Of a stretch of 64,000 nucleotides of DNA, positions 1 through 64,000 are shown in pieces. Position 1 is the stretch's first letter. Each line of letters opens with the position of its first letter. Source of the stretch: Anaeromyxobacter sp. Its GTDB lineage: Bacteria; Myxococcota; Myxococcia; Myxococcales; Anaeromyxobacteraceae. The DNA is taken from positions 908,778 through 972,777 of the forward strand of contig JASGJN010000022.1 of assembly GCA_049840735.1 (NCBI GenBank), given 5' to 3'. The notes beneath the pieces are model-generated. The model saw nothing but the letters and a program-made list of their open reading frames with translations. It was not told where the DNA came from and made no database searches. The position numbers and the translations under genes were made by a program.

Positions 1-24
1 AGTGAACGTGCACCACGGAAGGTC

Positions 25-927
25 TTGCTGTCTCCCGTCGTTGTCGTCGCCAGTGGCGGTGAGTGGGAACTCGAACAGGGCGAGCTCGTCATTGGTCGCG
101 ATCCGAGTGCTCAGATTATGCTGGAGGATCCGCTGGTATCACGTTTTCACGCCCGTATCGTCGTGAGTGAGGACGGCCGAGTCGCTCTCGAGGACTTACA
201 AAGTGCCAATGGGATCTTCGTCAATGGCGTCAAATTGGCACGACAACGCATCGAACTCGGGGAAGGGGATCGATTGCTCATCGGCACGACCGAGGTGAGT
301 GTGTTCGGGATGCGCGTTTCGGCAATGGTTCGATTGGGCAAACAGGTGGCACGAATTGCTCCTCCCGTTCTTGCGCAACCCAAGTTGCCCGCATTCGGTA
401 CTGCCGTCGACTCCCCCGCGGCACCACGACTTGCACCACGACAACCCCGGCGTCCGGCAGTGACGGGGCGCACGGATGCAAGTCAGTTGGTGAGGCAGTT
501 CGCAGAACAATTGATGGAGACAGGTCATCCACTCGAAGCGGTGCGCGTGCTGTCGGAACACTTGCAGAATCTCGTGAAAGGAGCGTCTGCTGGACTTAGC
601 GTGCCGGAAGTGATTCTGGAGAGTGCGGCACGCTCTGCGCTTCGTCTCCACCAGTGGACTGGGCGCGTGGCTTGGATCGAGTACGTATTCGAGCTCCACT
701 TGGCGAGCCTTGCCGTTCCGAGCACGGAATGTCTGGGAGAACTCGAACCGTTGCTCTCGACGACTGCCGTCGATTCATCGCTCGTTGGTTATTTCGTCAA
801 GACCCTCGAGCGGCGCGCCGAGCCCCTTTCCTCCGAAGAATTGGAACAACTCAAGCGACTCGAGCGGTTCGCCGTCGCCGTTTCCTCGTCACCTGACCCA
901 AAGAGCACGCGTGAGGGGTCGCGGTGA
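25..927 (+). CDS. FHA domain-containing protein
   Basis: N-terminal FHA motifs IGR..., VSRFHARI, LEDLQSANGIFVNG, LGEGDRLLIG; helical C-terminal region. Start codon uncertain. Confidence 0.85.
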   Translation: MLSPVVVVASGGEWELEQGELVIGRDPSAQIMLEDPLVSRFHARIVVSEDGRVALEDLQSANGIFVNGVKLARQRIELGEGDRLLIGTTEVSVFGMRVSAMVRLGKQVARIAPPVLAQPKLPAFGTAVDSPAAPRLAPRQPRRPAVTGRTDASQLVRQFAEQLMETGHPLEAVRVLSEHLQNLVKGASAGLSVPEVILESAARSALRLHQWTGRVAWIEYVFELHLASLAVPSTECLGELEPLLSTTAVDSSLVGYFVKTLERRAEPLSSEELEQLKRLERFAVAVSSSPDPKSTREGSR

Positions 928-1289
928 ACGCAACCATGACCGGCGGCGCAAGCCCTTGCAGCCGTCCACGTCTACCTCACTGAGGCGACCGACGCGGGGA
1001 ACGTTCACTCCGAAAAGCCGAGCAGTCACGAGCACCTACGTCGCTGAAGCCATCGTCGCGTCGCAGGTTCACGAAGCAAGAGCGGTGCATGTGCCAAAAC
1101 GGGAGCTCCTTCTCGGTGGATGTGCGCAAATGGGTTGTCGGTCCACTCTCGGCTGGAGGAGCGATGGTCGGTGCTCGAGGAAGACCCTGACTCGACCGAA
1201 TCTCCTTCAGGCGCCTGCCACTCGGGGAGCGTCGCCTGTTTCCATCATTGCGCTTCTATTCTGCGCTGACCGAGCCGTATCTCTCCGTT

Positions 1290-3105
1290 ATGGCGCTGCC
1301 ACTTCGGATCAAATTGTTCGCGCTTCCAGTCGCGGCGATCTTGGCGATGAGCCTATTCGTCGGGCCGGTTCTCTATGGTGTGATGAAGCGGACTACAGAA
1401 GGACAAGCGCTTCAGGCGCTCGAGCGCACAGGCAACGACGCCACTGGACGACTCAATCGCGCCGTTCAAGAGACCCTCGCCATCGCTCTGCACGTCGCGG
1501 CTCGACCGGACATAGCCGTGGCATTCGCCCACGGACAGTCACTGCCTGGGTTCGAGGAGATTTTACGCGCGGAATCCGGTTTGGGCATCGACGAATTGCG
1601 ACTCTACCGAAGCGCAAATGAGCCACCCGTTTATCTTCGTGCACCCGGATCCGTGGCACGGGAGTCGACGATCGAGTCATCACCGATCGACGATGCCCTT
1701 CGCGGACGAAGCTCATCGGGGCTGACCTTCGACAAGCTGGAAGGGGTCGTCGTTCGCGCGTTCGTGCCGGTTCGTCGCGACAACGGCGTTTCGGGAGTGC
1801 TCGTGGCAAGTGCGCCAATCAGTCGCTCGCACGCCTTCGTGGATTCCGTACAAGCTGACACCCGTGCCCATTGCACGCTCTTCGTGGGCTCGCAGCGCGT
1901 GTCGACGACCATCCGCAAGGGTGACGGTCGAGCGATTGGGACCCTCCTGGCCAACCCCACGATTGAAGCTCAAGTGCTCTCGGAGGGGCGCGAGTACCTC
2001 GGGCGTTCGATGATTTTGGGGCGTGAGCACGTCGCGAGTTATCGGCCACTGAAGAACAGTGCCGGTAAGGCACTGGGGATGCTCTTCGTCGGGATCGAAT
2101 CAATCCGAGAGCCAGGCTGCCACTCGGGACGTTCTGTCTTCCGTTACGTGGGCCGCGTTGGGCTCTCTCGTCATATTCGGACTGCTCGGGTGGCGATTGG
2201 CGCAGCATATTGCACGCCCCATTCTCGAGACGGCGACCTTTGCGCATCGGCTGGCCCGAGGGGACTTGGGGCACGTCCTGAAGGTCACGGCCAAGGACGA
2301 GATTGGTGCGATGGGCGGCGCCCTACGCAAGATGCACGTACAGCTGAAATCGGTCGTGACGGTGGTCCAAAATGCAGCTCGCTCGGTCTCGTCGAGCACG
2401 CGTCAGCTTTCAGAAGCTGCGGAACAGTTGGGCAACAACTCGAGCGTGCAGGCGTCTTCTGCTGAAGAGCTCAATCGCGCGATGGAGCGACTGTCTGCGG
2501 ACGCGAAGGAGATGAGGCTTCAGGTGGAGCGAGCGAAAGCCGCAGCGCAAAGCGCTGCGGAGCGCCTGATCGAGAGCGGATCGAAGGTTCACGAGTCTGC
2601 TGAGGCCACGAATCAGATTGCCGTCGCGATTGCCGACGTCGATGCCATTGCACGTCGAACCAACCTCTTGGCGCTCAATGCTGCCATCGAAGCTGCTCGT
2701 GCTGGCGATGCCGGACTTGGCTTCGCCGTCGTGGCTGCGGAGGTCCGACGACTAGCCGAGCAGAGTCTGTCGGCGTCGCAGACGATCGCCGCCGTCGCCA
2801 AACGAGGCGTCGCGTTGTCGGTTGAAACTCGCGCCCTGACGGAGCGTGCCGTGTCGAGCGTTGAACAATCGGCGCAGCTCTCACAAGACGTGATGCGATT
2901 GGCAGACGGGCAATTGACGGTAGTCGAAGAGGTTGCCAAAGCGACTGCCTATCTCGAGAACGTCGTTCATGCGAACTCTGCGGCTTCCGAGGAACTCGCT
3001 GCGAGTTCTCAGGAACTCGCAGGTCGTGCCAATGATCTGCACGACGCAACCGCGTTCTTCCACCTCGAATCGGGCGAAGCCGCACACGCGAACGACGCCG
3101 AATAG
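1290..3105 (+). CDS. Methyl-accepting chemotaxis protein (TM-Cache-TM-HAMP-MCP signalling domain), split by one frameshift near 2097
   Basis: Cache-like segment [16 protein letters not shown]...[18 protein letters not shown] in ORF 1248..2465; HAMP (KDEIGAM) and [37 protein letters not shown] in ORF 2059..3105. Removing one A from GAATC at 2097 joins the two. Confidence 0.9.
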
Positions 3106-3293
3106 GCCGGAAGAACGCGGAATCATTTCGATCAACCGAAGGTTCTGCGCCTGACCAACCGGTAGATCGACGGCGACTCGTCGGCTGGTGCGATCCGGGT
3201 GGATCTCGGGTTCGTTCGGCGCTAGGGCGGCAAGCCCTGCTCCTCTCGTTGCACGCGGTGCGCGGGGGGGAGCAACGTCGAAGACCGAGATCC

Positions 3294-5012
3294 ATGAGAG
3301 AGCCATTCCGACTGAGGCCCTATCAGCGCTCCGCCGTACAGGCGGTCCTTTCCCGCTACCAGGACAATGGCGAGCGACGCATGCTTCTCTACTTGCCAAC
3401 GGGGGCAGGCAAGACCGTCATAGCGACCTACATCATCAAGGCTCTCCGGGACGTACTCGGCAAGGCCGGGCGGACCTTGTTCGTCGCACACCGACAAGAG
3501 ATCTCTGATCAAACCGCCCGTACGCTCACGACGCATTTGCCTGGCGTCAGTGTTCAGGTCGAGCAAGGGGAACGCAGCGCCAATCCAAATACGGACATCG
3601 TGGTTGCTTCGGTGCAATCTCTCGTTCGTCGAAAGGAGCGCTACGATCCGAAGGCCTTTCGTCTGATCATTTGTGACGAGTGCCATCGTGCACTCGCGCC
3701 AAGTTGGGAAGACGTCATTTCCTACTTTTGGGCAGAGGCCAGCGAGCAGACGCTGCTCTTGGGAATGACCGCGACGCCTCGACGATCAGATGGTAAGTCC
3801 GTGCTCGACGTCTTTGGTCAGACGGCGTTCGAGATCTCGAGAACGGATCTCGAGGATCTCGGTTTCCTCGTGCCGATGCAGTACTTCACCGTCACGAGCG
3901 AGCTTGCTCTCGACAAGGTGAAGCTCTCCGGTGGTGATTTCCACGTTGGTGCTCTATCGAAGGTCATGAATACGCCGGAGTGCCGCGCCCTTGCCGTCAA
4001 GGCTTGGCTCGAACAGGGTGTCGGCAAGAAGACGATCGTCTTTTGCGCAGGCGTCGAGCATGCGACGAATCTGGCAATGGATCTGCAATCCATTGGGATC
4101 CGGGCGGAGAAGATCGACGGCAAGACAAAGGATCGAGCGGAACTGCTCGGAAGATTCCGCAGCGGAGAGATCCAGGTTCTCACCAATTATGGCGTATTGA
4201 CCGAGGGCTTCGATGATCCCGAGGTATCGTGCGTATTGATGGCGCGCCCAACTACGTCTCCACTGGTTTACACGCAGTGCGTAGGACGCGGGCTCCGCTC
4301 GTCTCCGGGCAAGTCGGCGTGCACCGTGATCAACCTCGTCGACCGCAGCACCCGCCAATTGCAGTATGACGCCGTGCAAATGGCGGGTCTGCCGACGCGC
4401 TGGCGATGTCGCGGTGGCAATCCATTCCGAGAGGCGGCGTCACTTCGTGGGGTCAAAGTAACGAGTCCCGAAGCCTTCTTGCAAATCCGCAATGCGTCTT
4501 CTCTGCAAGAGGTGCAATCGATTCTGATGAGTCTTCCGCCGAGCGTCGTGGTCGCGGGACTCGATGGCGAACCCGTACTTCGTTACACCATGGTCACCGA
4601 GCCCATCGAGCGCGAGCGCGCGGATCGCGAGGTGAAGCAACTCCTCAAGCAGGCGCAAGTGTTCGGTGCGAAGGTTGCCATCGAAGAAGACGTGGTTCGG
4701 GTGACGTTTCGCCACGAAGAGACCGACAACGAACGTTACGCGCCGCTGCTTTGGCATCTGTCCCAAGCCACGGGGCGACGGATCGAATACAGCCGTGCCA
4801 AGCGGAAGGAGAACGCGAACCCCAAGGTACTGTTGAAATCCATGTTGCCCGAAGGTTGTCGGATTACGGCTTTCGAGTCTGCGACGGACGAGAGCGCTAT
4901 CGTGGCGAATATCTCAGGCCTTGCTCCACGGGAGCTCGAAGTGCTAGCCCGGGATTTCTTTACGGAGTACGGCGTTGCCCTCAAGGTCAAGGGGCAGATG
5001 TCGCTCTTTTGA
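3294..5012 (+). CDS. SF2 DEAD/DEAH-box helicase (ResIII + Helicase_C; Irc3/RadD-like) with a C-terminal extension
   Basis: Motifs LRPYQ, LPTGAGKT, DECH, GMTATP, VLTEGFD, QCVGRGLR. Confidence 0.9.
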   Translation: MREPFRLRPYQRSAVQAVLSRYQDNGERRMLLYLPTGAGKTVIATYIIKALRDVLGKAGRTLFVAHRQEISDQTARTLTTHLPGVSVQVEQGERSANPNTDIVVASVQSLVRRKERYDPKAFRLIICDECHRALAPSWEDVISYFWAEASEQTLLLGMTATPRRSDGKSVLDVFGQTAFEISRTDLEDLGFLVPMQYFTVTSELALDKVKLSGGDFHVGALSKVMNTPECRALAVKAWLEQGVGKKTIVFCAGVEHATNLAMDLQSIGIRAEKIDGKTKDRAELLGRFRSGEIQVLTNYGVLTEGFDDPEVSCVLMARPTTSPLVYTQCVGRGLRSSPGKSACTVINLVDRSTRQLQYDAVQMAGLPTRWRCRGGNPFREAASLRGVKVTSPEAFLQIRNASSLQEVQSILMSLPPSVVVAGLDGEPVLRYTMVTEPIERERADREVKQLLKQAQVFGAKVAIEEDVVRVTFRHEETDNERYAPLLWHLSQATGRRIEYSRAKRKENANPKVLLKSMLPEGCRITAFESATDESAIVANISGLAPRELEVLARDFFTEYGVALKVKGQMSLF

Positions 5013-5196
5013 CGCGTTACCTCGGTTCTTTCGATGACCCGATCCAACGTCGAAGAAATCTGGCCGTGCCGGCTGTTTTTGCCGGTGCGGCGTGGCAACG
5101 GTTCACGGTAAATGTCGGTTTTTGTCCACCGAGTGCGGCGCGACTCTCCCGCGAACGGCTTTCAAGCACTCTCGAAGCGTGCTACGAACCACCGAC

Positions 5197-5829
5197 ATGA
5201 GTGGTGGCAAGTGGCTCGGAGTGATCTTGGGGGTCGCCGTATTCGATGTGGGAGCGTCGGCGTTCGCGCAAGCCAGCAGCTCGGCAGCGGCTCCTCAAGG
5301 GGTTCCACCGCCGCCTCCAGGGTATGTGTACGTTCCAACGAGTTCGTTGCCTCAGCTGTCACCGTTGGCGAAACCTGCTCCTGAGCTCGATTATCGCGAT
5401 GGTGAGCCAGTGCCGTCGGGTTACCACATCGAGGAAAAGCCAATTCGTGGGCTCGTGGTTGCAGGTTACATCGTGTCTGCGATCCCGTATGAAATCGGCG
5501 TCATGGTTGCGACGGGCTCTCAGTTCTCGAACCGGACAGAGATGTTGCTTTTCCCGTACTTCGGCCCTTGGCTCACTCTCGGACTCCGGGAGTCATCGAC
5601 GTGCACGAGGACGAATGGAAGCGAGGGGTCCTCTCTCGGGTGTTTGGGTGATTCTCTCGCCGTGTCATTTTTGGTGATGGACGGGCTCGTGCAAGCCGCC
5701 GGGGGAGGCATGTTGCTCGGGGGATACCTCGGAACCCGTAAGCGATTGGTTTACGGGAGATCGGGTTGGAATTGGTCTCCTGGGTTCGTCGGCAATGGCT
5801 ATGGAATCCGCGCTGCCGGCGCATTCTAG
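5197..5829 (+). CDS. Hypothetical exported/membrane protein of myxobacterial type
   Basis: Signal-like N-terminus, PPPPGY segment, hydrophobic helices, C-terminal beta-strands ending GAF. Confidence 0.65.
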   Translation: MSGGKWLGVILGVAVFDVGASAFAQASSSAAAPQGVPPPPPGYVYVPTSSLPQLSPLAKPAPELDYRDGEPVPSGYHIEEKPIRGLVVAGYIVSAIPYEIGVMVATGSQFSNRTEMLLFPYFGPWLTLGLRESSTCTRTNGSEGSSLGCLGDSLAVSFLVMDGLVQAAGGGMLLGGYLGTRKRLVYGRSGWNWSPGFVGNGYGIRAAGAF

Positions 5830-5868
5830 GGTGATCGGGGTCCTTCGAGACCGCGCCGTCTAGAAATC

Positions 5869-6522
5869 ATGCTAGGCTTGCGAGCGGCAATGCGCCAACC
5901 GGTCCCACCAACCTTGCGCGTGCGCGGCTCTTGCGTAGTGCCACTAATTCTCGTTTGTTGTTCTCTCGATCCGGTATCTCAGGATCCGGCAGCAGAGCGA
6001 GGTGGCGAGCGCGGAATACCGTCTGTGGGGCTCGGCGGCGCGAAAGCTGGCGGTGACCAACCGGGCAGCATCGACGGTCGTCCCGACAATGGCTATTCCA
6101 GTGGTGGAGTCGTCACCGAATCAGAGGTGGTGATGGGCGGCGCTCAGGCCACGTCCTCTTGGGATGCATCGGGTGGAGCGGCAGCTGGAACTGGCTCGAG
6201 TACGAGCACGGAGAACGGTGGCGTTTCGTCGAACGGTGGGAGCTCCGCGGTGCCAGAAAACCTCGGAGGAAGTTCCGGCAGTTACGGCAATTCTGGCTCC
6301 GGGAGCTCGAGCAGCGGTGCAAGCAGCACCCTGAGCGCCGGCAACGCCGGGATCCTCGGTTCTGGCGGCGCTGGAAGCCTGAATAGCGCAGGGGCTTTCA
6401 ATGGGGAGGGCTCCGGGAACGTGAGTGGTTCTGGCCGTGGTGGTGGATCCGGAATCTGTGACGAAAATCCGGGTTGCGTGAATCGCGGTGCCCGTGGTGG
6501 GGCCAGCGAATCCGGCGGATAG
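5869..6522 (+). CDS. Hypothetical Gly/Ser-rich protein, possibly a lipoprotein
   Basis: Hydrophobic stretch ending LVCC followed by a long Gly/Ser low-complexity linker. Confidence 0.4.
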   Translation: MLGLRAAMRQPVPPTLRVRGSCVVPLILVCCSLDPVSQDPAAERGGERGIPSVGLGGAKAGGDQPGSIDGRPDNGYSSGGVVTESEVVMGGAQATSSWDASGGAAAGTGSSTSTENGGVSSNGGSSAVPENLGGSSGSYGNSGSGSSSSGASSTLSAGNAGILGSGGAGSLNSAGAFNGEGSGNVSGSGRGGGSGICDENPGCVNRGARGGASESGG

Positions 6523-6580
6523 AGCTCCTCCGCGCTCGCGATCACGCCGCATGACGAACGTAGCGCACACGGCCCCTAGC

Positions 6581-6915
6581 GCGCGGCACGTTGCGAGCGC
6601 GGCACGTTGCGAGCGCGGCACGTTGCGAGCGCGGCACGTTGCGAGCGCGGCAGTGCCCACGGTATCGAGTGAACGCGGCACGTTGCGAGCGCGGCACGTT
6701 GCGAGCGCGGCAGTGCCCACGGTATCGAGTGAACGCGGCACGTTGCGAGCGCGGCACGTTGCGAGCGCGGCACGTTGCGAGCGCGGCACGTTGCGAGCGC
6801 GGCACGTTGCGAGCGCGGCACGTTGCGAGCGCGGCAGTGCCCACGGTGTCTGGCGAGCGGGGCACGTTGCGAACGCGGCACGTTGCGAGCGCAGCAGTGC
6901 CCACGGTGTCTGGCG
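6581..6915. repeat. Composite tandem repeat of a 16-bp unit A (GCGCGGCACGTTGCGA) and a 28-bp unit B (GCGCGGCAGTGCCCACGGTATCGAGTGA and variants), arranged A4-B-A2-B-A6-B-A2-B
   Basis: Read directly from the sequence. Confidence 0.95.
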
Positions 6916-7360
6916 CTTCACGCAACGCGGTTGTCGTGCCCTCTCCGTTGCCGTTGTTGATCCCGAGTTGCCCGCCGATTCGCGTCAGATGCGTCAGCTG
7001 TCGTCGACGTGGTGTTGCTGTGATTCACTACCGTAGCCCAACTATCACTCATCGCCCGAGGAGCCGCGCTCGTCAACTTCGGGGGGCTTTGCGTCTTATG
7101 CGTGAGTTGCGCGCCATCGTAAAGAGTGTTCTTGATGAACATCAAGTTTTGGCGCCTCGTTCAAGGCGTGCCGAGTGCTGAAGCGCGTACGCGCGTCGCA
7201 CCCAAAGCGAATTCGAGGAACGGAGTGTCGAGCTAGCCTCTTGTTCGCGAGGGGCTTTGTCTTGAGTGAACACGGTGGTTGGGGACTTCAAAGGTTGCAT
7301 TGAGCAGCTTTGCGATTGGATTTCGCTGAGAATTGCGCGAGTCGACGTTGCTCGTGTCGT

Positions 7361-7376
7361 TGGCACGTATTCTGCT
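7361..7376 (+). promoter_or_regulatory. Putative sigma54 (-24/-12) promoter
   Basis: TGGCACGTATTCTGCT has GG-N10-GC spacing, is close to the TGGCACG-N4-TTGCW consensus and points toward the protease gene at 7676. Confidence 0.6.
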
Positions 7377-7675
7377 TTGGCGCGCTGCGGATGTGAACGA
7401 GGCGCCCGCGAACCGTCGTGTCGCGGAAGGCCAACTCGACGGACGAGCGAGTGAGACAGTCGCTCTTGGAATTGCAGAGTGGCCCAAGAAGGGATTTCGA
7501 AGGGAGTCTGACGTTGACGTGAATAGGGCTGAGTAACGTCTCGTCCAAGTATCACTGCGCTTACTGGGGCGAGCATCATCGATTGGGAGCACTGGGGTAA
7601 CGCATTTCCCACGAATTGCGCGGCTGGGTGCGCCTGTTTGCCCGAATGGGCACAGCGAAAATGTGGAGGAGTGAA

Positions 7676-10600
7676 ATGAGAATACGGCACGAATTTATGG
7701 GGATAAGGTCAACGGTAGGGTTTGGGTTATTGGCGGCCATCGTTGGTTGTAACGAGTCACCGCGGAACTCGGAGAAGAACGTGACAGCGAGTGAAGCTGC
7801 GGTGACGCAGCTGCGATCCTCGAGCCCTGCGGCGAAGATGACGCTGGCCAAAGGTCGCGTGCAGCGGGTTCATGGTCCAAATCTGGCAACGGGGGCGACG
7901 CCGCGTGACAGCAGCGAGCGATTTCGGTCCAATCACGCTGCGGCGTTCGGAATCGCACCCGAGGATCTGAGCGTCCTTACGCCGAAAACTGCGACCGCAC
8001 TCGCCGATTCGGGTCTAGGGCTCATGTATGACAAAGCCACGGGGCGATATAAGTATCGATTGTATCGCTATGGACAAACCGCCGACGGTTTGCGCGTTGC
8101 GGGTGGCGAATTACGCACATTGGTCCGGGAGGGGGGCCAAAATCCCGTCGTTTGGGCCAAGTCTACCGTTCGGCATTTTCAGACACCCTTCATGGCCCGT
8201 CACATCGCGTCTCGCTCTCCAGAGCTCGACAAGACGCTCGCGGCCGTGCAGCGGGCGTGGCAGCTCCATCCGCGACAAGAACCTGCGCCACGGCAGATTG
8301 CCGTGAACGGTCCGGTCGAGCGCGTCGTTTTTGCTGGCACGGACGCCAAAGCCCGTGAGCCCGTCGCCGCAATCGAGTATCAAGTGACGTCGCGGTCCCC
8401 AGAGAGCTCGTGGACGGTGATCGCCGACGCGCAGTCGGGCGACGTGCTCGATATCGAGAACAACGATGCACTCGAGAACGTGAGCGGGACCATTCGAGGA
8501 TGGGCTACTCCGGGGTCACGTGCGATGGACTGCGACGCGGAGCTCCTCACCAATTTGCCCTACGCGCAGGTGACCAACTCGACCTTGGGAACCTTTCACG
8601 CCGATGCAATGGGCTCATTCAGCGTCACCAATTCGGGAACCGAGGCGCTCGTACTGAGCTCTCCGGTGGGTGGGCAGTACTTCGACGTTACAGACTATGC
8701 CGGGCAAAACGAGACCTTGTTTCAGACCGTGGTTCCTCCGGGGCTAGCAGACTTTCTGCACAATCCGCTCAATGCAACCGATGCGCTTCGCGCCCAGTCG
8801 AACGCCTACGTGCACGCCAACGAGGTGCGCGACTTCCTCCTGTCGTTCGTACCGAATTATCCGACGATCTCGACGCAACAGAACTTCCCCATCGTCGTCA
8901 ATCGGACGGACTCCTACTGTCCTGGTAACGCCTGGTACAGCAGCGCCGGGCCGTCGATGAACTTTTGCGTTAGCTCCGCGACCTACGGAAATACTGCCTT
9001 TGGGAACGTCATCCATCACGAGTACGGTCACCACATCGTCAATGCAGGTGGTAGCGGTCAGGGGGCTTATGGCGAAGGCATGGGCGACGTCGTCGCGGTG
9101 CTGCTCAGCGACGATCCGGGGCTGGGTTACGGTTTTTACCTGAACAACTGTACGACGCCCCTTCGTAATGCCGACAACGACTGTCAGTATTCCGCAACGA
9201 GCTGTTCATCTTGCGGTTCGGAGTCCCACGCCTGTGGGCGACTCCTCTCTGGAATCGCGTGGGATATCCGCAACGCTCTCATGGCCGTCGATCCGACGAA
9301 CTACCGGAACGTCCTTGCGGCTTTGTTCCTCAATTCTGTGCCAATGCACACGGGTACCGCAATCGACGAAAGTATCGCCGAGGACCTACTCACCCTAGAC
9401 GACAACGACGGGGACCTGAACAACGGCTCTCCCCATTACCAGCAGATCTGCGCGGGATTTGCCGCACATGGGCTCAGCTGTCCTCCGGTTTCCGTTGGGC
9501 TCGGAGTCTCCCCAGACACAGAGGTACATTTCGAAGGGCCCACGGGCGGCCCGTTCACACCCGCGACTTCGACGTTCCAAGTCACCAACTACGGTCCGGA
9601 TGCGACACTTGCATATTCCGTACAAGTGCCGGCCAATGCGTCCTGGTTGACCGTGGCGAATCCCACTGGCGAGATCCCTCTCGGTCAGACCGTCACCGTC
9701 ACTGCGGCCATCGACCAGGCCGTGGCGAGCCAGCTGCCGAATGGTGCTTATGACGCCCAACTGAACTTCGTCAACACGACGAACGGGGTGGGCAACGAGG
9801 CGCATTCGGTTCGTCTCCAGGTGGGGCAACCCGCTACGGTCTTTTCGGAGGACTTCTCCACGGGCCTAGGCAAATTCACTCTCGATGGCAGCACCGGAAA
9901 CTACTGGCACGTGACCTCCGCCTGCCGCGACTCGCTCACCGGTCATAGCGTGCCCGGGAGTCTCTACTTCGGGAGCGATTCGACGTGCACCTTCGCGTTG
10001 GGTGATGTGTCCGGATCGGTGACTTCCTCGGAGATCTCGATTCTCGGATACCTCGCTTGCAAAACTGGAATTCAACTACTACCTGGTGACCGAGAACTCG
10101 AGCACCTTCGACGTTGCCTCCGCGCAAATCTCCGTCAACGGTGGAGCCTACCAGGTCGTTGCAAGCAACAACAAGGGCGGTTTCGACCTCGCGGACGGCG
10201 TGACGACGTGGCAAAAGGTGTCCGTAGATCTGTCGACGTTTCTCGGCGGGCTGTCGTCCGCAAAGATCCGCGTGCGATTCTTCTTCGACACCATCGACTC
10301 GATTGCGAACGGTTACGCGGGGTTTTACGTCGACGACGTGGTGGTGTCTGCGATGCCAACCGCTTGTACGAGTGACGCACAATGCGACGATGGGCTCGTC
10401 TGCAATGGCGTCGAGCAGTGCAGTAATGGTGGGTGCGTCGCGGGGACGGCCGTGGTGTGCGACGATGGCATCGGCTGCACCGTGGATGCTTGCAGCGAAA
10501 CCCTGGGCTGCATTGGCTCCCCCAACGATGCAGCATGCTCGGACGGGGCCGCCTGTAACGGCAAGGAGACGTGTAGCGCCACGTTGGGCTGCATCGCGGG

Positions 10601-11345
10601 CGCAGCGCTCGATTGCAACGACGGAAGCGTGTGTACGACCGACACCTGTGTGGAGCCCCTCGGCTGTCAACATACTCAGGTGACGTGTAGTGACGGCAAT
10701 GCGTGCACCGCGGATAGCTGCAATGTAACGACGGGTTGTCAGCATACGACGTCAAATTGCAATGACGGCAATGCGTGCACCGTAGATACCTGCGATGTCG
10801 TTCAAGGATGTAAGTCGGTCGCCGTCGATTGCAGCGATGGTGACGCATGTACGACCGACACCTGCGACGTCAACATGGGGTGCGCTCATACGCCGACCTC
10901 CTGTGACGATGGCAATCCATGTACCGTAGATAGTTGCAATTCGAGTTCGGGTTGTTCCCACGTCGCCGCGGCAAATGGACTGAGTTGCACCGACGACGGT
11001 AATCCTTGCACGTCGGACGTTTGCTCTGCCGGGCTCTGCACTCACCCTGCGAGTGGCACTTGTGGTGCCAATCCTTGCTCCGGATTCTGCCAGAACCCAG
11101 TGACGTTTTCGGGAACCTTCCAGTCCGGCAACCTCGGCACGGGCGCAACCTGTCACGAAACCAAGGGCACCATCAACGGTGGCAATTGCGGTAACTTCGC
11201 CAGCGGACGGATCCTGACGGTCAATGGGCAGACCATGCCTTGCAACAACGGTAATTGGTCCGCGCTCCCGGCCAGAGTCAATGGCGGCTACTGCGTTCAG
11301 ACGACGGCCGGTAACTATTCGTGGGCGTACTTCGTGACTTGGTGA
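7676..11345 (+). CDS. Secreted zinc metalloprotease (M4/M36-like gluzincin) with a BACON-like domain, a beta-sandwich domain, Dictyostelium-type Cys repeats and a C-terminal Cys-containing module; frameshift near 10039
   Basis: RBS GGAGGA; lipobox-like IVGC; FTP/PepSY-like propeptide; NAWY, HHEYGH and GEGMGD; repeats CxDGNxCTxDxC. Removing one T from GATTC at 10039 joins ORF 7616..10375 to ORF 10086..11345. Confidence 0.85.
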
Positions 11346-11404
11346 ACGTCTGTCGATGATTAGAGGCGTTCCACGCGCGAGCTGCGTGCTTGGTCGCCCA
11401 GGGT

Positions 11405-11450
11405 AACGCCTTTCGATGGCATGCGCCGTGTCATCGAAAGGCGTTTTTTT
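11405..11450 (+). terminator. Rho-independent terminator
   Basis: AACGCCTTTCGATGGCAT-GCGCC-GTGTCATCGAAAGGCGTT followed by a T run, 60 bp after the protease stop codon. Confidence 0.85.
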
Positions 11451-11570
11451 GCAACGACTCAGGACGTCGGCTCGTGCATTCGAGCGAGTCGCGTCGTGGA
11501 CGCCGAGTTCGGAGTCGTCAGGGCGTCGAGCCTCAGGTGCACTCCGTGGCGGTGAGCGAACTGGTGCGTT

Positions 11571-12857
11571 CTAGAATAGGACTCGGGCCCACGCCGTCGC
11601 AATGACCGAGATCCCACTGACGAGCGTGATGCGACTTGCAAGGGCGCGCCCCGGCGTCGTTCGTTGCCGTGCCACGACGTGTTTGGTCAAACGCATTGAC
11701 CACGCCGCACCGACAAAAAAAAGAACCATGCGGACCGTCGCCCCGGTCGTGTCGGAGGCACCGAGACGACTCAGCACTTCGAATGTCGGGTGACTCAACC
11801 CGAGGAATAGTGAGAAGAGACTGATGGGCGTGTAGACGTAGCCGAGCTGCACGAATGAATCCGTGGTGCGCGGAGCGTCGAGCAACCAGGCGGCGAGCAG
11901 CGTGACGATGCCGAGCGCGGCTACCGCCGCAAAAGTCGACGCCAAGAGGAGCGCGACGAGTTTCACCCCGTAAAGTTCGAGTCGCTCCCCGAGGAATACC
12001 CCAATCGGAAGTCCAATCGCGCCGCCGAATAGGAAAATCACCTCGGACAAGAGTGGCTCTGCACTGTCGATGCGGTTGAGCTCCTCACCGGGCGCTCGAA
12101 ATCCGAGATGAATCGCGTCGTGGTGACCCGCGCAACGGAAGCACATGAGGCAGGAGCGATTCGTCGTGAGGACTGGCAGGTGGATTCCGACTGGACACGG
12201 ACCTTTCGTTTCCGACGCGTCGACCGCGCAGCGCGCTCGCAAGCGCTGTCGATCGACCGCGAAGTGGAGCGAGCCAAGGCGCGAAAACACGCCAAAGAGA
12301 AGGCTTACCGGACAAAGATACCGGCACCAAGACCAGAGTCGCTGCGAATAGATCCAGGCTGTTGCCGCTGCGGCGAGAGACGAGCCTCCGAGCACGATGA
12401 GTTGACCCCGGGCATCCTCGTCCACTTCGAGCAGCTGTCCGACGATCGTGATACCGAGGAACGACAGCAGCGGCACACCTCCGAATCGCATCCACTTCGG
12501 AACGGGACGGTTGCCGCCTTTCGGAGCGAGCCACCGAACGATGGTGCCTTCCGGGCAGAGCAAACCGCACCAAATGCGGCCAAACACGACCAGAGAGAGA
12601 ACGACGAATGGCCACCAGAGTCCCCAGATGAGGAAACGACTCAAACTCACGAAATCGGACAGGGGCAGTGCGTCTCCCTGCGACGCGGGCAGCATCACGG
12701 GAATGACGATGAGGGCCAGGTAGATAGCGACCATGCCCCATTGCACGCGGCGAACGAGCGTTGGCCGACGTAGGACCATCTGCTCGAATCGGGCCAGCGG
12801 TCCCCGTCCATCGCCTGGCGATTGCTGGGTCGAGAAGAGATGGAAGTTGAAAGTCAT
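11571..12857 (-). CDS. Membrane 4Fe-4S-binding protein (NapH/MauN/FtrD-like polyferredoxin)
   Basis: Multiple TM helices, GRIWCGLLCPEG, WCRYLCPV, CPVG...CLMCFRC. Confidence 0.85.
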   Translation of the reverse strand: MTFNFHLFSTQQSPGDGRGPLARFEQMVLRRPTLVRRVQWGMVAIYLALIVIPVMLPASQGDALPLSDFVSLSRFLIWGLWWPFVVLSLVVFGRIWCGLLCPEGTIVRWLAPKGGNRPVPKWMRFGGVPLLSFLGITIVGQLLEVDEDARGQLIVLGGSSLAAAATAWIYSQRLWSWCRYLCPVSLLFGVFSRLGSLHFAVDRQRLRARCAVDASETKGPCPVGIHLPVLTTNRSCLMCFRCAGHHDAIHLGFRAPGEELNRIDSAEPLLSEVIFLFGGAIGLPIGVFLGERLELYGVKLVALLLASTFAAVAALGIVTLLAAWLLDAPRTTDSFVQLGYVYTPISLFSLFLGLSHPTFEVLSRLGASDTTGATVRMVLFFVGAAWSMRLTKHVVARQRTTPGRALASRITLVSGISVIATAWARVLF

Positions 12858-13184
12858 TTTCGCTGGCCCGGCATAACTCAAGGGGCGGACCCTCGCCAGC
12901 GGATACTCCTTTCTCGGATCGGCGAGGCCGGCACCCGACTCGGACGCGCGATTGCGCCGTTTCGAGAGCGCCTGCGCGCCGCCCGTGCGCCGCCCGCCTT
13001 TGTCGTCCGGAACCTGGCACTCACCAGATGGGCGCGACGTGCATCGAGCGCGTACGCGCGAGGTCGGGAGCCGCGAGCACGCTGATGTTGGTGCGAGCAC
13101 AGCGAGATTAGCGGTCTAGCTCAGCGAGCACGTACGCGAGCCGAGGGCAAGAGCGGCTCGCGAATCGGTGCGTTTGCGGCGAGA

Positions 13185-13892
13185 TCAGTGGGCTGGCACA
13201 GCCGGCGGGGGATCGCACTTGAGCACGCCATCCGAATTGGAAATCGAACCAGGCGTGCAGGTCTGGAGCGTCATGGAGCTCGGGGTCGTGCTCGGCGCGC
13301 AGGTGCATGTCAACGTGGGCTGCGGATCGCAGGCCATTGCGCATTGTCCGCAGGACAGTGCATAAGATCCGTTCGGGTATTGGCACGGGCTCGGATCGGC
13401 GGGGCCCTTGCTGCAGGTCAAGACGCCGCTCTCGTTCGTGAGCTGCGCGCAACCGAGCGGGTTCATACGCAGCGGCTGTTCTTGCTTCTTCCACTGGCCG
13501 TCGGGTGAAGCGCATTCGCATTCCACCGTCACCTGGGCATTGTCGCGGTGCATGACGCAGTTGCGGCAGGAGTTTGCGTAATTGCCTTTAGGCAAGGCCG
13601 TGCATGCGAGCGCCCGATCGAGGACCGACACGTATCCACAAGGCAGATCGAGCGAGCTTTGCAGGCCCTCGCAGACGCAAGTGAGCCGATTGTTCCTGAT
13701 CGAGCAAGCCTTACATCGCGAACGAAAATCCCCATCTAGAGCGCTCACTCGCGTGGAGCGTTTGGCCTTGGATTCCGCCCGTGCAGCTGTGCGCTCGGCA
13801 CCGCCAAGCCACCGTCTGACCTTGCTGCATCCCGCGGTCTGCGTCAGGACTACGCCGACGAACAACCCGAAAAACCACGCGTTTCGACCCAT
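13185..13892 (-). CDS. Lipoprotein with cyanovirin-N-like (CVNH) lectin repeats
   Basis: Lipobox TAGC; repeated G[DNS][FY]xxSCxxC...LTCxC...[IL]xNxxGVLxC units. Confidence 0.7.
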   Translation of the reverse strand: MGRNAWFFGLFVGVVLTQTAGCSKVRRWLGGAERTAARAESKAKRSTRVSALDGDFRSRCKACSIRNNRLTCVCEGLQSSLDLPCGYVSVLDRALACTALPKGNYANSCRNCVMHRDNAQVTVECECASPDGQWKKQEQPLRMNPLGCAQLTNESGVLTCSKGPADPSPCQYPNGSYALSCGQCAMACDPQPTLTCTCAPSTTPSSMTLQTCTPGSISNSDGVLKCDPPPAVPAH

Positions 13893-14766
13893 TGCGATCT
13901 ACCGTTTCTCTTGAGTCTCGGCGACGGCTTCTCGTCGCGAGACCTAGCGGACCAATCCCGTCGACCGCCCGTACCACAGGTCACTCTTGTCGCAAAGAGC
14001 AAAATGGTCACGGTCTGGCAGATGCGTGGGCCAGCTCCACTCACGTCGGCCCGTCGACGTTCGTTGCGCTGCGGTGATTCGTGTTCGGGCGTCCAGAGAC
14101 ATTCGTCTGGCGAGGCTGCGGTAGGGCCTTCTCGATGCGACCGAGCGCGGGGAGTGGAGCCATTCGTTTGGCGTGTTTGCCATCCTGGATTCGAGTGCCG
14201 GTTCGTTTGCGGCTCGTCGTCGAATTGGATGAAGTGTTCTGGGCCACGGAGAACGTTCCGTGAGGCGATGCTGGTGAGCCACGCCGACTCCTTGCGATTC
14301 GTTAAGGCGAGTTGGGGTTATGCCTCGAACGAGGCGGCCAGGGGCACGCGTCGATAGCGTTCGCGAATCGAACTCTGCGCATGGGGGCTGGTGTGAGCTG
14401 CGTGACAACGTTGATTCCTCGGTTGGCGGCATCGATGGCGTTGGTCTCACGCGCTCCACGGAGGTTCAGCAGACGCGGCGCGGGCGAATTTCGCACCTGA
14501 CTGCATGTGGCTCGATGTCCGGAGGATGCACAAACAGTGCAAGCTGCCGTGCTCTGGTGCACAACTTGTGTAACGAACGCCGTGTGGTTCCTGCCAAAAC
14601 CACATCGGGGTACCTAAATCTGCAGCTGCTCGTCACGACGGAAGCCAGGCGCGCTCACCCGCTGTATCGTTAGGGCCAACGCGTCGAGTGGGCGATGGTT
14701 TGCACACTTGCCGTTGCATCCAGCGAGCGACATTCGCTCCTTAGGTCAGTGGAGAATCCCAGCGAT

Positions 14767-16653
14767 ATGCGAGAACGAGCCTTGCAACTCTCGAGCCTGT
14801 CCACGGTCTTCGTGATGATTCCGTTCGTCCTGACGGTCGCCTGCAGTGGCAGTGATGGCAATGGAAATGCGCCAGCGTCGAAGGGCGGCGCCGGTGGTCA
14901 AGGCGACGGTGGTGCGCCTAACGGAGGGAGCACGAGCCTCGATACGCACGTTGGCGGCTCGACGACGTTGCAGAGCGGAGGCACGTCGAACGGCGGAAAC
15001 TCCGGGATGGGGGGTGCCTCATCCCAAGGTGGAAGCGCCGCAGCCGGCGAGACCGCGCAGGCTGGCACGACCAGCACCGGTGGCACGAGCGCGCAGGGCG
15101 GCACGAGCGCGCAGGGCGGCACGAGCGCGCAGGGCGGTACGAGCGCGCAGGGCGGTACGAGCGCGCAGGGCGGTACGAGCGCGCAGGGCGGCACGAGCGC
15201 GCAGGGCGGCACGAGCGCGCAGGGCGGCACGAGCGCGCAGGGCGGCACGAGCGCGCAGGGCGGCACGACGTCGACCACCACTACCGTCGCTTGTACGACG
15301 CCGTCGCCTCGCTTGAGCAATTTCTTCGAAGACAAAGTAGCGCTTTCGGGACTCACGGTCGTTTCCTACGGCGGCTATCTCAATGGTGAGTCTTTCCAAC
15401 AGGATGGCATGCTCTCCTTCAATGGTTATCAGTATGCCTCCTTCTGGAACACCGATGGCAACGTCGTGCTCGCGAAACGTGTTCTTTCGACCGATCCGAC
15501 GAAAGTAGACGGTGCATGGCAGAAGATCGAACCCATCGCCAACAATGGCTATGTGAACACCTCCAACGACGCTCATAATACGATTTCCTTGGGAGTTAGT
15601 CCCAAAGACGGAGTGCTGCATCTCGCCATCGACCATCACATCAGCTCGCTGCACTACCTTACCTCGACGACCGGGCTGGTTACGAATCCCGAAAGCTCCG
15701 TATGGGCAGCGTCCAGCTTCTCCACCGTAACGAACACGTTGGTTACCGGTGAAACCGTCGATCAGTTGACCTATCCGAGGTTTCTCACGGAGCCTAGCGG
15801 CGACAAGATGCTCTTCAGTGCGCGCATTGGTACCAGCGGTGCCGGCGACGAATACCTCTGGGAGTACGATGCGAATTCCCGAACCTGGAGCGATATGGGC
15901 ATGTACCTCTGGGGGACGAGTTCGACGACGAGTTCAGCGAACGCTTACTTACACGGCCTTGCTTACACGAGAGGCGGAACGCGCTTGCATGCGGCCTGGT
16001 GTTGGCGTGAAACGCCCGATCCGATCACCAATCACGACCTGTATTACGCGTATAGTGATGACAACGGCCGCACGTGGCGTGACAACGCTGGAACGGTCGT
16101 TGCCGAAACGGGTAAGTCTTACGTGACGAAGGACACGGTGAGTGCTCGGGTTTGGAGCATTCCGCAGGATCGAGGGCTCATCAACCAAGAGCACATGGTC
16201 GTCGATTCCCTGGGGCGAGTTCACGTGCTGCTGTCCCACGTGCCGGACGGAGTGGCCACCACGGTTGGGAACTTCACGACTCAACGCACGCAGAGCCAGT
16301 ATTTTCACTACATGCGTGACACCGACGGCACTTGGAAACGGAGTTCCATCGCGAACACTCCCGTTATGTTGAACTTCCGAGGAAAGCTCGCGATTTCCTC
16401 GTCGAACAACGTCTACGCCATCTTGCCTATCCCATCCCCGACGAACTCGGCCGATCCGGCACTGCGGATCTTGGGTGCATCGCCCTGCGACCAATACGCG
16501 AAATGGACCGTGTTGACGACGAACACGACGCGCGCCTACTTCTCGGATCCGCTCGTCGATACGTCTCGGCTCGCGACGTCCAACGAGCTTACGGTTTACT
16601 ATCCGCAGAAGTCGTCTCCCAATATTTGGAATCTGGACTGGACTCTCGACTAG
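14767..16653 (+). CDS. Lipoprotein with a Gly-rich linker and a BNR_4-type beta-propeller (GH145/PL42/ulvan-lyase-like superfamily)
   Basis: Lipobox TVAC; FQQDG, NDAHNTISLG, LHLAIDHH, LTYPRF, NHDLYYAYSDDNGRTW, GLINQE. Confidence 0.8.
   Translation: MRERALQLSSLSTVFVMIPFVLTVACSGSDGNGNAPASKGGAGGQGDGGAPNGGSTSLDTHVGGSTTLQSGGTSNGGNSGMGGASSQGGSAAAGETAQAGTTSTGGTSAQGGTSAQGGTSAQGGTSAQGGTSAQGGTSAQGGTSAQGGTSAQGGTSAQGGTSAQGGTTSTTTTVACTTPSPRLSNFFEDKVALSGLTVVSYGGYLNGESFQQDGMLSFNGYQYASFWNTDGNVVLAKRVLSTDPTKVDGAWQKIEPIANNGYVNTSNDAHNTISLGVSPKDGVLHLAIDHHISSLHYLTSTTGLVTNPESSVWAASSFSTVTNTLVTGETVDQLTYPRFLTEPSGDKMLFSARIGTSGAGDEYLWEYDANSRTWSDMGMYLWGTSSTTSSANAYLHGLAYTRGGTRLHAAWCWRETPDPITNHDLYYAYSDDNGRTWRDNAGTVVAETGKSYVTKDTVSARVWSIPQDRGLINQEHMVVDSLGRVHVLLSHVPDGVATTVGNFTTQRTQSQYFHYMRDTDGTWKRSSIANTPVMLNFRGKLAISSSNNVYAILPIPSPTNSADPALRILGASPCDQYAKWTVLTTNTTRAYFSDPLVDTSRLATSNELTVYYPQKSSPNIWNLDWTLD
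15079..15258 (+). repeat. In-frame 18-bp tandem repeat x10 encoding (GGTSAQ)n
   Basis: GGYGGYACGAGCGCGCAG repeated 10 times inside the BNR_4 gene linker. Confidence 0.95.
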
Positions 16654-16830
16654 GTCGCCATTCGACGACGCGGTGGACGCCGTTGGTGGGAGCCGCCGAC
16701 GGCGTTCGAGCGTCACGCTCCCCGAGGCAATCGAATGGAGATCGCGCCATCAGTGCCAACGGGGCTCGAGCGCGTTCTAGATGGGCGTAAAAGCGTCGAG
16801 GGTGAGCGTCGAGGGGGGAGCACCGAGCGT

Positions 16831-17388
16831 TTAGATGGGCGCAGATGGTAAGGTGAGCACCGAACTGCCGCAGTCGTTGGTCTGCGTTCTTCGAACCGAC
16901 CACAGCCCTGACGGGATCGGCACGCCATACTGTGCGTATTCACGCGGGAGTAAGTAAGTCTCGGCGGGCATGCCGTCGGCGAGTTCGATCGCCGTTCTCC
17001 GGTAATATGCGGGGTGTTCCTCGAGTTCGTCGAGACGTCGACGGATGTCGGGCCCCACTTCGAAAACCTCGCCGTGCACCGCCGACTCACCACCGGTGAC
17101 CATGGCCGGATATTCTCCCAAATCGTAGAGCGTGAATTCGGGGCGTGTCTTTGCTCGATGGAGGAACAACGCGCCGTCGAGTAAGCGGTGATTCGTGCCT
17201 CCGCGTAGCAGTGTGCCGTAAACGAAAATTCGATGAGGCGTCGAGATTGAATGCCTCGGCGCCGTGCCGCAGAGTTCGGAACCTCGACGTTCGTGCCCCT
17301 CGGCGGCTCGGAAGCGCGGTGCGTCGATCGCGAGATCGTCTCGGCGTTTCATCGCGCGAAAGCTGCTGCGGTGTTGGCGTCGAGTCAA
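16831..17388 (-). CDS. Gamma-glutamylcyclotransferase (AIG2-like/GGACT); true start probably near 17250
   Basis: IFVYGTLLRG..NH, YPAM, VHGEVFEV, LDELE...Y.R. Confidence 0.85.
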   Translation of the reverse strand: MTRRQHRSSFRAMKRRDDLAIDAPRFRAAEGHERRGSELCGTAPRHSISTPHRIFVYGTLLRGGTNHRLLDGALFLHRAKTRPEFTLYDLGEYPAMVTGGESAVHGEVFEVGPDIRRRLDELEEHPAYYRRTAIELADGMPAETYLLPREYAQYGVPIPSGLWSVRRTQTNDCGSSVLTLPSAPI

Positions 17389-17527
17389 GGCTCGACGCTG
17401 CGGAATACGTAAGCGCGCTCGAGTATCCTGGCAGACCTCATCGGGTGCAGCGGCGCGCTCGCTCGCTCGCTTCGGCCGACCAGGGCGATTCGTTTAGCGT
17501 TCCCGCGTGTGCCGTGACCACGTTGGG

Positions 17528-17965
17528 TCAGTCGACGGTCCCGATTCCCTCTCGATTGGGACGCGGGGGTGCGGTGGCGCCGCTCGGTTCGTCCGACGGA
17601 ATTGCGCAGCCCGTGTGGCACCGACGGCATCCACAATCCGCGTCGACCAATTCGCGGCAATTCGATGTTTCTGAATCGGTGACAACGGCGCCTCCGGAAA
17701 TTTGAAGCGTTCTACCGTGCACCAGCGCGTCGGCAACTTTCCTGTGCGCAGCTTCGATGATGCGTCCGAAGGTCGACCGCGAGACATTCATGCGTTCCGC
17801 GGCGCGTTCCTGATAGAGACCCTCGAGATCCGCGAGGCGGAGGGCCTCCAGTTCGTCGAGGGTCAGCATGACGAAGTTGTCGCTCTTCGGGGTGCCGTTC
17901 GCCGGACAAAAGCAAGTCGCGCCGGGACGCGCGCGCACTCGACGACAACACTGGGGACGAGGCAT
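17528..17965 (-). CDS. DUF134 (UPF0251) predicted DNA-binding protein with a Cys-rich tail
   Basis: MPRP..CRRV, LTLDELEALRLADLEGLYQERAAERMNVSRSTFGRII...KVADALVHG. Confidence 0.9.
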   Translation of the reverse strand: MPRPQCCRRVRARPGATCFCPANGTPKSDNFVMLTLDELEALRLADLEGLYQERAAERMNVSRSTFGRIIEAAHRKVADALVHGRTLQISGGAVVTDSETSNCRELVDADCGCRRCHTGCAIPSDEPSGATAPPRPNREGIGTVD

Positions 17966-17979
17966 GCGAAGGCCGTACC

Positions 17980-18717
17980 TTACTGGTTCGTGTTTTTGTG
18001 CCCGCCGCAACCGCAACCGTGAGAGCCGCGCTTCTCGTGCCCATCGCCGTGACAGCCGCAACCATGTCCTGCATCGTGTTGGCCGGTCTCGCCGTGACAG
18101 CCGCAACCATGTCCTGCATCGTGTTGGTGGGTCTCGCCGTGACAGCCGCAACCATGTCCGGCATCGTGTTGGTCGGTCTCGCCGTGACAGCCGCAACCAT
18201 GTCCGGCATCATGTTGTTTGGTCTCGCCGTGACAGCCGCAACCATGTCCTGCATCGTGTTGGTGGGTCTCGCCGTGACAGCCGCAACCATGTCCGGCATC
18301 ATGTTGTTTGGTCTCGCCGTGACAGCCGCAACCATGTCCGGCGCCATGTTCGTGAGCGTGCTCTTCGTGGTGGTGGTGGCACTCGCAGCTCGGTTCACCT
18401 TCGTGAGATTCGAGCTCGGAAAAGTGGGTGATGACGGCAGCCAAAGCGTTGGCCACGGATTGACCTTCGCCCACGACGGCGATGGTGATCCCGAGTTCCC
18501 TGAGGTGACGTTCTGCGCCAGATCCAAGGCCAGTGCAGATGAGTACGTCGGCGCCCTTCAGCGACTGCGCCAACGAGCGACAGCAACCGCCCTGGGACGT
18601 GATCTGTCGGGTGGTGCGGATCTCCGACTCTCCGACGTCGAGGAGAAATACGGGAAATTCGTGGCCGAAACGTTGAACGCGTTCAGATTCGGGCTGAGCA
18701 GAGATGGCGACGATCAT
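17980..18717 (-). CDS. NifB/NifX-family (FeMo-co binding-like) protein with a His/Cys tandem-repeat tail
   Basis: MIVAIS...RFG...F, GADVLICTGLGSGAERHLRELGI; C-terminal repeats GHGCGCHGETxQHDA. Confidence 0.8.
   Translation of the reverse strand: MIVAISAQPESERVQRFGHEFPVFLLDVGESEIRTTRQITSQGGCCRSLAQSLKGADVLICTGLGSGAERHLRELGITIAVVGEGQSVANALAAVITHFSELESHEGEPSCECHHHHEEHAHEHGAGHGCGCHGETKQHDAGHGCGCHGETHQHDAGHGCGCHGETKQHDAGHGCGCHGETDQHDAGHGCGCHGETHQHDAGHGCGCHGETGQHDAGHGCGCHGDGHEKRGSHGCGCGGHKNTNQ
18044..18341 (-). repeat. In-frame 45-bp tandem repeat (about 6.6 copies) encoding GHGCGCHGETxQHDA
   Basis: Unit TCGCCGTGACAGCCGCAACCATGTCC... recurs at 18044, 18089, 18134, 18179, 18224, 18269 and 18314. 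Confidence 0.95.
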
Positions 18718-18734
18718 GGGGCCTCTGGGGGCCA

Positions 18735-18760
18735 GAGTATTGAGCATATGCTCAATACTC
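18735..18760. promoter_or_regulatory. Perfect 26-bp palindrome, putative operator of the nifX-like/DUF134 operon
   Basis: GAGTATTGAGCAT|ATGCTCAATACTC; AT-rich; 18 bp upstream of the start at 18717. Confidence 0.75.
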
Positions 18761-18858
18761 GCAACGAATCGTTGCTTCACCGCTCCGGTTTCCTCGCCCC
18801 AACTGTGTCGGTCTGAGGGCCCGCCCGTTGGGCGGGCCAGACGGTTCTACGCTTGGAC

Positions 18859-19839
18859 TTACCGATTCACGTTACTCATGTCCGGGTAGCGGTCGCCGAC
18901 GACCAGACCCAACGGAAGCACCTGATCGATGCGAGCGAGTTCCTCGGGCGTGAGCGAGACCTTGGTCGCGTCGACGTTTTGTTCGAGATAGGAACGCCGT
19001 TTCGTTCCTGGAATGGGCACGATGTCGCTGCCCTGAGCGAGAACCCACGCCAAGGCGAATTCCGCCGCGGAGATCCCTCGAGCATTGGCCATGGTCTTGA
19101 CTCGTTCGACGAGTTCGAGATTTTGGGCGAAGTTTTCCCCTTGAAACCTCGGGAACAGACGTCGACGGTCGTCTGCTGGCAGGTCCTCGGGTTTCTTGAT
19201 GGCCCCGCTGAGGAAACCGCGTCCGAGCGGACTGTAAGCAACGAAGCCAATCCCGAGCTCTCGAAGCGTCGGCAGTAGGTCGATTTCGGGTTCGCGGCTC
19301 CACAAGGAGTATTCGGTCTGAAGAGCCGTGATGGGATGTACGGCGTGGGCACGCCGCACGGTAGTCGCCGCGGCTTCCGAAAGCCCGAGAAATCGAACCT
19401 TACCGGCCTTCACGAGTTCAGCCATCGCCCCCACCGTTTCTTCGATGGGCACCTTCGGATCGACGCGGTGCTGATAGTAAAGATCGACGTAGTCGGTTCC
19501 GAGTCGTGCGAGGGATGCGTCAATGCAAGCGCGCACGTACTCTGGTCTGCCGTCGATACCCCTGAATGAGCCGTCCGTGCCACGCACGTTGCCAAACTTG
19601 GTTGCAATGATGACGCGATCGCGCCGACCTCGCAGGGCTTGCCCGAGCAAAACCTCGTTCTTGAAGGGACCATACATATCGGCGGTATCGAAGAAATCCA
19701 CGCCGAGTTCGATGGCTCGATGGATCGTCGCAATCGATTCTTCGTCGTGCGTTTCTCCATAGAACTCCGACATTCCCATGCATCCGAGACCCAATTCGGA
19801 AACCTCGAGTCCTTGTGTCCCCAGTTTGCGTCGTTTCAC
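18859..19839 (-). CDS. Aldo/keto reductase
   Basis: [51 protein letters not shown]. Confidence 0.95.
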
Positions 19840-19918
19840 GAGCGTTCTCCTTCCACGTGGCACGTGGACGAAAGCATTGTGTCGTCTCCTGCGGACGACA
19901 AGCCTCGAAGCCTCGTTG

Positions 19919-20923
19919 CTATTCCCAGCAACCGACGTGGGTCGGGGTGACCAACACGCGATCGACGTTCACGCTCGCGGCGGTACCGGCCCATTCGGCG
20001 CCCATGGCAACCGCCCCAATGCCACTCGTCGGGAGCGTATCGACTCCCGTTTCATCGAGAACCAATGCGTCGTCCAAGAAGACCTGCACGCGTCCAGCGT
20101 CGCCAATTTCGACCGTCAGCTCGACACAGTGCCACTCTCCAGGGGACAACGCGCTGCTAGTGCCAATGGGTGTCGTGTACGACCAAGTCTCCAACCGTCC
20201 GCTTTTCGTGACCAACCGAAGTGCCCACGCTTGTTCATCGTCGGACCAGAAGGCGAGAGGAGCCAGATCGTAGTCGACTTGTCCCGAAGGGAGCTGGAGC
20301 CAGCCACGGACGGAAATCGATCCCGACGAAAGGGGTGAGAAGCTCGCTCGGAGATACGCCGTCGAGGGCCCAGCGACGACTTGCGTCGCGAGCGCCTTCG
20401 CTCCCGACAAAGTTGCCATCTCGACTGGGGTGGCAGAATTATCTGTCGTCACGATGCTCTGGTATCGATCGGTCGAACCCTCGAAGTCCTCACACACGAG
20501 GGCATCTGCATATTTAGCACAGTCAATCGCAGGTAGAGCCTCGGTGCAGGTGCCGCGATAGCAGAGTCGTCCCGAGTCGCAATCGGCCGACGACGTGCAG
20601 GCTGGCAAACAAAGTCGTGTGCTCGGCTCTCCGCGGCACTCGAGCTGCGCAGATTCCGAGGTGCTGCAGGTTCCGCCCACGGAGGCGCAATCGACGTCCG
20701 TACTGCACGTCGGCGTGCAGCGTCCGCACGAGCACGCGAGACCGCCGCAATCGGACGTGCTCTCGCAAGTGCGAAGCCAATTGGTATTCGAGCCCGAGGC
20801 TTCTCCGCCGGGTTGACTGCATCCAAAACCACAGACGAGCAAGAGCGCTCCGATGCACCACCGCACCATCCCGAGGTAACCAGGCGCTCCGCGGGATCCT
20901 GCTGCCACGTCGATGCGACTCAT
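19919..20923 (-). CDS. Lipoprotein with Cys-rich repeats and a C-terminal LamG/lectin-like beta-sandwich
   Basis: Lipobox [13 protein letters not shown], several CxxxxDC units, CEDFE...GEWHCVEL; the start overlaps the upstream stop (ATGA). Confidence 0.7.
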
Positions 20924-21900
20924 CCTTCGTCCTCCGTCGGCCATTCCAGTTGCCCGAAGTAAAACGTGACTCGACGTCGGCTGGCGTCGGGCACGGGGTG
21001 TTCCGCGTTGTAGGATTCGACACGTTGCCACAGCGCGTTCACCTCATTGCGGGTGCGGGCCAGAAGGGCAAGCACTTCTTCCCGAAGTGGGTGCTCTGGA
21101 TGGATTTCGAAAGCCAATGTGGCACCTCCAGTAGTATCCGTGCTCTCGGCCCGAGTGTGACGCCTCTGCAATTTGGTGGCGATTGCGACGCACATGGCCT
21201 GAAAGTGATCGAACACTGCCGCTTCCCACCCCTCGGTTGCTCCGACGGGGACGACCATTGGATCGACCATCGTGCGCCCTTCTTCTCGGCGGATCCTACC
21301 CTGGTCTTCGAGCAATGCGAAGGCTTCGTCGACGTGTGCGGTCGGCACCGAGAGCTCGGTGGCGATGGAGTCCACGCTTTTCGTGCTGTCGCGGCAGAGC
21401 GCGAGCCAAACCAGGGCAGCAGTCGTTTCGCGTACGCTTTCCCGAGCGAGAGCGATGCGATCCTCGTCGCGAACCACGCCATATATCGTGTCGTTTCCGC
21501 TTCCAGTTCGATAGACGAGACCGCTCGACACGAGATCGTTCAAGACTGCACCGACCGTCAGGGGATCGTCGTTCCGGAATCGATCGAGCAAGCGGCGTCT
21601 AGGGAGCGGCGCCTGCTTCTCGATGTATTCGAGCAGAGCTCGCCACAGAGTGGTGCCACGATCCGTTGCACTCTCACGGAGTCGTTGGACGCGCCTTTGG
21701 TAGCCGCGGAGCGCCATTCCGAACATGTCCGCAACGACTTTGCGCGATACGCCTTGGCGCTCGAGCTCCTGCGACAAACTGAGGAAGACTTCGTTGGCGA
21801 TGTGAGCGAGAGGCGCCCTCACGCCAGCCGACGAAGACAACTGAGCGATGAGGACGGTCGCCTGCCGCACGATCGAGTCGACGAGAACTTGGGTGTCCAC
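20920..21900 (-). CDS. Conserved hypothetical protein with predicted HTH elements (putative regulator)
   Basis: GVSRKVVADMFGMALRGYQRRVQRL is HTH-like; winged-helix-like VGAVLNDLVSSGLV and VDEAFALLEDQGRI. Confidence 0.65.
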   Translation of the reverse strand: MDTQVLVDSIVRQATVLIAQLSSSAGVRAPLAHIANEVFLSLSQELERQGVSRKVVADMFGMALRGYQRRVQRLRESATDRGTTLWRALLEYIEKQAPLPRRRLLDRFRNDDPLTVGAVLNDLVSSGLVYRTGSGNDTIYGVVRDEDRIALARESVRETTAALVWLALCRDSTKSVDSIATELSVPTAHVDEAFALLEDQGRIRREEGRTMVDPMVVPVGATEGWEAAVFDHFQAMCVAIATKLQRRHTRAESTDTTGGATLAFEIHPEHPLREEVLALLARTRNEVNALWQRVESYNAEHPVPDASRRRVTFYFGQLEWPTEDEG

Positions 21901-22015
21901 GTGAAGGCCATTGTCCTTTCGGTTTGACCATTCGTCTACCGGGGACGACATGGCCAAGGCAGGTGGCGTGCAGGCCACCTCCCCATGAGCGCGATGGTCT
22001 TGTAGCGTAACGGAC

Positions 22016-23063
22016 ATGAATGTTTCCCGTCTCCAGTGGCTATTCGCCGTGGCATTGCAGGTCGCCTGTGCGTCGTCGGAAGGGGCGGACTCGCCGGACT
22101 CAGTGGGCGGAGGTGGGACAGCTAGCGGTGGTTCGTTGGCCGGAAACGCCGGCGGGCACGTCGGAGCCGGCGGCTCTTCGGGCGCATTTACGGGCGGCGC
22201 AAATGCGAGCGCTGGCGGCGGTGGTCGTTCGGAGAGCGGCGCAGGAGGTGATGCAAATGTCGGCGGCGCGACGACTTCGAATACCGCGGGACGTGGTGGC
22301 GCTTCGGCGGCACGCGGTGGTAGCACAAGCTCGAGCTCCACGAGTGTGGTCGGCAAACGCGGGATAGCCGCGAATGTTGCGCCCGCCGCAGCGTTCTTTC
22401 CGTCGGTGAGTTGGTGGTACAACTGGGCAAATAAGAGTACCGGCGCGGATGTGGGGCTCGAGTTCGTTCCGATGATTTCGGAACCAGGCAACCGTCAACT
22501 CGCCCTTGCCTGCATCGGCGAAATACGTGCTTGGCTTCAACGAACCGAACTTCTTCGCGCAAGCGAATCTCTCCGCGTCGAGTGCAGCGGGCTATTGGCC
22601 TGCCCTCGAAGCGACCGCGAGCGCAGCGGGCGTTGCCATCGTCGGACCCGCCATGAATTATTGCGGCCCCGCATCGCAGTGCCACGCAACCGATCCGTAC
22701 CAGTACCTCAAGGACTTCTTTGCTGCATGCCCGAGCTGCAAGGTCGATTACGTCGCGGTGCATTGGTACAATTGCGATTTGCCATCGCTCCGTGACTATC
22801 TAGAGCCTGGCGGTAATCTCCCTGGATTCGAGCAATTTGGAAAACCGATTTGGCTGACCGAGTTCTCCTGCGATTCGAATGCGAGCATTGCTGAACAGGA
22901 GGCTTACATGCGCGCAGCCATTCCCTACCTGGAGAGCAATCCGAAGGTCTTTCGCTATTCTTGGTTCAGTGCCGATCCCATCCCGAACGCGAAGCTCGTG
23001 AACTCGGACGGGTCTCCCACGGCCTTGGGTAAGGTGTACATCTCTCTGCCGCGAGCCAAGTGA
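22016..23063 (+). CDS. Lipoprotein GH128-like (Glyco_hydro_cc) beta-1,3-glucanase; frameshift near 22474
   Basis: Lipobox QVAC, Gly linker, KRG, SWWYNW, EFVPM(IW), LGFNEP, VAVHWY, KPIWLTEF, RYSWF. Confidence 0.85.
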
Positions 23064-23079
23064 AGGAGGAAAGCGATCG

Positions 23080-23953
23080 ATGTGCAAACCTGCGCGAATT
23101 CGAACGGTCGTGTTGCTCGTCGGGGCGCTTGCCTCGAGCTGCTCTGCGTCTCCGTCGTCTGAGTCCGAAAACGGTGCTGGAGGAACCCTCGGAGTATCGG
23201 GCCAGAATGGCGCCAACGTTGCCGGGACCCCTTCGTCCACGGATGCGGCGGCCTTGGGCGGCGAAAACTCCCGCGCGGGCGGCGGCACGGGAGCGTTCGT
23301 GGGTGTAGGCGGTGGTGGATTGCCGTCAACGGCAACCAGCAAAGCGGGCGCCACGGGCGCCGGTGGTGCCACTTCCTGTGCGTCCGATGGCGACGGAACC
23401 ACGACTCTCCAGTTCGTGAATCTTTGCCCCGAAGCGGTGACATTTCGCGGGAGCGACGACGTGAGCGGAGCGCTCGCTTCTGGGGCCGCAAAATGTGTCG
23501 ACGTCGGCACCGCGACGGAAGCACTCTCGTCGAAGCGCTACTGGGGCTGGATTGGCACCGATCCCGGCTCTGGCCGCCATACGCTCGCCGAATTTACGTT
23601 CAATACGGACTTCTACGACATGGATTGGTACAACATCAGCCACGTCGACGCGCACAATCTTCCAATGGCGATTTTGCCGATGGCACGTCCTTCGTGCAGA
23701 AAGCTCAGCTGTCCACAGGATTTCATCGCGGCGTGTCCGGACGTTGGTCGATTCCGGGATACTGGCGGCACTGTCGTCTCTTGCGTGAGTCCGGAGCGTG
23801 ACAATCCGAACAGCGCCGTAGCTCTGTTGTTCGAGCAATGTGACGACGCGTACGCTTGGTCGGGCGACGACCAACGCGGCACGGACATCAGCCCAATGGT
23901 GGGCTGCGAGGTGGAAGATTTCCAGATTGTGGTTTTGTCCGGAGGCGAAATGA
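23080..23953 (+). CDS. Lipoprotein with a thaumatin-like (PR-5/GH152-like) domain; C-terminal frameshift near 23925
   Basis: Lipobox ASSC; FVNLC, TLAEFTF, WYNISHVDAHNLPMAI, C.DAYAW..DD; repaired C-terminus FQIVFCPEAK*. Confidence 0.8.
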
Positions 23954-25323
23954 GGCCGCTGTTTGGTTTGTGCGTCGTGGTGACGGCGTGTCACGGAATC
24001 GGTGCCGCGGAGAACGGACACGCCGACGATGACTCGGGGCCCATCTCGAACGCGGGGGGACGACCGACGTCATCCACCTCGAGTGGTCACGATGGAGCAT
24101 CGACTGCCGGTGTATCGTCGAATACTCGGTGGCGCGTCCGCGTCCGGGGGCGTCGGTGCAATCGGTGGAGCGACAGGGGATACCACGCAGGAACAGGATT
24201 CTCTCGGTGCCTATCCCGTTGCCCCATCTCCGGTGACCCTTGGTGGCACCATGACCTTTACGAACATCGGTGGTCCCGGTTGGTGGCCGAGACGCATCGA
24301 TAGGCCCGCGGGGGATTCCGCGTGCACGTACAAGGATGGAACGGACACTTGGGGCGGTCATTGCTGCATGACACGAGAGGTCGCGACCAATTCAGATCTC
24401 GCACCTTTCGATCGCGAAGTGACGCTCATTCTCAAGGCTATCGACGTGAAGCAGCTTGCCATCTACCAAGCCACCGACGCGTCGACTGATGCCAGCTGGC
24501 ATCGCGTGACGGCTTGGGACGCCCGTACCCGTCGAGCGGATAACCTCTGGTTTACGCAAGAGGGGGATGGGGCTCCGAGCTTCCCGGGTGACCTCACGAA
24601 AAACGACTGCGTGGGGTACGTCATGCAATCTCCTCGATTCAAATGCGGGGACGGAAGCCAATACTACTGTCCCCAGATTCGAGGGGTGCTCCACGACGGA
24701 TACGAGGGTTCGAAGCTCGTCGTATTGCTCGCCTCGGTCACCTTCGACGATGAGCGCGTGCGGGCATGTGGGGGGACGGGGGCGGGAAAACCCTCGCCCT
24801 GGGTTGCGATAGTCGCCTCGGAGCTCGTCCGCGATGGCGGCCGCAAATGGAACGGTCTCTGCAACTGCTACTCCAAAACCGGAACGGTGGGAGACGGTTG
24901 CGGCGAGATAACGTGTTCGAGGTCGTCATGGACGACAACGCCTATTCGAATCGGGAGTTCGCTAGTACCGGAGTACGTTCTTATCAGGTCGGTCACATCG
25001 GCGGAGCCGTTGCTGGGTCGTCACTCGCGCCCGCTGACTTTCCTGCGGACAGCGATGTCGTCGACGTTTGCTCCAAGAAGGCGTATGCGAGCGGCCCCGC
25101 GCTCGTTGCAGGTGGCGCGACGGATGGTTGTCCCGTGTGGCGTCGTCCCGAGGGCGATTGATACTACTTCATCCTACTCGACGCTCCGACGCGAACCATT
25201 CAGGTGGGGGTTCTGCATCCGCAGAATCTGCCCGCCACTCTGGCGGGGATCTTTCCGTCATTGCCAGCAAAGATCGAGCGGCGGGATATCGACGCTCTGG
25301 CGTCTCTTCGACTACCGCGATAA
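23950..25323 (+). CDS. Lipoprotein resembling the fungal Tos1/YJL171C family (DUF2403 + DUF2401); two frameshifts and one in-frame TGA
   Basis: Lipobox VTAC; MTFTNIG, LAPFDREVTLILKAIDVKQLAIYQ, PWVA, CNCY...GCGE(INVFE). Breaks at about 24120, 24907 and 25159 (TGA). Confidence 0.6.
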
Positions 25324-25329
25324 TCGGAG

Positions 25330-25934
25330 TTGCTCGGGGGCGACGATAACGACGTCATTCCCGTCGAAGGCAGCTGTCTCATTGGAATCGGTGCCGTCAC
25401 TTGTCATGGCCTGTTCTCCGGTATCGTCATGATGATGCTTCAAAGCATGATCACGCCTGCCGTTCGTACCAATTCGGATAAGAGCCCCGCCAAGATCTTG
25501 CCTGTCGTCAATCGGGCCCTTTAGGCAACGTTCGACATCGCTTACGTGGAAGCGATCACGCAACACTGCCACTTTTTCGGCACGAGCCGAGCGGGCGATT
25601 GCTCTTCTCCGGTGCTCACGCCGAGCCTTGGATTTGCCGAAAGCGAACAGGGCAGGGTGATATCGTCCTGCCTCCAGGTTATTGGCTCGGCGCCTTTGAA
25701 GACGTGGATGCTATGACGCAAGATCTCGAGGTCACTCTCGAGGATGGCGACCGAGTCGTGCTTTATACGGACGGGGCGACCGAGGCCCTGAACGCGGCAC
25801 ACGAGCTATTCGGATTGGGTCGTTTGAAAACGTTCGTCGAGCGACATGCTTCGGAAGGTCCCGACGCACTGCGGCAGGTCATCCTCGATGCGATGGACGG
25901 ACGTCGCCGTCCGTCCACACCTCCGTGTCGCTAG
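25330..25934 (+). pseudogene. Degraded SpoIIE/PP2C phosphatase fragment
   Basis: IGAVTCHGLFSGIVMMML (catalytic GDV.GHG altered), in-frame stop at 25522, later GDRVVLYTDGATEA; no N-terminal domains. Confidence 0.7.
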
Positions 25935-26902
25935 CCCCGACCAATTGCTTCCCGTTGCTTGCGTTCCGAGAGGAACGCCAATTGTCGGGCCAGCATTTCT
26001 ACACGGATCATTGGGCAACCAACCGTACGGGCTCGCTCGATTGGGGTCCAGTACATGGCGTCGAGCTCGAGGCGACTGCATTTCGCGAAATCGTGAAACA
26101 TGCTGGGGAAATAGGGCCGCATGCGCAACGTTGCTTCGATCATGTCAGTCGCACAGCCGTCGTCGAGCCGCGCCCCTTCAGCGCGTCCGGCCGAGATGAC
26201 TTCTAGCATCAGACCGTGGATGAGTTCGCGCAGCAGAGGATCACTTAGGAGCTCTTCCGTATTGGCTTCAAGGGCAACCGAGAGCCCGTTGAACGGTATA
26301 TTCCATACGAGTTTTCTCCACCGTGCAGATAGGAAGTGTGGATCGATCTCTACCAGAAGTCCGCAGGCTTCGAGCCATCGCGCCAAGCCGAGTAAGCCGC
26401 TATGTCGCTTCAGCGCAGCATCCGATTCCCTGTAGGCAGCGAGACGTAAGGTTCCATAGTCCTGGTGAAGGATGCGGTGCGGGGCGAGTTGCGTCGCGCA
26501 AATGAAGCCGAGGCCGGCGTAAATCGCGCCATGCTGAGCGCACTCGGGTAGACGCTCTTCTTCACCGAGGCCATTTTGAACGAGCACCGTCGTGCCACCG
26601 TCGGTCAACAATCGCGGGAGAATTGCCCGAAGCGCATCGTTTTGCGTGGCTTTGAGCGTGACGAATACGACGTCACATGAGGGCATGTGCTGGGGATCGT
26701 CGTAGACGCGCACCTCTGACAGTTGAAAATTGCCGTTGGGCGACTCCACGAAGAGACCATGTTGCGCGACCGCAGCATAGTTGCTGCGAGCGAGGAAATG
26801 CACTTCGCATCCGGCCCTTGCGAGGAGCCCCCCATAATATCCTCCGAGTGCACCGAGGCCGACGACTGCGTAGCGGAGGTTTCGGAGATCGGGATTCGAC
26901 AC
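25931..26902 (-). CDS. panE: 2-dehydropantoate 2-reductase
   Basis: VVGLGALGGYYG, VTLKA, QNGLG.EE, WRKLVWNIPFN, SMFHD...LE. Confidence 0.9.
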   Translation of the reverse strand: MSNPDLRNLRYAVVGLGALGGYYGGLLARAGCEVHFLARSNYAAVAQHGLFVESPNGNFQLSEVRVYDDPQHMPSCDVVFVTLKATQNDALRAILPRLLTDGGTTVLVQNGLGEEERLPECAQHGAIYAGLGFICATQLAPHRILHQDYGTLRLAAYRESDAALKRHSGLLGLARWLEACGLLVEIDPHFLSARWRKLVWNIPFNGLSVALEANTEELLSDPLLRELIHGLMLEVISAGRAEGARLDDGCATDMIEATLRMRPYFPSMFHDFAKCSRLELDAMYWTPIERARTVGCPMIRVEMLARQLAFLSERKQREAIGRG

Positions 26903-27172
26903 GGTGGCATGTTTAGTACAGCTCCGGGCGAACCGCTACCGAGGCCCAGTCGGCGGCTCGTGCCCCACCGTTGGGGCGCCTATCTCGAGTTTTACGCGAC
27001 CTTCGAAGTCCGTGATTGCCCAACGGCGATTGGGCTACGTAAGGCTAGCCGATTGAACGTGACGAGGGAGGCCACTAGACTCGTTCGTCGACGTGAGCGT
27101 GGCGATTCAGCGCGTCCGTTCGGCGTAGTTGACGAGATGGCGCGACCGACGAGCATGGAGAAGATGTCTGAC

Positions 27173-28333
27173 TCAGGGCGTCCAGCGCAACTCGCCCGCG
27201 TCGAGTGACACCTCGTAGTACCCGTGAGGATCCCAGGTGAGCGGCACATCCTTTTGGATGAGGGTCCCACCGTCCACGGTAACGCGGAGGACGCGTGCTG
27301 GGGGAAAGTGCGAAGGGAGTGTCCACGTCCAGGTGTTATCATTGGCAACGAGCGCTTCGAGCATCCGTTGGGCTCGCAAATAGGCACCAACTGCGCCCAT
27401 GGTGTCGAACCACAGGTTACCGAGGGACTTCGCGTGCGCGATGCTCGTCAATATTTCCGCGATTTGGACACCCGCATACCAGTTATTGGCGGTCGGGAGG
27501 ATCGAGTGGAAAAGGAAGATCGTCCATCGACCATTTCGTTGGGTCTCGTCAATCGCTGCGTTGAATTGCAGAGCGGTCTGTCCCGCAGTCACCGCAAACA
27601 CGGGTAGATTGTACCAATCGTTTACCCCCGTAGCTGGGACTGAGCCGCTTGCCACTCCCCGACCGAGGAGGAACCGTGATGACGCCGTTGCATTCCATCC
27701 CGTATCACCAAAGGGTGCAGCGAACGAGTAGACTCGAGGAACCCCGAAGTGGGTCTTGATGTATTCCGTGGCCTTGTCAATCTCGTCCTCTGCGGTCCCA
27801 ACGGGGGTGCAGTCGGTGAGATTGGCGTGACAATGGCTCCAGGTGTGATTCCCTATTTCGCTACCGGCGGCAGCGACGGATGACCAGGTTGCATCGAATC
27901 CTTGCTGCCAATTCGCCGAAGGATTGGCAAAGAACGTCATCTTAACACCGGTGCCTTTCAGCGCTTTCCAGTGTTCGATCTGCGAGGGCTGCGTGTCGTC
28001 GAACGTGTAGGACAGGGCCGCGGCGAATCCGGCCCAGGGCAATACACGCAAATTGGGGGTGCTCACCGAATTGCTCGGGCGCGGCACGTCATGATTCGGT
28101 CCCGAAGGCAGTGACCCGGCTACGCCGAGCCCGTCACGCGAGCCGTTCTCTCGGGCCGTGGGCGTCGATGTCAGCCGTGCGACATCGGTCGTCGGCGAGC
28201 TTCCAGCCGAGGAAGTCGAGTTGCTCGAGCCTACGGTGTTTACTCGTTTGCTGCAATCCATACAAGCGGTCATGCACCCAAGTAGTAAAAGGCCTGCGAT
28301 GAGTGGGATGTCGGAGGAGAATCGATTGACCAT
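27173..28333 (-). CDS. Polysaccharide deacetylase (CE4/NodB) lipoprotein
   Basis: SYTFDD, EIGNHTWSH, FAAPFG, IFLFH. Confidence 0.85.
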   Translation of the reverse strand: MVNRFSSDIPLIAGLLLLGCMTACMDCSKRVNTVGSSNSTSSAGSSPTTDVARLTSTPTARENGSRDGLGVAGSLPSGPNHDVPRPSNSVSTPNLRVLPWAGFAAALSYTFDDTQPSQIEHWKALKGTGVKMTFFANPSANWQQGFDATWSSVAAAGSEIGNHTWSHCHANLTDCTPVGTAEDEIDKATEYIKTHFGVPRVYSFAAPFGDTGWNATASSRFLLGRGVASGSVPATGVNDWYNLPVFAVTAGQTALQFNAAIDETQRNGRWTIFLFHSILPTANNWYAGVQIAEILTSIAHAKSLGNLWFDTMGAVGAYLRAQRMLEALVANDNTWTWTLPSHFPPARVLRVTVDGGTLIQKDVPLTWDPHGYYEVSLDAGELRWTP

Positions 28334-28397
28334 GAAACCTAGGCACTTTAGCCACGTTGGAGCAAACTTCTCCTCTCAATCGCGGTTGCAAACGTCG

Positions 28398-29355
28398 TCA
28401 TTTCCGGCGGAGGCGGCGCGGTTGTCGGGCGTGAAGAAAGTGGCTCGGCGTCGTTCCGCGATGGGCGACGAACACCCGATGAAATTGCGCGTAGCTGCCG
28501 AAGCCGGCGTCGAGGGCCGCCTTGAGGAGGTTGTCGCCGTCCCGAGCGACGAGTTCGTTGAAGCGCGCCAGCCGGAGGCGGTTACGATATTCCACGACCG
28601 AAATGCCGGCTTCCGCCTTGAACAACTTGGCAATCCGGCTGGCACTCAGGCGAAGCGTCACGCTGAGTTGTTCCGCCGTCAACGTTGGATCCGCATCGAG
28701 GAGCTTCATGGCTCGCGTGACGACGGACGACGGGCTTGCGGGCAGCTCTGCGAACAGGGACTTGCCTCGTCCTTTGGCGGAATCCAAGGTGCTCGCGAGA
28801 AATGAACAAAGCAGTGCCGCCTTGGACTGTTTCGTCTCATCGACGGGCTCGTCGGTGAGTCCCCGTCATTGAACATGGTTCCGAAATCTCCGATGCAGAG
28901 TAGACCGGCGTGCAGCAAACCCAGCCATGTGCGACGACACGAGACTCTTGCTCCGTATGTACTACGCGGGGAGCGTTCTCGACGATGGTCCAGTAAACTC
29001 CGTCACGAATCGCGCGTTCGAGGTGTTCCCGCTCTCCCTCCCAGATATCGAAGGTGATGAAATGTTCGTCCACCGTGTGGCCTTCGAAATCGGTGCCCCA
29101 AGTGCCTCTCATGAAGCCAATCCTATCGTCTCTGAGGAAGAGCGCGACCCGGGTCAGGCCAATCCGTTCACGTGCGAATTCGACGGTAAGGCGGAGCAGC
29201 TCGTCGATTTTGTCGCAAGCGACGAGTTCACGAAAGGCAGACAGCAGCGGTGCGAAATCCGTCGATGGTCGTCCCTCGTGCACCAACGGCCGAGGTGGCT
29301 CCGCGGTGGGGAGATGCTGCCAATCGACGCGTCTACGCGGAAACAAGGCCAACAA
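28398..29355 (-). CDS. AraC-family regulator with an N-terminal GAF-like domain; frameshift near 28885
   Basis: C-terminal EYRNRLRL...AALDAGFGSYAQFHRVF; N-terminal MRGTWGTD...WVCCTP. Confidence 0.8.
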
Positions 29356-29527
29356 TTACCACGCTTCCTCCTCAATGGCTACGTCCTCCGGCTGCAGCGC
29401 CCATCTCGTCGGGGCGGTGAGGTCATAGCTTGCGACGGTTCGTCACGCTCGTCGCGCTCCTACCCGGGAAGCGGACGCAACGCCTGGGGCTTGCAAACCG
29501 TAACTGCTGCTCTCAAGCTGGATCGCG

Positions 29528-30760
29528 ATGACGTTGCGTTCGCTCATTGGGTGGAATTGGCGGAATGGGAAAGTGACACAACTCATGGCGGAAACGTGCG
29601 TTGCCGCCCTCCTTGCTGCTTGCGGCGGGGAGTCCCAGTCGGAAACCTCGGGGAGCCGCGGCGGTATGTCGGGAACTACCGGTATCGGCGGCAAGATTTC
29701 GACAGGTGCTTCCGGCGCAGGCAATGGCCATGGCGGTTCGTCCGTGGTTCCGGTGTCGATTTCGGCGCTCTGCACGCTCTCGTCCGCGCCTACAATCGAA
29801 TCTGCGAGCCGTCATCTCGGGTGTGTGAAGGCAGCGAAGGAAGCGCTTTGCCGCGCCGAGCCAATCACCGACGCGGAGGATCCGGTGCTCATTCGCCGCG
29901 CTTCGGTCGAGCTCGCGCGGTATGTGGCTTCCGGAGTGGGGATTTCCGTCGTTGACGTGACGCGATGTGCGGATGCGATTCGAGAGGCCGCCTGTTCCGA
30001 CATTCGTGCGGGAGGGCTCCTCGATGCCTGTGTGCCCGAATCCGGCGTACTCGGAATCGGTCGCGCCTGCGCTTATGACGAGCAGTGCGCATCGTTATTT
30101 TGCGAGCGACAGCCCTACCAAGCTTGTGGAATTTGCGCCGCGCCAACCGTACCATGCTCGGGTCTGGCGGATTGTCCCGAGCGGCTGAGTTGCGATCCGA
30201 ACAGCATGACTTGCGTTCGTCTTCCCCTAGCAGGCCAACCTTGTCTCGAGCTGTCCTGTGGTGGTTCGAATCGGTGTGAAAACGGCATCTGCGTCGGACT
30301 GCCGGGGATCAATGAGTCCTGCGCTGTCGAGCGGGGCTGTTCCGTTGGGGCGTCTTGTGAAGCTGGGGTGTGCGTAAAATACGCGAATCCGATGGCGTCA
30401 GCGCCTCTTCAGGACGGAGCGAATTGCAACGGCGCCATCGGAATGATGGATGTAGCCGTTCCATCTTGCGAGAGCGGGGCTCGGTGTGTGGAAGATGGGT
30501 CACTTCCGCCCCTGACTGGAACTGCCACCGGAGCGCCCTACTCGGTGCCCGCAAAATTTGCAAAATCGTCGATGCAGCGGCATGTGAATGACCGAGCGGA
30601 CAGTCCGACGGTGAGGGCGGTGCAGCGACTCCTTTGGACTGACGGTTGGAATTGGAAGCGTTTCGAACTCGGTAACGACGCTCTTTTCAGTCTGAAGCTG
30701 CTTAGAAATCGGGCATTTCCGAGCCGCACTGGTTGGTTCACTTCGTCTCTGCGGCTTTGA
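29528..30760 (+). CDS. Cys-rich myxobacterial lipoprotein; start uncertain and the C-terminus is probably frameshifted near 30550
   Basis: Lipobox LAAC, Gly/Ser linker, multiple G..C.....C...C.C repeats. Confidence 0.65.
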   Translation: MTLRSLIGWNWRNGKVTQLMAETCVAALLAACGGESQSETSGSRGGMSGTTGIGGKISTGASGAGNGHGGSSVVPVSISALCTLSSAPTIESASRHLGCVKAAKEALCRAEPITDAEDPVLIRRASVELARYVASGVGISVVDVTRCADAIREAACSDIRAGGLLDACVPESGVLGIGRACAYDEQCASLFCERQPYQACGICAAPTVPCSGLADCPERLSCDPNSMTCVRLPLAGQPCLELSCGGSNRCENGICVGLPGINESCAVERGCSVGASCEAGVCVKYANPMASAPLQDGANCNGAIGMMDVAVPSCESGARCVEDGSLPPLTGTATGAPYSVPAKFAKSSMQRHVNDRADSPTVRAVQRLLWTDGWNWKRFELGNDALFSLKLLRNRAFPSRTGWFTSSLRL

Positions 30761-30868
30761 TGACGTCGAAATTTCGACGTCGAGAAAAGTGTCCGCATTC
30801 TCCCAAATTGGTGGGTAGGCCGGTCGCGCCGCTTCCTTCTTGGTACCGAAAAGCGTAGACCTTGCGCG

Positions 30869-31513
30869 GTGCGTAATCGAGGTGGCGCAGCGCGTAGAAA
30901 ACGCTACATCGGGGCTGTGCTTGACCTCCTCGTAACCACTGCGGTTGCAGCCCTAATGGCTGTAATGACGGTGATTGGCACCGAGGAAGTAGCGAAAGTC
31001 GCGTTTCGAAGGTTTTGGTCCCGCGCTCGTGGCGGTTGGAGCGGACCGAGCGAATTCCTTGCCGTAGGACATGCGCCGTCGAACTGGTCGCTGTTGTCAG
31101 GGGTTCGGGGATTGTCCGCCCGTGGGTGTGCACTCCTTCTGATCCTTGCACTGCCGCGCGTGCACTTCGACGAGGCGTGTCTTCGTCGCACGACGCTGCT
31201 GGTTGAAGGGGCGTCGGAGCTGATACCGTCTGCTCCTTGTAGCGTGCAAACCGGAAGCGATCTGGTCACGCCAGCCGTTGCCAAGGAGGGGCCGGGGAGC
31301 AAAGGGGGAAGTGACAGCTCGGTTCTCGATGCTCCACTCTTCCTGGTAACTGCTCGTGCGTTGCTGCTTCATCCGCGGTTCAGCTCCCATAGGCTCGAAC
31401 GTCGCGGGCGGAGCGACGAATGTGCACTCGAGACTGCGGAGGAGTCGTGCAACGATGCTCGCGCACCTCCGGCGCGAGTAAATTCCAGGCTTCGTCTCCC
31501 ACGAATGACGTAG
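30869..31513 (+). CDS. Putative leader ORF with a hydrophobic segment and a C-terminal RAPP motif (start probably 31094 or 31112)
   Basis: ALLLILALP near the likely N-terminus; NDARAPPA at 31451-31474. Confidence 0.35.
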   Translation: MRNRGGAARRKRYIGAVLDLLVTTAVAALMAVMTVIGTEEVAKVAFRRFWSRARGGWSGPSEFLAVGHAPSNWSLLSGVRGLSARGCALLLILALPRVHFDEACLRRTTLLVEGASELIPSAPCSVQTGSDLVTPAVAKEGPGSKGGSDSSVLDAPLFLVTARALLLHPRFSSHRLERRGRSDECALETAEESCNDARAPPARVNSRLRLPRMT

Positions 31514-31901
31514 AGCGGAAGCGAGCGACGCCAAGGCGCGTCGTGTCGTTCGCCTGCCCACTCGATCGCGAGACCCGAAAGCCAGTATCGATCTCGCTCA
31601 GCGGTATCGAGAGTACGTCTGCTACCGAAATTTGCGGTGCAACGCGGCTCGATTCCGGTCGATTCACGTCGCGATGTGTACTGCGGACGAGCCGCCTCAA
31701 CGCCAGGTAGCCCGCTCGACACCGTTTCGGCGAGGAATGCTGCACGAAATAGCGGCGCGGTTTTCCGCGTGCGTCCGCCATCACCCCACCCGTTTTCGCC
31801 GCACGAACACGACGTCCTCCACGTCGTGAGGACCGTTTGCGCCCTCGGCCCCAAGAATTTCCGATTTTCAATCCCCCATTCAGGAAGGAGCCAGCCTGTC
31901 C

Positions 31902-32060
31902 ATGTCCATCCCCGACACTCTTCAAGGTGCCATCACCATCAGCATCATCGACTTCATTTTGAGCTTCGTCATCATCTCAGGGATTGGTGTCGTGCTCGCT
32001 CTTCTTCCCCTGGTCAATCGTTGGAAAATCGACGAGTCCAAACTCAAGCAGGGCCACTGA
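31902..32060 (+). CDS. 52-aa membrane protein, putative gamma/OadG-like subunit of a Na+-transporting decarboxylase (absent from the ORF track)
   Basis: RBS AGGAAGGAG; MSIPDTLQGAITISIIDFILSFVIISGIGVVLALLPLVNRWKIDESKLKQGH; lies directly upstream of the beta subunit. Confidence 0.7.
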   Translation: MSIPDTLQGAITISIIDFILSFVIISGIGVVLALLPLVNRWKIDESKLKQGH

Positions 32061-32108
32061 ACGATTCACTCGAGTGTCGCCGCTCTCACGTAAGGACCAT
32101 TCACAGTC

Positions 32109-33239
32109 ATGTTACAGCTGATTAGTTCGCTCTTTCGGGCACTCCTCGGACAGACCGGTGTCGGCGCCTTTTCCTTCGGTAATCTTCTGATGATTGCCGT
32201 CGGTGCGACGATGGTATTTTTGGCGATCGTCAAGAAGTACGAACCGTTTCTACTGGTCGGAATTGGTTTCGCGTGCATCGTCGTCAACGTGCCTGGGGCG
32301 GACTTGGCGATGCCAGGGGGGCTCTTTCACTATGCTTACCGAGGCGTCGGGCTTTTGATCGTCCCGCCGCTCATCTTTTTGGGCGTTGGCGCGATGACGG
32401 ACTTCGGCCCAATGATCGCCAATCCGCGATTGGTGTTGCTCGGTGCAGGTGCTCACCTAGGGATTTTCGTAGCGCTCATCCTCGCCAAGCTCATTGGATT
32501 CTCTCTGAGCGAGTCGGGTGCCATCGGAATCATCGGTGGAGCCGACGGTCCAATGGCGATCTTCGTCACCATGAAGCTGGCGCCCTACTTGCTGCCTCAG
32601 GTGTCCGTCGCGGCGTACTCGTACATGGCGCTCATGCCGCTCATTCAGCCGCCGATCATGCGTCTGCTCACGACGAAGGCGGAGCGAGAGATGCCGATGA
32701 CGCAGTTGCGTCAGGTCAGTCGTTTGGAGAAGATCATCTTTCCGATCGTCATTGCGATCGTGGTCAACTTCTTCTTTCCACCCGTCGCGCCGCTCATCAC
32801 CATGTTGATGCTCGGGAACCTACTTCGCGAGGTTCAAGTCGTCGAACGGCTCATGAAGACGGCTGGTGGAACTCTGCTCGACATCATCACCCTCGTGCTG
32901 ACCACTGCAATCGGCTCGACGATGAAGGCCGACTCCTTCCTTTCCGTCCGTACCCTCGAGATTGTCGGCTTGGGGCTGATCGCATTCGTTTTCGGTACGG
33001 GATCCGGCGTGCTTACGGCAAAAGTGATGAACCTGTTCGTGAAGGACAAGATCAACCCGCTGATTGGCTCGGCTGGAATCGCGTCGGTACCCATCGCCGC
33101 GCGCGTTTCACATATCGAAGCATTCAAAGCGAATCCGCAGAATCTCCTCATCTATCACGCGATGGGGCCGAATCTGGCCGGCGTGTTCGGGACGGCCATT
33201 TCCGGAGGGATTCTCCTCGCGCTGCTCGGCGCCAAGTGA
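32109..33239 (+). CDS. oadB: Na+-transporting decarboxylase beta subunit (OadB/MmdB/MadB family)
   Basis: KYEPFLL, PPLIFLGVGAMTDFGP, IGIIGGADGP, AAYSYMAL, NPLIGSAG, HAMGPN. Confidence 0.9.
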   Translation: MLQLISSLFRALLGQTGVGAFSFGNLLMIAVGATMVFLAIVKKYEPFLLVGIGFACIVVNVPGADLAMPGGLFHYAYRGVGLLIVPPLIFLGVGAMTDFGPMIANPRLVLLGAGAHLGIFVALILAKLIGFSLSESGAIGIIGGADGPMAIFVTMKLAPYLLPQVSVAAYSYMALMPLIQPPIMRLLTTKAEREMPMTQLRQVSRLEKIIFPIVIAIVVNFFFPPVAPLITMLMLGNLLREVQVVERLMKTAGGTLLDIITLVLTTAIGSTMKADSFLSVRTLEIVGLGLIAFVFGTGSGVLTAKVMNLFVKDKINPLIGSAGIASVPIAARVSHIEAFKANPQNLLIYHAMGPNLAGVFGTAISGGILLALLGAK

Positions 33240-33697
33240 GTTTCGTTGCTTCGGGCAGGGGCTCTCGTCGAGGCTCCTGCCCGGTTCGGTCGTTGCTGAG
33301 GGGCGCCGGTGACCATCGCGTAGGCCGCGATGCCGTGTGATCTCTCGAGGACCGACGCGGCCTCACGTCGACCTATCACTTCCGCACGGGTTTCCATCAC
33401 TCGGTGGCTTTCGTGAGGATCGGGCAGCCGAAATCCACGCGTATGGTGCGGGCGCTCCACTGAATGTAGCGTTGCTGCCGTATTGGTTGTCTTCACGGCG
33501 TGGCCACGGCGGTCGACGCAGCTCGAGCTACGACGAGGTTCACGTCGAGTGAGGACCATCTCCGAGAGACGTCGCAATAACGGCGGTGCCCGGCTTTGGT
33601 GAGTGCGCGGTTGCGCCGGCCTAGGGCAAGCGAAGCGCGGTTCCCGGCTTCGGCAAGTGCGCGGTTGCTGGTGGCGGAGAGCTACCGGACGAGCGTC

Positions 33698-33839
33698 GGA
33701 CGTCGGCGCAGCGTCGTTGGACGGGACGTCGGCGCAGCGTCGTTGGACGGGACGTCGGCGCAGCGTCGTTGGACGGGACGTCGGCGCAGCGTCGTTGGAC
33801 GGGACGTCGGCGCAGCGTCGTTGGACGGGACGTCGGCGC
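33698..33839. repeat. 26-bp tandem repeat x5.5 (GGACGTCGGCGCAGCGTCGTTGGACG)
   Basis: Identical copies at 33698, 33724, 33750, 33776 and 33802, plus a partial copy at 33828. Confidence 0.95.
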
Positions 33840-34270
33840 CTTCGAGCGGGAGGTAGTTTTCTGACTCGAGGTGCCTAACGGGGACGGATCCTCGTGATCG
33901 AGCGTGCTCGTGAGCGCGCATTCTCGAGGTGCGTGCGATTGACGCGAAACCTGGGCAAAAGTGCTCCCGACACCACGGAGATTGCGTGAGGCTCCGCACC
34001 TCTCGTCGTTGCTTATCATTTCCGATGCGGTGGAGATTCGTTACGACACTTCGTTGCAGCGCCTCGAGCGTCAATCTCATCGGCAATGAGCACGGCATTC
34101 GAGCGTCGATGTGTGCTCGCTGGCGCACATCTGACCTACGGTGATCCGAATCCCTGCATCCTCCGCGCCTCGACTCAAAAGTGGGAGCATTTTGAGAAGC
34201 GGTGGGAATATTCCAGATGTATTTCGGCACACCATTGAGATAGTTAAGCATGCTCTTTCGATGTCCCGGG

Positions 34271-37200
34271 ATGGTGGCAAGGTCACTGGTCGCGCTGACT
34301 CTGTTCGTTGCTTGTGGGGGGCAACCGAGCATTGAGGACCCGGATGGTTCGAGCTCCGAAGGGGGAACCAAGGGCCGCGGCGGATCGACTTCCACCAGCA
34401 CCGATCCTGGGATCCCTGAAATACCAGATGCCTCCACTCCAGATGCCGGGACCGATGCCGTTTGCGGGAACGGCAAGGTCGAGATTGGTGAGATTTGCGA
34501 CGACGGCAATCGTACCGACGGTGACGGATGCAAGGGTAACTGCCTCGAGCAAGATCCGGACTACATTTGCTCCGACGGCAAGTGCGTAAAATACGTCATC
34601 TGTGGCGACGGTCAGCTTCAGGGCGACGAGGCCTGCGACGACGGCAACACGAACGCAGGCGACGGTTGCTCAGCGAACTGCAAATCGACGGAGAGCGGAT
34701 TCGAATGCGCTCGCCCAAACAAGCCGTGCGTTGCGCTCTCCATCTGCGGCAACGGCGTCCGCGAACGTGGTGAGCAATGCGACGACGCCCAGTTGCCACC
34801 CAAGGACGGTGACGGCTGCTCCTCGACCTGCCAATTGGAGGCTGGATACTTCTGTCCTACGGGTGCCACGTGCGTCAAGTACGTCTGTGGTGATGGTGCT
34901 CGCACGCCCGACGAGGACTGCGACGATGGCAACGCCACGAACGGTGACGGATGTTCCTCGACCTGTAAGAAGGAAGATGGTTGGATCATCACGGAGTCCG
35001 GCGCGAAGGCGGCGTGCGGGGACGGTCTCATTCGCGGTAACGAAGCCTGCGACGACAAAAACCAATTGAGCGGAGACGGATGCTCTGCGACCTGCAAGCT
35101 CGAACCGCTGACGGTCTGCACGGGGGAACCAAGCATTTGCTCGAGCACGATCAGTTGTGGTGACGGCAAAGTCCAAGGCGCCGAGGTGTGCGATCCGCCG
35201 AGTGCGACCTGCTCCTCGGATTGCCGCCGGTACATCGTACCTGGTACGGTTTGTGGCAACGGCGTTTGGGAGAGCGGCGAAGCTTGCGAAGATAGCGGGA
35301 CCTTGGACGGCGATGGGTGCAGCGCGAGTTGTACCGTCGAGATGGGCTGGCGTTGTCCTCAAGTCAATTACTGCTTCAAGCTGCCGGTGTGCGGCAATAC
35401 CGTGCGTGAGCGCGGTGAAGGCTGCGACGACGGCAATCAGAGTAGCGGTGACGGTTGTACGTCGAGCTGCCAACTCGAGCCCGGATACTTCTGCCCCCCG
35501 GGTGGTGCCTGCATATTATTGAGCTGTGGCAACGGAGTTCGCACCCGCGACGAGCAGTGCGATGACGGGAACCTGGCCAACGACGATGGTTGCTCGAGCA
35601 CTTGTAAGCTCGAGCTCGGTTGGATTGACACCGGCACTGGCACGAAGCCCATCTGCGGCGACGGCCTGATTCGTACTGGCGAGGCATGCGACGACGGCAA
35701 CAACGTCAATGGTGACGGTTGCTCGTCGGCGTGTCGCGTCGAGCCTCTCATGGAGTGCACCGGGCAACCGAGTGTTTGCGTGAGTTCCATCGAGTGCGGA
35801 GACAACGAGGTTCAGGGAACCGAGGTCTGTGATTCCGCCGAACGTCAACAACTGCGCTGCGGACTGCAAGAGCTTCGTCATCCCCGGCACCAAGTGCGGG
35901 AACGGAGTCTGGGAGAGCGGCGAAGGTTGCGATGACGGCAATACGTCGAATGGCGATGGCTGTGACTCGGCTTGCAAAGTCGAGACCGGTTGGAAGTGCC
36001 CACAAGCCAACCTTTGCTTCAAGTTGCCGGTGTGCGGCAACAGCGTGCGGGAACTCGGAGAGCAGTGCGACGACAGTAACGCCGCCGCAGGCGACGGATG
36101 TAGTGCGACGTGTCAGCTCGAGGCCGGGTTCTTCTGTCCGCCGGTCGGAGCCTGCGTCCGCCTGAGTTGCGGCGACGGCAATCGCACGCGCGACGAGCAA
36201 TGCGACGACGGAAATCTGCTGGCCAACGACGGATGCTCGGCAACCTGCACGACCGAGCCCGGCTGGATTACCACGAGTTCGGGCGCTCGCCCCATCTGTG
36301 GTGATGGCCTGCTTCGCGGAGGAGAGCCCTGCGACGACCACAACAACACGAGTGGCGATGGCTGCTCCTCGACGTGCCAAGTCGAGCCACTGATGCGTTG
36401 CACAGGCGAGCCCAGCGTTTGCACGAGCACCATCGTATGTGGTGACGGAAAAATCCAAGGCACCGAGGTCTGCGATCCCCCCGGCACGAACAATTGCGCA
36501 GCAGGTTGCAAGAGTTTCGTCATTCCCGGTGCGGTTTGTGGCAACGGACTCTGGGAGAACGGTGAAGGTTGCGACGATGGCAACGCTAAATCGGGCGATG
36601 GCTGCAGTCCGTCCTGCGCGATCGAAACGGGCTGGAAGTGCCCGCAAGCGAACTTCTGCGTCCTGCTTCCGGTTTGCGGCGACGCAGCCGTGAATTCGAG
36701 CCTCGAGGAATGCGACGACGGCAACACCGTCAGCGGCGACGGTTGCGCAGCCGATTGCTTGGTGGAAGCCAGCTGGTTCTGCTCTGGACTAGCCCCGTCC
36801 GTTTGCACCCACGAGGTGTGCGGCAATGGCGTCCGGACGCCAACCGAGGGTTGTGACGATCGCAATCTCGCTGGGTCCGATGGCTGCTCCTCGCTTTGCG
36901 TGGTCGAGGACGGCTGGGCCTGTCCCGTCGAAGGAAGTGCGTGCATCCCGAAGTGCGGCGATTCCAAGGTACGCGGAAGCGAAACCTGCGACGACGGCAA
37001 CACGGTCAGCGGCGACGGGTGTACGGCGAATTGCCGTTCCGAGTTCGGTTACACCTGCACTGGCGCAGGTCCCGGTACCTGCGTGAAAGGGGTGTGTCCG
37101 AACGGCAAGACTGACAACGGTGAGAGCTGCGATGACAACAACAGCGTTGCAGCCGACGGTTGCGGTCCGACCTGCCAGACCGAGCCCACAATCACCGCGG

Positions 37201-40200
37201 GTCCGAACCCCGTCGTCAATACGTTCTGCGGCGACGGCATGAAGACCGGCATCGAGCAGTGCGACGACGGCAACAAGGTGAACGGGGACGGCTGCTCATC
37301 GAGCTGCGCCGTCGAATCCGGTTACCAATGTGCCAGTCAGCTGGTGCTCCCACCGTCGGTGGCGTTCCAAGTGACCCATCGAGATTTCAAGGCCTATAGC
37401 GCGTCGGGAGGGCACCCGGACTTCGAGTACACGATCGCGAGTCGCAGGGACATCGCTGGACCCGCTTGCACTCGGTCGAATACGTCGTCCTGTGGGCGGC
37501 TGGACAGCGCGGGCAAGCCAATTCTTGCCTCGGGCATCACTCGCTCGGCGTCGGGGATCAAGAACGCTGCGACTTACAGCCTTTGGTATCGCGACACCAA
37601 TACTGCGGGAACCCTCGACGAAGCGGGCAAAGCAGCGATTGAAATTCAGAGTATCAAGAAGACCCTGACTTTGAACCAGGTGGCCTCGGGTTCGCCTGCA
37701 TACCGATTCAGCAGCAACAGTTACTTCCCCCTGGATAGTCAGGGCTTCGGTAACGAAGGCAGAAGTCACAACTTCCACTTCACCACGGAGCTTCGGTACT
37801 TCTTCCAGTACCAAGGCGGCGAGACCCTGACCTTTGCTGGTGACGACGACGTTTGGGTCTTCATCAATGGTCGACTTGCGGTCGATATCGGCGGCGTCCA
37901 CGGCGTGAAGTATGGACAAGTCGTCCTGGGTGACGACGGCGCTCCGTCGGGTGGAGACAGCGACTGCTCCGCTCATTTGGCGGACAGCACGCCGACGGTG
38001 AGCTCGTGCTACCTCGCCGCAGAAGCCGCGGACAGCACCGACGAACGGTTCGGGTTGACCAAGAACCAGGTGTACGAAATCGTGCTGTTCCACGCCGAAC
38101 GGCACACCAGTGAGTCGAACTTCACACTCACGTTGTCAGGTTTCTTGGCGCCTCGGTCCTACTGCAATCCGATTTGCGGTGATGGTGTCGTCGCCGGAGG
38201 GGAGGCTTGCGACGATGGCGCCGCGAACTGGCCGACCTCGGGCTCGGATGTGCCCAGCGGAAAGTGCAACAGCACCTGCACGGCGCGAGCCTATTGTGGA
38301 GACGGCTTCGTTCAACCCGGCGAAACCTGCGACAACGGCAAGAACACGGACTTGTACGTTTCGAGTAGCTCCACTGGCCTCTGCGCCCCTGGATGTAAAG
38401 CACCCGCAAGGTGTGGTGACGGAACTGCTCAAGCCGCGTGGGAAGATTGTGATCTCGGCGCGAGCAACAGCGACACGAGCTACGGTCTTGGCTCTTGCAC
38501 GACCCAGTGCAAGTACGGCCCTTACTGTGGCGACGGCGCACCGAACGGAACCGAGCAGTGTGACAAGGGCACTGCGAACGGCGGATACGGCGCAGGTTCG
38601 TGTACGTACGATTGCCTCACTGGGCCGTATTGCGGCGACAAGGTGCGAAACGGTCCGGAAGACTGCGACGGGACGGTCAACTGCAGTCTGGCCTGCACGA
38701 TGAATCCGTATTGTGGCGACAGCATCAAGCAGAGCGGCGAGGACTGCGACTGGGGTGCCTTCGCCTCCACCTCCTACGGGACGTGCAGCAAGACTTGCCA
38801 ATGGAACGCCCATTGTGGCGACGGCAAGACCGATGCTCCGAACGAGGAGTGCGACAACGGTGCAGCCAACAGCGATACGACCTATGGCGGTTGTCGACCC
38901 AACTGTCTGAAGGGCCCCCGTTGCGGCGATGGTGTCGTTCAGATTGGTGGCGGCGAGGAGTGCGACAACGGGTTCAACACCGATACGTACCAGTTCTCGT
39001 CTAACTCCTGCGGGGCCGGATGCAAGAAGGTTCCGTCTTGTGGCGATGGCGTGAAGCAAGATCTCTACGAGATCTGCGACAACGGCAATAGCAACAGTGA
39101 TACGGCCTACAACGGTTGCACGACGAAGTGCGATTGGGGCCCCTACTGCGGCGATGGCATCAAGAACGGCACGGAACAATGCGACAAGGGCGCTGAGAAT
39201 GGTGGCTATGGACCAGGCTCTTGCACCATTGCTTGTCTAGTCGGTCCCTATTGTGGGGATGGCATTCGCAACGGCGCTGAGGAATGCGATGGAACTGCGC
39301 ATTGTAATCTGACGACTTGTAAGACCGATTCCGTACTGCGGTGATGGCATCACGCAGGCCGGTGAGGATTGCGACTGGGGCGTCTCTGCCGTCAACGATG
39401 TCTACGGAACCTGCAATCCGTCTTGCAAGTGGAACGCCCACTGTGGCGACGGGATCCCCCAAGCTCCCGAGGAGCAGTGCGACAACGGTTCGAACAATAA
39501 TAACGACGTCTACGGAGGCTGCCGCGTGGACTGCATGTTTGGTCCGCGATGTGGCGACGGTGTCGTCCAAGCCGACCAAAAGGAAGAGTGCGACAACATC
39601 TACAACGACGACACCTATCGCTTCTCGAGCAACTCTTGCGGAAAGCTCTGCAAGGCGGTGCCCTATTGCGGTGACGGTCACGTCGATCCGCTCTACGAAG
39701 TCTGCGATATGGGTGCGGCAAACAACGACGCCGCTTACAACGGTTGCACGACTGCCTGCGAACCCGGCCCCTATTGTGGGGACGGCGTGCCAAACGGCGT
39801 CGAGTTCTGCGATCTCGGTCTCGCGAACGGCGGCTACGGAGTTGGCTCATGTTCGATCGATTGCAAACCCGGACCCTTCTGTGGCGACGGGACGAGAAAT
39901 GGGTCGGAGGAGTGCGACGTAAACGATCCTTCTGCCAAGTTCTGCGGAAGCGACTGCAAGATCCAACCGCATTGCGGCGACAACATGCTCCAGGTTGGCG
40001 AGGAGTGTGACTGGGGTACTGCGGCGTCGACCGCCTACGGGACCTGTAATGCGACCTGCAAGTGGAACAGCCATTGTGGCGACGGTGTCACCAATGCTCC
40101 GGACGAGGAGTGCGACAATGGTGCGGCAAACAGCAACGAAACCTACAACGGTTGTCGTCTGGATTGCCTCCAAGGCGCACGTTGCGGTGACGGCGTGACG

Positions 40201-40731
40201 CAAAAGACCAACGGCGAAGAGTGCGACAACGGATACAACGAGGACAAGTACAGCTTCTCGAGTACGTCTTGCGGGACTGGCTGCAAGGCGGTGCCTCGCT
40301 GCGGTGACGGCATACTCCAATCGCTCTACGAGCTCTGCGACAACGGCGTGCTCAACAGCGACACGACGTACAACGGTTGCAACACGAAGTGCGAGTGGGG
40401 CCCCTACTGCGGCGACGGCAAGAAGGATCCCGAGGAGGTTTGCGACAACGGCTCGCGCAACGCGGCTTACTCGAAGACGCCCGGTGGTTGCAGCTTCGAC
40501 TGCCAGCCCGCGCCCTATTGCGGAGATGGCGAGCGCAATGGACCCGAGCAGTGCGATCTAGGTACGGACAAGAACACCGGCGCCTACGGTGGATGCAACG
40601 CGGACTGCTCGCGTGCGGCGTACTGCGGAGACCACATCGTCCAGGCCGACAAGGGCGAGGCCTGTGACGATGGCCTGACGGGAAGCATGTCTTGCTCGAC
40701 GACGTGCTCGCGGCGCGACATCTTGCAGTGA
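34271..40731 (+). CDS. Giant (about 2150 aa) lipoprotein made of DUF4215/Myxococcus Cys-rich repeats around a central fibro-slime (PA14-like) domain; frameshifts at 35831 and 39327
   Basis: Lipobox FVAC; dozens of CG[DN]G...E.CDDGN...GDGCS..C units; fibro-slime motifs RDF...HPDFE, HNFHFTTE, GDDDVWVFING.LAVDIGGVH, FHAERH...SNF. Confidence 0.9.
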
Positions 40732-40742
40732 CGTCCCGAGTA

Positions 40743-40891
40743 TGCGGCCCCGAAGTGCCGAGCCGTCGAAAGTCGACGGGATCGGCATCTCGGGGCCGCA
40801 GCCGTTTCGGCTCGTCCAGCGCAAGAATCGAAGCGCTTGGTCACGAGAATTCAGCCGTCGGATCTCGACGGGATCGGCATCTCGGGGTCGC
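40743..40891. repeat. Long imperfect hairpin (40743-40800) whose right arm recurs at about 40865-40891; terminator/REP-like
   Basis: TGCGGCCCCGA...CCGTCGA-AAG-TCGACGG...TCGGGGCCGCA between convergent genes; TCGACGGGATCGGCATCTCGGGG occurs twice. Confidence 0.65.
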
Positions 40892-40899
40892 TGCCGGTT

Positions 40900-41409
40900 T
40901 CACCAACCGAGTGGATCATTCGAGCGCAACCCGCCGTAGTGGATCAGCTTCGGACGCCGCTCTTCGAGATGGAAGGAGTGCGCGAAGCATCTGCTCAGCG
41001 GCGACGATGAATGACTCGATTGGTAGGTTCTTCGGTTTGCCGTGAACCAGCCATTTCGAGAGATGCGTGACGGTTTCGACGAGGAGCACCCCCCGAACCT
41101 CGAGTTCGCTCGGGGATGAATCGGATTTTCGTCGAACGATCGGCTCGATTTGTCGATTACGTGAACCCGGACCTCTCGTTCGTGCCCGAGGCTTCCAAGC
41201 TCCCGATCGATGGCTTCGAGCAGGCGAGGCTTCGTCGCGTCGATCGACGCGAGTCGTCGTAACAGGAAGAGGGGCTCCTCCATTGGGTCGGAGCCCGGGC
41301 GTGCAAGCCGCGCAAGTACTAGTTCGACTTCCGGTTTGATCCCTCGACCATGGCGCTCCACCTCGGCCCTAAATACGGCCTCTTTGTCCGCAAAGTATTG
41401 ATACGGCAA
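40900..41409 (-). pseudogene. 5'-truncated TetR-family regulator remnant
   Basis: Begins at the YQYFADKEAVF part of the TetR HTH immediately after the upstream stop codon; the first HTH helices are missing. Confidence 0.6.
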
Positions 41410-41410
41410 C

Positions 41411-43220
41411 TTACCGATGCTTGAGCGGCCAGGGTTTCACCGTGCCGTCGGGTTCGATGCGGAATGCGTGCACACCGGCCATCGTGCTCAAGAGGAGCAT
41501 CGCGAAGTGTTCCCGCGAATACAGGCGGAAGGCGAGGAGGGTGCTGTCTTTGGTCGCCTTGCCGTCGGAGATTCGATCATCGAAAATGACCGTACTTGGC
41601 GCGTGCGCGAACTTATCGGGCTCACCCATTCGCATCCTCAGCCCACCGAATTCGCCGGCGCGCCAAATCGCGAGGAGTTTCCCGTCCAGATCGACCGCGG
41701 CAACGTCCTCTGGCTCCGCCGGTCGAAGATCACTGGCTTTGCCGTCGAGGGCGTCGCCATTGACTGCCACGCGGACGCAACCCGCCGACGTGCACGTATC
41801 GTGGTACATGCGAGTATTGCCTCCCTTGCCGTGCTCGACGGACACGACGGTTGCCGTCGTGCCGTGACACCCAAGCACGCCCCAGGGGGAGGCGAAGACC
41901 GGATCCGTGTAGCGATCGCCGATTCGGAAGGTGAGAAAGTCGCTGTCGCGTCCTCGTACCCGAATGACGGTCATTCGATCCGTGCGACACCCGGTCAAGT
42001 GTGGTTGCTCTTCCTCGCCCTCGCGGATGAGTCCAGGTTCCGGAAGCTCTCCGATGTCGACGAGGGAAAAGGACGACTTGTCCTTCTGATTCAGTGGGAG
42101 TGCGAAGAGTCGCCTCTCTTGGTTTGGCGTGATCCCGCGAACGAGGACCTGGTCCCAGAGGAGTTGGGAGCCGTAGAAGTAGTTGCCGACTTGGAAGTTC
42201 GGTTTCAGCGGAGTTCGCGAAGGTGGATTTTCTCCCGACTTTTGAGTGAGGACCATGGTCTTGGCTTCCGGATCCCAGCCGAGCACCGCAACCGAGCCAT
42301 CCTTCGCGGAATAGCCACCGTAGCTGTACATCCGATTCGATTGGAGTGGACGACCCGGCCACGAAGATCCCCTCGCTTCCGCGCTTCCCTGAGAACACGA
42401 GACTTCCCGCATCCGGGTCGGAGGTGCCAAGCAAGCGCAATCCGTGGCCCTGCACGGATTTGAGCTCCACCATGGAACGGCACTCTGCTTCGGTTTCCTT
42501 CGGCCGGAAGACGCAAAGCACCGGGGTGGGGGGATTTTCTTCTTCGATGAGGACGGGCAGGGCAAGTCCTGGGTTGTCCTCGGTGAAACTTCGAGTGAGC
42601 CCCTTTTTCGACAACCCCACCACTTTGGCGAGACTGTCGGCGTTTCGCGGTGCCGGGGGCAAGGCTTTCGGGGGAAGTGACGCGGAGCTGAGGCGATCCA
42701 AGGTGGCAAACACGGAGGTGACGACCTCCGAGTTGTCTTTCGTGATGGCTTCGAAGCTGGCGAGGAGCTTCGTGAGCTCGGGGAAGCCCTTCGTGTCCTT
42801 CTCGTCGCCTGCGCCCTTGAGGAGCGTCACCATGTTTCCAAGACTCGCTCGGCACGTGTAGGGCCAGACGTTATTTCCGCTCGTCACCCGTTCTGCGTCG
42901 GAACGGGTTAGTGCCTCGAGCTGCAGACGCCGGTATCGAAGGGCAGGGGTCTCCTGGGGCTCGAGCGGGCCACCGAGGAGACAGCTCCGCAAATCGAGGG
43001 ACGCCTTTTCTAGCTCGAGGCGCGCCGAACGCTGTGCGTGCACGATTGCCAGCGTGATGCCGAGCAGAGCCGCGCCGCAACCGAGCGCGAGAAAGAGTGT
43101 GCGTCGTTTCTTACCCTGGGCCCGGAGCGATTCGAAGTCGGGATCGGAATCACGATCAGACGAGTTTTCGTGCGTGGACAAGCGCCATTCTCCTGATGAC
43201 GAGCGGCTGAAGCCGCCCAT
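41411..43220 (-). CDS. Hypothetical membrane-anchored protein; frameshift near 42334
   Basis: KKRR followed by a TM helix near the N-terminus; ORFs 41730..43313 and 41411..42709 join when GATTC at 42334 is read as GATC. Confidence 0.7.
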
Positions 43221-43294
43221 AGGAACATCCCGCGCGGAAAGATGGCACGACTTTGCTTTTCTGGGAATCGCCCACACGCTAGTCTTGCGCCTCG

Positions 43295-44677
43295 ATGGTC
43301 CGTTTTTGGTCATGCAAGGCCGGTCTCGGGTTGGCCTTGGGGCTTGGTTTCTGGTGCAGTGGATGCGCTTCTGGTGTAACCGAGGCGGCGCCGGGGCCCT
43401 CGGTGCGCAATTCGTCCATTGCCGTGGTCACGCCGAACAGGCAAAAACCTGCGGAAGCGATCTCGCACGTCGCTTCATCTCCGTGGCTTTCCGACTCGAA
43501 GCCGGATTTGAGACGTCTGACCGTGCTCGTGCGCTCCAAACCTCCCGCCGATTTGGCTGCCAAGTTCCTCGATATTGCCCAGCACAACCAGCGAATGCAG
43601 GCATTCTTTCGCGCCGCGGCCGAGGGGGGATTCGGGAGCGGATTCGTGGTCGTTCGTCGAATGCAAGAGCCGTCGGGTGCATTCCGGCACTTCATCGTTA
43701 CCAATCGACACGTGGTCGAGCTTGCAAATTCCGTTACCGTGGCGTTCCAGGGTGAGTCGCAAGAATACGAACTCCCTGTGGTCTACGTCGATCCGAGCTA
43801 CGACCTTGCTCTTCTGTCGTTGGACGTCGAATCCTTGGATGCGGCACTGGTGACGCGACTTGCGCCTTTGGGCTTCGATTTCGAGGCGACACCGGCAACG
43901 GATCAACAACCCGTCGTGGCAAGTGGCTATCCGGCAATTGGGCAGGAGCCGTCCTATCAAGTCTCTCGCGGTTATGTCTCGAATGAGCGATTCGAAATTG
44001 CGGAGGGTGGTCGAGCGCTCCGCTACGTGCAACACACGGCTCCGATCGATCCCGGTAGCAGTGGTGGGCCGCTGACGACCGAATCCGGGAAGCTGCTCGG
44101 GATCAACACCATGAAGGTGCGCCGCCGTGAAAACGTCGGACTCGCCGTACCCGCTCCCGTCGTCGAACGCGCCATCGAAAACGCGATTCGGAGCGAGAGC
44201 GAGCGGCAGAAACCCGGTGATCGCGAAGCCGCATCGGGTGCATGTCGGGCGCTCCTCGTCGCTCTCGGGAGTGGCGATGCCGGGCTCGAGGACGTCGAAC
44301 GCGCCATCGGCGCACCGATGTTGGTTCGTGACGGGTTTTCGAGCTTGGACGCGCTTCCCTCAAAGGACGGCACCGATTGGCTCGAGCGGTTTCTCGAATC
44401 GCCGACTCAGGTGTTCCTGACGGCAGTGGCAATGCGATTGATTGACGAACGCCCGAAGCCCGATGCTCGAATGGAATGCAAGTTTGTCGAGCCCGAGCCG
44501 ACCGACGGAGCCTTTGCCTTCGACGTCCCCACTCGTCGAGGCCAACGGCGTTGGACGTTTGCGTGGGAGCAACGCCGTTTCAAGCTCGTTCGCGCCTCCC
44601 TCGATTCTACGGCGCGAAACGAACGTTCTTTCGGGATTACGGCAAGCCAAAGAGCCGTAAATGGACACCGCGACTGA
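43295..44677 (+). CDS. Trypsin-like serine protease (Trypsin_2), putative lipoprotein
   Basis: FGSGF, TNRHVV (His), DLALL (Asp), IDPGSSGGPL (Ser), GINT. Confidence 0.85.
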   Translation: MVRFWSCKAGLGLALGLGFWCSGCASGVTEAAPGPSVRNSSIAVVTPNRQKPAEAISHVASSPWLSDSKPDLRRLTVLVRSKPPADLAAKFLDIAQHNQRMQAFFRAAAEGGFGSGFVVVRRMQEPSGAFRHFIVTNRHVVELANSVTVAFQGESQEYELPVVYVDPSYDLALLSLDVESLDAALVTRLAPLGFDFEATPATDQQPVVASGYPAIGQEPSYQVSRGYVSNERFEIAEGGRALRYVQHTAPIDPGSSGGPLTTESGKLLGINTMKVRRRENVGLAVPAPVVERAIENAIRSESERQKPGDREAASGACRALLVALGSGDAGLEDVERAIGAPMLVRDGFSSLDALPSKDGTDWLERFLESPTQVFLTAVAMRLIDERPKPDARMECKFVEPEPTDGAFAFDVPTRRGQRRWTFAWEQRRFKLVRASLDSTARNERSFGITASQRAVNGHRD

Positions 44678-44717
44678 AGTGAGAGTCGAGCTCGCGTGCG
44701 CCGTGTACGGCGAAGAC

Positions 44718-44802
44718 CGCACCTCGCAGGTCGCACCTCGCGGGTCCTCGCAGGCCGTACCTCGCAGGCCCTCGAAGGTCGCACCTCGCGGGCCCCGAAG
44801 GA
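44718..44802. repeat. Degenerate short tandem repeats (CGCACCTCGCAGGT-like) between convergent genes
   Basis: CCTCG(C/A)(A/G)GG recurs about 7-8 times. Confidence 0.7.
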
Positions 44803-44816
44803 CGTGAAGACGCCTT

Positions 44817-45844
44817 TTACTCGATGGGCGTCTCCGAAATGAGGAAGTCGTCGAAGTCGAGGATCTGCTGAGTGCTGGGCGCCCAGGTGTCATCGCTTCC
44901 ACCGAAAAAGGTCGAGAAGTAGAGGGCGTCGATCCCGAAGGTTGCCCCAGCGAGGCGGTAGAGGAACGCTTGCTCGTCGAGCGCCAGGTTTCCGTCGAAC
45001 CACGCTTGGAGGATGCCGTCATGCGCACCCGGCGTGTTCATTCGGATGTGGTGTTGCACGCGGTGCCAAACGCCAGGCGTGAAGGTCACTTTCGTATCGT
45101 TCGTTTCGTAGACGTAATCGTCCCCGCAGCTGTTCACCTTTTCGGGAAAGTACATGTACTGCACACAGGCACCGCCTGGGCGCCACATCATGCGTGCGGA
45201 GAAACCGCCCGGAATCGGCGACGCAACCCGTCGGGTGTGTGCCTCCGACCAAGCCCGGTAGCTTGCCTCCGCGAACGAAGTCGAATCCGTCCGCAAAACG
45301 CAACCGGTAGGACAAATAGAGCTCCTCGAAGGATGCCGAGAGCGGGATCAAGAACTGAACGCCGCCATCGGTAGGGCCGTAAACGGCTGCGGGATAAGTG
45401 ACTCTGAGTGCTCGGGCGCCACCTTCGTCGATGATTGCCGCTCGACCATCGTCGAGCCCGTCGTTCCACGTGGCTGGGCCGGAGGAAATCCTCCGACGCC
45501 ATGCTTTGCGTGTAGAGCCCCACTTCACGCTGCTGGAAGTCGACATGAACGAGTGCCTTCGTTCCGTTGCCTGCGCCGGCGGTCGATGCAGTCGTCGCGG
45601 CGGTCGCGCCACCAACTTCGGGATTGCTGCTCGAACCCGCACTCGGTGCTCCGCCCGACGATGTTCCTCCGGTTGCGCCATTCGTCGATCCCCCTACTGA
45701 AGGCGTGGAGGAGGCACCGCTCCGCCCTTCAGTCGTGTCGCTTTTTGCGTCCGACGAACTGCAAGCGAGTTGCGCTGCCACGATCGACACGCCGATCACG
45801 CAAGTTGAACACAGCGAGCGAGACTCAGCGAACCTTCGGGGCAT
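44817..45844 (-). CDS. PL14-like polysaccharide lyase lipoprotein; frameshifts near 45485 and 45212
   Basis: Lipobox QLAC; LRVTYP, FDFVRGGKLPGL, GFSARMMWR, FSTFFGG. Confidence 0.8.
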
Positions 45845-45977
45845 CCCAGGATTATGCCATGGCACTTCACGGCCACGCCATCTTCGCTCACGCGTTCAAC
45901 GGTCGGGGCGAGTGAGTGCAGGTGGGACGGCGCGAATGTACGGCACCCCTGCGAGGCCGCACGTCGATGCCGTGCCA

Positions 45978-46421
45978 TCACCAATGGCGTCGATAGGGCA
46001 CCATCGCCGAGGCGGCGAAGCCGTTTCGTCCGTAGAATCTGCGCGCTCGTTCGTTGGCTGCGTCCGTGAGCAATGTGATTCGCTTGAGTCCGCGTTCGCG
46101 GCACAACGAGACCGCCGCGTCGAGCAGGTGGCTGCCAATCCCCTTGTCTCGTCGATCGGGCGACACCACCATGTCCTCGAGCCACGCGACGGGGCCACCT
46201 TCTGCGGTGCTGATCGTGAAGAGGAGACTGACCATGCCGACGACCCTCGTGTCCGACGTCGCGACGAGCAGAACTCCGACGTCCGGCGAATCGAGGATGA
46301 GTCGAAGCGCTCGCCGTTGTCGTAAAGGATCGGGCGCGAAGTCCGCTTCGATGGAAAATAGGATGCCGAGTAACTCGACCATGTTGTCGAGATCTTCGAC
46401 CTTAGCGGGACGAACGAGCAT
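45978..46421 (-). CDS. GNAT N-acetyltransferase
   Basis: LEDMVVSPDRRDKGIG, N..ARRFY...GF. Confidence 0.9.
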   Translation of the reverse strand: MLVRPAKVEDLDNMVELLGILFSIEADFAPDPLRQRRALRLILDSPDVGVLLVATSDTRVVGMVSLLFTISTAEGGPVAWLEDMVVSPDRRDKGIGSHLLDAAVSLCRERGLKRITLLTDAANERARRFYGRNGFAASAMVPYRRHW

Positions 46422-46442
46422 CGATGACCCTCCCTTGATGCG

Positions 46443-46935
46443 TCATTGTGGGGCGCGATTGCCGAGGCAGTGAATCGTTACGGAAACACCGCGAGCGACG
46501 AGGCGTGATTCGAGGAGCGAACGTACGTCACTCCATCGAGCGCCAGCGAGCCCTTGGCCGAGTGGTGGCGCATGCACGACGGCATTCGTCGCCAACGCGC
46601 GAGTGGCGACTCGAATCCAGGCATTCGCCGAGTGCCGTCAAATCAAGACTCGACTCCGGATTGCCGCGCGAGCGCTCCGCGACGAGATGGCCCAGCACGA
46701 CGTTGGCGGCAAGTTCCGCATAAATCACGTGGCCCAGGGGCGCGGACGAGCCGAATTCCCGCCGGTACGCGAGCAGTGCCGCCGTACAAGCGGGCCAGCG
46801 CGCTTCGATGGCTTGGGTGAATCCGAGGCCCCACACCAGGGCTTCGGCCATCAAATGCACGAGAATACACGGCGACATATCGGGGATCCGAGTCGCGTCG
46901 CTACGTAGGCGAATTTGGAGCGTCGATACTGTCAC
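46443..46935 (-). CDS. Macro-domain protein (Poa1/TARG1-like), divergent; frameshift near 46613
   Basis: SDAT...ILVH...WGLGF..AI..RWP; repaired C-terminus VVHAPPLGQGLAGARWSDVRSLLE matches the HxPxIGxGLAGGxW motif. Confidence 0.65.
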
Positions 46936-47388
46936 GGTGCGATGGGGCGATCCTCGTAGGAGTCACATGGCCTGCAGGTTTCTTCGGGATTGCATCGGCG
47001 TGTGGCCCAAAGCTGACGGCAAAATACGGCGCTTCGATGTCGGTCCGACGGTGCCTATCGGGAACACGCGGCTTTCGTGCGTGGGTTCTGGAGCCTCTCC
47101 TCGAGACCGCCCGTTGGATTGATTGGTCTTTACGTCGCGCAAACGGTCCGCGACGTGACCGCGACGGCAAAACCAACCAAAACTCCCCGGTGGAAGCCTT
47201 GCAATTCGGACACCTAGTCCCCGCTCTCCGTCGCATCGTGCTCGAAGGCGCGCGGTCGGCCCCGTTGGCCGATGGCTGCCGGTGACGCTCAGAACACCAA
47301 CGAGAATCCGGCACGTTCGTCACTCCCAGGCCGGCGCTTGCATCGTTGGTGCGGAGAGCGCCACGTCGCAGCGAGACTCGAAGGTTTC

Positions 47389-47436
47389 GCGCTGAGATAC
47401 GACGCGCTGCGCTGAGATACGACGCGCTGCGCTGAG
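47389..47436. repeat. 20-bp tandem repeat, about 2.4 copies (GCGCTGAGATACGACGCGCT)
   Basis: Read directly from the sequence. Confidence 0.75.
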
Positions 47437-47555
47437 CTCCGACTCTGTCCGTTTTACGCGCAGAGATGGTGGGGCCCAGTGCAGCGAGGCGGTTCTCGGA
47501 AGGGCGCGAGATTGCGGCGCGTGCACCTGGGGGGCTCCGAGTGCACGCGCGGTAT

Positions 47556-49831
47556 CTAGCCGGTCGTCGAGGTCGTCGAGGTCGTCGAGGTCGCCGAGGT
47601 CGTCGAGGTCGTCGAAGTGTTCGATCGATGCTCGTCACCCATCGAGATCCGCAAGACGAAGTACATGAGTGTCAGCGTCCCGATCGCAAACACCGTATCG
47701 CCGAACGCGCGCATCCAACGCAAGACGTGCATGGTGTTCTGCTGCAAGAATTCGGAACTCCGCGCGTACCAATAGCCGTGTTCGACGGAGGCCCAGGTCT
47801 GCATCAAGCCTACGGGCAGCAAGCTGAAGAGTACCATGGCCATCAGACCGCCATTGATGGCCCAAAATGCGAATCGGAGTGGCCCTTCCTTCCAAAGAGC
47901 ACTGGTTCGGTACGTTCGGAAGCAGAACAACATCAAGCCAATCCCGAGCATCCCGTAGACCCCGAAGAGCGCCGCGTGTCCGTGGACTGGAGTCGTGTTG
48001 AGGCCCTGCATGTAGTAGAGAGCGATAGGTGGATTGATCATGAATCCGAAAAGCCCAGCTCCGACGAGATTCCAAAACGCGACAGCGACGAAGAAATGAA
48101 ATGGGCCAACGGTATTTGCGCACCCAGGGACGCGAGCTGGCGAGCCTAAGATTGTGCCAAGCTTCGAATCCCACGAAGAGCAAGGGGACGACCTCGAGGG
48201 CACTGAAGACGGAGCCGAGCGCGAGGACCACCATTGGTGTGCCCGCGAAATAGAGGTGGTGTAGCGTGCCAATCACTCCACCGGCGAGGAAGATCGTCGC
48301 TGCGAGCACCGTCGAGCTACCTGCCGTAGCCAAGCGGATGAGGCCGAGCCGCGCGAACAGGAACGCGATGATCACCGTCGCGAACACCTCGAAGAATCCC
48401 TCCACCCAGAGATGAACGACCCACCAACGCCAGTATTCGGCGACCGCCAAATTCGTGTGTCGACCGTAGCCGAGAGCGGCTCCGTAGAACCCGGCAATCG
48501 CGACGGACGAGATGACGAACAGTATCAACACGGGGCGTTGCTCGTCGCGTTTGCGAAGTGCAGGAACGAGTGCGCGGAGCATGAGCCAAAGCCAAAGAAA
48601 CAGGCCGATCAAAAGGGCGATTTGCCAGAGTCGGCCGAAATCGATGTACTCGTAACCGCTGTGTCCGAGATAAAACCACACGTCACCGCTGAGGCCGCGC
48701 ATTACGCTGAACCACTGCCCCGCCATGGAACCCAGAATCACCGTGACGACGGCACCGAACAGCACGTTGACGCCCAAGCGTTGATAACGTGGCTCTGCAC
48801 CTACCGAAGGCCCGATGTAGAGGCCCGCAGCGAGCCAAGTGGTTGCAATCCAGAATATCCCAAGCTGAAGGTGCCAGGTGCGCGCGACCGTGTAAGGCAG
48901 AAATCGAGCGAGGGGGATCCCGTAAAAGCCGCCGCCTTCCACCCCGTAATGAGCCGTGACGACTCCCAGTATCACCTGTAGCCCCATCAGCGCCGTTGCC
49001 GCCCAGAAGTACTTCATGACGGCGCGCTGTGACGGAGTGGGCGCCGCACCGAGGAGGGGATCGTCGTTGGGCGTGCTCGGTTGAGCTTCCTCCTTCTGCA
49101 TCGCATAAAACAGTGCCATCGCGCCGATCCCCGCCAATAGCACGATGATGCTCACGCCCGTCCAAACCACGGTTTCACCCGTAGGACGATTGCCCACGAG
49201 CGACTCGTGGGGCCAGTTATTGGTGTACGTGACGTCGTCTCCAGGGCGTTGCGTCGATGCTGCCCAAGAGGTCCAGAAGACGAACGCCGCGAGTTGATAC
49301 ATTCGCGCAGGATCGGTGAGTGTTCCGCTCGGGATCGCATACTCCGGGCGTCCGTCGCGAAATACGCTCGTATAGTGAGCCAGATTCGAGGCGAATGCTC
49401 GACCGCGCACGTCGTCGATGACGAGTACGCCGCTCTTCGCATCGTAGCGATTGGGCCGCACCGAATCTTGGAGCCTTTCGATCAGCTTGCTCTGCTCTTC
49501 GGACGGAAGCTGCGCAAAGCTTCGCCCGTGTTGCATCATCGCCCACTCCTCGAGGGTGTAAGCCGCTTCGCGATGGAGCCAATCCGCAGTCCAATCCGGG
49601 GCAACGTAGCTCCCGTGGCCCCAGATGGAAACCGACCTCCATGCCCCCCATCGCCTGCCAAACGTTTTGTCCGGCGGAAATGTCACCCGTATCGATGACG
49701 GTGGTTCCGCTCGTCGTAACGACTCGACTGGGGATTGGGGGCGCTTGTTGGTAAATCCGCACCCCTGTCCAGCCGAGAACCGCGAAAGATAGGACCAGGA
49801 CCGTGACGAAATAGAGCCAAAGTCGTCTCAT
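47556..49831 (-). CDS. norZ: Quinol-dependent nitric oxide reductase (qNOR); frameshifts near 49630 and 48100
   Basis: GHGSYVAPDWTADWLH, YTNNWP, RTWHLQL, WWVVHLWVEGFFE, GTLHH, ALEVVP, TPVHGHAALFGVYG. Confidence 0.95.
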
Positions 49832-49935
49832 GGCAGCTGGGCCAATCCATGTTGTTGGCCCCCTCCAGAGTGCAATGGCCGATTGACGAATTCAGCTGTG
49901 GGGCCACGAGCCCATGGCGCGCGTGTACGCTGGAC

Positions 49936-49976
49936 GGCGCGAGCGCTCGATGGCGCGAGCGCTCGATGGCGCGAGC
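49936..49976. repeat. 16-bp tandem repeat, about 2.6 copies (GGCGCGAGCGCTCGAT)
   Basis: Read directly from the sequence. Confidence 0.7.
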
Positions 49977-50013
49977 CGCTCGTTTACGTCGTTTCAATTC
50001 GAGGGAAGTCCTC

Positions 50014-51440
50014 TTACGGCTTCGCAACTCGGTAAATACCGCTCGTGGTGGCCGCCGCGTCGCTCTTGGCAAGCCAATACAAATAGCTGCCCTCGGAGCG
50101 CAGGTAGCTCGGCTCCGTCAGGCCAGCCACGAGCGTTTTCACGCCCCCCGCACAGGCAGGCCGAGAACAGTAGGCGATGCTCGTACTCGTGAGAAAGTAG
50201 ACGTTGCTCTCGTCCACGAGCATGTCGCTGTTGAAGGCCGTAGGCAGGCTGGCAACGGTGTTTGCCGAAGCCGGATCGGTGGCAAGGCAGGACTTCAGCA
50301 CCAAGCCTTCGATCCAGTAAAGGCGCCCGCCGTGAGCGGCGAAGTTGATGGGCTGACCGCTCACCAGGGTTGGATAGCTCTTGCATCCAGTGAAGCGATC
50401 GCATGCGACAAGGTTCGGTTGTGCGCCTGCCGTATCCGTACGAATGTAGTAAACGAAGGCGTTGTCTATGGCAAGCCGTGTATCGGAAGTCGGATAGTTT
50501 CCGATCTTGACGGTCGTGCCAATGGTCCCGTCGTTGTTACCCGGGACACGATTGACCGAGGCCGTCGAGGGGTCCGAGAGATACCCAGTGACGTGATAAT
50601 AGAGATCGCCGTCCACACCGATGAGACCACCGATGGCGCCGGACGGACTCGGCGACGCAAGGGCAAGCGTGGTGCCGCAAGTGGTCAGATTGCAGTAGCG
50701 GTAGCCAGGGTACTTATCGGAGGGGAGCGCCTTGCCGAAGAATGCAACCACGTCCGTCGTCAGAGTTTTCGTAATGGTCAGATGTGATGCTGCACCGGGG
50801 GCCGCGACTTGTTGAGTGTAGCCGGAGCAAGCGGCTGGACGGGTGCACCATTGAATGACGCTGCTGTCGGTGTAAAGATCCCCCTGCTCGAGACATCCAT
50901 GCCCTGCGCTGCGGCGAGATCGCTGACGAGCAGGGCTTTCGTGCAGTGAGCCGCCTGGCACGTGGACTTCGCGCCGCAGGCATGACCACAGGCCCCGCAA
51001 TGGTTGACGTCCGAGGAGACGTCCACGCAGGTATTCGTCTGTGGACAGAGCGTTTCCGATTCGGAACAGGAGGGCAGTGTGCTCGAGCTGGTTGCGCCGC
51101 CCGACGCCGTGCTCCCGCCGGCTGTCGTGTTCACGGTATTGGTTCCGCCGGCTCCAACGCCACCGGAGGTGGTGCTGCCACCCGAACCGCTGCTCGAAGC
51201 GCCGCCAGTCGTCCCAGGCGAGCCGATCCCGCCGCTGCCAGTGCTGCTCGCTCCGCCCGCGGATTTACCGCCCGCGGATTTACCGCCCGTAGACTGCCCT
51301 CCCGAGTCTTGCCCAGCCACTTCTCCGCCCGTGCCGTCGTCACTGTAGGAACGCTTCTTCGAGCCACAAGCGGGGGACGATCCAACGGCGACGAGTGCAG
51401 TCCAAAGCATCCATTGCTTACGAGCGAGCCGAGCCATCAT
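50014..51440 (-). CDS. Cys-rich lipoprotein with a C-terminal beta-propeller-like (DUF5050-like) region; frameshift near 50875
   Basis: Lipobox SPAC, Gly linker, CVD..SD.NHCGACGHAC, then LAID..FVYY / LVDESNVYF / YLYW blades. Confidence 0.7.
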
Positions 51441-51559
51441 CGCCTGCCTATAGCGCAGCGACAAATGCCGGCAAGACGAGGCCCACGCTTGGTCATCGAT
51501 GCGCTGTTCTTGCGGCTGATTGTCCTCGCGTAGGGTGAAAACGGCTCGGGGCAACGACG

Positions 51560-51852
51560 GTTGCGCGCAGCTGTTTTCGTCGCTTTCCCAGGTGATTGTT
51601 CCAGCGGAAGCCCGACCCGACCCCCCAACGTTGGTCCGTCGAACTTCGACTGCATGCGCGGATCCAACTTCGCCCAGGGTGACCACGATGGCCCTTCGTG
51701 AGAGTCCTCTAGGTGTCCGTAAACGGACGGAGGAGGTGCGTCGATGAGCATCGTGCGTTCGACGTGAACGTTGCCGAGTTCGAAGGCCGCGACGATGAGC
51801 GTGACGGTGACGAGTACGACGACAACGGCCAAAAGACCCAAAAGATCTTCAT
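51560..51852 (-). pseudogene. Truncated SRPBCC/polyketide-cyclase family remnant
   Basis: N-terminal TM, VHVERTMLIDAPP..VY, WSPW..LDP; degenerates after about 90 codons. Confidence 0.55.
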
Positions 51853-52048
51853 TGCGACCTCGCTTTGCGCGAGCGCTGCGTCGGCCTCGCCGATCTTTGG
51901 GCTACCACGAGCTCTGGTTGCGTGGCAATCCACGCGCCCAATCGTGGGTCCCGACGTCCCTGCCGCTCACTTCGCGAACTGACCATGCAATTGGGGGGCG
52001 CCGGTCCTTGACAACCCGAGTCGCACTCCCGAAAAACGAGGTTCACCC

Positions 52049-53023
52049 ATGACGAATGCAATCGAGACGCAAGGTTTGACGAAACGATTTGCGGAGACTC
52101 ATGCGCTCGCTGGACTGGATTTATCGATTCGTGGCGGGTGTGTCTATGGTCTGCTCGGTCCGAACGGCGCCGGCAAAACCACGGCTATCCGTGTGCTCAC
52201 GACGTTACTCAAGCCGAGTGGTGGCCGTGCGATGGTATTGGGCTTGGACGTCGTACGGGAGGCGTCGCTGGTTCGTCAAAAAGTGAGCCTCACGGGACAG
52301 TATGCCTCGGTGGACGAGGATCTCACGGGAATGGAGAACCTCATTTTGGTCAGTCGCCTTCTCGGCATGTCATGGACCGATGCGCGACGACGCGCGTCGG
52401 AGTTGCTGGCGATTTTCGGTCTGACGGACGTCTCTAGCCGCCAAGTCAGGACCTTTTCGGGCGGGATGCGGCGTCGAATCGACATTGCGGCAAGTCTGGT
52501 AACGCGCCCGGAGATTCTATTCTTGGACGAACCGACGACGGGCCTCGATCCAAGGAGTCGCAACCAGGTTTGGGAATTGGTCCGTCAAATCGCGGCTGGC
52601 GGCACGACCGTGTTGCTCACGACGCAGTATCTGGAAGAGGCGGATCGTCTGGCAGATCGCATGGCGGTCGTCGATCGCGGCAAGGTCATTGCGGAGGGGA
52701 CCAGTCGCGAACTCAAGGCTTCGATCGGCGGAAATGCGTTACAATTCCAACTCGCCGATGAGCGCCAGCGCGAAAACGCTTGCTCGCTCGTGACCGAGCT
52801 ATTGGGTGACGTCGCGCTGACGAACTCGGGTGGCGCATCGATTTCGATCAAGGTTGCCGATCCGTCGAGGGCCGCGCAAGTACTCGAAGCCTTGTCAAAT
52901 GCAGCGATTCGAGTCACCGACTTTTCGCTGGGTGCACCGAGTCTCGACGACGTGTTCTTTTCGTTGACTGGACGCTCGCAAGTGCAAGAGTCGAGCATTG
53001 ACGGGAATGAGGTGTCCCCATGA
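52049..53023 (+). CDS. drrA: DrrA-family ABC transporter ATPase
   Basis: GPNGAGKT, FSGGMRRR, FLDEPTTGLDP, TTQYLEEAD, PSLDDVF. Confidence 0.9.
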   Translation: MTNAIETQGLTKRFAETHALAGLDLSIRGGCVYGLLGPNGAGKTTAIRVLTTLLKPSGGRAMVLGLDVVREASLVRQKVSLTGQYASVDEDLTGMENLILVSRLLGMSWTDARRRASELLAIFGLTDVSSRQVRTFSGGMRRRIDIAASLVTRPEILFLDEPTTGLDPRSRNQVWELVRQIAAGGTTVLLTTQYLEEADRLADRMAVVDRGKVIAEGTSRELKASIGGNALQFQLADERQRENACSLVTELLGDVALTNSGGASISIKVADPSRAAQVLEALSNAAIRVTDFSLGAPSLDDVFFSLTGRSQVQESSIDGNEVSP

Positions 53024-53839
53024 ACGTGGAGAGTTATTCCGAGCTCCGTGAGTCCTTCGAGCTGAGCGCGAGACCGTCCTCGACTTCGGCTTGGTCTGCG
53101 GTTGCCACGCTGGCGTGGCGGGCCCTGCTCAAGATCAAGCACGTGCCGTTTCAGCTCTTCGACGTCACGGTGACGCCGATCATGTTCACGTTGTTGTTCA
53201 CGTTCATGTTCGGCGGCGCGTTGGCAGGCTCTCCGGCGGTCTACATCCAGTACTTATTGCCGGGGATATTGGTCCAGACCGTCTTGTTCGTCACGGTATA
53301 CACCGGTGTAGGAATCAATAGCGATATTCAGAAGGGGCTCTACGACAGGTTTCGCTCCCTTCCGATATGGCAGCCTGCGCCCGTCATCGGTGCGTTGGCT
53401 GGAGATCTGTTCCGCTACTCGATGGCATCCTGCATCATCTTGGTCCTGGGATACGTCCTTGGCTTTCGTCCGGCGGCCGGGGTCATCGGCGTGCTCCTCG
53501 CATTGGGGCTCGTTCTCGTATTCGCTTTCGCGGTTTCTTGGATCCGGATCATCTTCGGAATGAAGGTGAAGACGCCGGAATCCGTCATGACGACGAGTTT
53601 CGTCTTTCTGATGCCACTGACCTTCGCCAGTGACATATTCGTTCGCCTTTCGACGATGCCGCCGTGGCTCCAGGCGATCGTTCGGCACAACCCGGTTACG
53701 GATTTCGACCGACGCTTCGCGAGGTCTCATGCACGGAACGGACGTCACGGCCGACGTGCTTTGGGTCTTCGGTGCATCCGCGCTGCTCGTCGTCATTGCG
53801 GCGCCCCTTGCCATGCACCTGTATCAACGGGAACGGTAG
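53020..53839 (+). CDS. drrB: DrrB-family ABC-2 permease; frameshift near 53701
   Basis: Six TM helices, DRFRSLP, MPPWLQ...NPVT; ATGA overlap with the ATPase gene. Confidence 0.85.
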
Positions 53840-53850
53840 CGCTCCTACCC

Positions 53851-54058
53851 TGCAACGTCCGGTGCCGAAGTCAGAGTGCCCCTGCGCGCAGTCTTTTTTG
53901 TCGGTACGTCGTGCAACGTCCGGTGCCGAAGTCAGAGTGCCCCTGCGCGCAGTCTTTTTTGTCGGTACGTCGTGCAAACGTCCGGTGCCGAAGTCAGAGT
54001 GCCCCTGCGCGCAGTCTTTTTTGTCGGTACGTCGTGCAAACGTCCGGTGCCGAAGTCA
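53851..54058. repeat. 61/62-bp tandem repeat x3.4 between convergent genes
   Basis: TGCAACGTCCGGTGCCGAAGTCAGAGTGCCCCTGCGCGCAGTCTTTTTTGTCGGTACGTCG at 53851, 53912 and 53973, plus a partial copy at 54035. Confidence 0.95.
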
Positions 54059-54138
54059 CGAATGACAGGCAAATATGCTGGCGTCCAACCTAAGCGGATG
54101 GGTTGCTGCTCTAAGTGTCCTACGGGCTTCACGTCGGT

Positions 54139-55611
54139 CTAGAACAGCGTCCCCGCTCCGGATTCTGCTTTGACTTGGGCTGCGACCGTCGACGGATTGG
54201 CGAGCAGCGTCGCCTCGTAGGTTTCGGTGCTGGTGCCACCCTTCGTCGGAGCGGTGAGCAAGAAGGTGTGATTGGTGCGGCGAATGGGTTTGGTCAATCC
54301 GGTCCCGTCCGACGGTTGGCCGCTGAGCGACAGCGTTGAGTTTCCGTCGACGAGATTGTCCTCGTCCGTTCCGCTGTTCATCGGTGCGTAGAGCTTACCG
54401 AAGTTGCCGGTTGAGCAGAATGGGTATGTCCCAGCGCCACTGTCGCTGTTGAATATCGCCGTCGTGGTGGACTCGAAGACGTTGCCTTGGAGGAGCCCCG
54501 TGCTGCCACAAGCGACGCCCAAGCCCTGTCGATCGATGTTCGACCAGAGGTTGTTGTACACGTGCCCCCACGTGCTCGGGCCGAAAAGAAAGGCGTTGTA
54601 TCGGCTCGAGCCATGAAACCAGTTATGGGCGAGGGTCAGCGCTGGATTCTGATTGGTTCCTAGGGTCGATGGACTGCGTTGCGTGCATACTCCGTCGACC
54701 TTACCGTCGAAATTGCAGTGACTGATCGTGATGTAACCCGTTTCGACGATCGTCTGTCCCGTGGTGCCGTCCAATGACGACATGATGTTGAAGTAGCCCT
54801 TGCCGATGTTGCGGAAGGTGGTGTGGTCGATCCAAACGTGATCGCCGGGCCACAGATTGATCCCGTAGCCCAAGCCATTGACGTGGTTGCCGACATTTTC
54901 GAGTGTCAGATTGCGGATGACGATGTTCGATACGTTCGAAAGGGAGATCATCGCGTTCTGGAAGACCGCACCTTTACCGAGCCCGATGAGCGTCTTGTGC
55001 GATCCGAATCGCAAATACTCGTGGGTATCGGTGATTTCGTAGCGGGTCTCGCCGTTGTTACAATAGGCGGCAATGGCCGTCTGTTTCGCGAGTGGGGTGG
55101 CAGGATCGCAAGGTTGGTCGCAGACCGCTATCGTCTTCGGCGTCGTCGCGAATGCATAGGTTCCCTCCGCAATCAGTAAAATCGCGGGGTCGTCGCTGCC
55201 AATCAGGTCGCGGATCTCCTGAACGTCGTCGACGTAGTGGAGGCGTCCCTGCGCGAATGCATCAGCATAGGTTCCACCGCCCGTCGTGCCACCGTTGAGA
55301 CTGGCGCCGCCGACTGGGCGTTCGTCGATGGCATCCGCGACGGCTTGCGTCACCGGTCCTGCGTCAGAGATCCCTAGGTTGATGGTTGAACTCGTGTTGC
55401 TGGCCGTTCCCCCGGAACCCGTCGCGCCTGCATTCGTCGCGCCCGAGATGCCAGCTGTGCCCGCGACGCCCCCTCCACCTCCGGCCTGGGAACGAGAGAG
55501 CAGGCGACTGCGTTGCTCCGTGCAGCGACAGTGCAGCACCGCGCATGCACCGACCATCAATAGCGGAACGATTGAGTTCTTGCGTAGATGAAGGGGAGTG
55601 CTCAGGGGCAT
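54139..55611 (-). CDS. Pectate-lyase (PL1)-like parallel beta-helix protein; start uncertain
   Basis: TTGGG, KTLIG, SNIVIRNL, DHVWIDH, ITISHCNF, GHVYNN, GNVFE. Confidence 0.8.
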   Translation of the reverse strand: MPLSTPLHLRKNSIVPLLMVGACAVLHCRCTEQRSRLLSRSQAGGGGGVAGTAGISGATNAGATGSGGTASNTSSTINLGISDAGPVTQAVADAIDERPVGGASLNGGTTGGGTYADAFAQGRLHYVDDVQEIRDLIGSDDPAILLIAEGTYAFATTPKTIAVCDQPCDPATPLAKQTAIAAYCNNGETRYEITDTHEYLRFGSHKTLIGLGKGAVFQNAMISLSNVSNIVIRNLTLENVGNHVNGLGYGINLWPGDHVWIDHTTFRNIGKGYFNIMSSLDGTTGQTIVETGYITISHCNFDGKVDGVCTQRSPSTLGTNQNPALTLAHNWFHGSSRYNAFLFGPSTWGHVYNNLWSNIDRQGLGVACGSTGLLQGNVFESTTTAIFNSDSGAGTYPFCSTGNFGKLYAPMNSGTDEDNLVDGNSTLSLSGQPSDGTGLTKPIRRTNHTFLLTAPTKGGTSTETYEATLLANPSTVAAQVKAESGAGTLF

Positions 55612-55869
55612 GGGGACCAAAAAGCGTACCACGCGCGGCCAAAGTTCAAAGGCTCGAGGGGTAGTACGGCGCGGAACCTCCTTGGGCTCCGCCGTCCAGA
55701 GCGGAGCTGTGGACATTGGCGTGGTCTCTGGATTATCGTCTCGTCTCCGGATGGACCGGTGATGGCATACGGCGTGCGCGTTCTTTCGGACGCGCATCGA
55801 CGGGCTCCGCGAATGCTTGCGGGATGCCGTTCGTGGTTCCCGGGCTGTGGAGCGAGTGGGGAGCAAGTC

Positions 55870-58800
55870 ATGACAAGAACGTCGAAGCGAGGGGCTGCGT
55901 TGCAGAGAGGCAGGTCGGCGGTGGTAAAACGCAAGAAGTCGAGGCCTCGCGGTGCGGACGCTCAAAAACCGCGGAGCCACGACACGTCAGCGGCGGACGA
56001 TGCCGCTATCGAGACTCCCGTAACGACGACACGGGCGCCGAAGGCGAAGCTGGCGAAAGCACCTGGATCACCGCGATCGCGCTCGGAAGGCGGAGCGCCG
56101 CACGCGCCGGCGTCGAAAGGAACTTCTCGGCGCGATATTTCACCTCCGGCTTCGGACCCGAGAAATCCAGTGGCGAGTGGGCATGCTGCTCGGCGTTCGA
56201 CGCCAGCGGAGAGTGCGACCCGTCGCCCCGGATACGAGCTGCGTCAGGAAGAGATCGAGCAGGCGCTCCGCGCGGGCAGCCAAACCGGGATTCTGGAAGA
56301 CTACTTTGGCGAGTCCGCTTATCGCGAACTGCGTGAATTGGCGCTCGAGTCCTCCACGACCCGACGCCGCGGTGGGCCGCGCGTATTGATTCTGCCTGGG
56401 ATCATGGGATCGACCCTCGGCATTCCGAATCGGGTGGGGCCTTTCGACGACGTGCTTTGGCTCGATCCTCTCGACGTTGGGTTGGGCCATCTCACTTGGC
56501 TTGCGCCCGATTCTGGTCGGGCACTCGCGCCCTTGGGCGTCATTCTCTTCACCTATTTGCGCCTGCGTTTGGCTCTGCAGCGGGCAGGCTACGATGCCGA
56601 CTTCTATCCCTTCGACTGGCGCCGCAGCATCGACGAACTCGGCGCCGAGCTCGCGGACGTCATCGGTCGCGAGCAACACGCCCGGATTCATTTGGTCGCG
56701 CACAGCATGGGCGGCCTCGTCGCTCGTGCCGCGCTGAGCCACGCAGAGGGCAAGAAAGTCGAACGACTGATCATGCTCGGCACCCCGAACTTCGGCTCCT
56801 TCGTACCGGTACAAGCCATTCGTGGAACGGCGAAAGTAGCCAGAACCATCGCGGCGCTCGAATCCGTTCCATTCGGCAGCGGAGCTTGCCGAGGGGGTGT
56901 TTTCCAAGCTGCCGGGGCTGTATCAGATGCTGCCCGCTCCCGAACGCTTTTCGACGGTCGATCTCTATTCGACCGCAGGATGGCCAAAACAAGGGCCGCA
57001 GCCGAGGCCGGAGCTTCTTCGGCAAGTCGCGCGGGTGCGCCGAACACTGGCGGAGGCAGACGAGCGATTCACGCTCGTCGCCGGTGTGAACCAAGAAACC
57101 GTGACGGGGCTCTCCTTGAGTGGTGGAGCTGAGTTCGTCTACGAGTGCTCTCGGCAAGGGGACGGAACCGTGCCTCTCGATTTCGCCCTTCTGCCTGGGG
57201 CTCGCACCTATACGGTCGAGGAAGAGCACGGCTCTTTGCCGAACAATGGACGCGTATGTGCCGCTGTCGTCGATCTATTGAGTACGGGTGAGACTTCGCG
57301 TCTCGACGTGCTTCGTCGGAGGATCGCAGTTCCCGTCGTATCCGGACGTGTCTCCGACGGTGAGCTCGTTCAGAAGCGTGCCTTCGATGGGCGAAGGGGG
57401 GCGGAGTTGAGTGCGAGCGAGGTACGGCGCGTAGCTTCGCAATTCGTCTCTCCCGACGCTCGGGAACAGGTGAGTGCGACACCCGTCGTGTCCACCCGAC
57501 TGGGTGAGGCGGACGCCGAAAGCGCGAGCAACGAGGGGTCACTCAGCGGCGTCGTCATTGGACGCAGGAGACAACGTCAGCTACAGATCCGGCTCGCTTA
57601 CGGGAATATCCTCGGTGTGCGGGCTCGAGCATACGTAACGGGGATCTTCAACGGTGTCGATCCCGGTGGGCCAGCTGCGGCCATCGACGCGATTCTCGAA
57701 GGCACCATCGAAGAGTTTACGCGGCGTCGGATGTTCACGGCGAACGCCGGCGAGATATTTGCGATTCCCACGGCAGATCATCTGATCCACGCCGACACGG
57801 TCGTGCTTGCCGGGCTCGGCTCCTTCGATCAATTCGGTCCCGAGACTCAGCAGCTCGTGGCCGAGAACGTCGGGCGCTCACTGCAATTGACGCGCATCGA
57901 TGACTTTGCGACGGTACTCTTCGGTGTTGGTTCGGGCCATACCGTTGCTGCGTCTCTGCAGAGCTACCTCATCGGCCTCCTGCGCGGCCTCTCGGACACG
58001 GAAGGGGCTAGCTTGCGTCGAGTCACCTTGTGCGAAACGGATCGCGAACGGTTCAAGCAGATGCGGGATGAACTCCTTCGGCTGACGACCACGAAGCTCT
58101 TCGACGACGTCCAACTCACCTTGGACGAGATCGAGGTGCCTGCGCCACCCGAGCCCGTCACGGCAACTCGTGCCATGCTGCGTGTCGAGCAGCCCGTCGT
58201 TTACTTGCACGTCCGACGTGAGCCAGGATCTGCAAAAACGCAAGCTTTTCGCTCGACGGTCCTCACGGCGGGTTCGAAGGCAGCGGTCATTACGGGCGTA
58301 CGAGAGGTGTCGGATCGAGAACTCTCGTCGGCCTTGAGCAAGATCGACGCCGATCAACTCACCTTTCGTAATCTCGAGCAGTTCGGTTCGGCGCTCGGCG
58401 AACTCGTGCTCGCCGAGGAGGTTCGCACCGTTCTCGATAAATTGAGGCAATGCCACCTGGTGGTTGTGCACGATGCTCCAGCTTCGAGAATTCCATGGGA
58501 GACCTTGTGCATCAAGAGCTCCGAGCGAGCCGAGCCGTTCTTTCCGGCCAAGGGAGCCGGCTTGAGTCGTCGGTACATCGCCGACAATCTGTCCGTGTCG
58601 AAGTGGCTCGAAGAACGTCGGCAGGATCGCGTTCTCAAGGTATTGTTGGTGGCCAATCCTACGGAAGACCTCGATGGCGCCAACGTCGAAGCCGCGCGCA
58701 TCAAACGTCTCTTCGAACGTCAACGCGACGTGAGTATCACCGAGCTCGCAGGTCCCGAGGCCACGAAGCCCGCATTGCTGTCGGCGTTTCGTTCTGGTCA

Positions 58801-59284
58801 GTACGACGTGCTGCACTATGCGGGGCACGCGTATTTCGATCCGAAGACGCCATCGCTCAGTGGCATCTATTGTGCCGGGGAACAGGTGCTCACGGGCGCA
58901 GAACTCGCCAACTTGGCCCGACTCCCGTCGCTGGTTTTCTTCAATGCGTGCGAGGCGGGGAGGATCCGGGGTCGCTCGCCGAAAGCCCCCGACGCCCAAG
59001 GGAGCGTTCGGCTAGAAAAGCGAATCGAGCAGAACGTCGGCCTCGCCGAGGCGTTTCTTCGTGGTGGAGTGCCCAATTACGTCGGAACCTATTGGCCCGT
59101 CTCCGACCGGGCAGCAGAGGTTTTCGCCGCGACGTTCTACGCTGCCATTATCGACGGACAGCCGATCGGTACTGCACTCGGACGCTCGCGTTTGGCCGTA
59201 TTCGAGCTGCGTGAGGTCGATTGGGCCGACTATGTCTTATATGGAAGTTTCGACTTCGTGCTCAAACGTCTAGCGCACTCTTGA
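55870..59284 (+). CDS. Fusion of a PGAP1/LCAT-like alpha/beta hydrolase, a peptidase-M17 N-terminal (macro-like) domain and a CHAT caspase-like protease; frameshift near 56860
   Basis: LPGIMGS, FDWR, AHSMGG, LGTPNFGS, GDGTVP, EHGSLP; AIDAILEG...VVLAGLG; IPWE, LHYAGH, FFNACE, GTYWPVSD, WADYVLYG. Confidence 0.85.
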
Positions 59285-59312
59285 TGTTCTCGTTCGCGAA
59301 AGGTCACGTTCT

Positions 59313-59963
59313 ATGGAAAATCGTGAATTGAACTGGAAAAGGTGCGTTCTCCCGGTCCGCTTCAGGGCTGCCGCACCCGAAACCTGGGCACGCAGGAAGG
59401 AGCCAGGTCCGCGTGAGATCCGCCTGCTCGTGCTTCATTCGGCAGAGTGTGCGGAGGTGCCGGGTGCAGCGGAAGCGTTGCAAAGCTGGGCAAGTGGCTC
59501 GAACCATCCGAAGGGTGCGTCGTGGCACTTCGCCGTGGACTGCGATTCGATCACTCAAAGCGTCGAGATCGAAGACGTCGCGTGGCACGCGGGGGTCGTG
59601 AACGGGTACTCGATTGGTATCGAGCAGGCAGGGCGTGCCTCGCAAACGCTGGCGCAATGGTCTGACGAATACTCGAGCCGCATGCTCGAGCGAACCGCGA
59701 GACTCCTCGCCGTGCTCGCCGGTATGTACGACCTACCGCTCGAGCACGTCGAGCACGAGCTTTCGACAGCTCGGGGGGTGACGACGCATGCTGACGTGAC
59801 TCGATGTTTCGCGGTCCGCGGTGGACACACAGATCCAGGGGCCAACTATCCTTTGGCTCGGGTGCTCGACCTCGCGCGACGGTACCAACTCGAGGCAGTG
59901 TGCAGTGACGAAGATTTGCGAGTACTTGCAGGTCGTAGTGGTTCGGGGGTGGCGGAGCGGTGA
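59313..59963 (+). CDS. N-acetylmuramoyl-L-alanine amidase (Amidase_2)
   Basis: VLHSAE, SWHFAVD, AWHAG, SIGIE, TH.DV, HTDPG. Confidence 0.9.
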   Translation: MENRELNWKRCVLPVRFRAAAPETWARRKEPGPREIRLLVLHSAECAEVPGAAEALQSWASGSNHPKGASWHFAVDCDSITQSVEIEDVAWHAGVVNGYSIGIEQAGRASQTLAQWSDEYSSRMLERTARLLAVLAGMYDLPLEHVEHELSTARGVTTHADVTRCFAVRGGHTDPGANYPLARVLDLARRYQLEAVCSDEDLRVLAGRSGSGVAER

Positions 59964-60160
59964 GCAATGCCGGACCTGTCGCTCTGGGCATAGCAACGCC
60001 GGGCGGCACGCGTGGGTGGCTTTCCAGGAAGCGCGTGCGTGGCGCTTCCTGCCTCACTGGGCAGCTCGTGCACGCGCGAGTTCCAGAGTTTCCTGGGTGA
60101 CGCGACGCGCTTCGTGCGATGAGTACCGCTGGGCGAGGCGATGTGTGGCTTTCGCGGAAA

Positions 60161-60176
60161 CGGCACGCTCCTGGCA
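60161..60176 (+). promoter_or_regulatory. Possible sigma54 promoter
   Basis: CGGCACGCTCCTGGCA with GG-N10-GC spacing, 60 bp upstream of the start at 60236. Confidence 0.35.
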
Positions 60177-60235
60177 TTGCTGACCGGAACGACGAGCAAC
60201 GCGAGTTGCTCGTTCGTTGCTCCAGGAGAACTCCA

Positions 60236-60640
60236 ATGAAACTTCTCAACCCACGCATCCATGGCTACATCGATTACGTCGCGGTCGTGGGGTTGGCGCT
60301 TGCTCCAACCCTGTTCGGCTTTATGGGCGTGCCCGCGACGATATGTTACGTCCTTGCCGCCGTGCAACTCGGCATGAGCCTCATCACGGCATACCCAGTC
60401 AGTGTCGCCAAAGTGATTCCATTTACGGTTCACGGTGGTATCGAGCTCTTGACTGCGCTCTTTCTGCTTGCCGCGCCGTGGATCTTCGCCTTTGCCGACG
60501 TCCTCGCCGCACGTAACTTCTTCATCGCTGCTGGCGTCGGTCTCTTCCTCGTCTACCTGGTGACCGACTACAAGGCCGCGGGTGCGGAGAGCTCCGCTCA
60601 CTTCGCATCTCAAGGCCGAAATGTGACGAGTCACGTCTGA
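60236..60640 (+). CDS. SPW-repeat-like small membrane protein
   Basis: RBS AGGAG; IHGYIDY, SLITAY, HGGIE, LVTDY; four TM helices. Confidence 0.75.
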   Translation: MKLLNPRIHGYIDYVAVVGLALAPTLFGFMGVPATICYVLAAVQLGMSLITAYPVSVAKVIPFTVHGGIELLTALFLLAAPWIFAFADVLAARNFFIAAGVGLFLVYLVTDYKAAGAESSAHFASQGRNVTSHV

Positions 60641-60764
60641 TTCGCTCGTCCCGCTTGGGCGTGTCGTCTGTCGTCGGAGCACGAGTAAGACGTGAGAGGC
60701 GATGCGAACGCCCAAGAAGGATTGCTTCAGATGCGAGGTCTCCCGCGAGGCTTCGAGCAGGTGA

Positions 60765-61470
60765 CTACTTCTTGCCCTCCGAACCGTCCGATGAGAGGGC
60801 ATCGAGGAGTTGCTCGAGCTCCTTCTTTCCCGTTAGTCAAACCCGCTTCGCCGAAGGCCTCGAGCATGCTGCTCGTCACCTTCGAATCTTGCACGATGAG
60901 CGCTGCCATTGGATAGCGGTTCTCTTGTACCGAAATGAGAAATGCGCGTCTGCCGTCCGCGTTCTTCTCCACTTCGCGCATCAACGCTCTCCATCGTCGC
61001 TCGCATGGCGCTCCTCCCGTTGGACCATGATCAAGTGCGGCAATATGAGGGCGCTCGCGCATGGCTTCAGCGACGGCCTGAAGTGCGGCAGGCTTGTCGC
61101 TCACCGCGTCGAAGGTAGCGACCATCACTTGCTTCAGACCATTGGGTTGCTCCGCGAGGCGACGTGCCGTCATTCTCGCGAGGTCGTCGTTTTCGAGTCC
61201 CTTGGAGGTGCTTTGCAGGAATCTGTCGAGGGTACGTGGATGTTTCAGTGCCTGCTGGAAGAACTGATCGACGTAGCGCGGGTTCTCATCCAACGTGCGC
61301 AGGGTCGCCTCGAAGGTTTCCTCACCATTCTCGTCGTTCTTCAGGGCGGCCTCGAGAGCAGGCTTCTGTGTGCTCGCGCTACATGCGAGAACGAGAATTG
61401 CTGCGACGGATGCGACGGATGTGCGGAGCAGGGATACCTTCGTAAGCGGGATGGTCAGGTTCGAGAACAT
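60765..61470 (-). CDS. Hypothetical helical lipoprotein with internal frameshifts
   Basis: Lipobox VLAC; amphipathic helical repeats; repaired C-terminus ends GSEGKK*. Confidence 0.6.
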
Positions 61471-61741
61471 GGGGCCTCTTGGTGCGGTCGATTCGAGCTT
61501 TTCGATTCGACTGGCGCAATTCGATGCGGTCAGCGATGCAAGGCGAGGGCCGAACCGCGTACGAAATTGGACGAGGAACTTACCCGAGTCCGAGACTCGA
61601 CTGGGAGGTCGATGAGCCAACGTCCTGCCAGAACGGCAGCTGCTGGGCCGAAGCTCCTCGAGATTCGGCCAGGAAGTAACGCTGGAAGGGACAGTGTGGC
61701 GCTAGCGGAGGACTTGCACTAAGTTCTCGTACCGTCTCGGA

Positions 61742-62348
61742 ATGGAAGACCTTTCTGACTACCCTGACCGTATCTCTGGCCTCGCTCGACGCGTTGTCCG
61801 TGTACGCCGTCGGGTTCGCTGTAATCGTGGTCTGCGGCCTTGGCGTGCCGATTCCGGAAGACATCACGTTGCTGACGATGGGCTATCTAACTACCATGCC
61901 GGACGGGAGTCCTCGCCCACATACGAGCGTGCTGCTCGCAAGTTTGGCGGGATTCCTCGGTTGTATGGGTGGCGACGGCATCATGTTTGCCATCGGGCGC
62001 CGTTACGGAATGAGTGTCATTGGGCACCGGCCCTTTCGATGGTTGATCACGCCGGAGCGCCTCGAGCGTGCGCGAAGGATCATGGACCAACATGGTCCGA
62101 AGATCCTCTTCGCTGCTCGATTCATGCCTGGGATTCGTTCCGTCGGTTTCTTCACCGCGGGCTCTCTCGGGACGCCTTATTCTCGCTTCCTCACCTATGA
62201 CGGCCTGGCTGCGATGATTTCGGCCCTTCTCGTCTACTCGGGTTGGTATTGGGGTTTCCGATCCGAGTGGGCGATTGCCCAGGTGAGACACGCCGAACAT
62301 GGCATGTTGATTCTCATGGGGGTCGTGACGGTCGTCGCCGTCCGCTGA
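61742..62348 (+). CDS. DedA-family membrane protein; 5' frameshift
   Basis: GVPIPEDITLL, GDGIMFAIGR, ARFMPGIR. Confidence 0.85.
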
Positions 62349-62519
62349 AGGCGTTACGCGCGCGCAGCCGACGCGAAGCGGTCGTCACCCGATAGTCTTT
62401 TTCTGGAGAAGAATGGCTTGCACGGCGTGGGAACGGCGTTTTTGCGGACGTGATTGAGGCTCTTTTCCGCCGCAGCCATCAATAGTTCGAATGCGCCAGC
62501 TCGGCGCGGTGCGGGGTCC

Positions 62520-62588
62520 GACGGGGAACGGTCGCGTCGCGCACGGCGCGGGGTTCGACGGGGAACGGTCGCGTCGCGCACGGCGCGC
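62520..62588. repeat. Two direct copies of about 31 bp (GACGGGGAACGGTCGCGTCGCGCACGGCGCG)
   Basis: Read directly from the sequence. Confidence 0.75.
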
Positions 62589-63003
62589 TGTCGCGTGGGG
62601 AACGCGCCGTGAATGAGACGCGCCGGGCCAACTTCGACTCCTGCGTGTGCGGGCAGGGATGAGTCATGGCGATCTGACTGGAGGTCCTTGGCGCGGGAAC
62701 GAGCCGGCTTACGTCATTGCCGTGCGAGCGGCGCCCGTCCGGCACAGGGTTCGAGTGGGTCAAGGAGCGGTGGCCATGGTTGGGGCGACGTGAAAATCGC
62801 TGCCAGAGCGGCGCGGCTCCGCGTGGCTCTGTCCCAGATAAAGGGATCGGCTCCACTCGGACCGGTTCCACTTGGACCGGCTCCGCTCGGACCGACGCCA
62901 CGGGCGTTGTGCATGCGCATTTGTTGAAGTCGTCTTTTTCCAAGGAAACGCGTCGAACGGGTCCCTGAAGTTCGCAAATCGTGCTTGAATTGGGCGTTCA
63001 CCA

Positions 63004-64000
63004 ATGAAGTACTTTTCCTCTTCGCTTCTCGTCGCGTCGGGTGTGCTGTCGGTCGCGGTTGGCCTCTCCTTTGGCTGCGGCAGTAGCGATGGGGGATTCA
63101 ACGAGCCCATCAAGGGAGGCAGTACCAGCAAGGGCGGCTCGTCGGGGGTGGGAGGGACCGGCTCGGCCGTGGGCGGGACGAGTGCCGCATTGGGCGGTTA
63201 TTCTGCTGCGACGGTTCCGTCGGAGGTACGACGGCTCGCCAATGCGACAGTGGGCTCAAGTCCTGCAGCGGCAGCTGCGTGGACGTGAAAACGAACGCAG
63301 CTCACTGTGGAGATTGTTCGCAACCCTGCCCCGGGGTCGAGTCCTGCGTCGACGGGGCGTGTGCATGCCCAGGCGCCGTCATTTTCAACCTGCGACGGCG
63401 TGTGCACGGACGTTGGACCAATCCTCTCAATTGCGGCGGCTGTAACAAGATTGTCGATTGAGTGAATCCTGTGTCGACGGCGCATGCACCTGCAACCCCA
63501 CGTCCGGTACGACACGTTGTGATTCCGGCTGCTTCGATTTAAAGACGGACCGCACTCATTGCGGAACTTGCGACACGACCTGTGGCGCTCAAGAGGTGTG
63601 CAACCAGGGCGTTTGCGCCTCGTCGTGTACTAGTCCAGTCGTCGAGTGCGGAAACGCTACTCAAGCTTGCAACGTTGAATCTTCACTGCGGAACCTGCGA
63701 CACGGCTTGCGGTACGAAAGAGAGCTGTTCCGCCGGCAAGTGCGTGTGCGCAACGGGTACCTCGTCTTGCGGTTCGAAGTGCATCGATCCTTTGACTGAC
63801 GGAAGTAACTGCGGTGGTTGCGGGAAATCTTGCGGCGCAGACAAGTCCTGTGTCAACGGCTCCTGCGTCTGCAAGGGCAATCTGTCGAACTGTGACGGAA
63901 GCTGCGTCAATCTGCAGACCAGTCAATCGCACTGCGGGAGTTGCACGACGGTCTGCTCGTCTGGACAAGTCTGCACCGAAGGCAAGTGTTCTTGTTCGGG
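63004..64000 (+). CDS. Cys-rich lipoprotein with Stig1/MXAN_6577-like repeats; frameshifted and runs off the window end
   Basis: Lipobox SFGC, Gly linker, repeated C.D..TD..HCG.C...C.....C..G.C. Confidence 0.75.

Follow-up and report, generated by a model that had tools for sequence, protein, structure and literature searches.

A predicted GH128 enzyme, a thaumatin-like protein (TLP) and a relative of the fungal wall protein Tos1 are encoded side by side in a stretch of 64 000 nucleotides (the window) taken from a contig assigned to Anaeromyxobacter sp. What could such a set of genes do in a bacterium, and in which bacterium? The original prediction saw in this locus an operon of three surface lipoproteins, built on mostly eukaryote-associated folds, converging on beta-1,3-glucan and lying back-to-back with a regulator. 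We examined each part of this proposal in turn.

Organization of the locus

The co-orientation of the GH128, TLP and Tos1-like genes was re-verified, together with their coordinates and strand (table 1), the 16-bp gap between genes 1 and 2 (23064-23079) and the ATGA overlap between genes 2 and 3 (23950-23953). Each of the three had also been credited with a lipobox and a linker. Indeed, a hydrophobic signal ending in Cys opens genes 1, 2 and 3 (C18, C21 and C14, respectively) and a Gly/Ser/Ala/Thr linker follows this Cys in all of them, but a match to the lipobox pattern was obtained for genes 2 and 3 and not for gene 1. Scanning for sigma-70 promoters and terminators returned nothing above shuffled sequence, and 0 NCBIfam families were matched by 8 proteins.

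Table 1. Features of the locus, in positions of the window.
Feature	Position	Strand	Remarks
Regulator-partner predicted lipoprotein gene	19919..20869	-	Cys-rich N-terminal segment and ConA/LamG-like beta-sandwich
Predicted transcription regulator gene	20920..21900	-	HTH and winged-helix segments
18-bp palindrome	21962..21979	.	divergent intergenic region; candidate operator
Gene 1, GH128 predicted lipoprotein	22016..23063	+	PF11790; frameshift near 22480
Gene 2, thaumatin-like (TLP) predicted lipoprotein	23080..23953	+	PF00314; frameshift near 23931
Gene 3, Tos1/YJL171C (DUF2403+DUF2401)-like predicted lipoprotein	23950..25323	+	two frameshifts (near 24130 and 24910) and in-frame stop (TGA at 25159)

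Family assignment of the three proteins

Gene 1 matches PF11790 (E 2.5e-43), with 148.8 bits for its C-terminal piece and 19.7 bits for its N-terminal piece against a cut-off of 21. In the PDB its best matches are 6UAX at E 4.4e-52 and then 8J3X at 7.8e-34; the catalytic Glu motifs align in these comparisons, and both motifs (FNEP and WLTEF) are present. According to PMC10956234, from which the catalytic residues of 8J3X were taken, 8J3X is a subgroup II GH128 member acting as a curdlan-specific endo-beta-1,3-glucanase and 6UAX is ScGH128_II. Gene 1 is a predicted subgroup II-like GH128 beta-1,3-glucanase, and the only one of the three with a full catalytic signature. A GH128 gene lying 8 bp downstream of a Tos1-like gene in L017 shows two differences from 6UAX in the catalytic domain, and the Tos1-like protein of L017 is sister to a Sorangium protein in a quick tree; the 'Sc' of ScGH128_II presumably stands for Sorangium cellulosum. 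We found no mention of a Tos1-like neighbour of ScGH128_II in the literature searched.

Gene 2 matches PF00314 (53.2 bits, cut-off 27.4, E 4.1e-14) over a domain of about 190 aa, the predicted model of which (pLDDT 83.7) has as top Foldseek match 7P22, a TLP of Amycolatopsis (E 1e-12, TM 0.76). Residues R54, E72, N86, D91 and D164, which we take to occupy the REDDD positions, give its acidic cleft as R-E-N-D-D. Among 19 aligned TLPs the R, the E and two D are invariant, while the remaining Asp is Asn in 16 and kept in three. Considered as an active GH152 member, gene 2 departs from the complete REDDD cleft by this Asn, and it was classed as thaumatin-like.

For gene 3, PF10290 gives the window piece 17.1 bits, under the cut-off of 27, a value that intact relatives straddle (L004, 26.9 bits; L007, 28.7 bits; L026, 44.0 and 31.3 bits). 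Gene 3 is nevertheless 80% identical to an intact homologue, P0001, and many of its named homologues are entries of the type 'DUF2403 domain-containing lipoprotein' from Polyangiaceae. Homology to eukaryotic Tos1 members is collinear, the profile reaching fungal, oomycete, green-algal and amoebozoan members, and a bacterial Tos1-like protein shares 26% identity over 267 aa with a TOS1-like protein of Abortiporus; the bacterial branch is long and separate (SH-aLRT 100, quick tree). The three family calls are supported.

The GH16-type motif of gene 3 reads E-I-N-V-F-E, its Asn being taken from homologues since a frameshift hits that codon. Both glutamates of the motif (E301 and E306) are invariant in the window's Tos1-like clade. 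The motif is ExNxxE in 119 of the 120 homologues listed, QxNxxE in deeper bacterial clades and ExDxxE in eukaryotic clades; with ExNxxE in place of ExDxxE, gene 3 was filed as belonging to a Tos1-like bacterial subfamily, not as a canonical Tos1 member. The Tos1 family was reportedly predicted to be a circularly permuted GH16 (Steczkiewicz 2010). The predicted model of P0001 (pLDDT 79) gives many GH16 rows, the best being a weak match to 5JVV (VIA-align, Z 6.5, with none reaching 8; rmsd 3.9; 159 aligned); the hit that ranks first, a GH16 glucosyltransferase, is tied with other folds. The alignment pairs the N-terminus of GH16 with a point at about residue 164 of the model, an offset expected of a permuted protein. 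Foldseek returned nothing at E<=0.001 for the Tos1-like model, hhalign aligned 16 columns of Tos1-like and GH16 at a probability of 1.1, and a PDB sequence search with the bacterial Tos1-like profile gave 0 chains. Fungal Tos1 is placed with the GH16 proteins that modify wall beta-1,3-glucan, and Tos1/PGA52 proteins rank with the most abundant of the wall proteins that Candida secretes (PMC4664879).

Origin and integrity of the sequence

The window is carried by a low-GC stretch of about 147 kb in contig C22, whereas the host contig has 74% GC. This stretch is joined onto the host contig mid-gene, with a junction in the region of C22 825,300-825,700, genes on both sides being cut mid-frame; it comes with second copies of glnA and metK, and no tRNA was found near its junctions, all of which makes a genuine island unlikely. 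Among 60 relatives of the assembly's organism, gene 3 gave one weak partial match (E 1e-4), treated as chance. Most likely the contig is chimeric and the window is Polyangiaceae DNA, from an organism other than the assembly's own, and the cassette should therefore not be credited to the latter. As a practical warning, about 147 kb of C22 most likely stem from another organism.

The four frameshifts break all three cassette reading frames in the assembly (table 1). That of gene 2 falls just before the C-terminal FCP, the second of gene 3 inside the GH16-type motif, and homologues of gene 3 carry Arg at its in-frame stop. Such damage could indicate a decaying pseudo-operon instead of an intact operon with sequencing errors, a matter independent of function. 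Five lesions in 3.3 kb are more than the 0.23-0.32 per kb modelled in the low-GC stretch by a frameshift model that recovered only two of four known frameshifts (Poisson P 0.002-0.06), and the flanking regulator and ConA-type lipoprotein genes are intact. Gene 3 also departs from four of 141 conserved columns, a level that 10% of homologues reach. However, three frameshifts lie within or beside short base runs, and P0001, the closest homologue of gene 3, is intact. Moreover, the host part of the contig itself shows 0.43-0.5 modelled frameshifts per kb, which argues for an error-rich assembly. We consider decay of the window copy rather unlikely.

Linkage across Polyangiaceae genomes

In a survey of 383 Polyangiaceae genomes, a partner gene was counted when found within 5 kb of a Tos1-like match. 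At least 65 of the 119 Tos1-like matches had a TLP or GH128 partner, a lower bound as GH128 partners were drawn from the 150 of 225 GH128 matches listed; GH128 was found at 47 or more of the 119 and TLP at 23, while 54 had no partner among the matches listed. With a chance expectation of about 0.2% per gene (simple arithmetic, kin genomes not being independent), this clustering is far beyond chance and bears out the conserved co-occurrence expected of the cassette. All 23 TLP neighbours are upstream of the Tos1-like gene on the same strand, immediately so in 20 of the 27 closest Tos1-like matches, and the two domains are fused in a single ORF in L010 (705 aa) and L034 (738 aa). GH128 neighbours are present in all three bacterial Tos1-like subclades (quick tree). 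The three genes occur together in six genomes. Linkage is thus modular: the TLP-Tos1 and Tos1-GH128 pairs are conserved units and the triplet is not.

The Tos1-like gene is present in 105 of the 383 genomes; a sample of 350 further genomes from across the phylum gave no match. A strong match to the window's TLP subfamily occurs in 45 genomes, every one of which also has a Tos1-like gene; Sorangium-type TLPs are far from Tos1-like genes. With GH128 matches in 153 and thaumatin domains in 105 of the 383 genomes, and with bacterial structures available (6UAX, 7P22), the description of these folds as mostly eukaryote-associated is not supported.

Partners vary in order and family, yet they appear to keep one beta-1,3-glucan substrate theme. 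GH64 adjoins the Tos1-like gene in L024 and L026, a GH16 gene that also hits SKN1/KRE6 lies near the cassette in L003, L013 and L034, a plant-like TLP is the partner in L014 and L046, and a GH158-like gene is also among the neighbours; genes for GH5, GH9, GH10, GH12 and PL14 are nearby in some cassettes. The proposed convergence of three catalytic-type domains on beta-1,3-glucan is strengthened by the GH16, GH64 and GH158-like neighbours as far as the substrate is concerned, but two of the domains are without one canonical acidic residue. The GH16 assignment of Tos1 rests on prediction; bacterial homologues beside five beta-1,3-glucanase-type families bring independent genomic support for its substrate. 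Among the neighbour ORFs scanned (heuristic ORF picking), there was no gene for a TonB-dependent or sugar ABC transporter or for a SusD-like protein; uptake would therefore be unlinked to the cassette.

Divergent regulator and candidate operator

The HTH-like gene described back-to-back with the triplet does have winged-helix matches (TrmB, 27.2 bits versus a cut-off of 25.6). It belongs to an unnamed family found in 32 of the 40 genomes searched, with up to 33 copies per genome, and expanded in Polyangiaceae. Compared with HetR, the regulator gave 0.91 on language-model features (200/256 shared); HetR had no row in the PDB profile search and was absent from the Pfam families shown. Four of the six best-scoring copies adjoin a TLP gene. 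The regulator and its ConA-type lipoprotein partner are linked to the cassette at five loci, the window included, which upholds the predicted tie between regulator and cassette for a subset of genomes; the regulator is adjacent in a minority of cassettes only. The partner, a predicted lipoprotein (PF13385, 26.0 bits, below the cut-off of 27.6), has a GSNTNWL-x-C motif in its Cys-rich segment. In L005, L028, L032 and L033 a full-length orthologue of it (44-47%) comes after the regulator, and a TLP gene is adjacent. We propose this partner gene as encoding a candidate glucan sensor.

The palindrome (GGTGGC-N6-GCCACC) also precedes the other four regulators that are linked to cassettes, and held-out sites were found upstream of a TLP in L032 and L034 and of a GH158-like gene in L005. 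The window copy, itself in the training set, is the best site of the 147-kb low-GC stretch (23.7 bits versus 12.5). Only two of 25 non-training cassette genes have a site upstream at p<0.01, and a 14-bit threshold gave eight hits versus four in one shuffle. The palindrome may be an operator, with an RNA hairpin as the alternative. The cassette provides an entry point to this large family of regulators, still without a name, and supplies a candidate operator for it.

Proposed function

On balance, and with somewhat better than even confidence, we interpret the three genes as a putative surface module by which a Polyangiaceae bacterium would capture and digest external beta-1,3-glucan, most likely wall material of fungi or oomycetes, living or dead. 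The predicted proteins, lipid-anchored and linker-tethered, would be placed at the cell surface. GH128, in which both glutamates are kept, would carry out endo-cutting, while the TLP and the Tos1-like protein would grip or loosen insoluble glucan, or cut it slowly. Given their altered motifs (R-E-N-D-D and ExNxxE), the task of both may be binding and not cutting. The divergent regulator and its ConA-type partner could turn the operon on or off by way of the 18-bp palindrome. Myxobacterial beta-1,3-glucanases damaging oomycete and fungal walls have been reported (PMC10800785). An Asp-to-Asn change, for its part, need not abolish catalysis.

Alternatively, all three proteins could be active beta-1,3-glucanases with complementary cutting, serving as a weapon on contact with living fungi or oomycetes, in the manner of AcGlu13.1-13.3 of Archangium. 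The retention of both GH16-type glutamates in the window's Tos1-like clade and of the four invariant cleft residues (R, E, D and D) in the TLP is consistent with this, as are GH152 TLPs with known glucanase activity (PMC11800479) and the presence beside Tos1-like genes of GH64, an active family of a fold related to TLP. However, the helper Asp of the Tos1-like motif is Asn in nearly all homologues listed, and in deeper clades Gln replaces the first Glu with no change of neighbours, so that we regard three active enzymes as doubtful. The same QxNxxE clades, without the presumed nucleophile, would suit lectin-like receptors or transglycosylases, with the Tos1-like protein and TLP sensing or tethering glucan (prey recognition, adhesion) and GH128 releasing inducing oligosaccharides. 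The glucosyltransferase among the tied structural matches and the recurrent regulator-lipoprotein pair point the same way, but neither protein has a transmembrane or signalling domain and few cassettes adjoin the regulator, which leaves this role improbable. Finally, remodelling of the bacterium's own beta-1,3-glucan (slime, spore coat) would fit the wall-modifying class of fungal Tos1 (PMC4664879) and the predicted cell anchoring of every cassette part, but is very improbable given the patchy distribution, the shuffled catabolic partners (GH5 to PL14) and the lack of any glycosyltransferase or export gene among the neighbours scanned.

Returning to capture and digestion of external glucan, the cassette hints at a way in which Polyangiaceae could make use of the biomass of fungi or oomycetes. 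A bolder version, offered tentatively and unlikely to hold as a whole, is that the Polyangiaceae Tos1 branch, having lost the helper Asp (and the first Glu in two subclades), joins the thaumatin domain in a surface pair that grips glucan without catalysis and serves to feed on fungi. This pair would be controlled by an undescribed regulator family, of up to 33 copies per genome, in which each HTH/winged-helix regulator has a Cys-rich sensor lipoprotein as partner and reads its own variant of the palindrome, a new lipoprotein-coupled signalling system with beta-1,3-glucan as first assignable input. The cassette would also make the Tos1 family of fungal wall proteins, which has been little studied, more accessible to testing; bacterial Tos1-like proteins are simple assay targets, including those of Sorangium-type genomes whose partner enzyme has a crystal structure.

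Comparison with known systems

No description of the GH128/TLP/Tos1-like combination was found in the literature searched, and the papers listed as naming both DUF2403 and DUF2401 deal, by title, with eukaryotes. SusC/SusD polysaccharide utilization loci likewise bring together surface CAZymes for one substrate and have a regulator beside them, but the cassettes are small and reshuffled, and a TonB-dependent transporter with a glycan-binding partner (SusD-like) was found in none of the scanned neighbours. AcGlu13.1-13.3 of Archangium AC19 and GluM and IamC (the review's spelling) of Corallococcus EGB are likewise myxobacterial beta-glucanases aimed, several together, at eukaryotic walls (PMC10800785). 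They come from other genera, however, and AcGlu13 activity is described in culture supernatant, whereas the cassette proteins are predicted to be lipid-anchored and belong to Polyangiaceae.

At the level of single proteins, gene 1 resembles ScGH128_II (6UAX), the subgroup II enzyme 8J3X and 6UAV, its best PDB matches with aligned Glu motifs, although it is merely 46% identical to the L017 enzyme that is nearly identical to 6UAX. Gene 2 shares fold and invariant cleft residues with thaumatin-like/PR-5 and GH152 proteins such as the Amycolatopsis rifamycinica TLP (7P22), from which it differs by its predicted anchor and linker, by the Asn of its cleft and by translational coupling or fusion to a Tos1-like domain. 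Lastly, gene 3 is related to Tos1/YJL171C/PGA52 of fungi and oomycetes (PF10290 and PF10287) through sequence identity and a permutation-like structural alignment, but the bacterial form is a predicted lipoprotein, carries ExNxxE or QxNxxE, and has glucanase genes adjoining it.

The cassette genes and their families

The cassette comprises genes for a GH128 protein (gene 1), a thaumatin-like protein (TLP; gene 2) and a Tos1-like lipoprotein (gene 3), and their coordinates, together with the 16-bp spacing and ATGA overlap, were all recovered from the window sequence as first described. Each product begins with a hydrophobic N-terminal signal up to a Cys, followed by a low-complexity linker, and a lipobox pattern matched two of the three genes. 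The proposed families stood in Pfam for GH128 (148.8 bits, cut-off 21) and thaumatin (53.2 bits, cut-off 27.4), whereas gene 3 matched Tos1-N weakly (17.1 bits, cut-off 27). Homologues secure this last assignment. Gene 3 has 185 protein matches at E ≤ 0.001, the closest 80% identical and many of the named ones labelled DUF2403 lipoprotein (Polyangiaceae), and it aligns collinearly to a TOS1-like protein of a fungus (26% identity over 267 aa).

Four frameshifts and one in-frame TGA break all three frames in this assembly. Because this lesion density exceeds a crude background, we allow a minor chance that the window copy is decaying, a question separate from function.

Features of the window
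Coordinates	Feature	Remark
34244-40728 and 7601-11342	long proteins of Cys-rich repeats (DUF4215 myxobacterial type; Dictyostelium type)	probably split by frameshifts
13188-13898	CVNH lectin	
14695-16653	BNR_4	
17528-18780	DUF134 gene and NifB/NifX-type (Nitro_FeMo-Co) protein	adjoining
19919-20869 (-)	ConA-type partner lipoprotein	
20920-21900 (-)	regulator	divergent
21962-21979	palindrome GGTGGC-N6-GCCACC	18 bp; also upstream of four TLP-linked regulators
22016-23063	GH128	gene 1
23080-23953	TLP	gene 2
23950-25323	Tos1-like lipoprotein	gene 3
25400-25934	partial SpoIIE-type phosphatase frame	directly after cassette
27173-28333	polysaccharide deacetylase	
28398-29355	AraC-type regulator	apparently two pieces
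44820-45347	PL14	
54142-55986	pectate lyase	

Several of the five carbohydrate-related genes (BNR_4, deacetylase, PL14, pectate lyase, CVNH lectin) encode linker-bearing lipoproteins. The NifB/NifX-type protein ends in a His/Cys-rich repeat array (HDAGHGCGCHG), likely a metal-binding tail.

Origin of the DNA

Overall G+C is 71-76% in all 26 contigs of the assembly, but on the 74%-G+C contig carrying the window it falls to about 61% from 825,500 (825494) to the contig end (972777), a stretch of ~147 kb that includes the whole window. The junction interrupts two reading frames, that of an MFS transporter gene on the host side and that of a membrane-protein gene on the low-GC side; the closest tRNA is 180 kb off. 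The low-GC stretch has a second glnA and metK, which share 59% and 65% identity with their host counterparts. When the GlnA of the stretch was compared with five Polyangiaceae genomes, the best match reached 69-71% identity in three of them and 46% and 51% in the remaining pair, against 60% in four of four host-genus genomes. Gene 3 had no convincing match among 60 relatives of the host. Taken together, these data make it very probable that the stretch is chromosomal DNA of Polyangiaceae joined on as an assembly chimera. Contig C25 likewise ends in a region of about 60% G+C (about 126000-161792), with different-looking genes, and the high-GC host has its own GH128 gene (contig C7, 7440-8180), 45% identical to that of the window.

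Conserved linkage in Polyangiaceae

A first TLP search gave eight loci, seven with a Tos1-like gene directly 3'. In the main survey of 383 Polyangiaceae genomes, Tos1-like genes were detected in 105 (119 matches), the window-type TLP in 58 and GH128 in 153 (225 matches, a tally to which the unpublished genomes G344 and G345 contribute, neither being relied on elsewhere). The grouping seen in the window proved to be conserved: at least 65 of the 119 Tos1-like matches have TLP or GH128 within 5 kb, GH128 neighbours being minima as they draw on 150 of the 225 matches. TLP accompanies 23, always upstream and co-oriented, GH128 at least 47, and both at least five; 54 are without a partner within 5 kb among the matches listed. 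A sixth triplet (G347) has the window gene order; its TLP, however, is plant-like and its Tos1-like gene comes from a deeper clade.

TLP lies upstream in 20 of the 27 closest Tos1-like matches; in G181 both genes stand at contig ends, probably separated by an assembly break. In the next clade (41 matches), GH128 is downstream in at least 24. A quick tree, its loci picked mostly for having partners, shows GH128 neighbours in each of the three bacterial subclades. Every genome with a strong TLP match (45/45) also has a Tos1-like gene. These counts include kin and are not independent, yet gene order and orientation differ among loci. Judged from such comparisons, the cassette is a real, conserved and modular unit, predicted to address beta-1,3-glucan.

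Other partners were found beside Tos1-like genes, namely GH64 (L024, L026) and GH16 with a SKN1/KRE6 co-hit (L003, L013, L034), while TLP and Tos1-like domains are fused in a single open frame at L010 and L034. The Pfam label of GH64 gives beta-1,3-glucan activity, and both GH158 and SKN1/KRE6-type GH16 act on this polymer. These extra families point to one probable substrate, beta-1,3-glucan. At L017, GH128 starts 8 bp behind the Tos1-like gene and differs at two catalytic-domain positions from PDB 6UAX (ScGH128_II, subgroup II), whose subgroup also holds the curdlan-specific endoglucanase 8J3X (PMC10956234).

Active sites and folds

In gene 1 the two glutamate motifs of GH128 are preserved. 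The predicted TLP structure (pLDDT 83.7) has a thaumatin fold, best matched by 7P22, an Amycolatopsis TLP (E 1e-12, TM 0.76), with GH64 structures lower in the list. Sixteen of the 19 TLP sequences aligned, like the window copy, have R-E-N-D-D in the cleft, whereas a REDDD cleft is described as responsible for glucanase activity (PMC11800479).

The Tos1-like motif ExNxxE is present in 119 of the 120 homologues listed; for the window copy we infer the Asn, since the frameshift at 24910 lies within the motif. Thirteen representatives at greater distance carry QxNxxE. ExDxxE is the form in the eukaryotic members and in P0201, a lipoprotein of bacterial appearance that groups on a long branch with the eukaryotic proteins and not with the Polyangiaceae family. 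Tos1-like proteins are present in Protostelium and Bryopsis too. At both L018 and L019, an ExN and a QxN gene, from separate Tos1-like subclades, cluster with one or two GH128 genes. The model (pLDDT 79) of P0001, the closest homologue of gene 3 and itself intact, matched GH16/ConA sandwiches weakly (best Z 6.5, rmsd 3.9, 159 aligned) and gave no Foldseek match at E ≤ 0.001. The Tos1 family has reportedly been predicted to be a circularly permuted GH16, and the register of the structural match is consistent with this.

Regulator and palindrome

The divergent regulator is a member of an unnamed family that reaches 33 copies in a single genome and was found in 32 of 40 genomes picked for having a Tos1-like gene. 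It resembles HetR by language-model features only, a likeness unconfirmed by profile searches. Among the copies considered (window 19919-21900; L032, L033, L035-L045), in 12 of 13 examined (one by tblastn only) the next gene encodes a lipoprotein that opens with a Cys-rich segment of the G[ST]N[ST]xWL type and varies at its C-terminus. Of the six copies with the highest scores, four adjoin a TLP (three divergent, one co-oriented), each with a ConA-type partner.

The palindrome begins 53-57 bases ahead of the likely start codon in five loci. Trained on five sites (the window and the four TLP-linked regulators), its model also picked out sites beyond the training set, at 17.7-19.5 bits: in L032 upstream of the TLP, in L034 upstream of the fusion, and in L005 upstream of a lipoprotein (4301-5680) whose sole PDB match is GH158 (E 7e-8; Pfam, GH2 TIM barrel). 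Weighing against an operator, scores at p<0.01 were reached in only two of 25 non-training upstream regions, and hits at 14 bits numbered eight against four in one shuffle; three of 11 paralogous regulators reach p about 0.005, while others carry variant palindromes. The palindrome is likely an operator in a subset of genomes; it may instead form a 5' RNA hairpin.

Proposed function

A surface cassette for beta-1,3-glucan capture and digestion is the best explanation, which we hold with slightly better than even confidence. Membership, order, linkage, fusions and motifs are observed; beyond these, lipid anchors and long linkers would tether each domain to the surface, endo-cuts in the glucan would be made by GH128, the TLP/Tos1-like pair would bind, loosen or slowly cut insoluble polymer, unlinked transporters would take up the freed oligosaccharides, and the regulator pair would induce the operon. 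Fungal and oomycete walls seem the most plausible glucan source, because myxobacterial glucanases are reported to perforate such walls (reviews PMC10800785, PMC10971235 and PMC13669512); dead biomass, curdlan, laminarin or callose would match the sequence evidence equally well. That three active enzymes serve as a weapon is rather unlikely, a role in sensing or adhesion is clearly improbable, and remodelling of the cell's own glucan has very little likelihood.

Each family was already known, as were bacterial GH128 and TLP structures and the NCBI label DUF2403 lipoprotein, and 105 of 383 Polyangiaceae genomes have a thaumatin domain. In the literature searched, we found no account of TLP-Tos1 coupling or Tos1-GH128 operons, nor of the altered motifs, the regulator or the palindrome. 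The cassette makes the function of the Tos1 family directly testable, and likewise that of a large unnamed regulator family.

Follow-up and report, generated by a model that had tools for sequence, protein, structure and literature searches.

The fusion gene and its genomic setting

The DNA analysed here (the window) comprises the last 64 kb of its contig. It carries a gene in which a lipase, a domain of the Peptidase_M17_N type (M17_N) with a macro-like fold, and a CHAT protease are joined. The gene is flanked by a divergent pectate lyase and an amidase, and its features are as follows.

55870..59284, plus strand: lipase - M17_N/macro-like - CHAT fusion gene, ~1138 aa, with one frameshift in the assembly
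55870..56229, plus strand: basic, low-complexity N-terminal tail of ~120 aa, shorter and variable in homologues
56230..56370, plus strand: conserved N-terminal helical segment, a predicted pro-piece
56362..56376, plus strand: predicted cleavage site 1, RRR/GG, with the putative cut (slash) after Arg167 and before the first lipase strand
56371..57290, plus strand: LPLA2/LCAT-like lipase core (Ser 56704, Asp 57161, His 57227)
56860..56863, plus strand: one-base frameshift inside the lipase, very probably an assembly error
57300..57350, plus strand: predicted cleavage site 2, an Arg-rich loop 3′ of the lipase fold
57347..57550, plus strand: conserved post-lipase strand and helices, followed by a disordered linker
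57551..58141, plus strand: domain with a PepA-N-terminal-like/macrodomain fold, with a glycine-rich phosphate-type loop (TVLFGVGSG) at 57911
58199..59270, plus strand: CHAT protease, pseudo-protease and active domains (His 58826, Cys 58949)
59313..59963, plus strand: Amidase_2 gene, 28 bp downstream of the fusion gene and not a conserved neighbour

A sequence-only reading of this DNA had described a triple fusion with both catalytic sites intact, and each of its catalytic motifs was found where it had been placed (AHSMGG from 56698, GDGTVP from 57158, EHGSLP from 57224, LHYAGHA from 58811 and FFNACE from 58937). We take the CHAT catalytic histidine to be, most likely, the second His of LHYAGHA (58826), following the usual pattern of caspase folds. 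Pfam searches identified LCAT (6e-8) and PGAP1 (9e-8) in the 5′ piece of the gene, and Peptidase_M17_N (1.5e-7) and CHAT (5e-35) in the 3′ piece, all above curated cut-offs, and not one of 114 aligned homologues departs from the lipase Ser-Asp-His triad or the CHAT His-Cys pair. Further features of the CHAT region are a WPVxD motif and an Arg, invariant across homologues, within the loop that follows the active-site Cys. The basic character of the N-terminal 120 residues, likewise recorded in that reading, corresponds to a net charge of +0.15 per residue; homologues have tails with a median length of 31 aa as called, and those of at least 15 aa exceed +0.1 per residue in 114 of 124 cases. A GGAG sequence lies 9–12 nt upstream of the ATG, a scan for promoters and terminators gave nothing clearly above shuffled sequence, and a simple hydropathy check revealed no apparent signal peptide or membrane helix.

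As assembled, the fusion gene consists of two open reading frames, the first encoding the lipase Ser and the second the Asp and His, and the two halves were analysed separately. The surrounding 147-kb block has a GC content of ~60%, compared with ~74% for the genome. The block contains second copies of host-type genes at 33–73% identity, and frame switches occur in 5 of its 21 testable genes, as compared with 2 of 46 host genes. In a stricter first look, the fusion was present in none of 40 relatives searched. We conclude that the block is very probably foreign and error-rich, possibly a chimeric join, and that the break at ~56860 is an assembly error. The alternative is that the window copy is a real pseudogene or split gene from which no active lipase is made. 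The frameshift is present in the sequence and does part the lipase Ser from Asp and His, as this alternative would have it, but the frame-switch counts argue against it, as does the finding that both pieces are 60–73% identical to intact homologues and are free of stop codons or other decay; we consider it highly improbable. A short, compensated double frameshift at 57300–57350 is also possible, and could affect site 2; in this region the alternative frame scored −3.8 versus −13.1 over 8 positions.

The downstream Amidase_2 gene was considered as a member of the same system and rejected. It had no homologue in 76 loci and no PADLOC match, and phmmer detected no relationship between it and the Amidase_2 domains that some trypsin variants of the family described below carry.

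A widespread family of three-domain proteins

Among 7997 scored candidates we identified 465 homologues of the 3′ piece. Since 115 of the 120 homologues listed are single proteins of more than 900 aa, nearly all with both lipase-family and CHAT matches, the fusion is not a product of chance. The loci come from Nitrospirota, Acidobacteriota, Alpha-, Beta- and Gammaproteobacteria, Planctomycetota, Actinomycetota and other groups. A profile of the middle domain recovered 1302 representatives at E-values up to 1e-30. Both lipase and CHAT were present in 103 of 149 new top matches to this profile, most of the others being truncated proteins, and among the top matches the middle domain occurs almost only between this lipase and CHAT. 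A scan of metagenomes yielded two further full-length loci only. One protein without a CHAT match (P0310) was set aside because it appears to be a frameshifted, ordinary family member.

The architecture varies around this core. A long subfamily carries DUF7379 in front and TPR-S behind, and one locus (L009) encodes a 630-aa macro-CHAT protein with no lipase. The same lipase module is found fused to CHAT, to V8-like trypsins or to papain-like proteases, joined to TPR-S, or alone. The V8-like trypsin fusions number 54 proteins, many with NucA or amidase, and the papain-like fusions number two.

Databases already list the lipase-M17_N-CHAT architecture; in NCBIfam, no model covers the fusion at 1e-12. 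A literature search found no paper on the fusion and none on DUF7379, with earlier listing in preprint supplements being possible; the portions of PMC8195603 and PMC13069673 available to us do not describe the fusion, and two supplements of PMC7159879 contain no relevant match. The proteins constitute a real, widespread and uncharacterised family. They are probably a distinct, new form of protease-gated hydrolase effector, for which particular cut sites are predicted, and the fusion of their lipase module to V8-like, Glu-specific proteases is new here.

Predicted structures of the lipase and CHAT domains

Because the window gene is broken, we folded an intact homologue, P0004, which is 63% identical to the window protein over the 3′ piece (pLDDT 88.6, pTM 0.63). 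Its lipase has an alpha/beta-hydrolase fold with a Ser-Asp-His triad and aligns with lysosomal phospholipase A2 (LPLA2) at Z 27.4, with an rmsd of 3.0 over 295 aligned positions, covering residues 28–330 (28–334 in the next row of the LPLA2 comparison). LCAT (Z 25.1) and the type VI secretion phospholipase Tle4 (Z 24.0) are also close matches. The lipase is thus predicted to be of the LPLA2/LCAT type, with phospholipase or acyltransferase activity.

The C-terminal part of P0004 matches separase (Z 21.3) and Csx29 (Z 20.9), and has a caspase fold with a pseudo-protease subdomain. Its His-Cys dyad is H846 and C887, conserved in 114 of 114 homologues. CHAT also retains two invariant acidic residues, E800 and D939, the latter in the WPVxD motif, which we take to correspond to the Arg-binding pocket of separase-type enzymes. 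Their conservation suggests an acidic pocket, in line with a putative Arg-specific protease. An invariant Arg, R893, opens a disordered loop that follows the catalytic Cys, and is a possible self-processing site. A complex prediction for the lipase module and macro-CHAT with ADP-ribose scored 0.01 and was weighed neither way.

Genomic neighbourhoods of close and distant members

The sequence-only reading had made association with defence islands a test of a role in immunity, and the close family fails it. The 13 closest loci have variable housekeeping neighbours and no PADLOC defence system among the 80 of 100 neighbours scanned. In that scan only generic ATPase, methylase, GlgB and subtilase matches were obtained and no TIR protein was detected; NCBIfam assigned 38 close-locus neighbours mostly to metabolic and transport functions. 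MoxR, vWA and EAD partners were absent near the window gene and the close loci, save for one VWA-domain neighbour in locus L002.

The wider family presents a different picture. In 28 distant or long fusions, a C14 metacaspase lies nearby in 8 and a TIR or DUF4062 protein in 4, and others have TPR-S, patatin, SLATT or FRG neighbours. These assignments come from Pfam searches of 85 of 199 neighbours (of the 28 loci and four distant lipase-only loci) plus a further set. Taken together, the neighbour scans indicate a conflict context in the wider family that is absent around the close family.

These observations bear on what a liberated lipase would do. It may be that the proteins process themselves, and that the freed lipase or acyltransferase acts in lipid signalling, membrane remodelling or stress physiology instead of killing. 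Close members occur singly, at chromosomal positions that are stable and flanked by metabolic genes; across Steroidobacteraceae, a position beside LysR and acyl-CoA dehydrogenase genes is kept even after the protease has been lost; and the top structural matches, LPLA2 and LCAT, are non-toxic acyltransferases. On the other hand, the lipase module has fusion partners of conflict type (NucA-trypsin, TPR-S and, in one case, TIR), distant members have neighbours of the same type (C14, TIR, SLATT, patatin), and Tle4 is also a close fold match. We regard a non-lethal role as rather unlikely, and favour a conflict or cell-death effector.

Candidate cleavage sites change with the fused protease

Short segments on either side of the lipase differ according to the protease to which it is joined. 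At site 1, before lipase strand 1, the dipeptide RG occurs in 148 of 157 CHAT fusions, 3 of 49 V8-trypsin fusions and 2 of 12 lipase-only proteins, against a background of 0.07 per 10-aa window. These counts omit ~7 CHAT and 5 trypsin proteins in which the anchor motif is missing or the N terminus is cut. Glu shows the opposite distribution, being present at site 1 in 42 of 49 trypsin fusions versus 27 of 157 CHAT fusions. At site 2, Arg is found in 167 of 168 CHAT fusions (as RG in 56 of 168) and in 9 of 12 lipase-only proteins, while Glu is found in 49 of 52 trypsin fusions versus 30 of 168 CHAT fusions. The window protein reads RRR/GG at site 1, and its site 2 contains Arg in either frame reading.

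An unbiased scan of 390 positions of the lipase module placed the clearest Arg-to-Glu switches at P0004 positions 344–345 and 25–27, two loops that bound the LPLA2-like fold; a third switch, at 376, lies inside a helix. The fused trypsins have a Thr/His S1 pair in 46 of 54 cases, which we take to be the signature of V8-type Glu specificity, and JGI annotates some of them as V8-like Glu-specific endopeptidases. As the residue changes from Arg with CHAT to Glu with V8-like proteases just before and just after the lipase fold, we predict two cuts that would free the lipase. Exchange of proteases around one effector has been described for MBL nucleases, in the portion of PMC12799240 available to us.

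The Arg signal extends beyond these alignments. Among further representatives, RG is present in 28 of 38 of the short type and 17 of 38 of the long type, against a background of 0.20 per 32-aa window; distant loci have it in 17 of 26 cases. A lipase-only protein with a C14 caspase gene behind it (L047) keeps RG, and a sister without such a gene (L058) does not. One CHAT clade, which adjoins the trypsin group, has RS or RA in place of RG.

The phylogenetic basis of the switch is narrow. Trypsin fusions form what is essentially a single clade and the lipase-only state has about three or four separate origins, so that the Arg/Glu switch rests on few independent events. An independent-pairs test was not significant: of 5 pairs, a mean of 2.3 changed in the same way, 0.0 in the opposite way and 2.6 showed no difference (median p 0.5). 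The earlier interpretation is sustained in part. Its proposal that autocleavage frees the lipase draws genuine support from these comparisons, in that candidate sites flank the fold and change with the fused protease. In lipase-only loci, protease remnants were found in 0 of 20, and full macro-CHAT was not found in 5 genomes. Since lipase-only forms keep both flanking segments with no protease in the locus, the lipase may also work uncut.

The same data could be read to mean that lipase and CHAT act in parallel, with CHAT cutting other targets and the Arg/Glu motifs being lineage-specific linkers or sites for separate metacaspases. The loss of significance once ancestry is allowed for is consistent with this, as are the macro-CHAT without a lipase (L009), the lipases without a protease, and the presence of an adjacent C14 gene in 9 of 76 loci. 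However, the two highest-ranked switches coincide precisely with the edges of the lipase fold, the residues fit the specificity expected of each fused protease, and C14-cluster members are present in none of the 13 close loci. A parallel arrangement seems to us decidedly unlikely, and self-cleavage is the reading that we carry forward.

A middle domain between PepA and macrodomains

The central domain had been read from sequence as M17_N-like with a macrodomain-like fold, and both the Pfam match and structural comparisons bear this out. The window's own middle domain, folded with a pLDDT of 94.8, has the N-terminal domain of PepA as its best fold match (Z 19.3), followed by the macrodomains Af1521, PARP9 and macroH2A (Z 17–18); the match to EcThsA is Z 12.1. 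The M17 catalytic domain is absent behind M17_N, and CHAT stands in its place. The first half of the domain is aminopeptidase-like in sequence (E 2e-12). Resemblance to macrodomains, though weak, is seen in the second half and extends to the glycine-rich phosphate loop, a feature absent from the aminopeptidase alignment. The vLxGxGxG motif aligns with the diphosphate loop of the TTHA0132 and rubella macrodomains at weak E-values of 0.05–0.14. In 149 wider representatives, Gly occupies the loop positions in 147, 114 and 122 sequences; the aromatic residue is missing.

The adenine-binding Asp of macrodomains (G-D-I motif) is absent from the window protein, which has G-N-I, and is Ser in 104 of 114 close homologues. 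At this position the 149 wider representatives have Asp in 56, Ser in 52 and Asn in 36. Its sequence and predicted fold thus point to a PepA-N/macrodomain hybrid, and not to a standard ADP-ribose reader; it could bind a phosphorylated ligand, and it bridges aminopeptidase N-terminal domains and macrodomains. PepA is a DNA-associated accessory protein in Xer recombination, according to the part of PMC5357621 available to us, and this makes nucleic acid another candidate ligand. A TIR-M17_N-CHAT protein (P0274) was considered as support for an ADP-ribose signal; it carries little weight, as it is a single protein among 58 matches and its CHAT domain lacks the catalytic Cys.

A model for self-activation

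We propose that the fusion protein is a single, cytoplasmic, self-activating zymogen in which CHAT frees a phospholipase, most likely as a conflict or cell-death effector, and give this model as a whole an even chance of being correct. A trigger would switch on the CHAT domain, which, acting in cis or on another copy, would cleave behind an Arg on each side of the lipase and remove the flanking helical pieces; the freed lipase would then be an active phospholipase. Where distant members have a C14 metacaspase as neighbour, this enzyme may set off the cascade. The parts of the model differ in strength. Cleavage itself is probable, and latency of the uncut lipase is marginally so. A lethal membrane or defence role falls just short of an even chance, gating of CHAT by the middle domain is a tentative proposal, and an ADP-ribose-type ligand for the latter is doubtful.

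A more specific version, which we hold to be unlikely, is a one-protein death circuit in which the PepA-N/macro domain binds a phosphorylated signal, CHAT is switched on, and the freed phospholipase destroys the membrane. The signal would be nucleic acid of an invader, or a derivative of ADP-ribose that TIR or Sir2 enzymes supply in trans. If such a circuit exists, the proteins would form an immune or cell-death family that spans phyla and is very large (>1300 clusters at 50% identity), overlooked so far because its members are not located in defence islands, and the aminopeptidase N-terminal fold would gain a role as a receptor.

Comparison with known systems

The closest parallel in logic is the LcHydrolase-LcCaspase pair of Lysobacter capsici, in which, according to the accessible part of the report (bioRxiv 10.1101/2025.11.14.688446), LcCaspase cuts LcHydrolase at two R/G sites and the fragments kill E. 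coli. Shared with the family described here are an alpha/beta-hydrolase with a caspase-fold protease, two cuts after Arg (predicted in our case) and the principle of a latent effector. A caspase-fold protease is linked to the lipase as fused CHAT in 103 of 149 representatives, and the R/G dipeptide predominates at site 1 and Arg at site 2, as given above. The gene organisation differs. The Lysobacter system, as described there, has two genes and a separate, ~33-kDa hydrolase from which internal cuts remove a 4.7-kDa piece, an arrangement that was not found in the fusion family. The fusions are single chains of ~1000 aa with a lipase of the LPLA2/LCAT type, predicted cuts that flank the fold, a CHAT (separase-type) protease and an additional PepA-N/macro domain.

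Kaur et al. 2020 (PMC7159879) predicted a pairing of alpha/beta-hydrolase and caspase in VMAP ternary systems, as well as a NucA-trypsin system. Their proposal of hydrolase-caspase cooperation is shared with ours, and relatives of the window lipase are fused to trypsin-NucA proteins; the three-domain fusion is not among the systems described in the part of that work available to us. Csx29 (Craspase), DdvA and separase share with the fusions the pseudo-protease and active protease fold (Z 20–21) and the His-Cys dyad. In contrast to these, the fusion has no TPR or CRISPR effector, carries a macro-fold domain upstream of CHAT, and contains the predicted substrate of CHAT in the same chain.

In type IV Thoeris, a TIR-derived signal activates a caspase-like protease, according to the accessible part of bioRxiv 10.1101/2024.10.24.620036. 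A nucleotide-gated, caspase-fold protease is a possible feature in common with this system and with macrodomain-sensing ThsA, to which the EcThsA fold match points; the neighbours scanned around the window gene and its close relatives include no TIR gene. The Borvo system (PADLOC BovA) was rejected as a counterpart: its match is to the CHAT part alone (profile positions 484–663 of 711, E 5.5e-8), and the amidase downstream of the fusion gene had no PADLOC match. With LPLA2/LCAT and Tle4 the lipase shares fold and triad; it differs in being embedded in a protease fusion with no apparent signal peptide or membrane helix.

It was only in 2025 that protease-gated hydrolases were recognised as death effectors. 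In the fusion family, protease and hydrolase share a single polypeptide, the LPLA2/LCAT-type fold hints at a lipid as substrate, and cut sites are predicted at the level of single residues.

Genomic setting of the fusion gene

The lipase-M17_N-CHAT fusion and its neighbors lie within a block at the end of contig C22 whose GC content is about 60%, as compared with about 74% for the contig. The block carries second copies of host-type genes, including glutamine synthetase-like and chemotaxis genes, and frameshifts are frequent in it. We consider it probable that the block is DNA of another organism, joined on during assembly. Features of the block and window are as follows:

Genome G000, contig C22, 826000-972777: low-GC block of 147 kb, containing the entire window
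Window 47556-49831, minus strand: nitric oxide reductase (NorB/qNor) gene, split by frameshifts into three pieces
Window 53020-54093, plus strand: ABC permease, with an apparent frame shift close to the gene end
Window about 53850-54060: imperfect repeat behind the ABC permease, with repeated peptides in several frames
Window 59313-59963, plus strand: Amidase_2 gene, following the fusion at a distance of 28 bp

The fragmented NorB/qNor gene and the apparent shift in the ABC permease are further signs of assembly errors in the window. A counterpart of the Amidase_2 gene was looked for near homologues of the fusion, and none was found. Separately, a stretch of about 30 kb at the terminus of contig C25 likewise has a GC content of 60%.

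Related architectures in other genomes

In Steroidobacteraceae-type genomes a lipase-only version is retained in a fixed position, close to LysR and acyl-CoA dehydrogenase genes, and in some relatives that position is occupied by the full fusion (loci L008, L013, L015-L021, L023-L026, L028-L030, L033). Proteins of a long subfamily (1800-2000 aa; L040, L041, L043, L048-L051, L053-L057, L059-L063, L065, L069) have the domain order DUF7379 - lipase - M17_N-like - CHAT - TPR-S, and C14, TIR or TIR-SIR2 genes adjoin some of its members. A literature search for DUF7379 gave no paper naming the domain.

CHAT also occurs in other arrangements. In a three-gene unit (L064:7858-11329, L073:7964-11389), a small CHAT gene is followed by an uncharacterized gene of about 350 aa, which had no Pfam or PADLOC match, and then by an LCAT-like lipase gene. 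A stand-alone M17_N-CHAT protein of 630 aa is encoded in a Verrucomicrobiota genome with a subtilase nearby (L009:9962-11854). In protein P0274, TIR takes the place of the lipase in a TIR - M17_N - CHAT fusion whose CHAT domain has no catalytic Cys, and the same search surfaced a TIR - CHAT - LysM family (P0403, P0413-P0425).

The lipase module of the window fusion is joined to other proteases as well. Fusions to a V8-like trypsin (loci L031, L034, L044; proteins P0123-P0177), found mostly in Alphaproteobacteria, often have an added C-terminal NucA endonuclease or Amidase_2 domain, and in L034 and L044 a second trypsin gene comes after the fusion. Two proteins that carry a papain-like C1 protease with the lipase module (P0180, P0181) are both nested within the trypsin clade.
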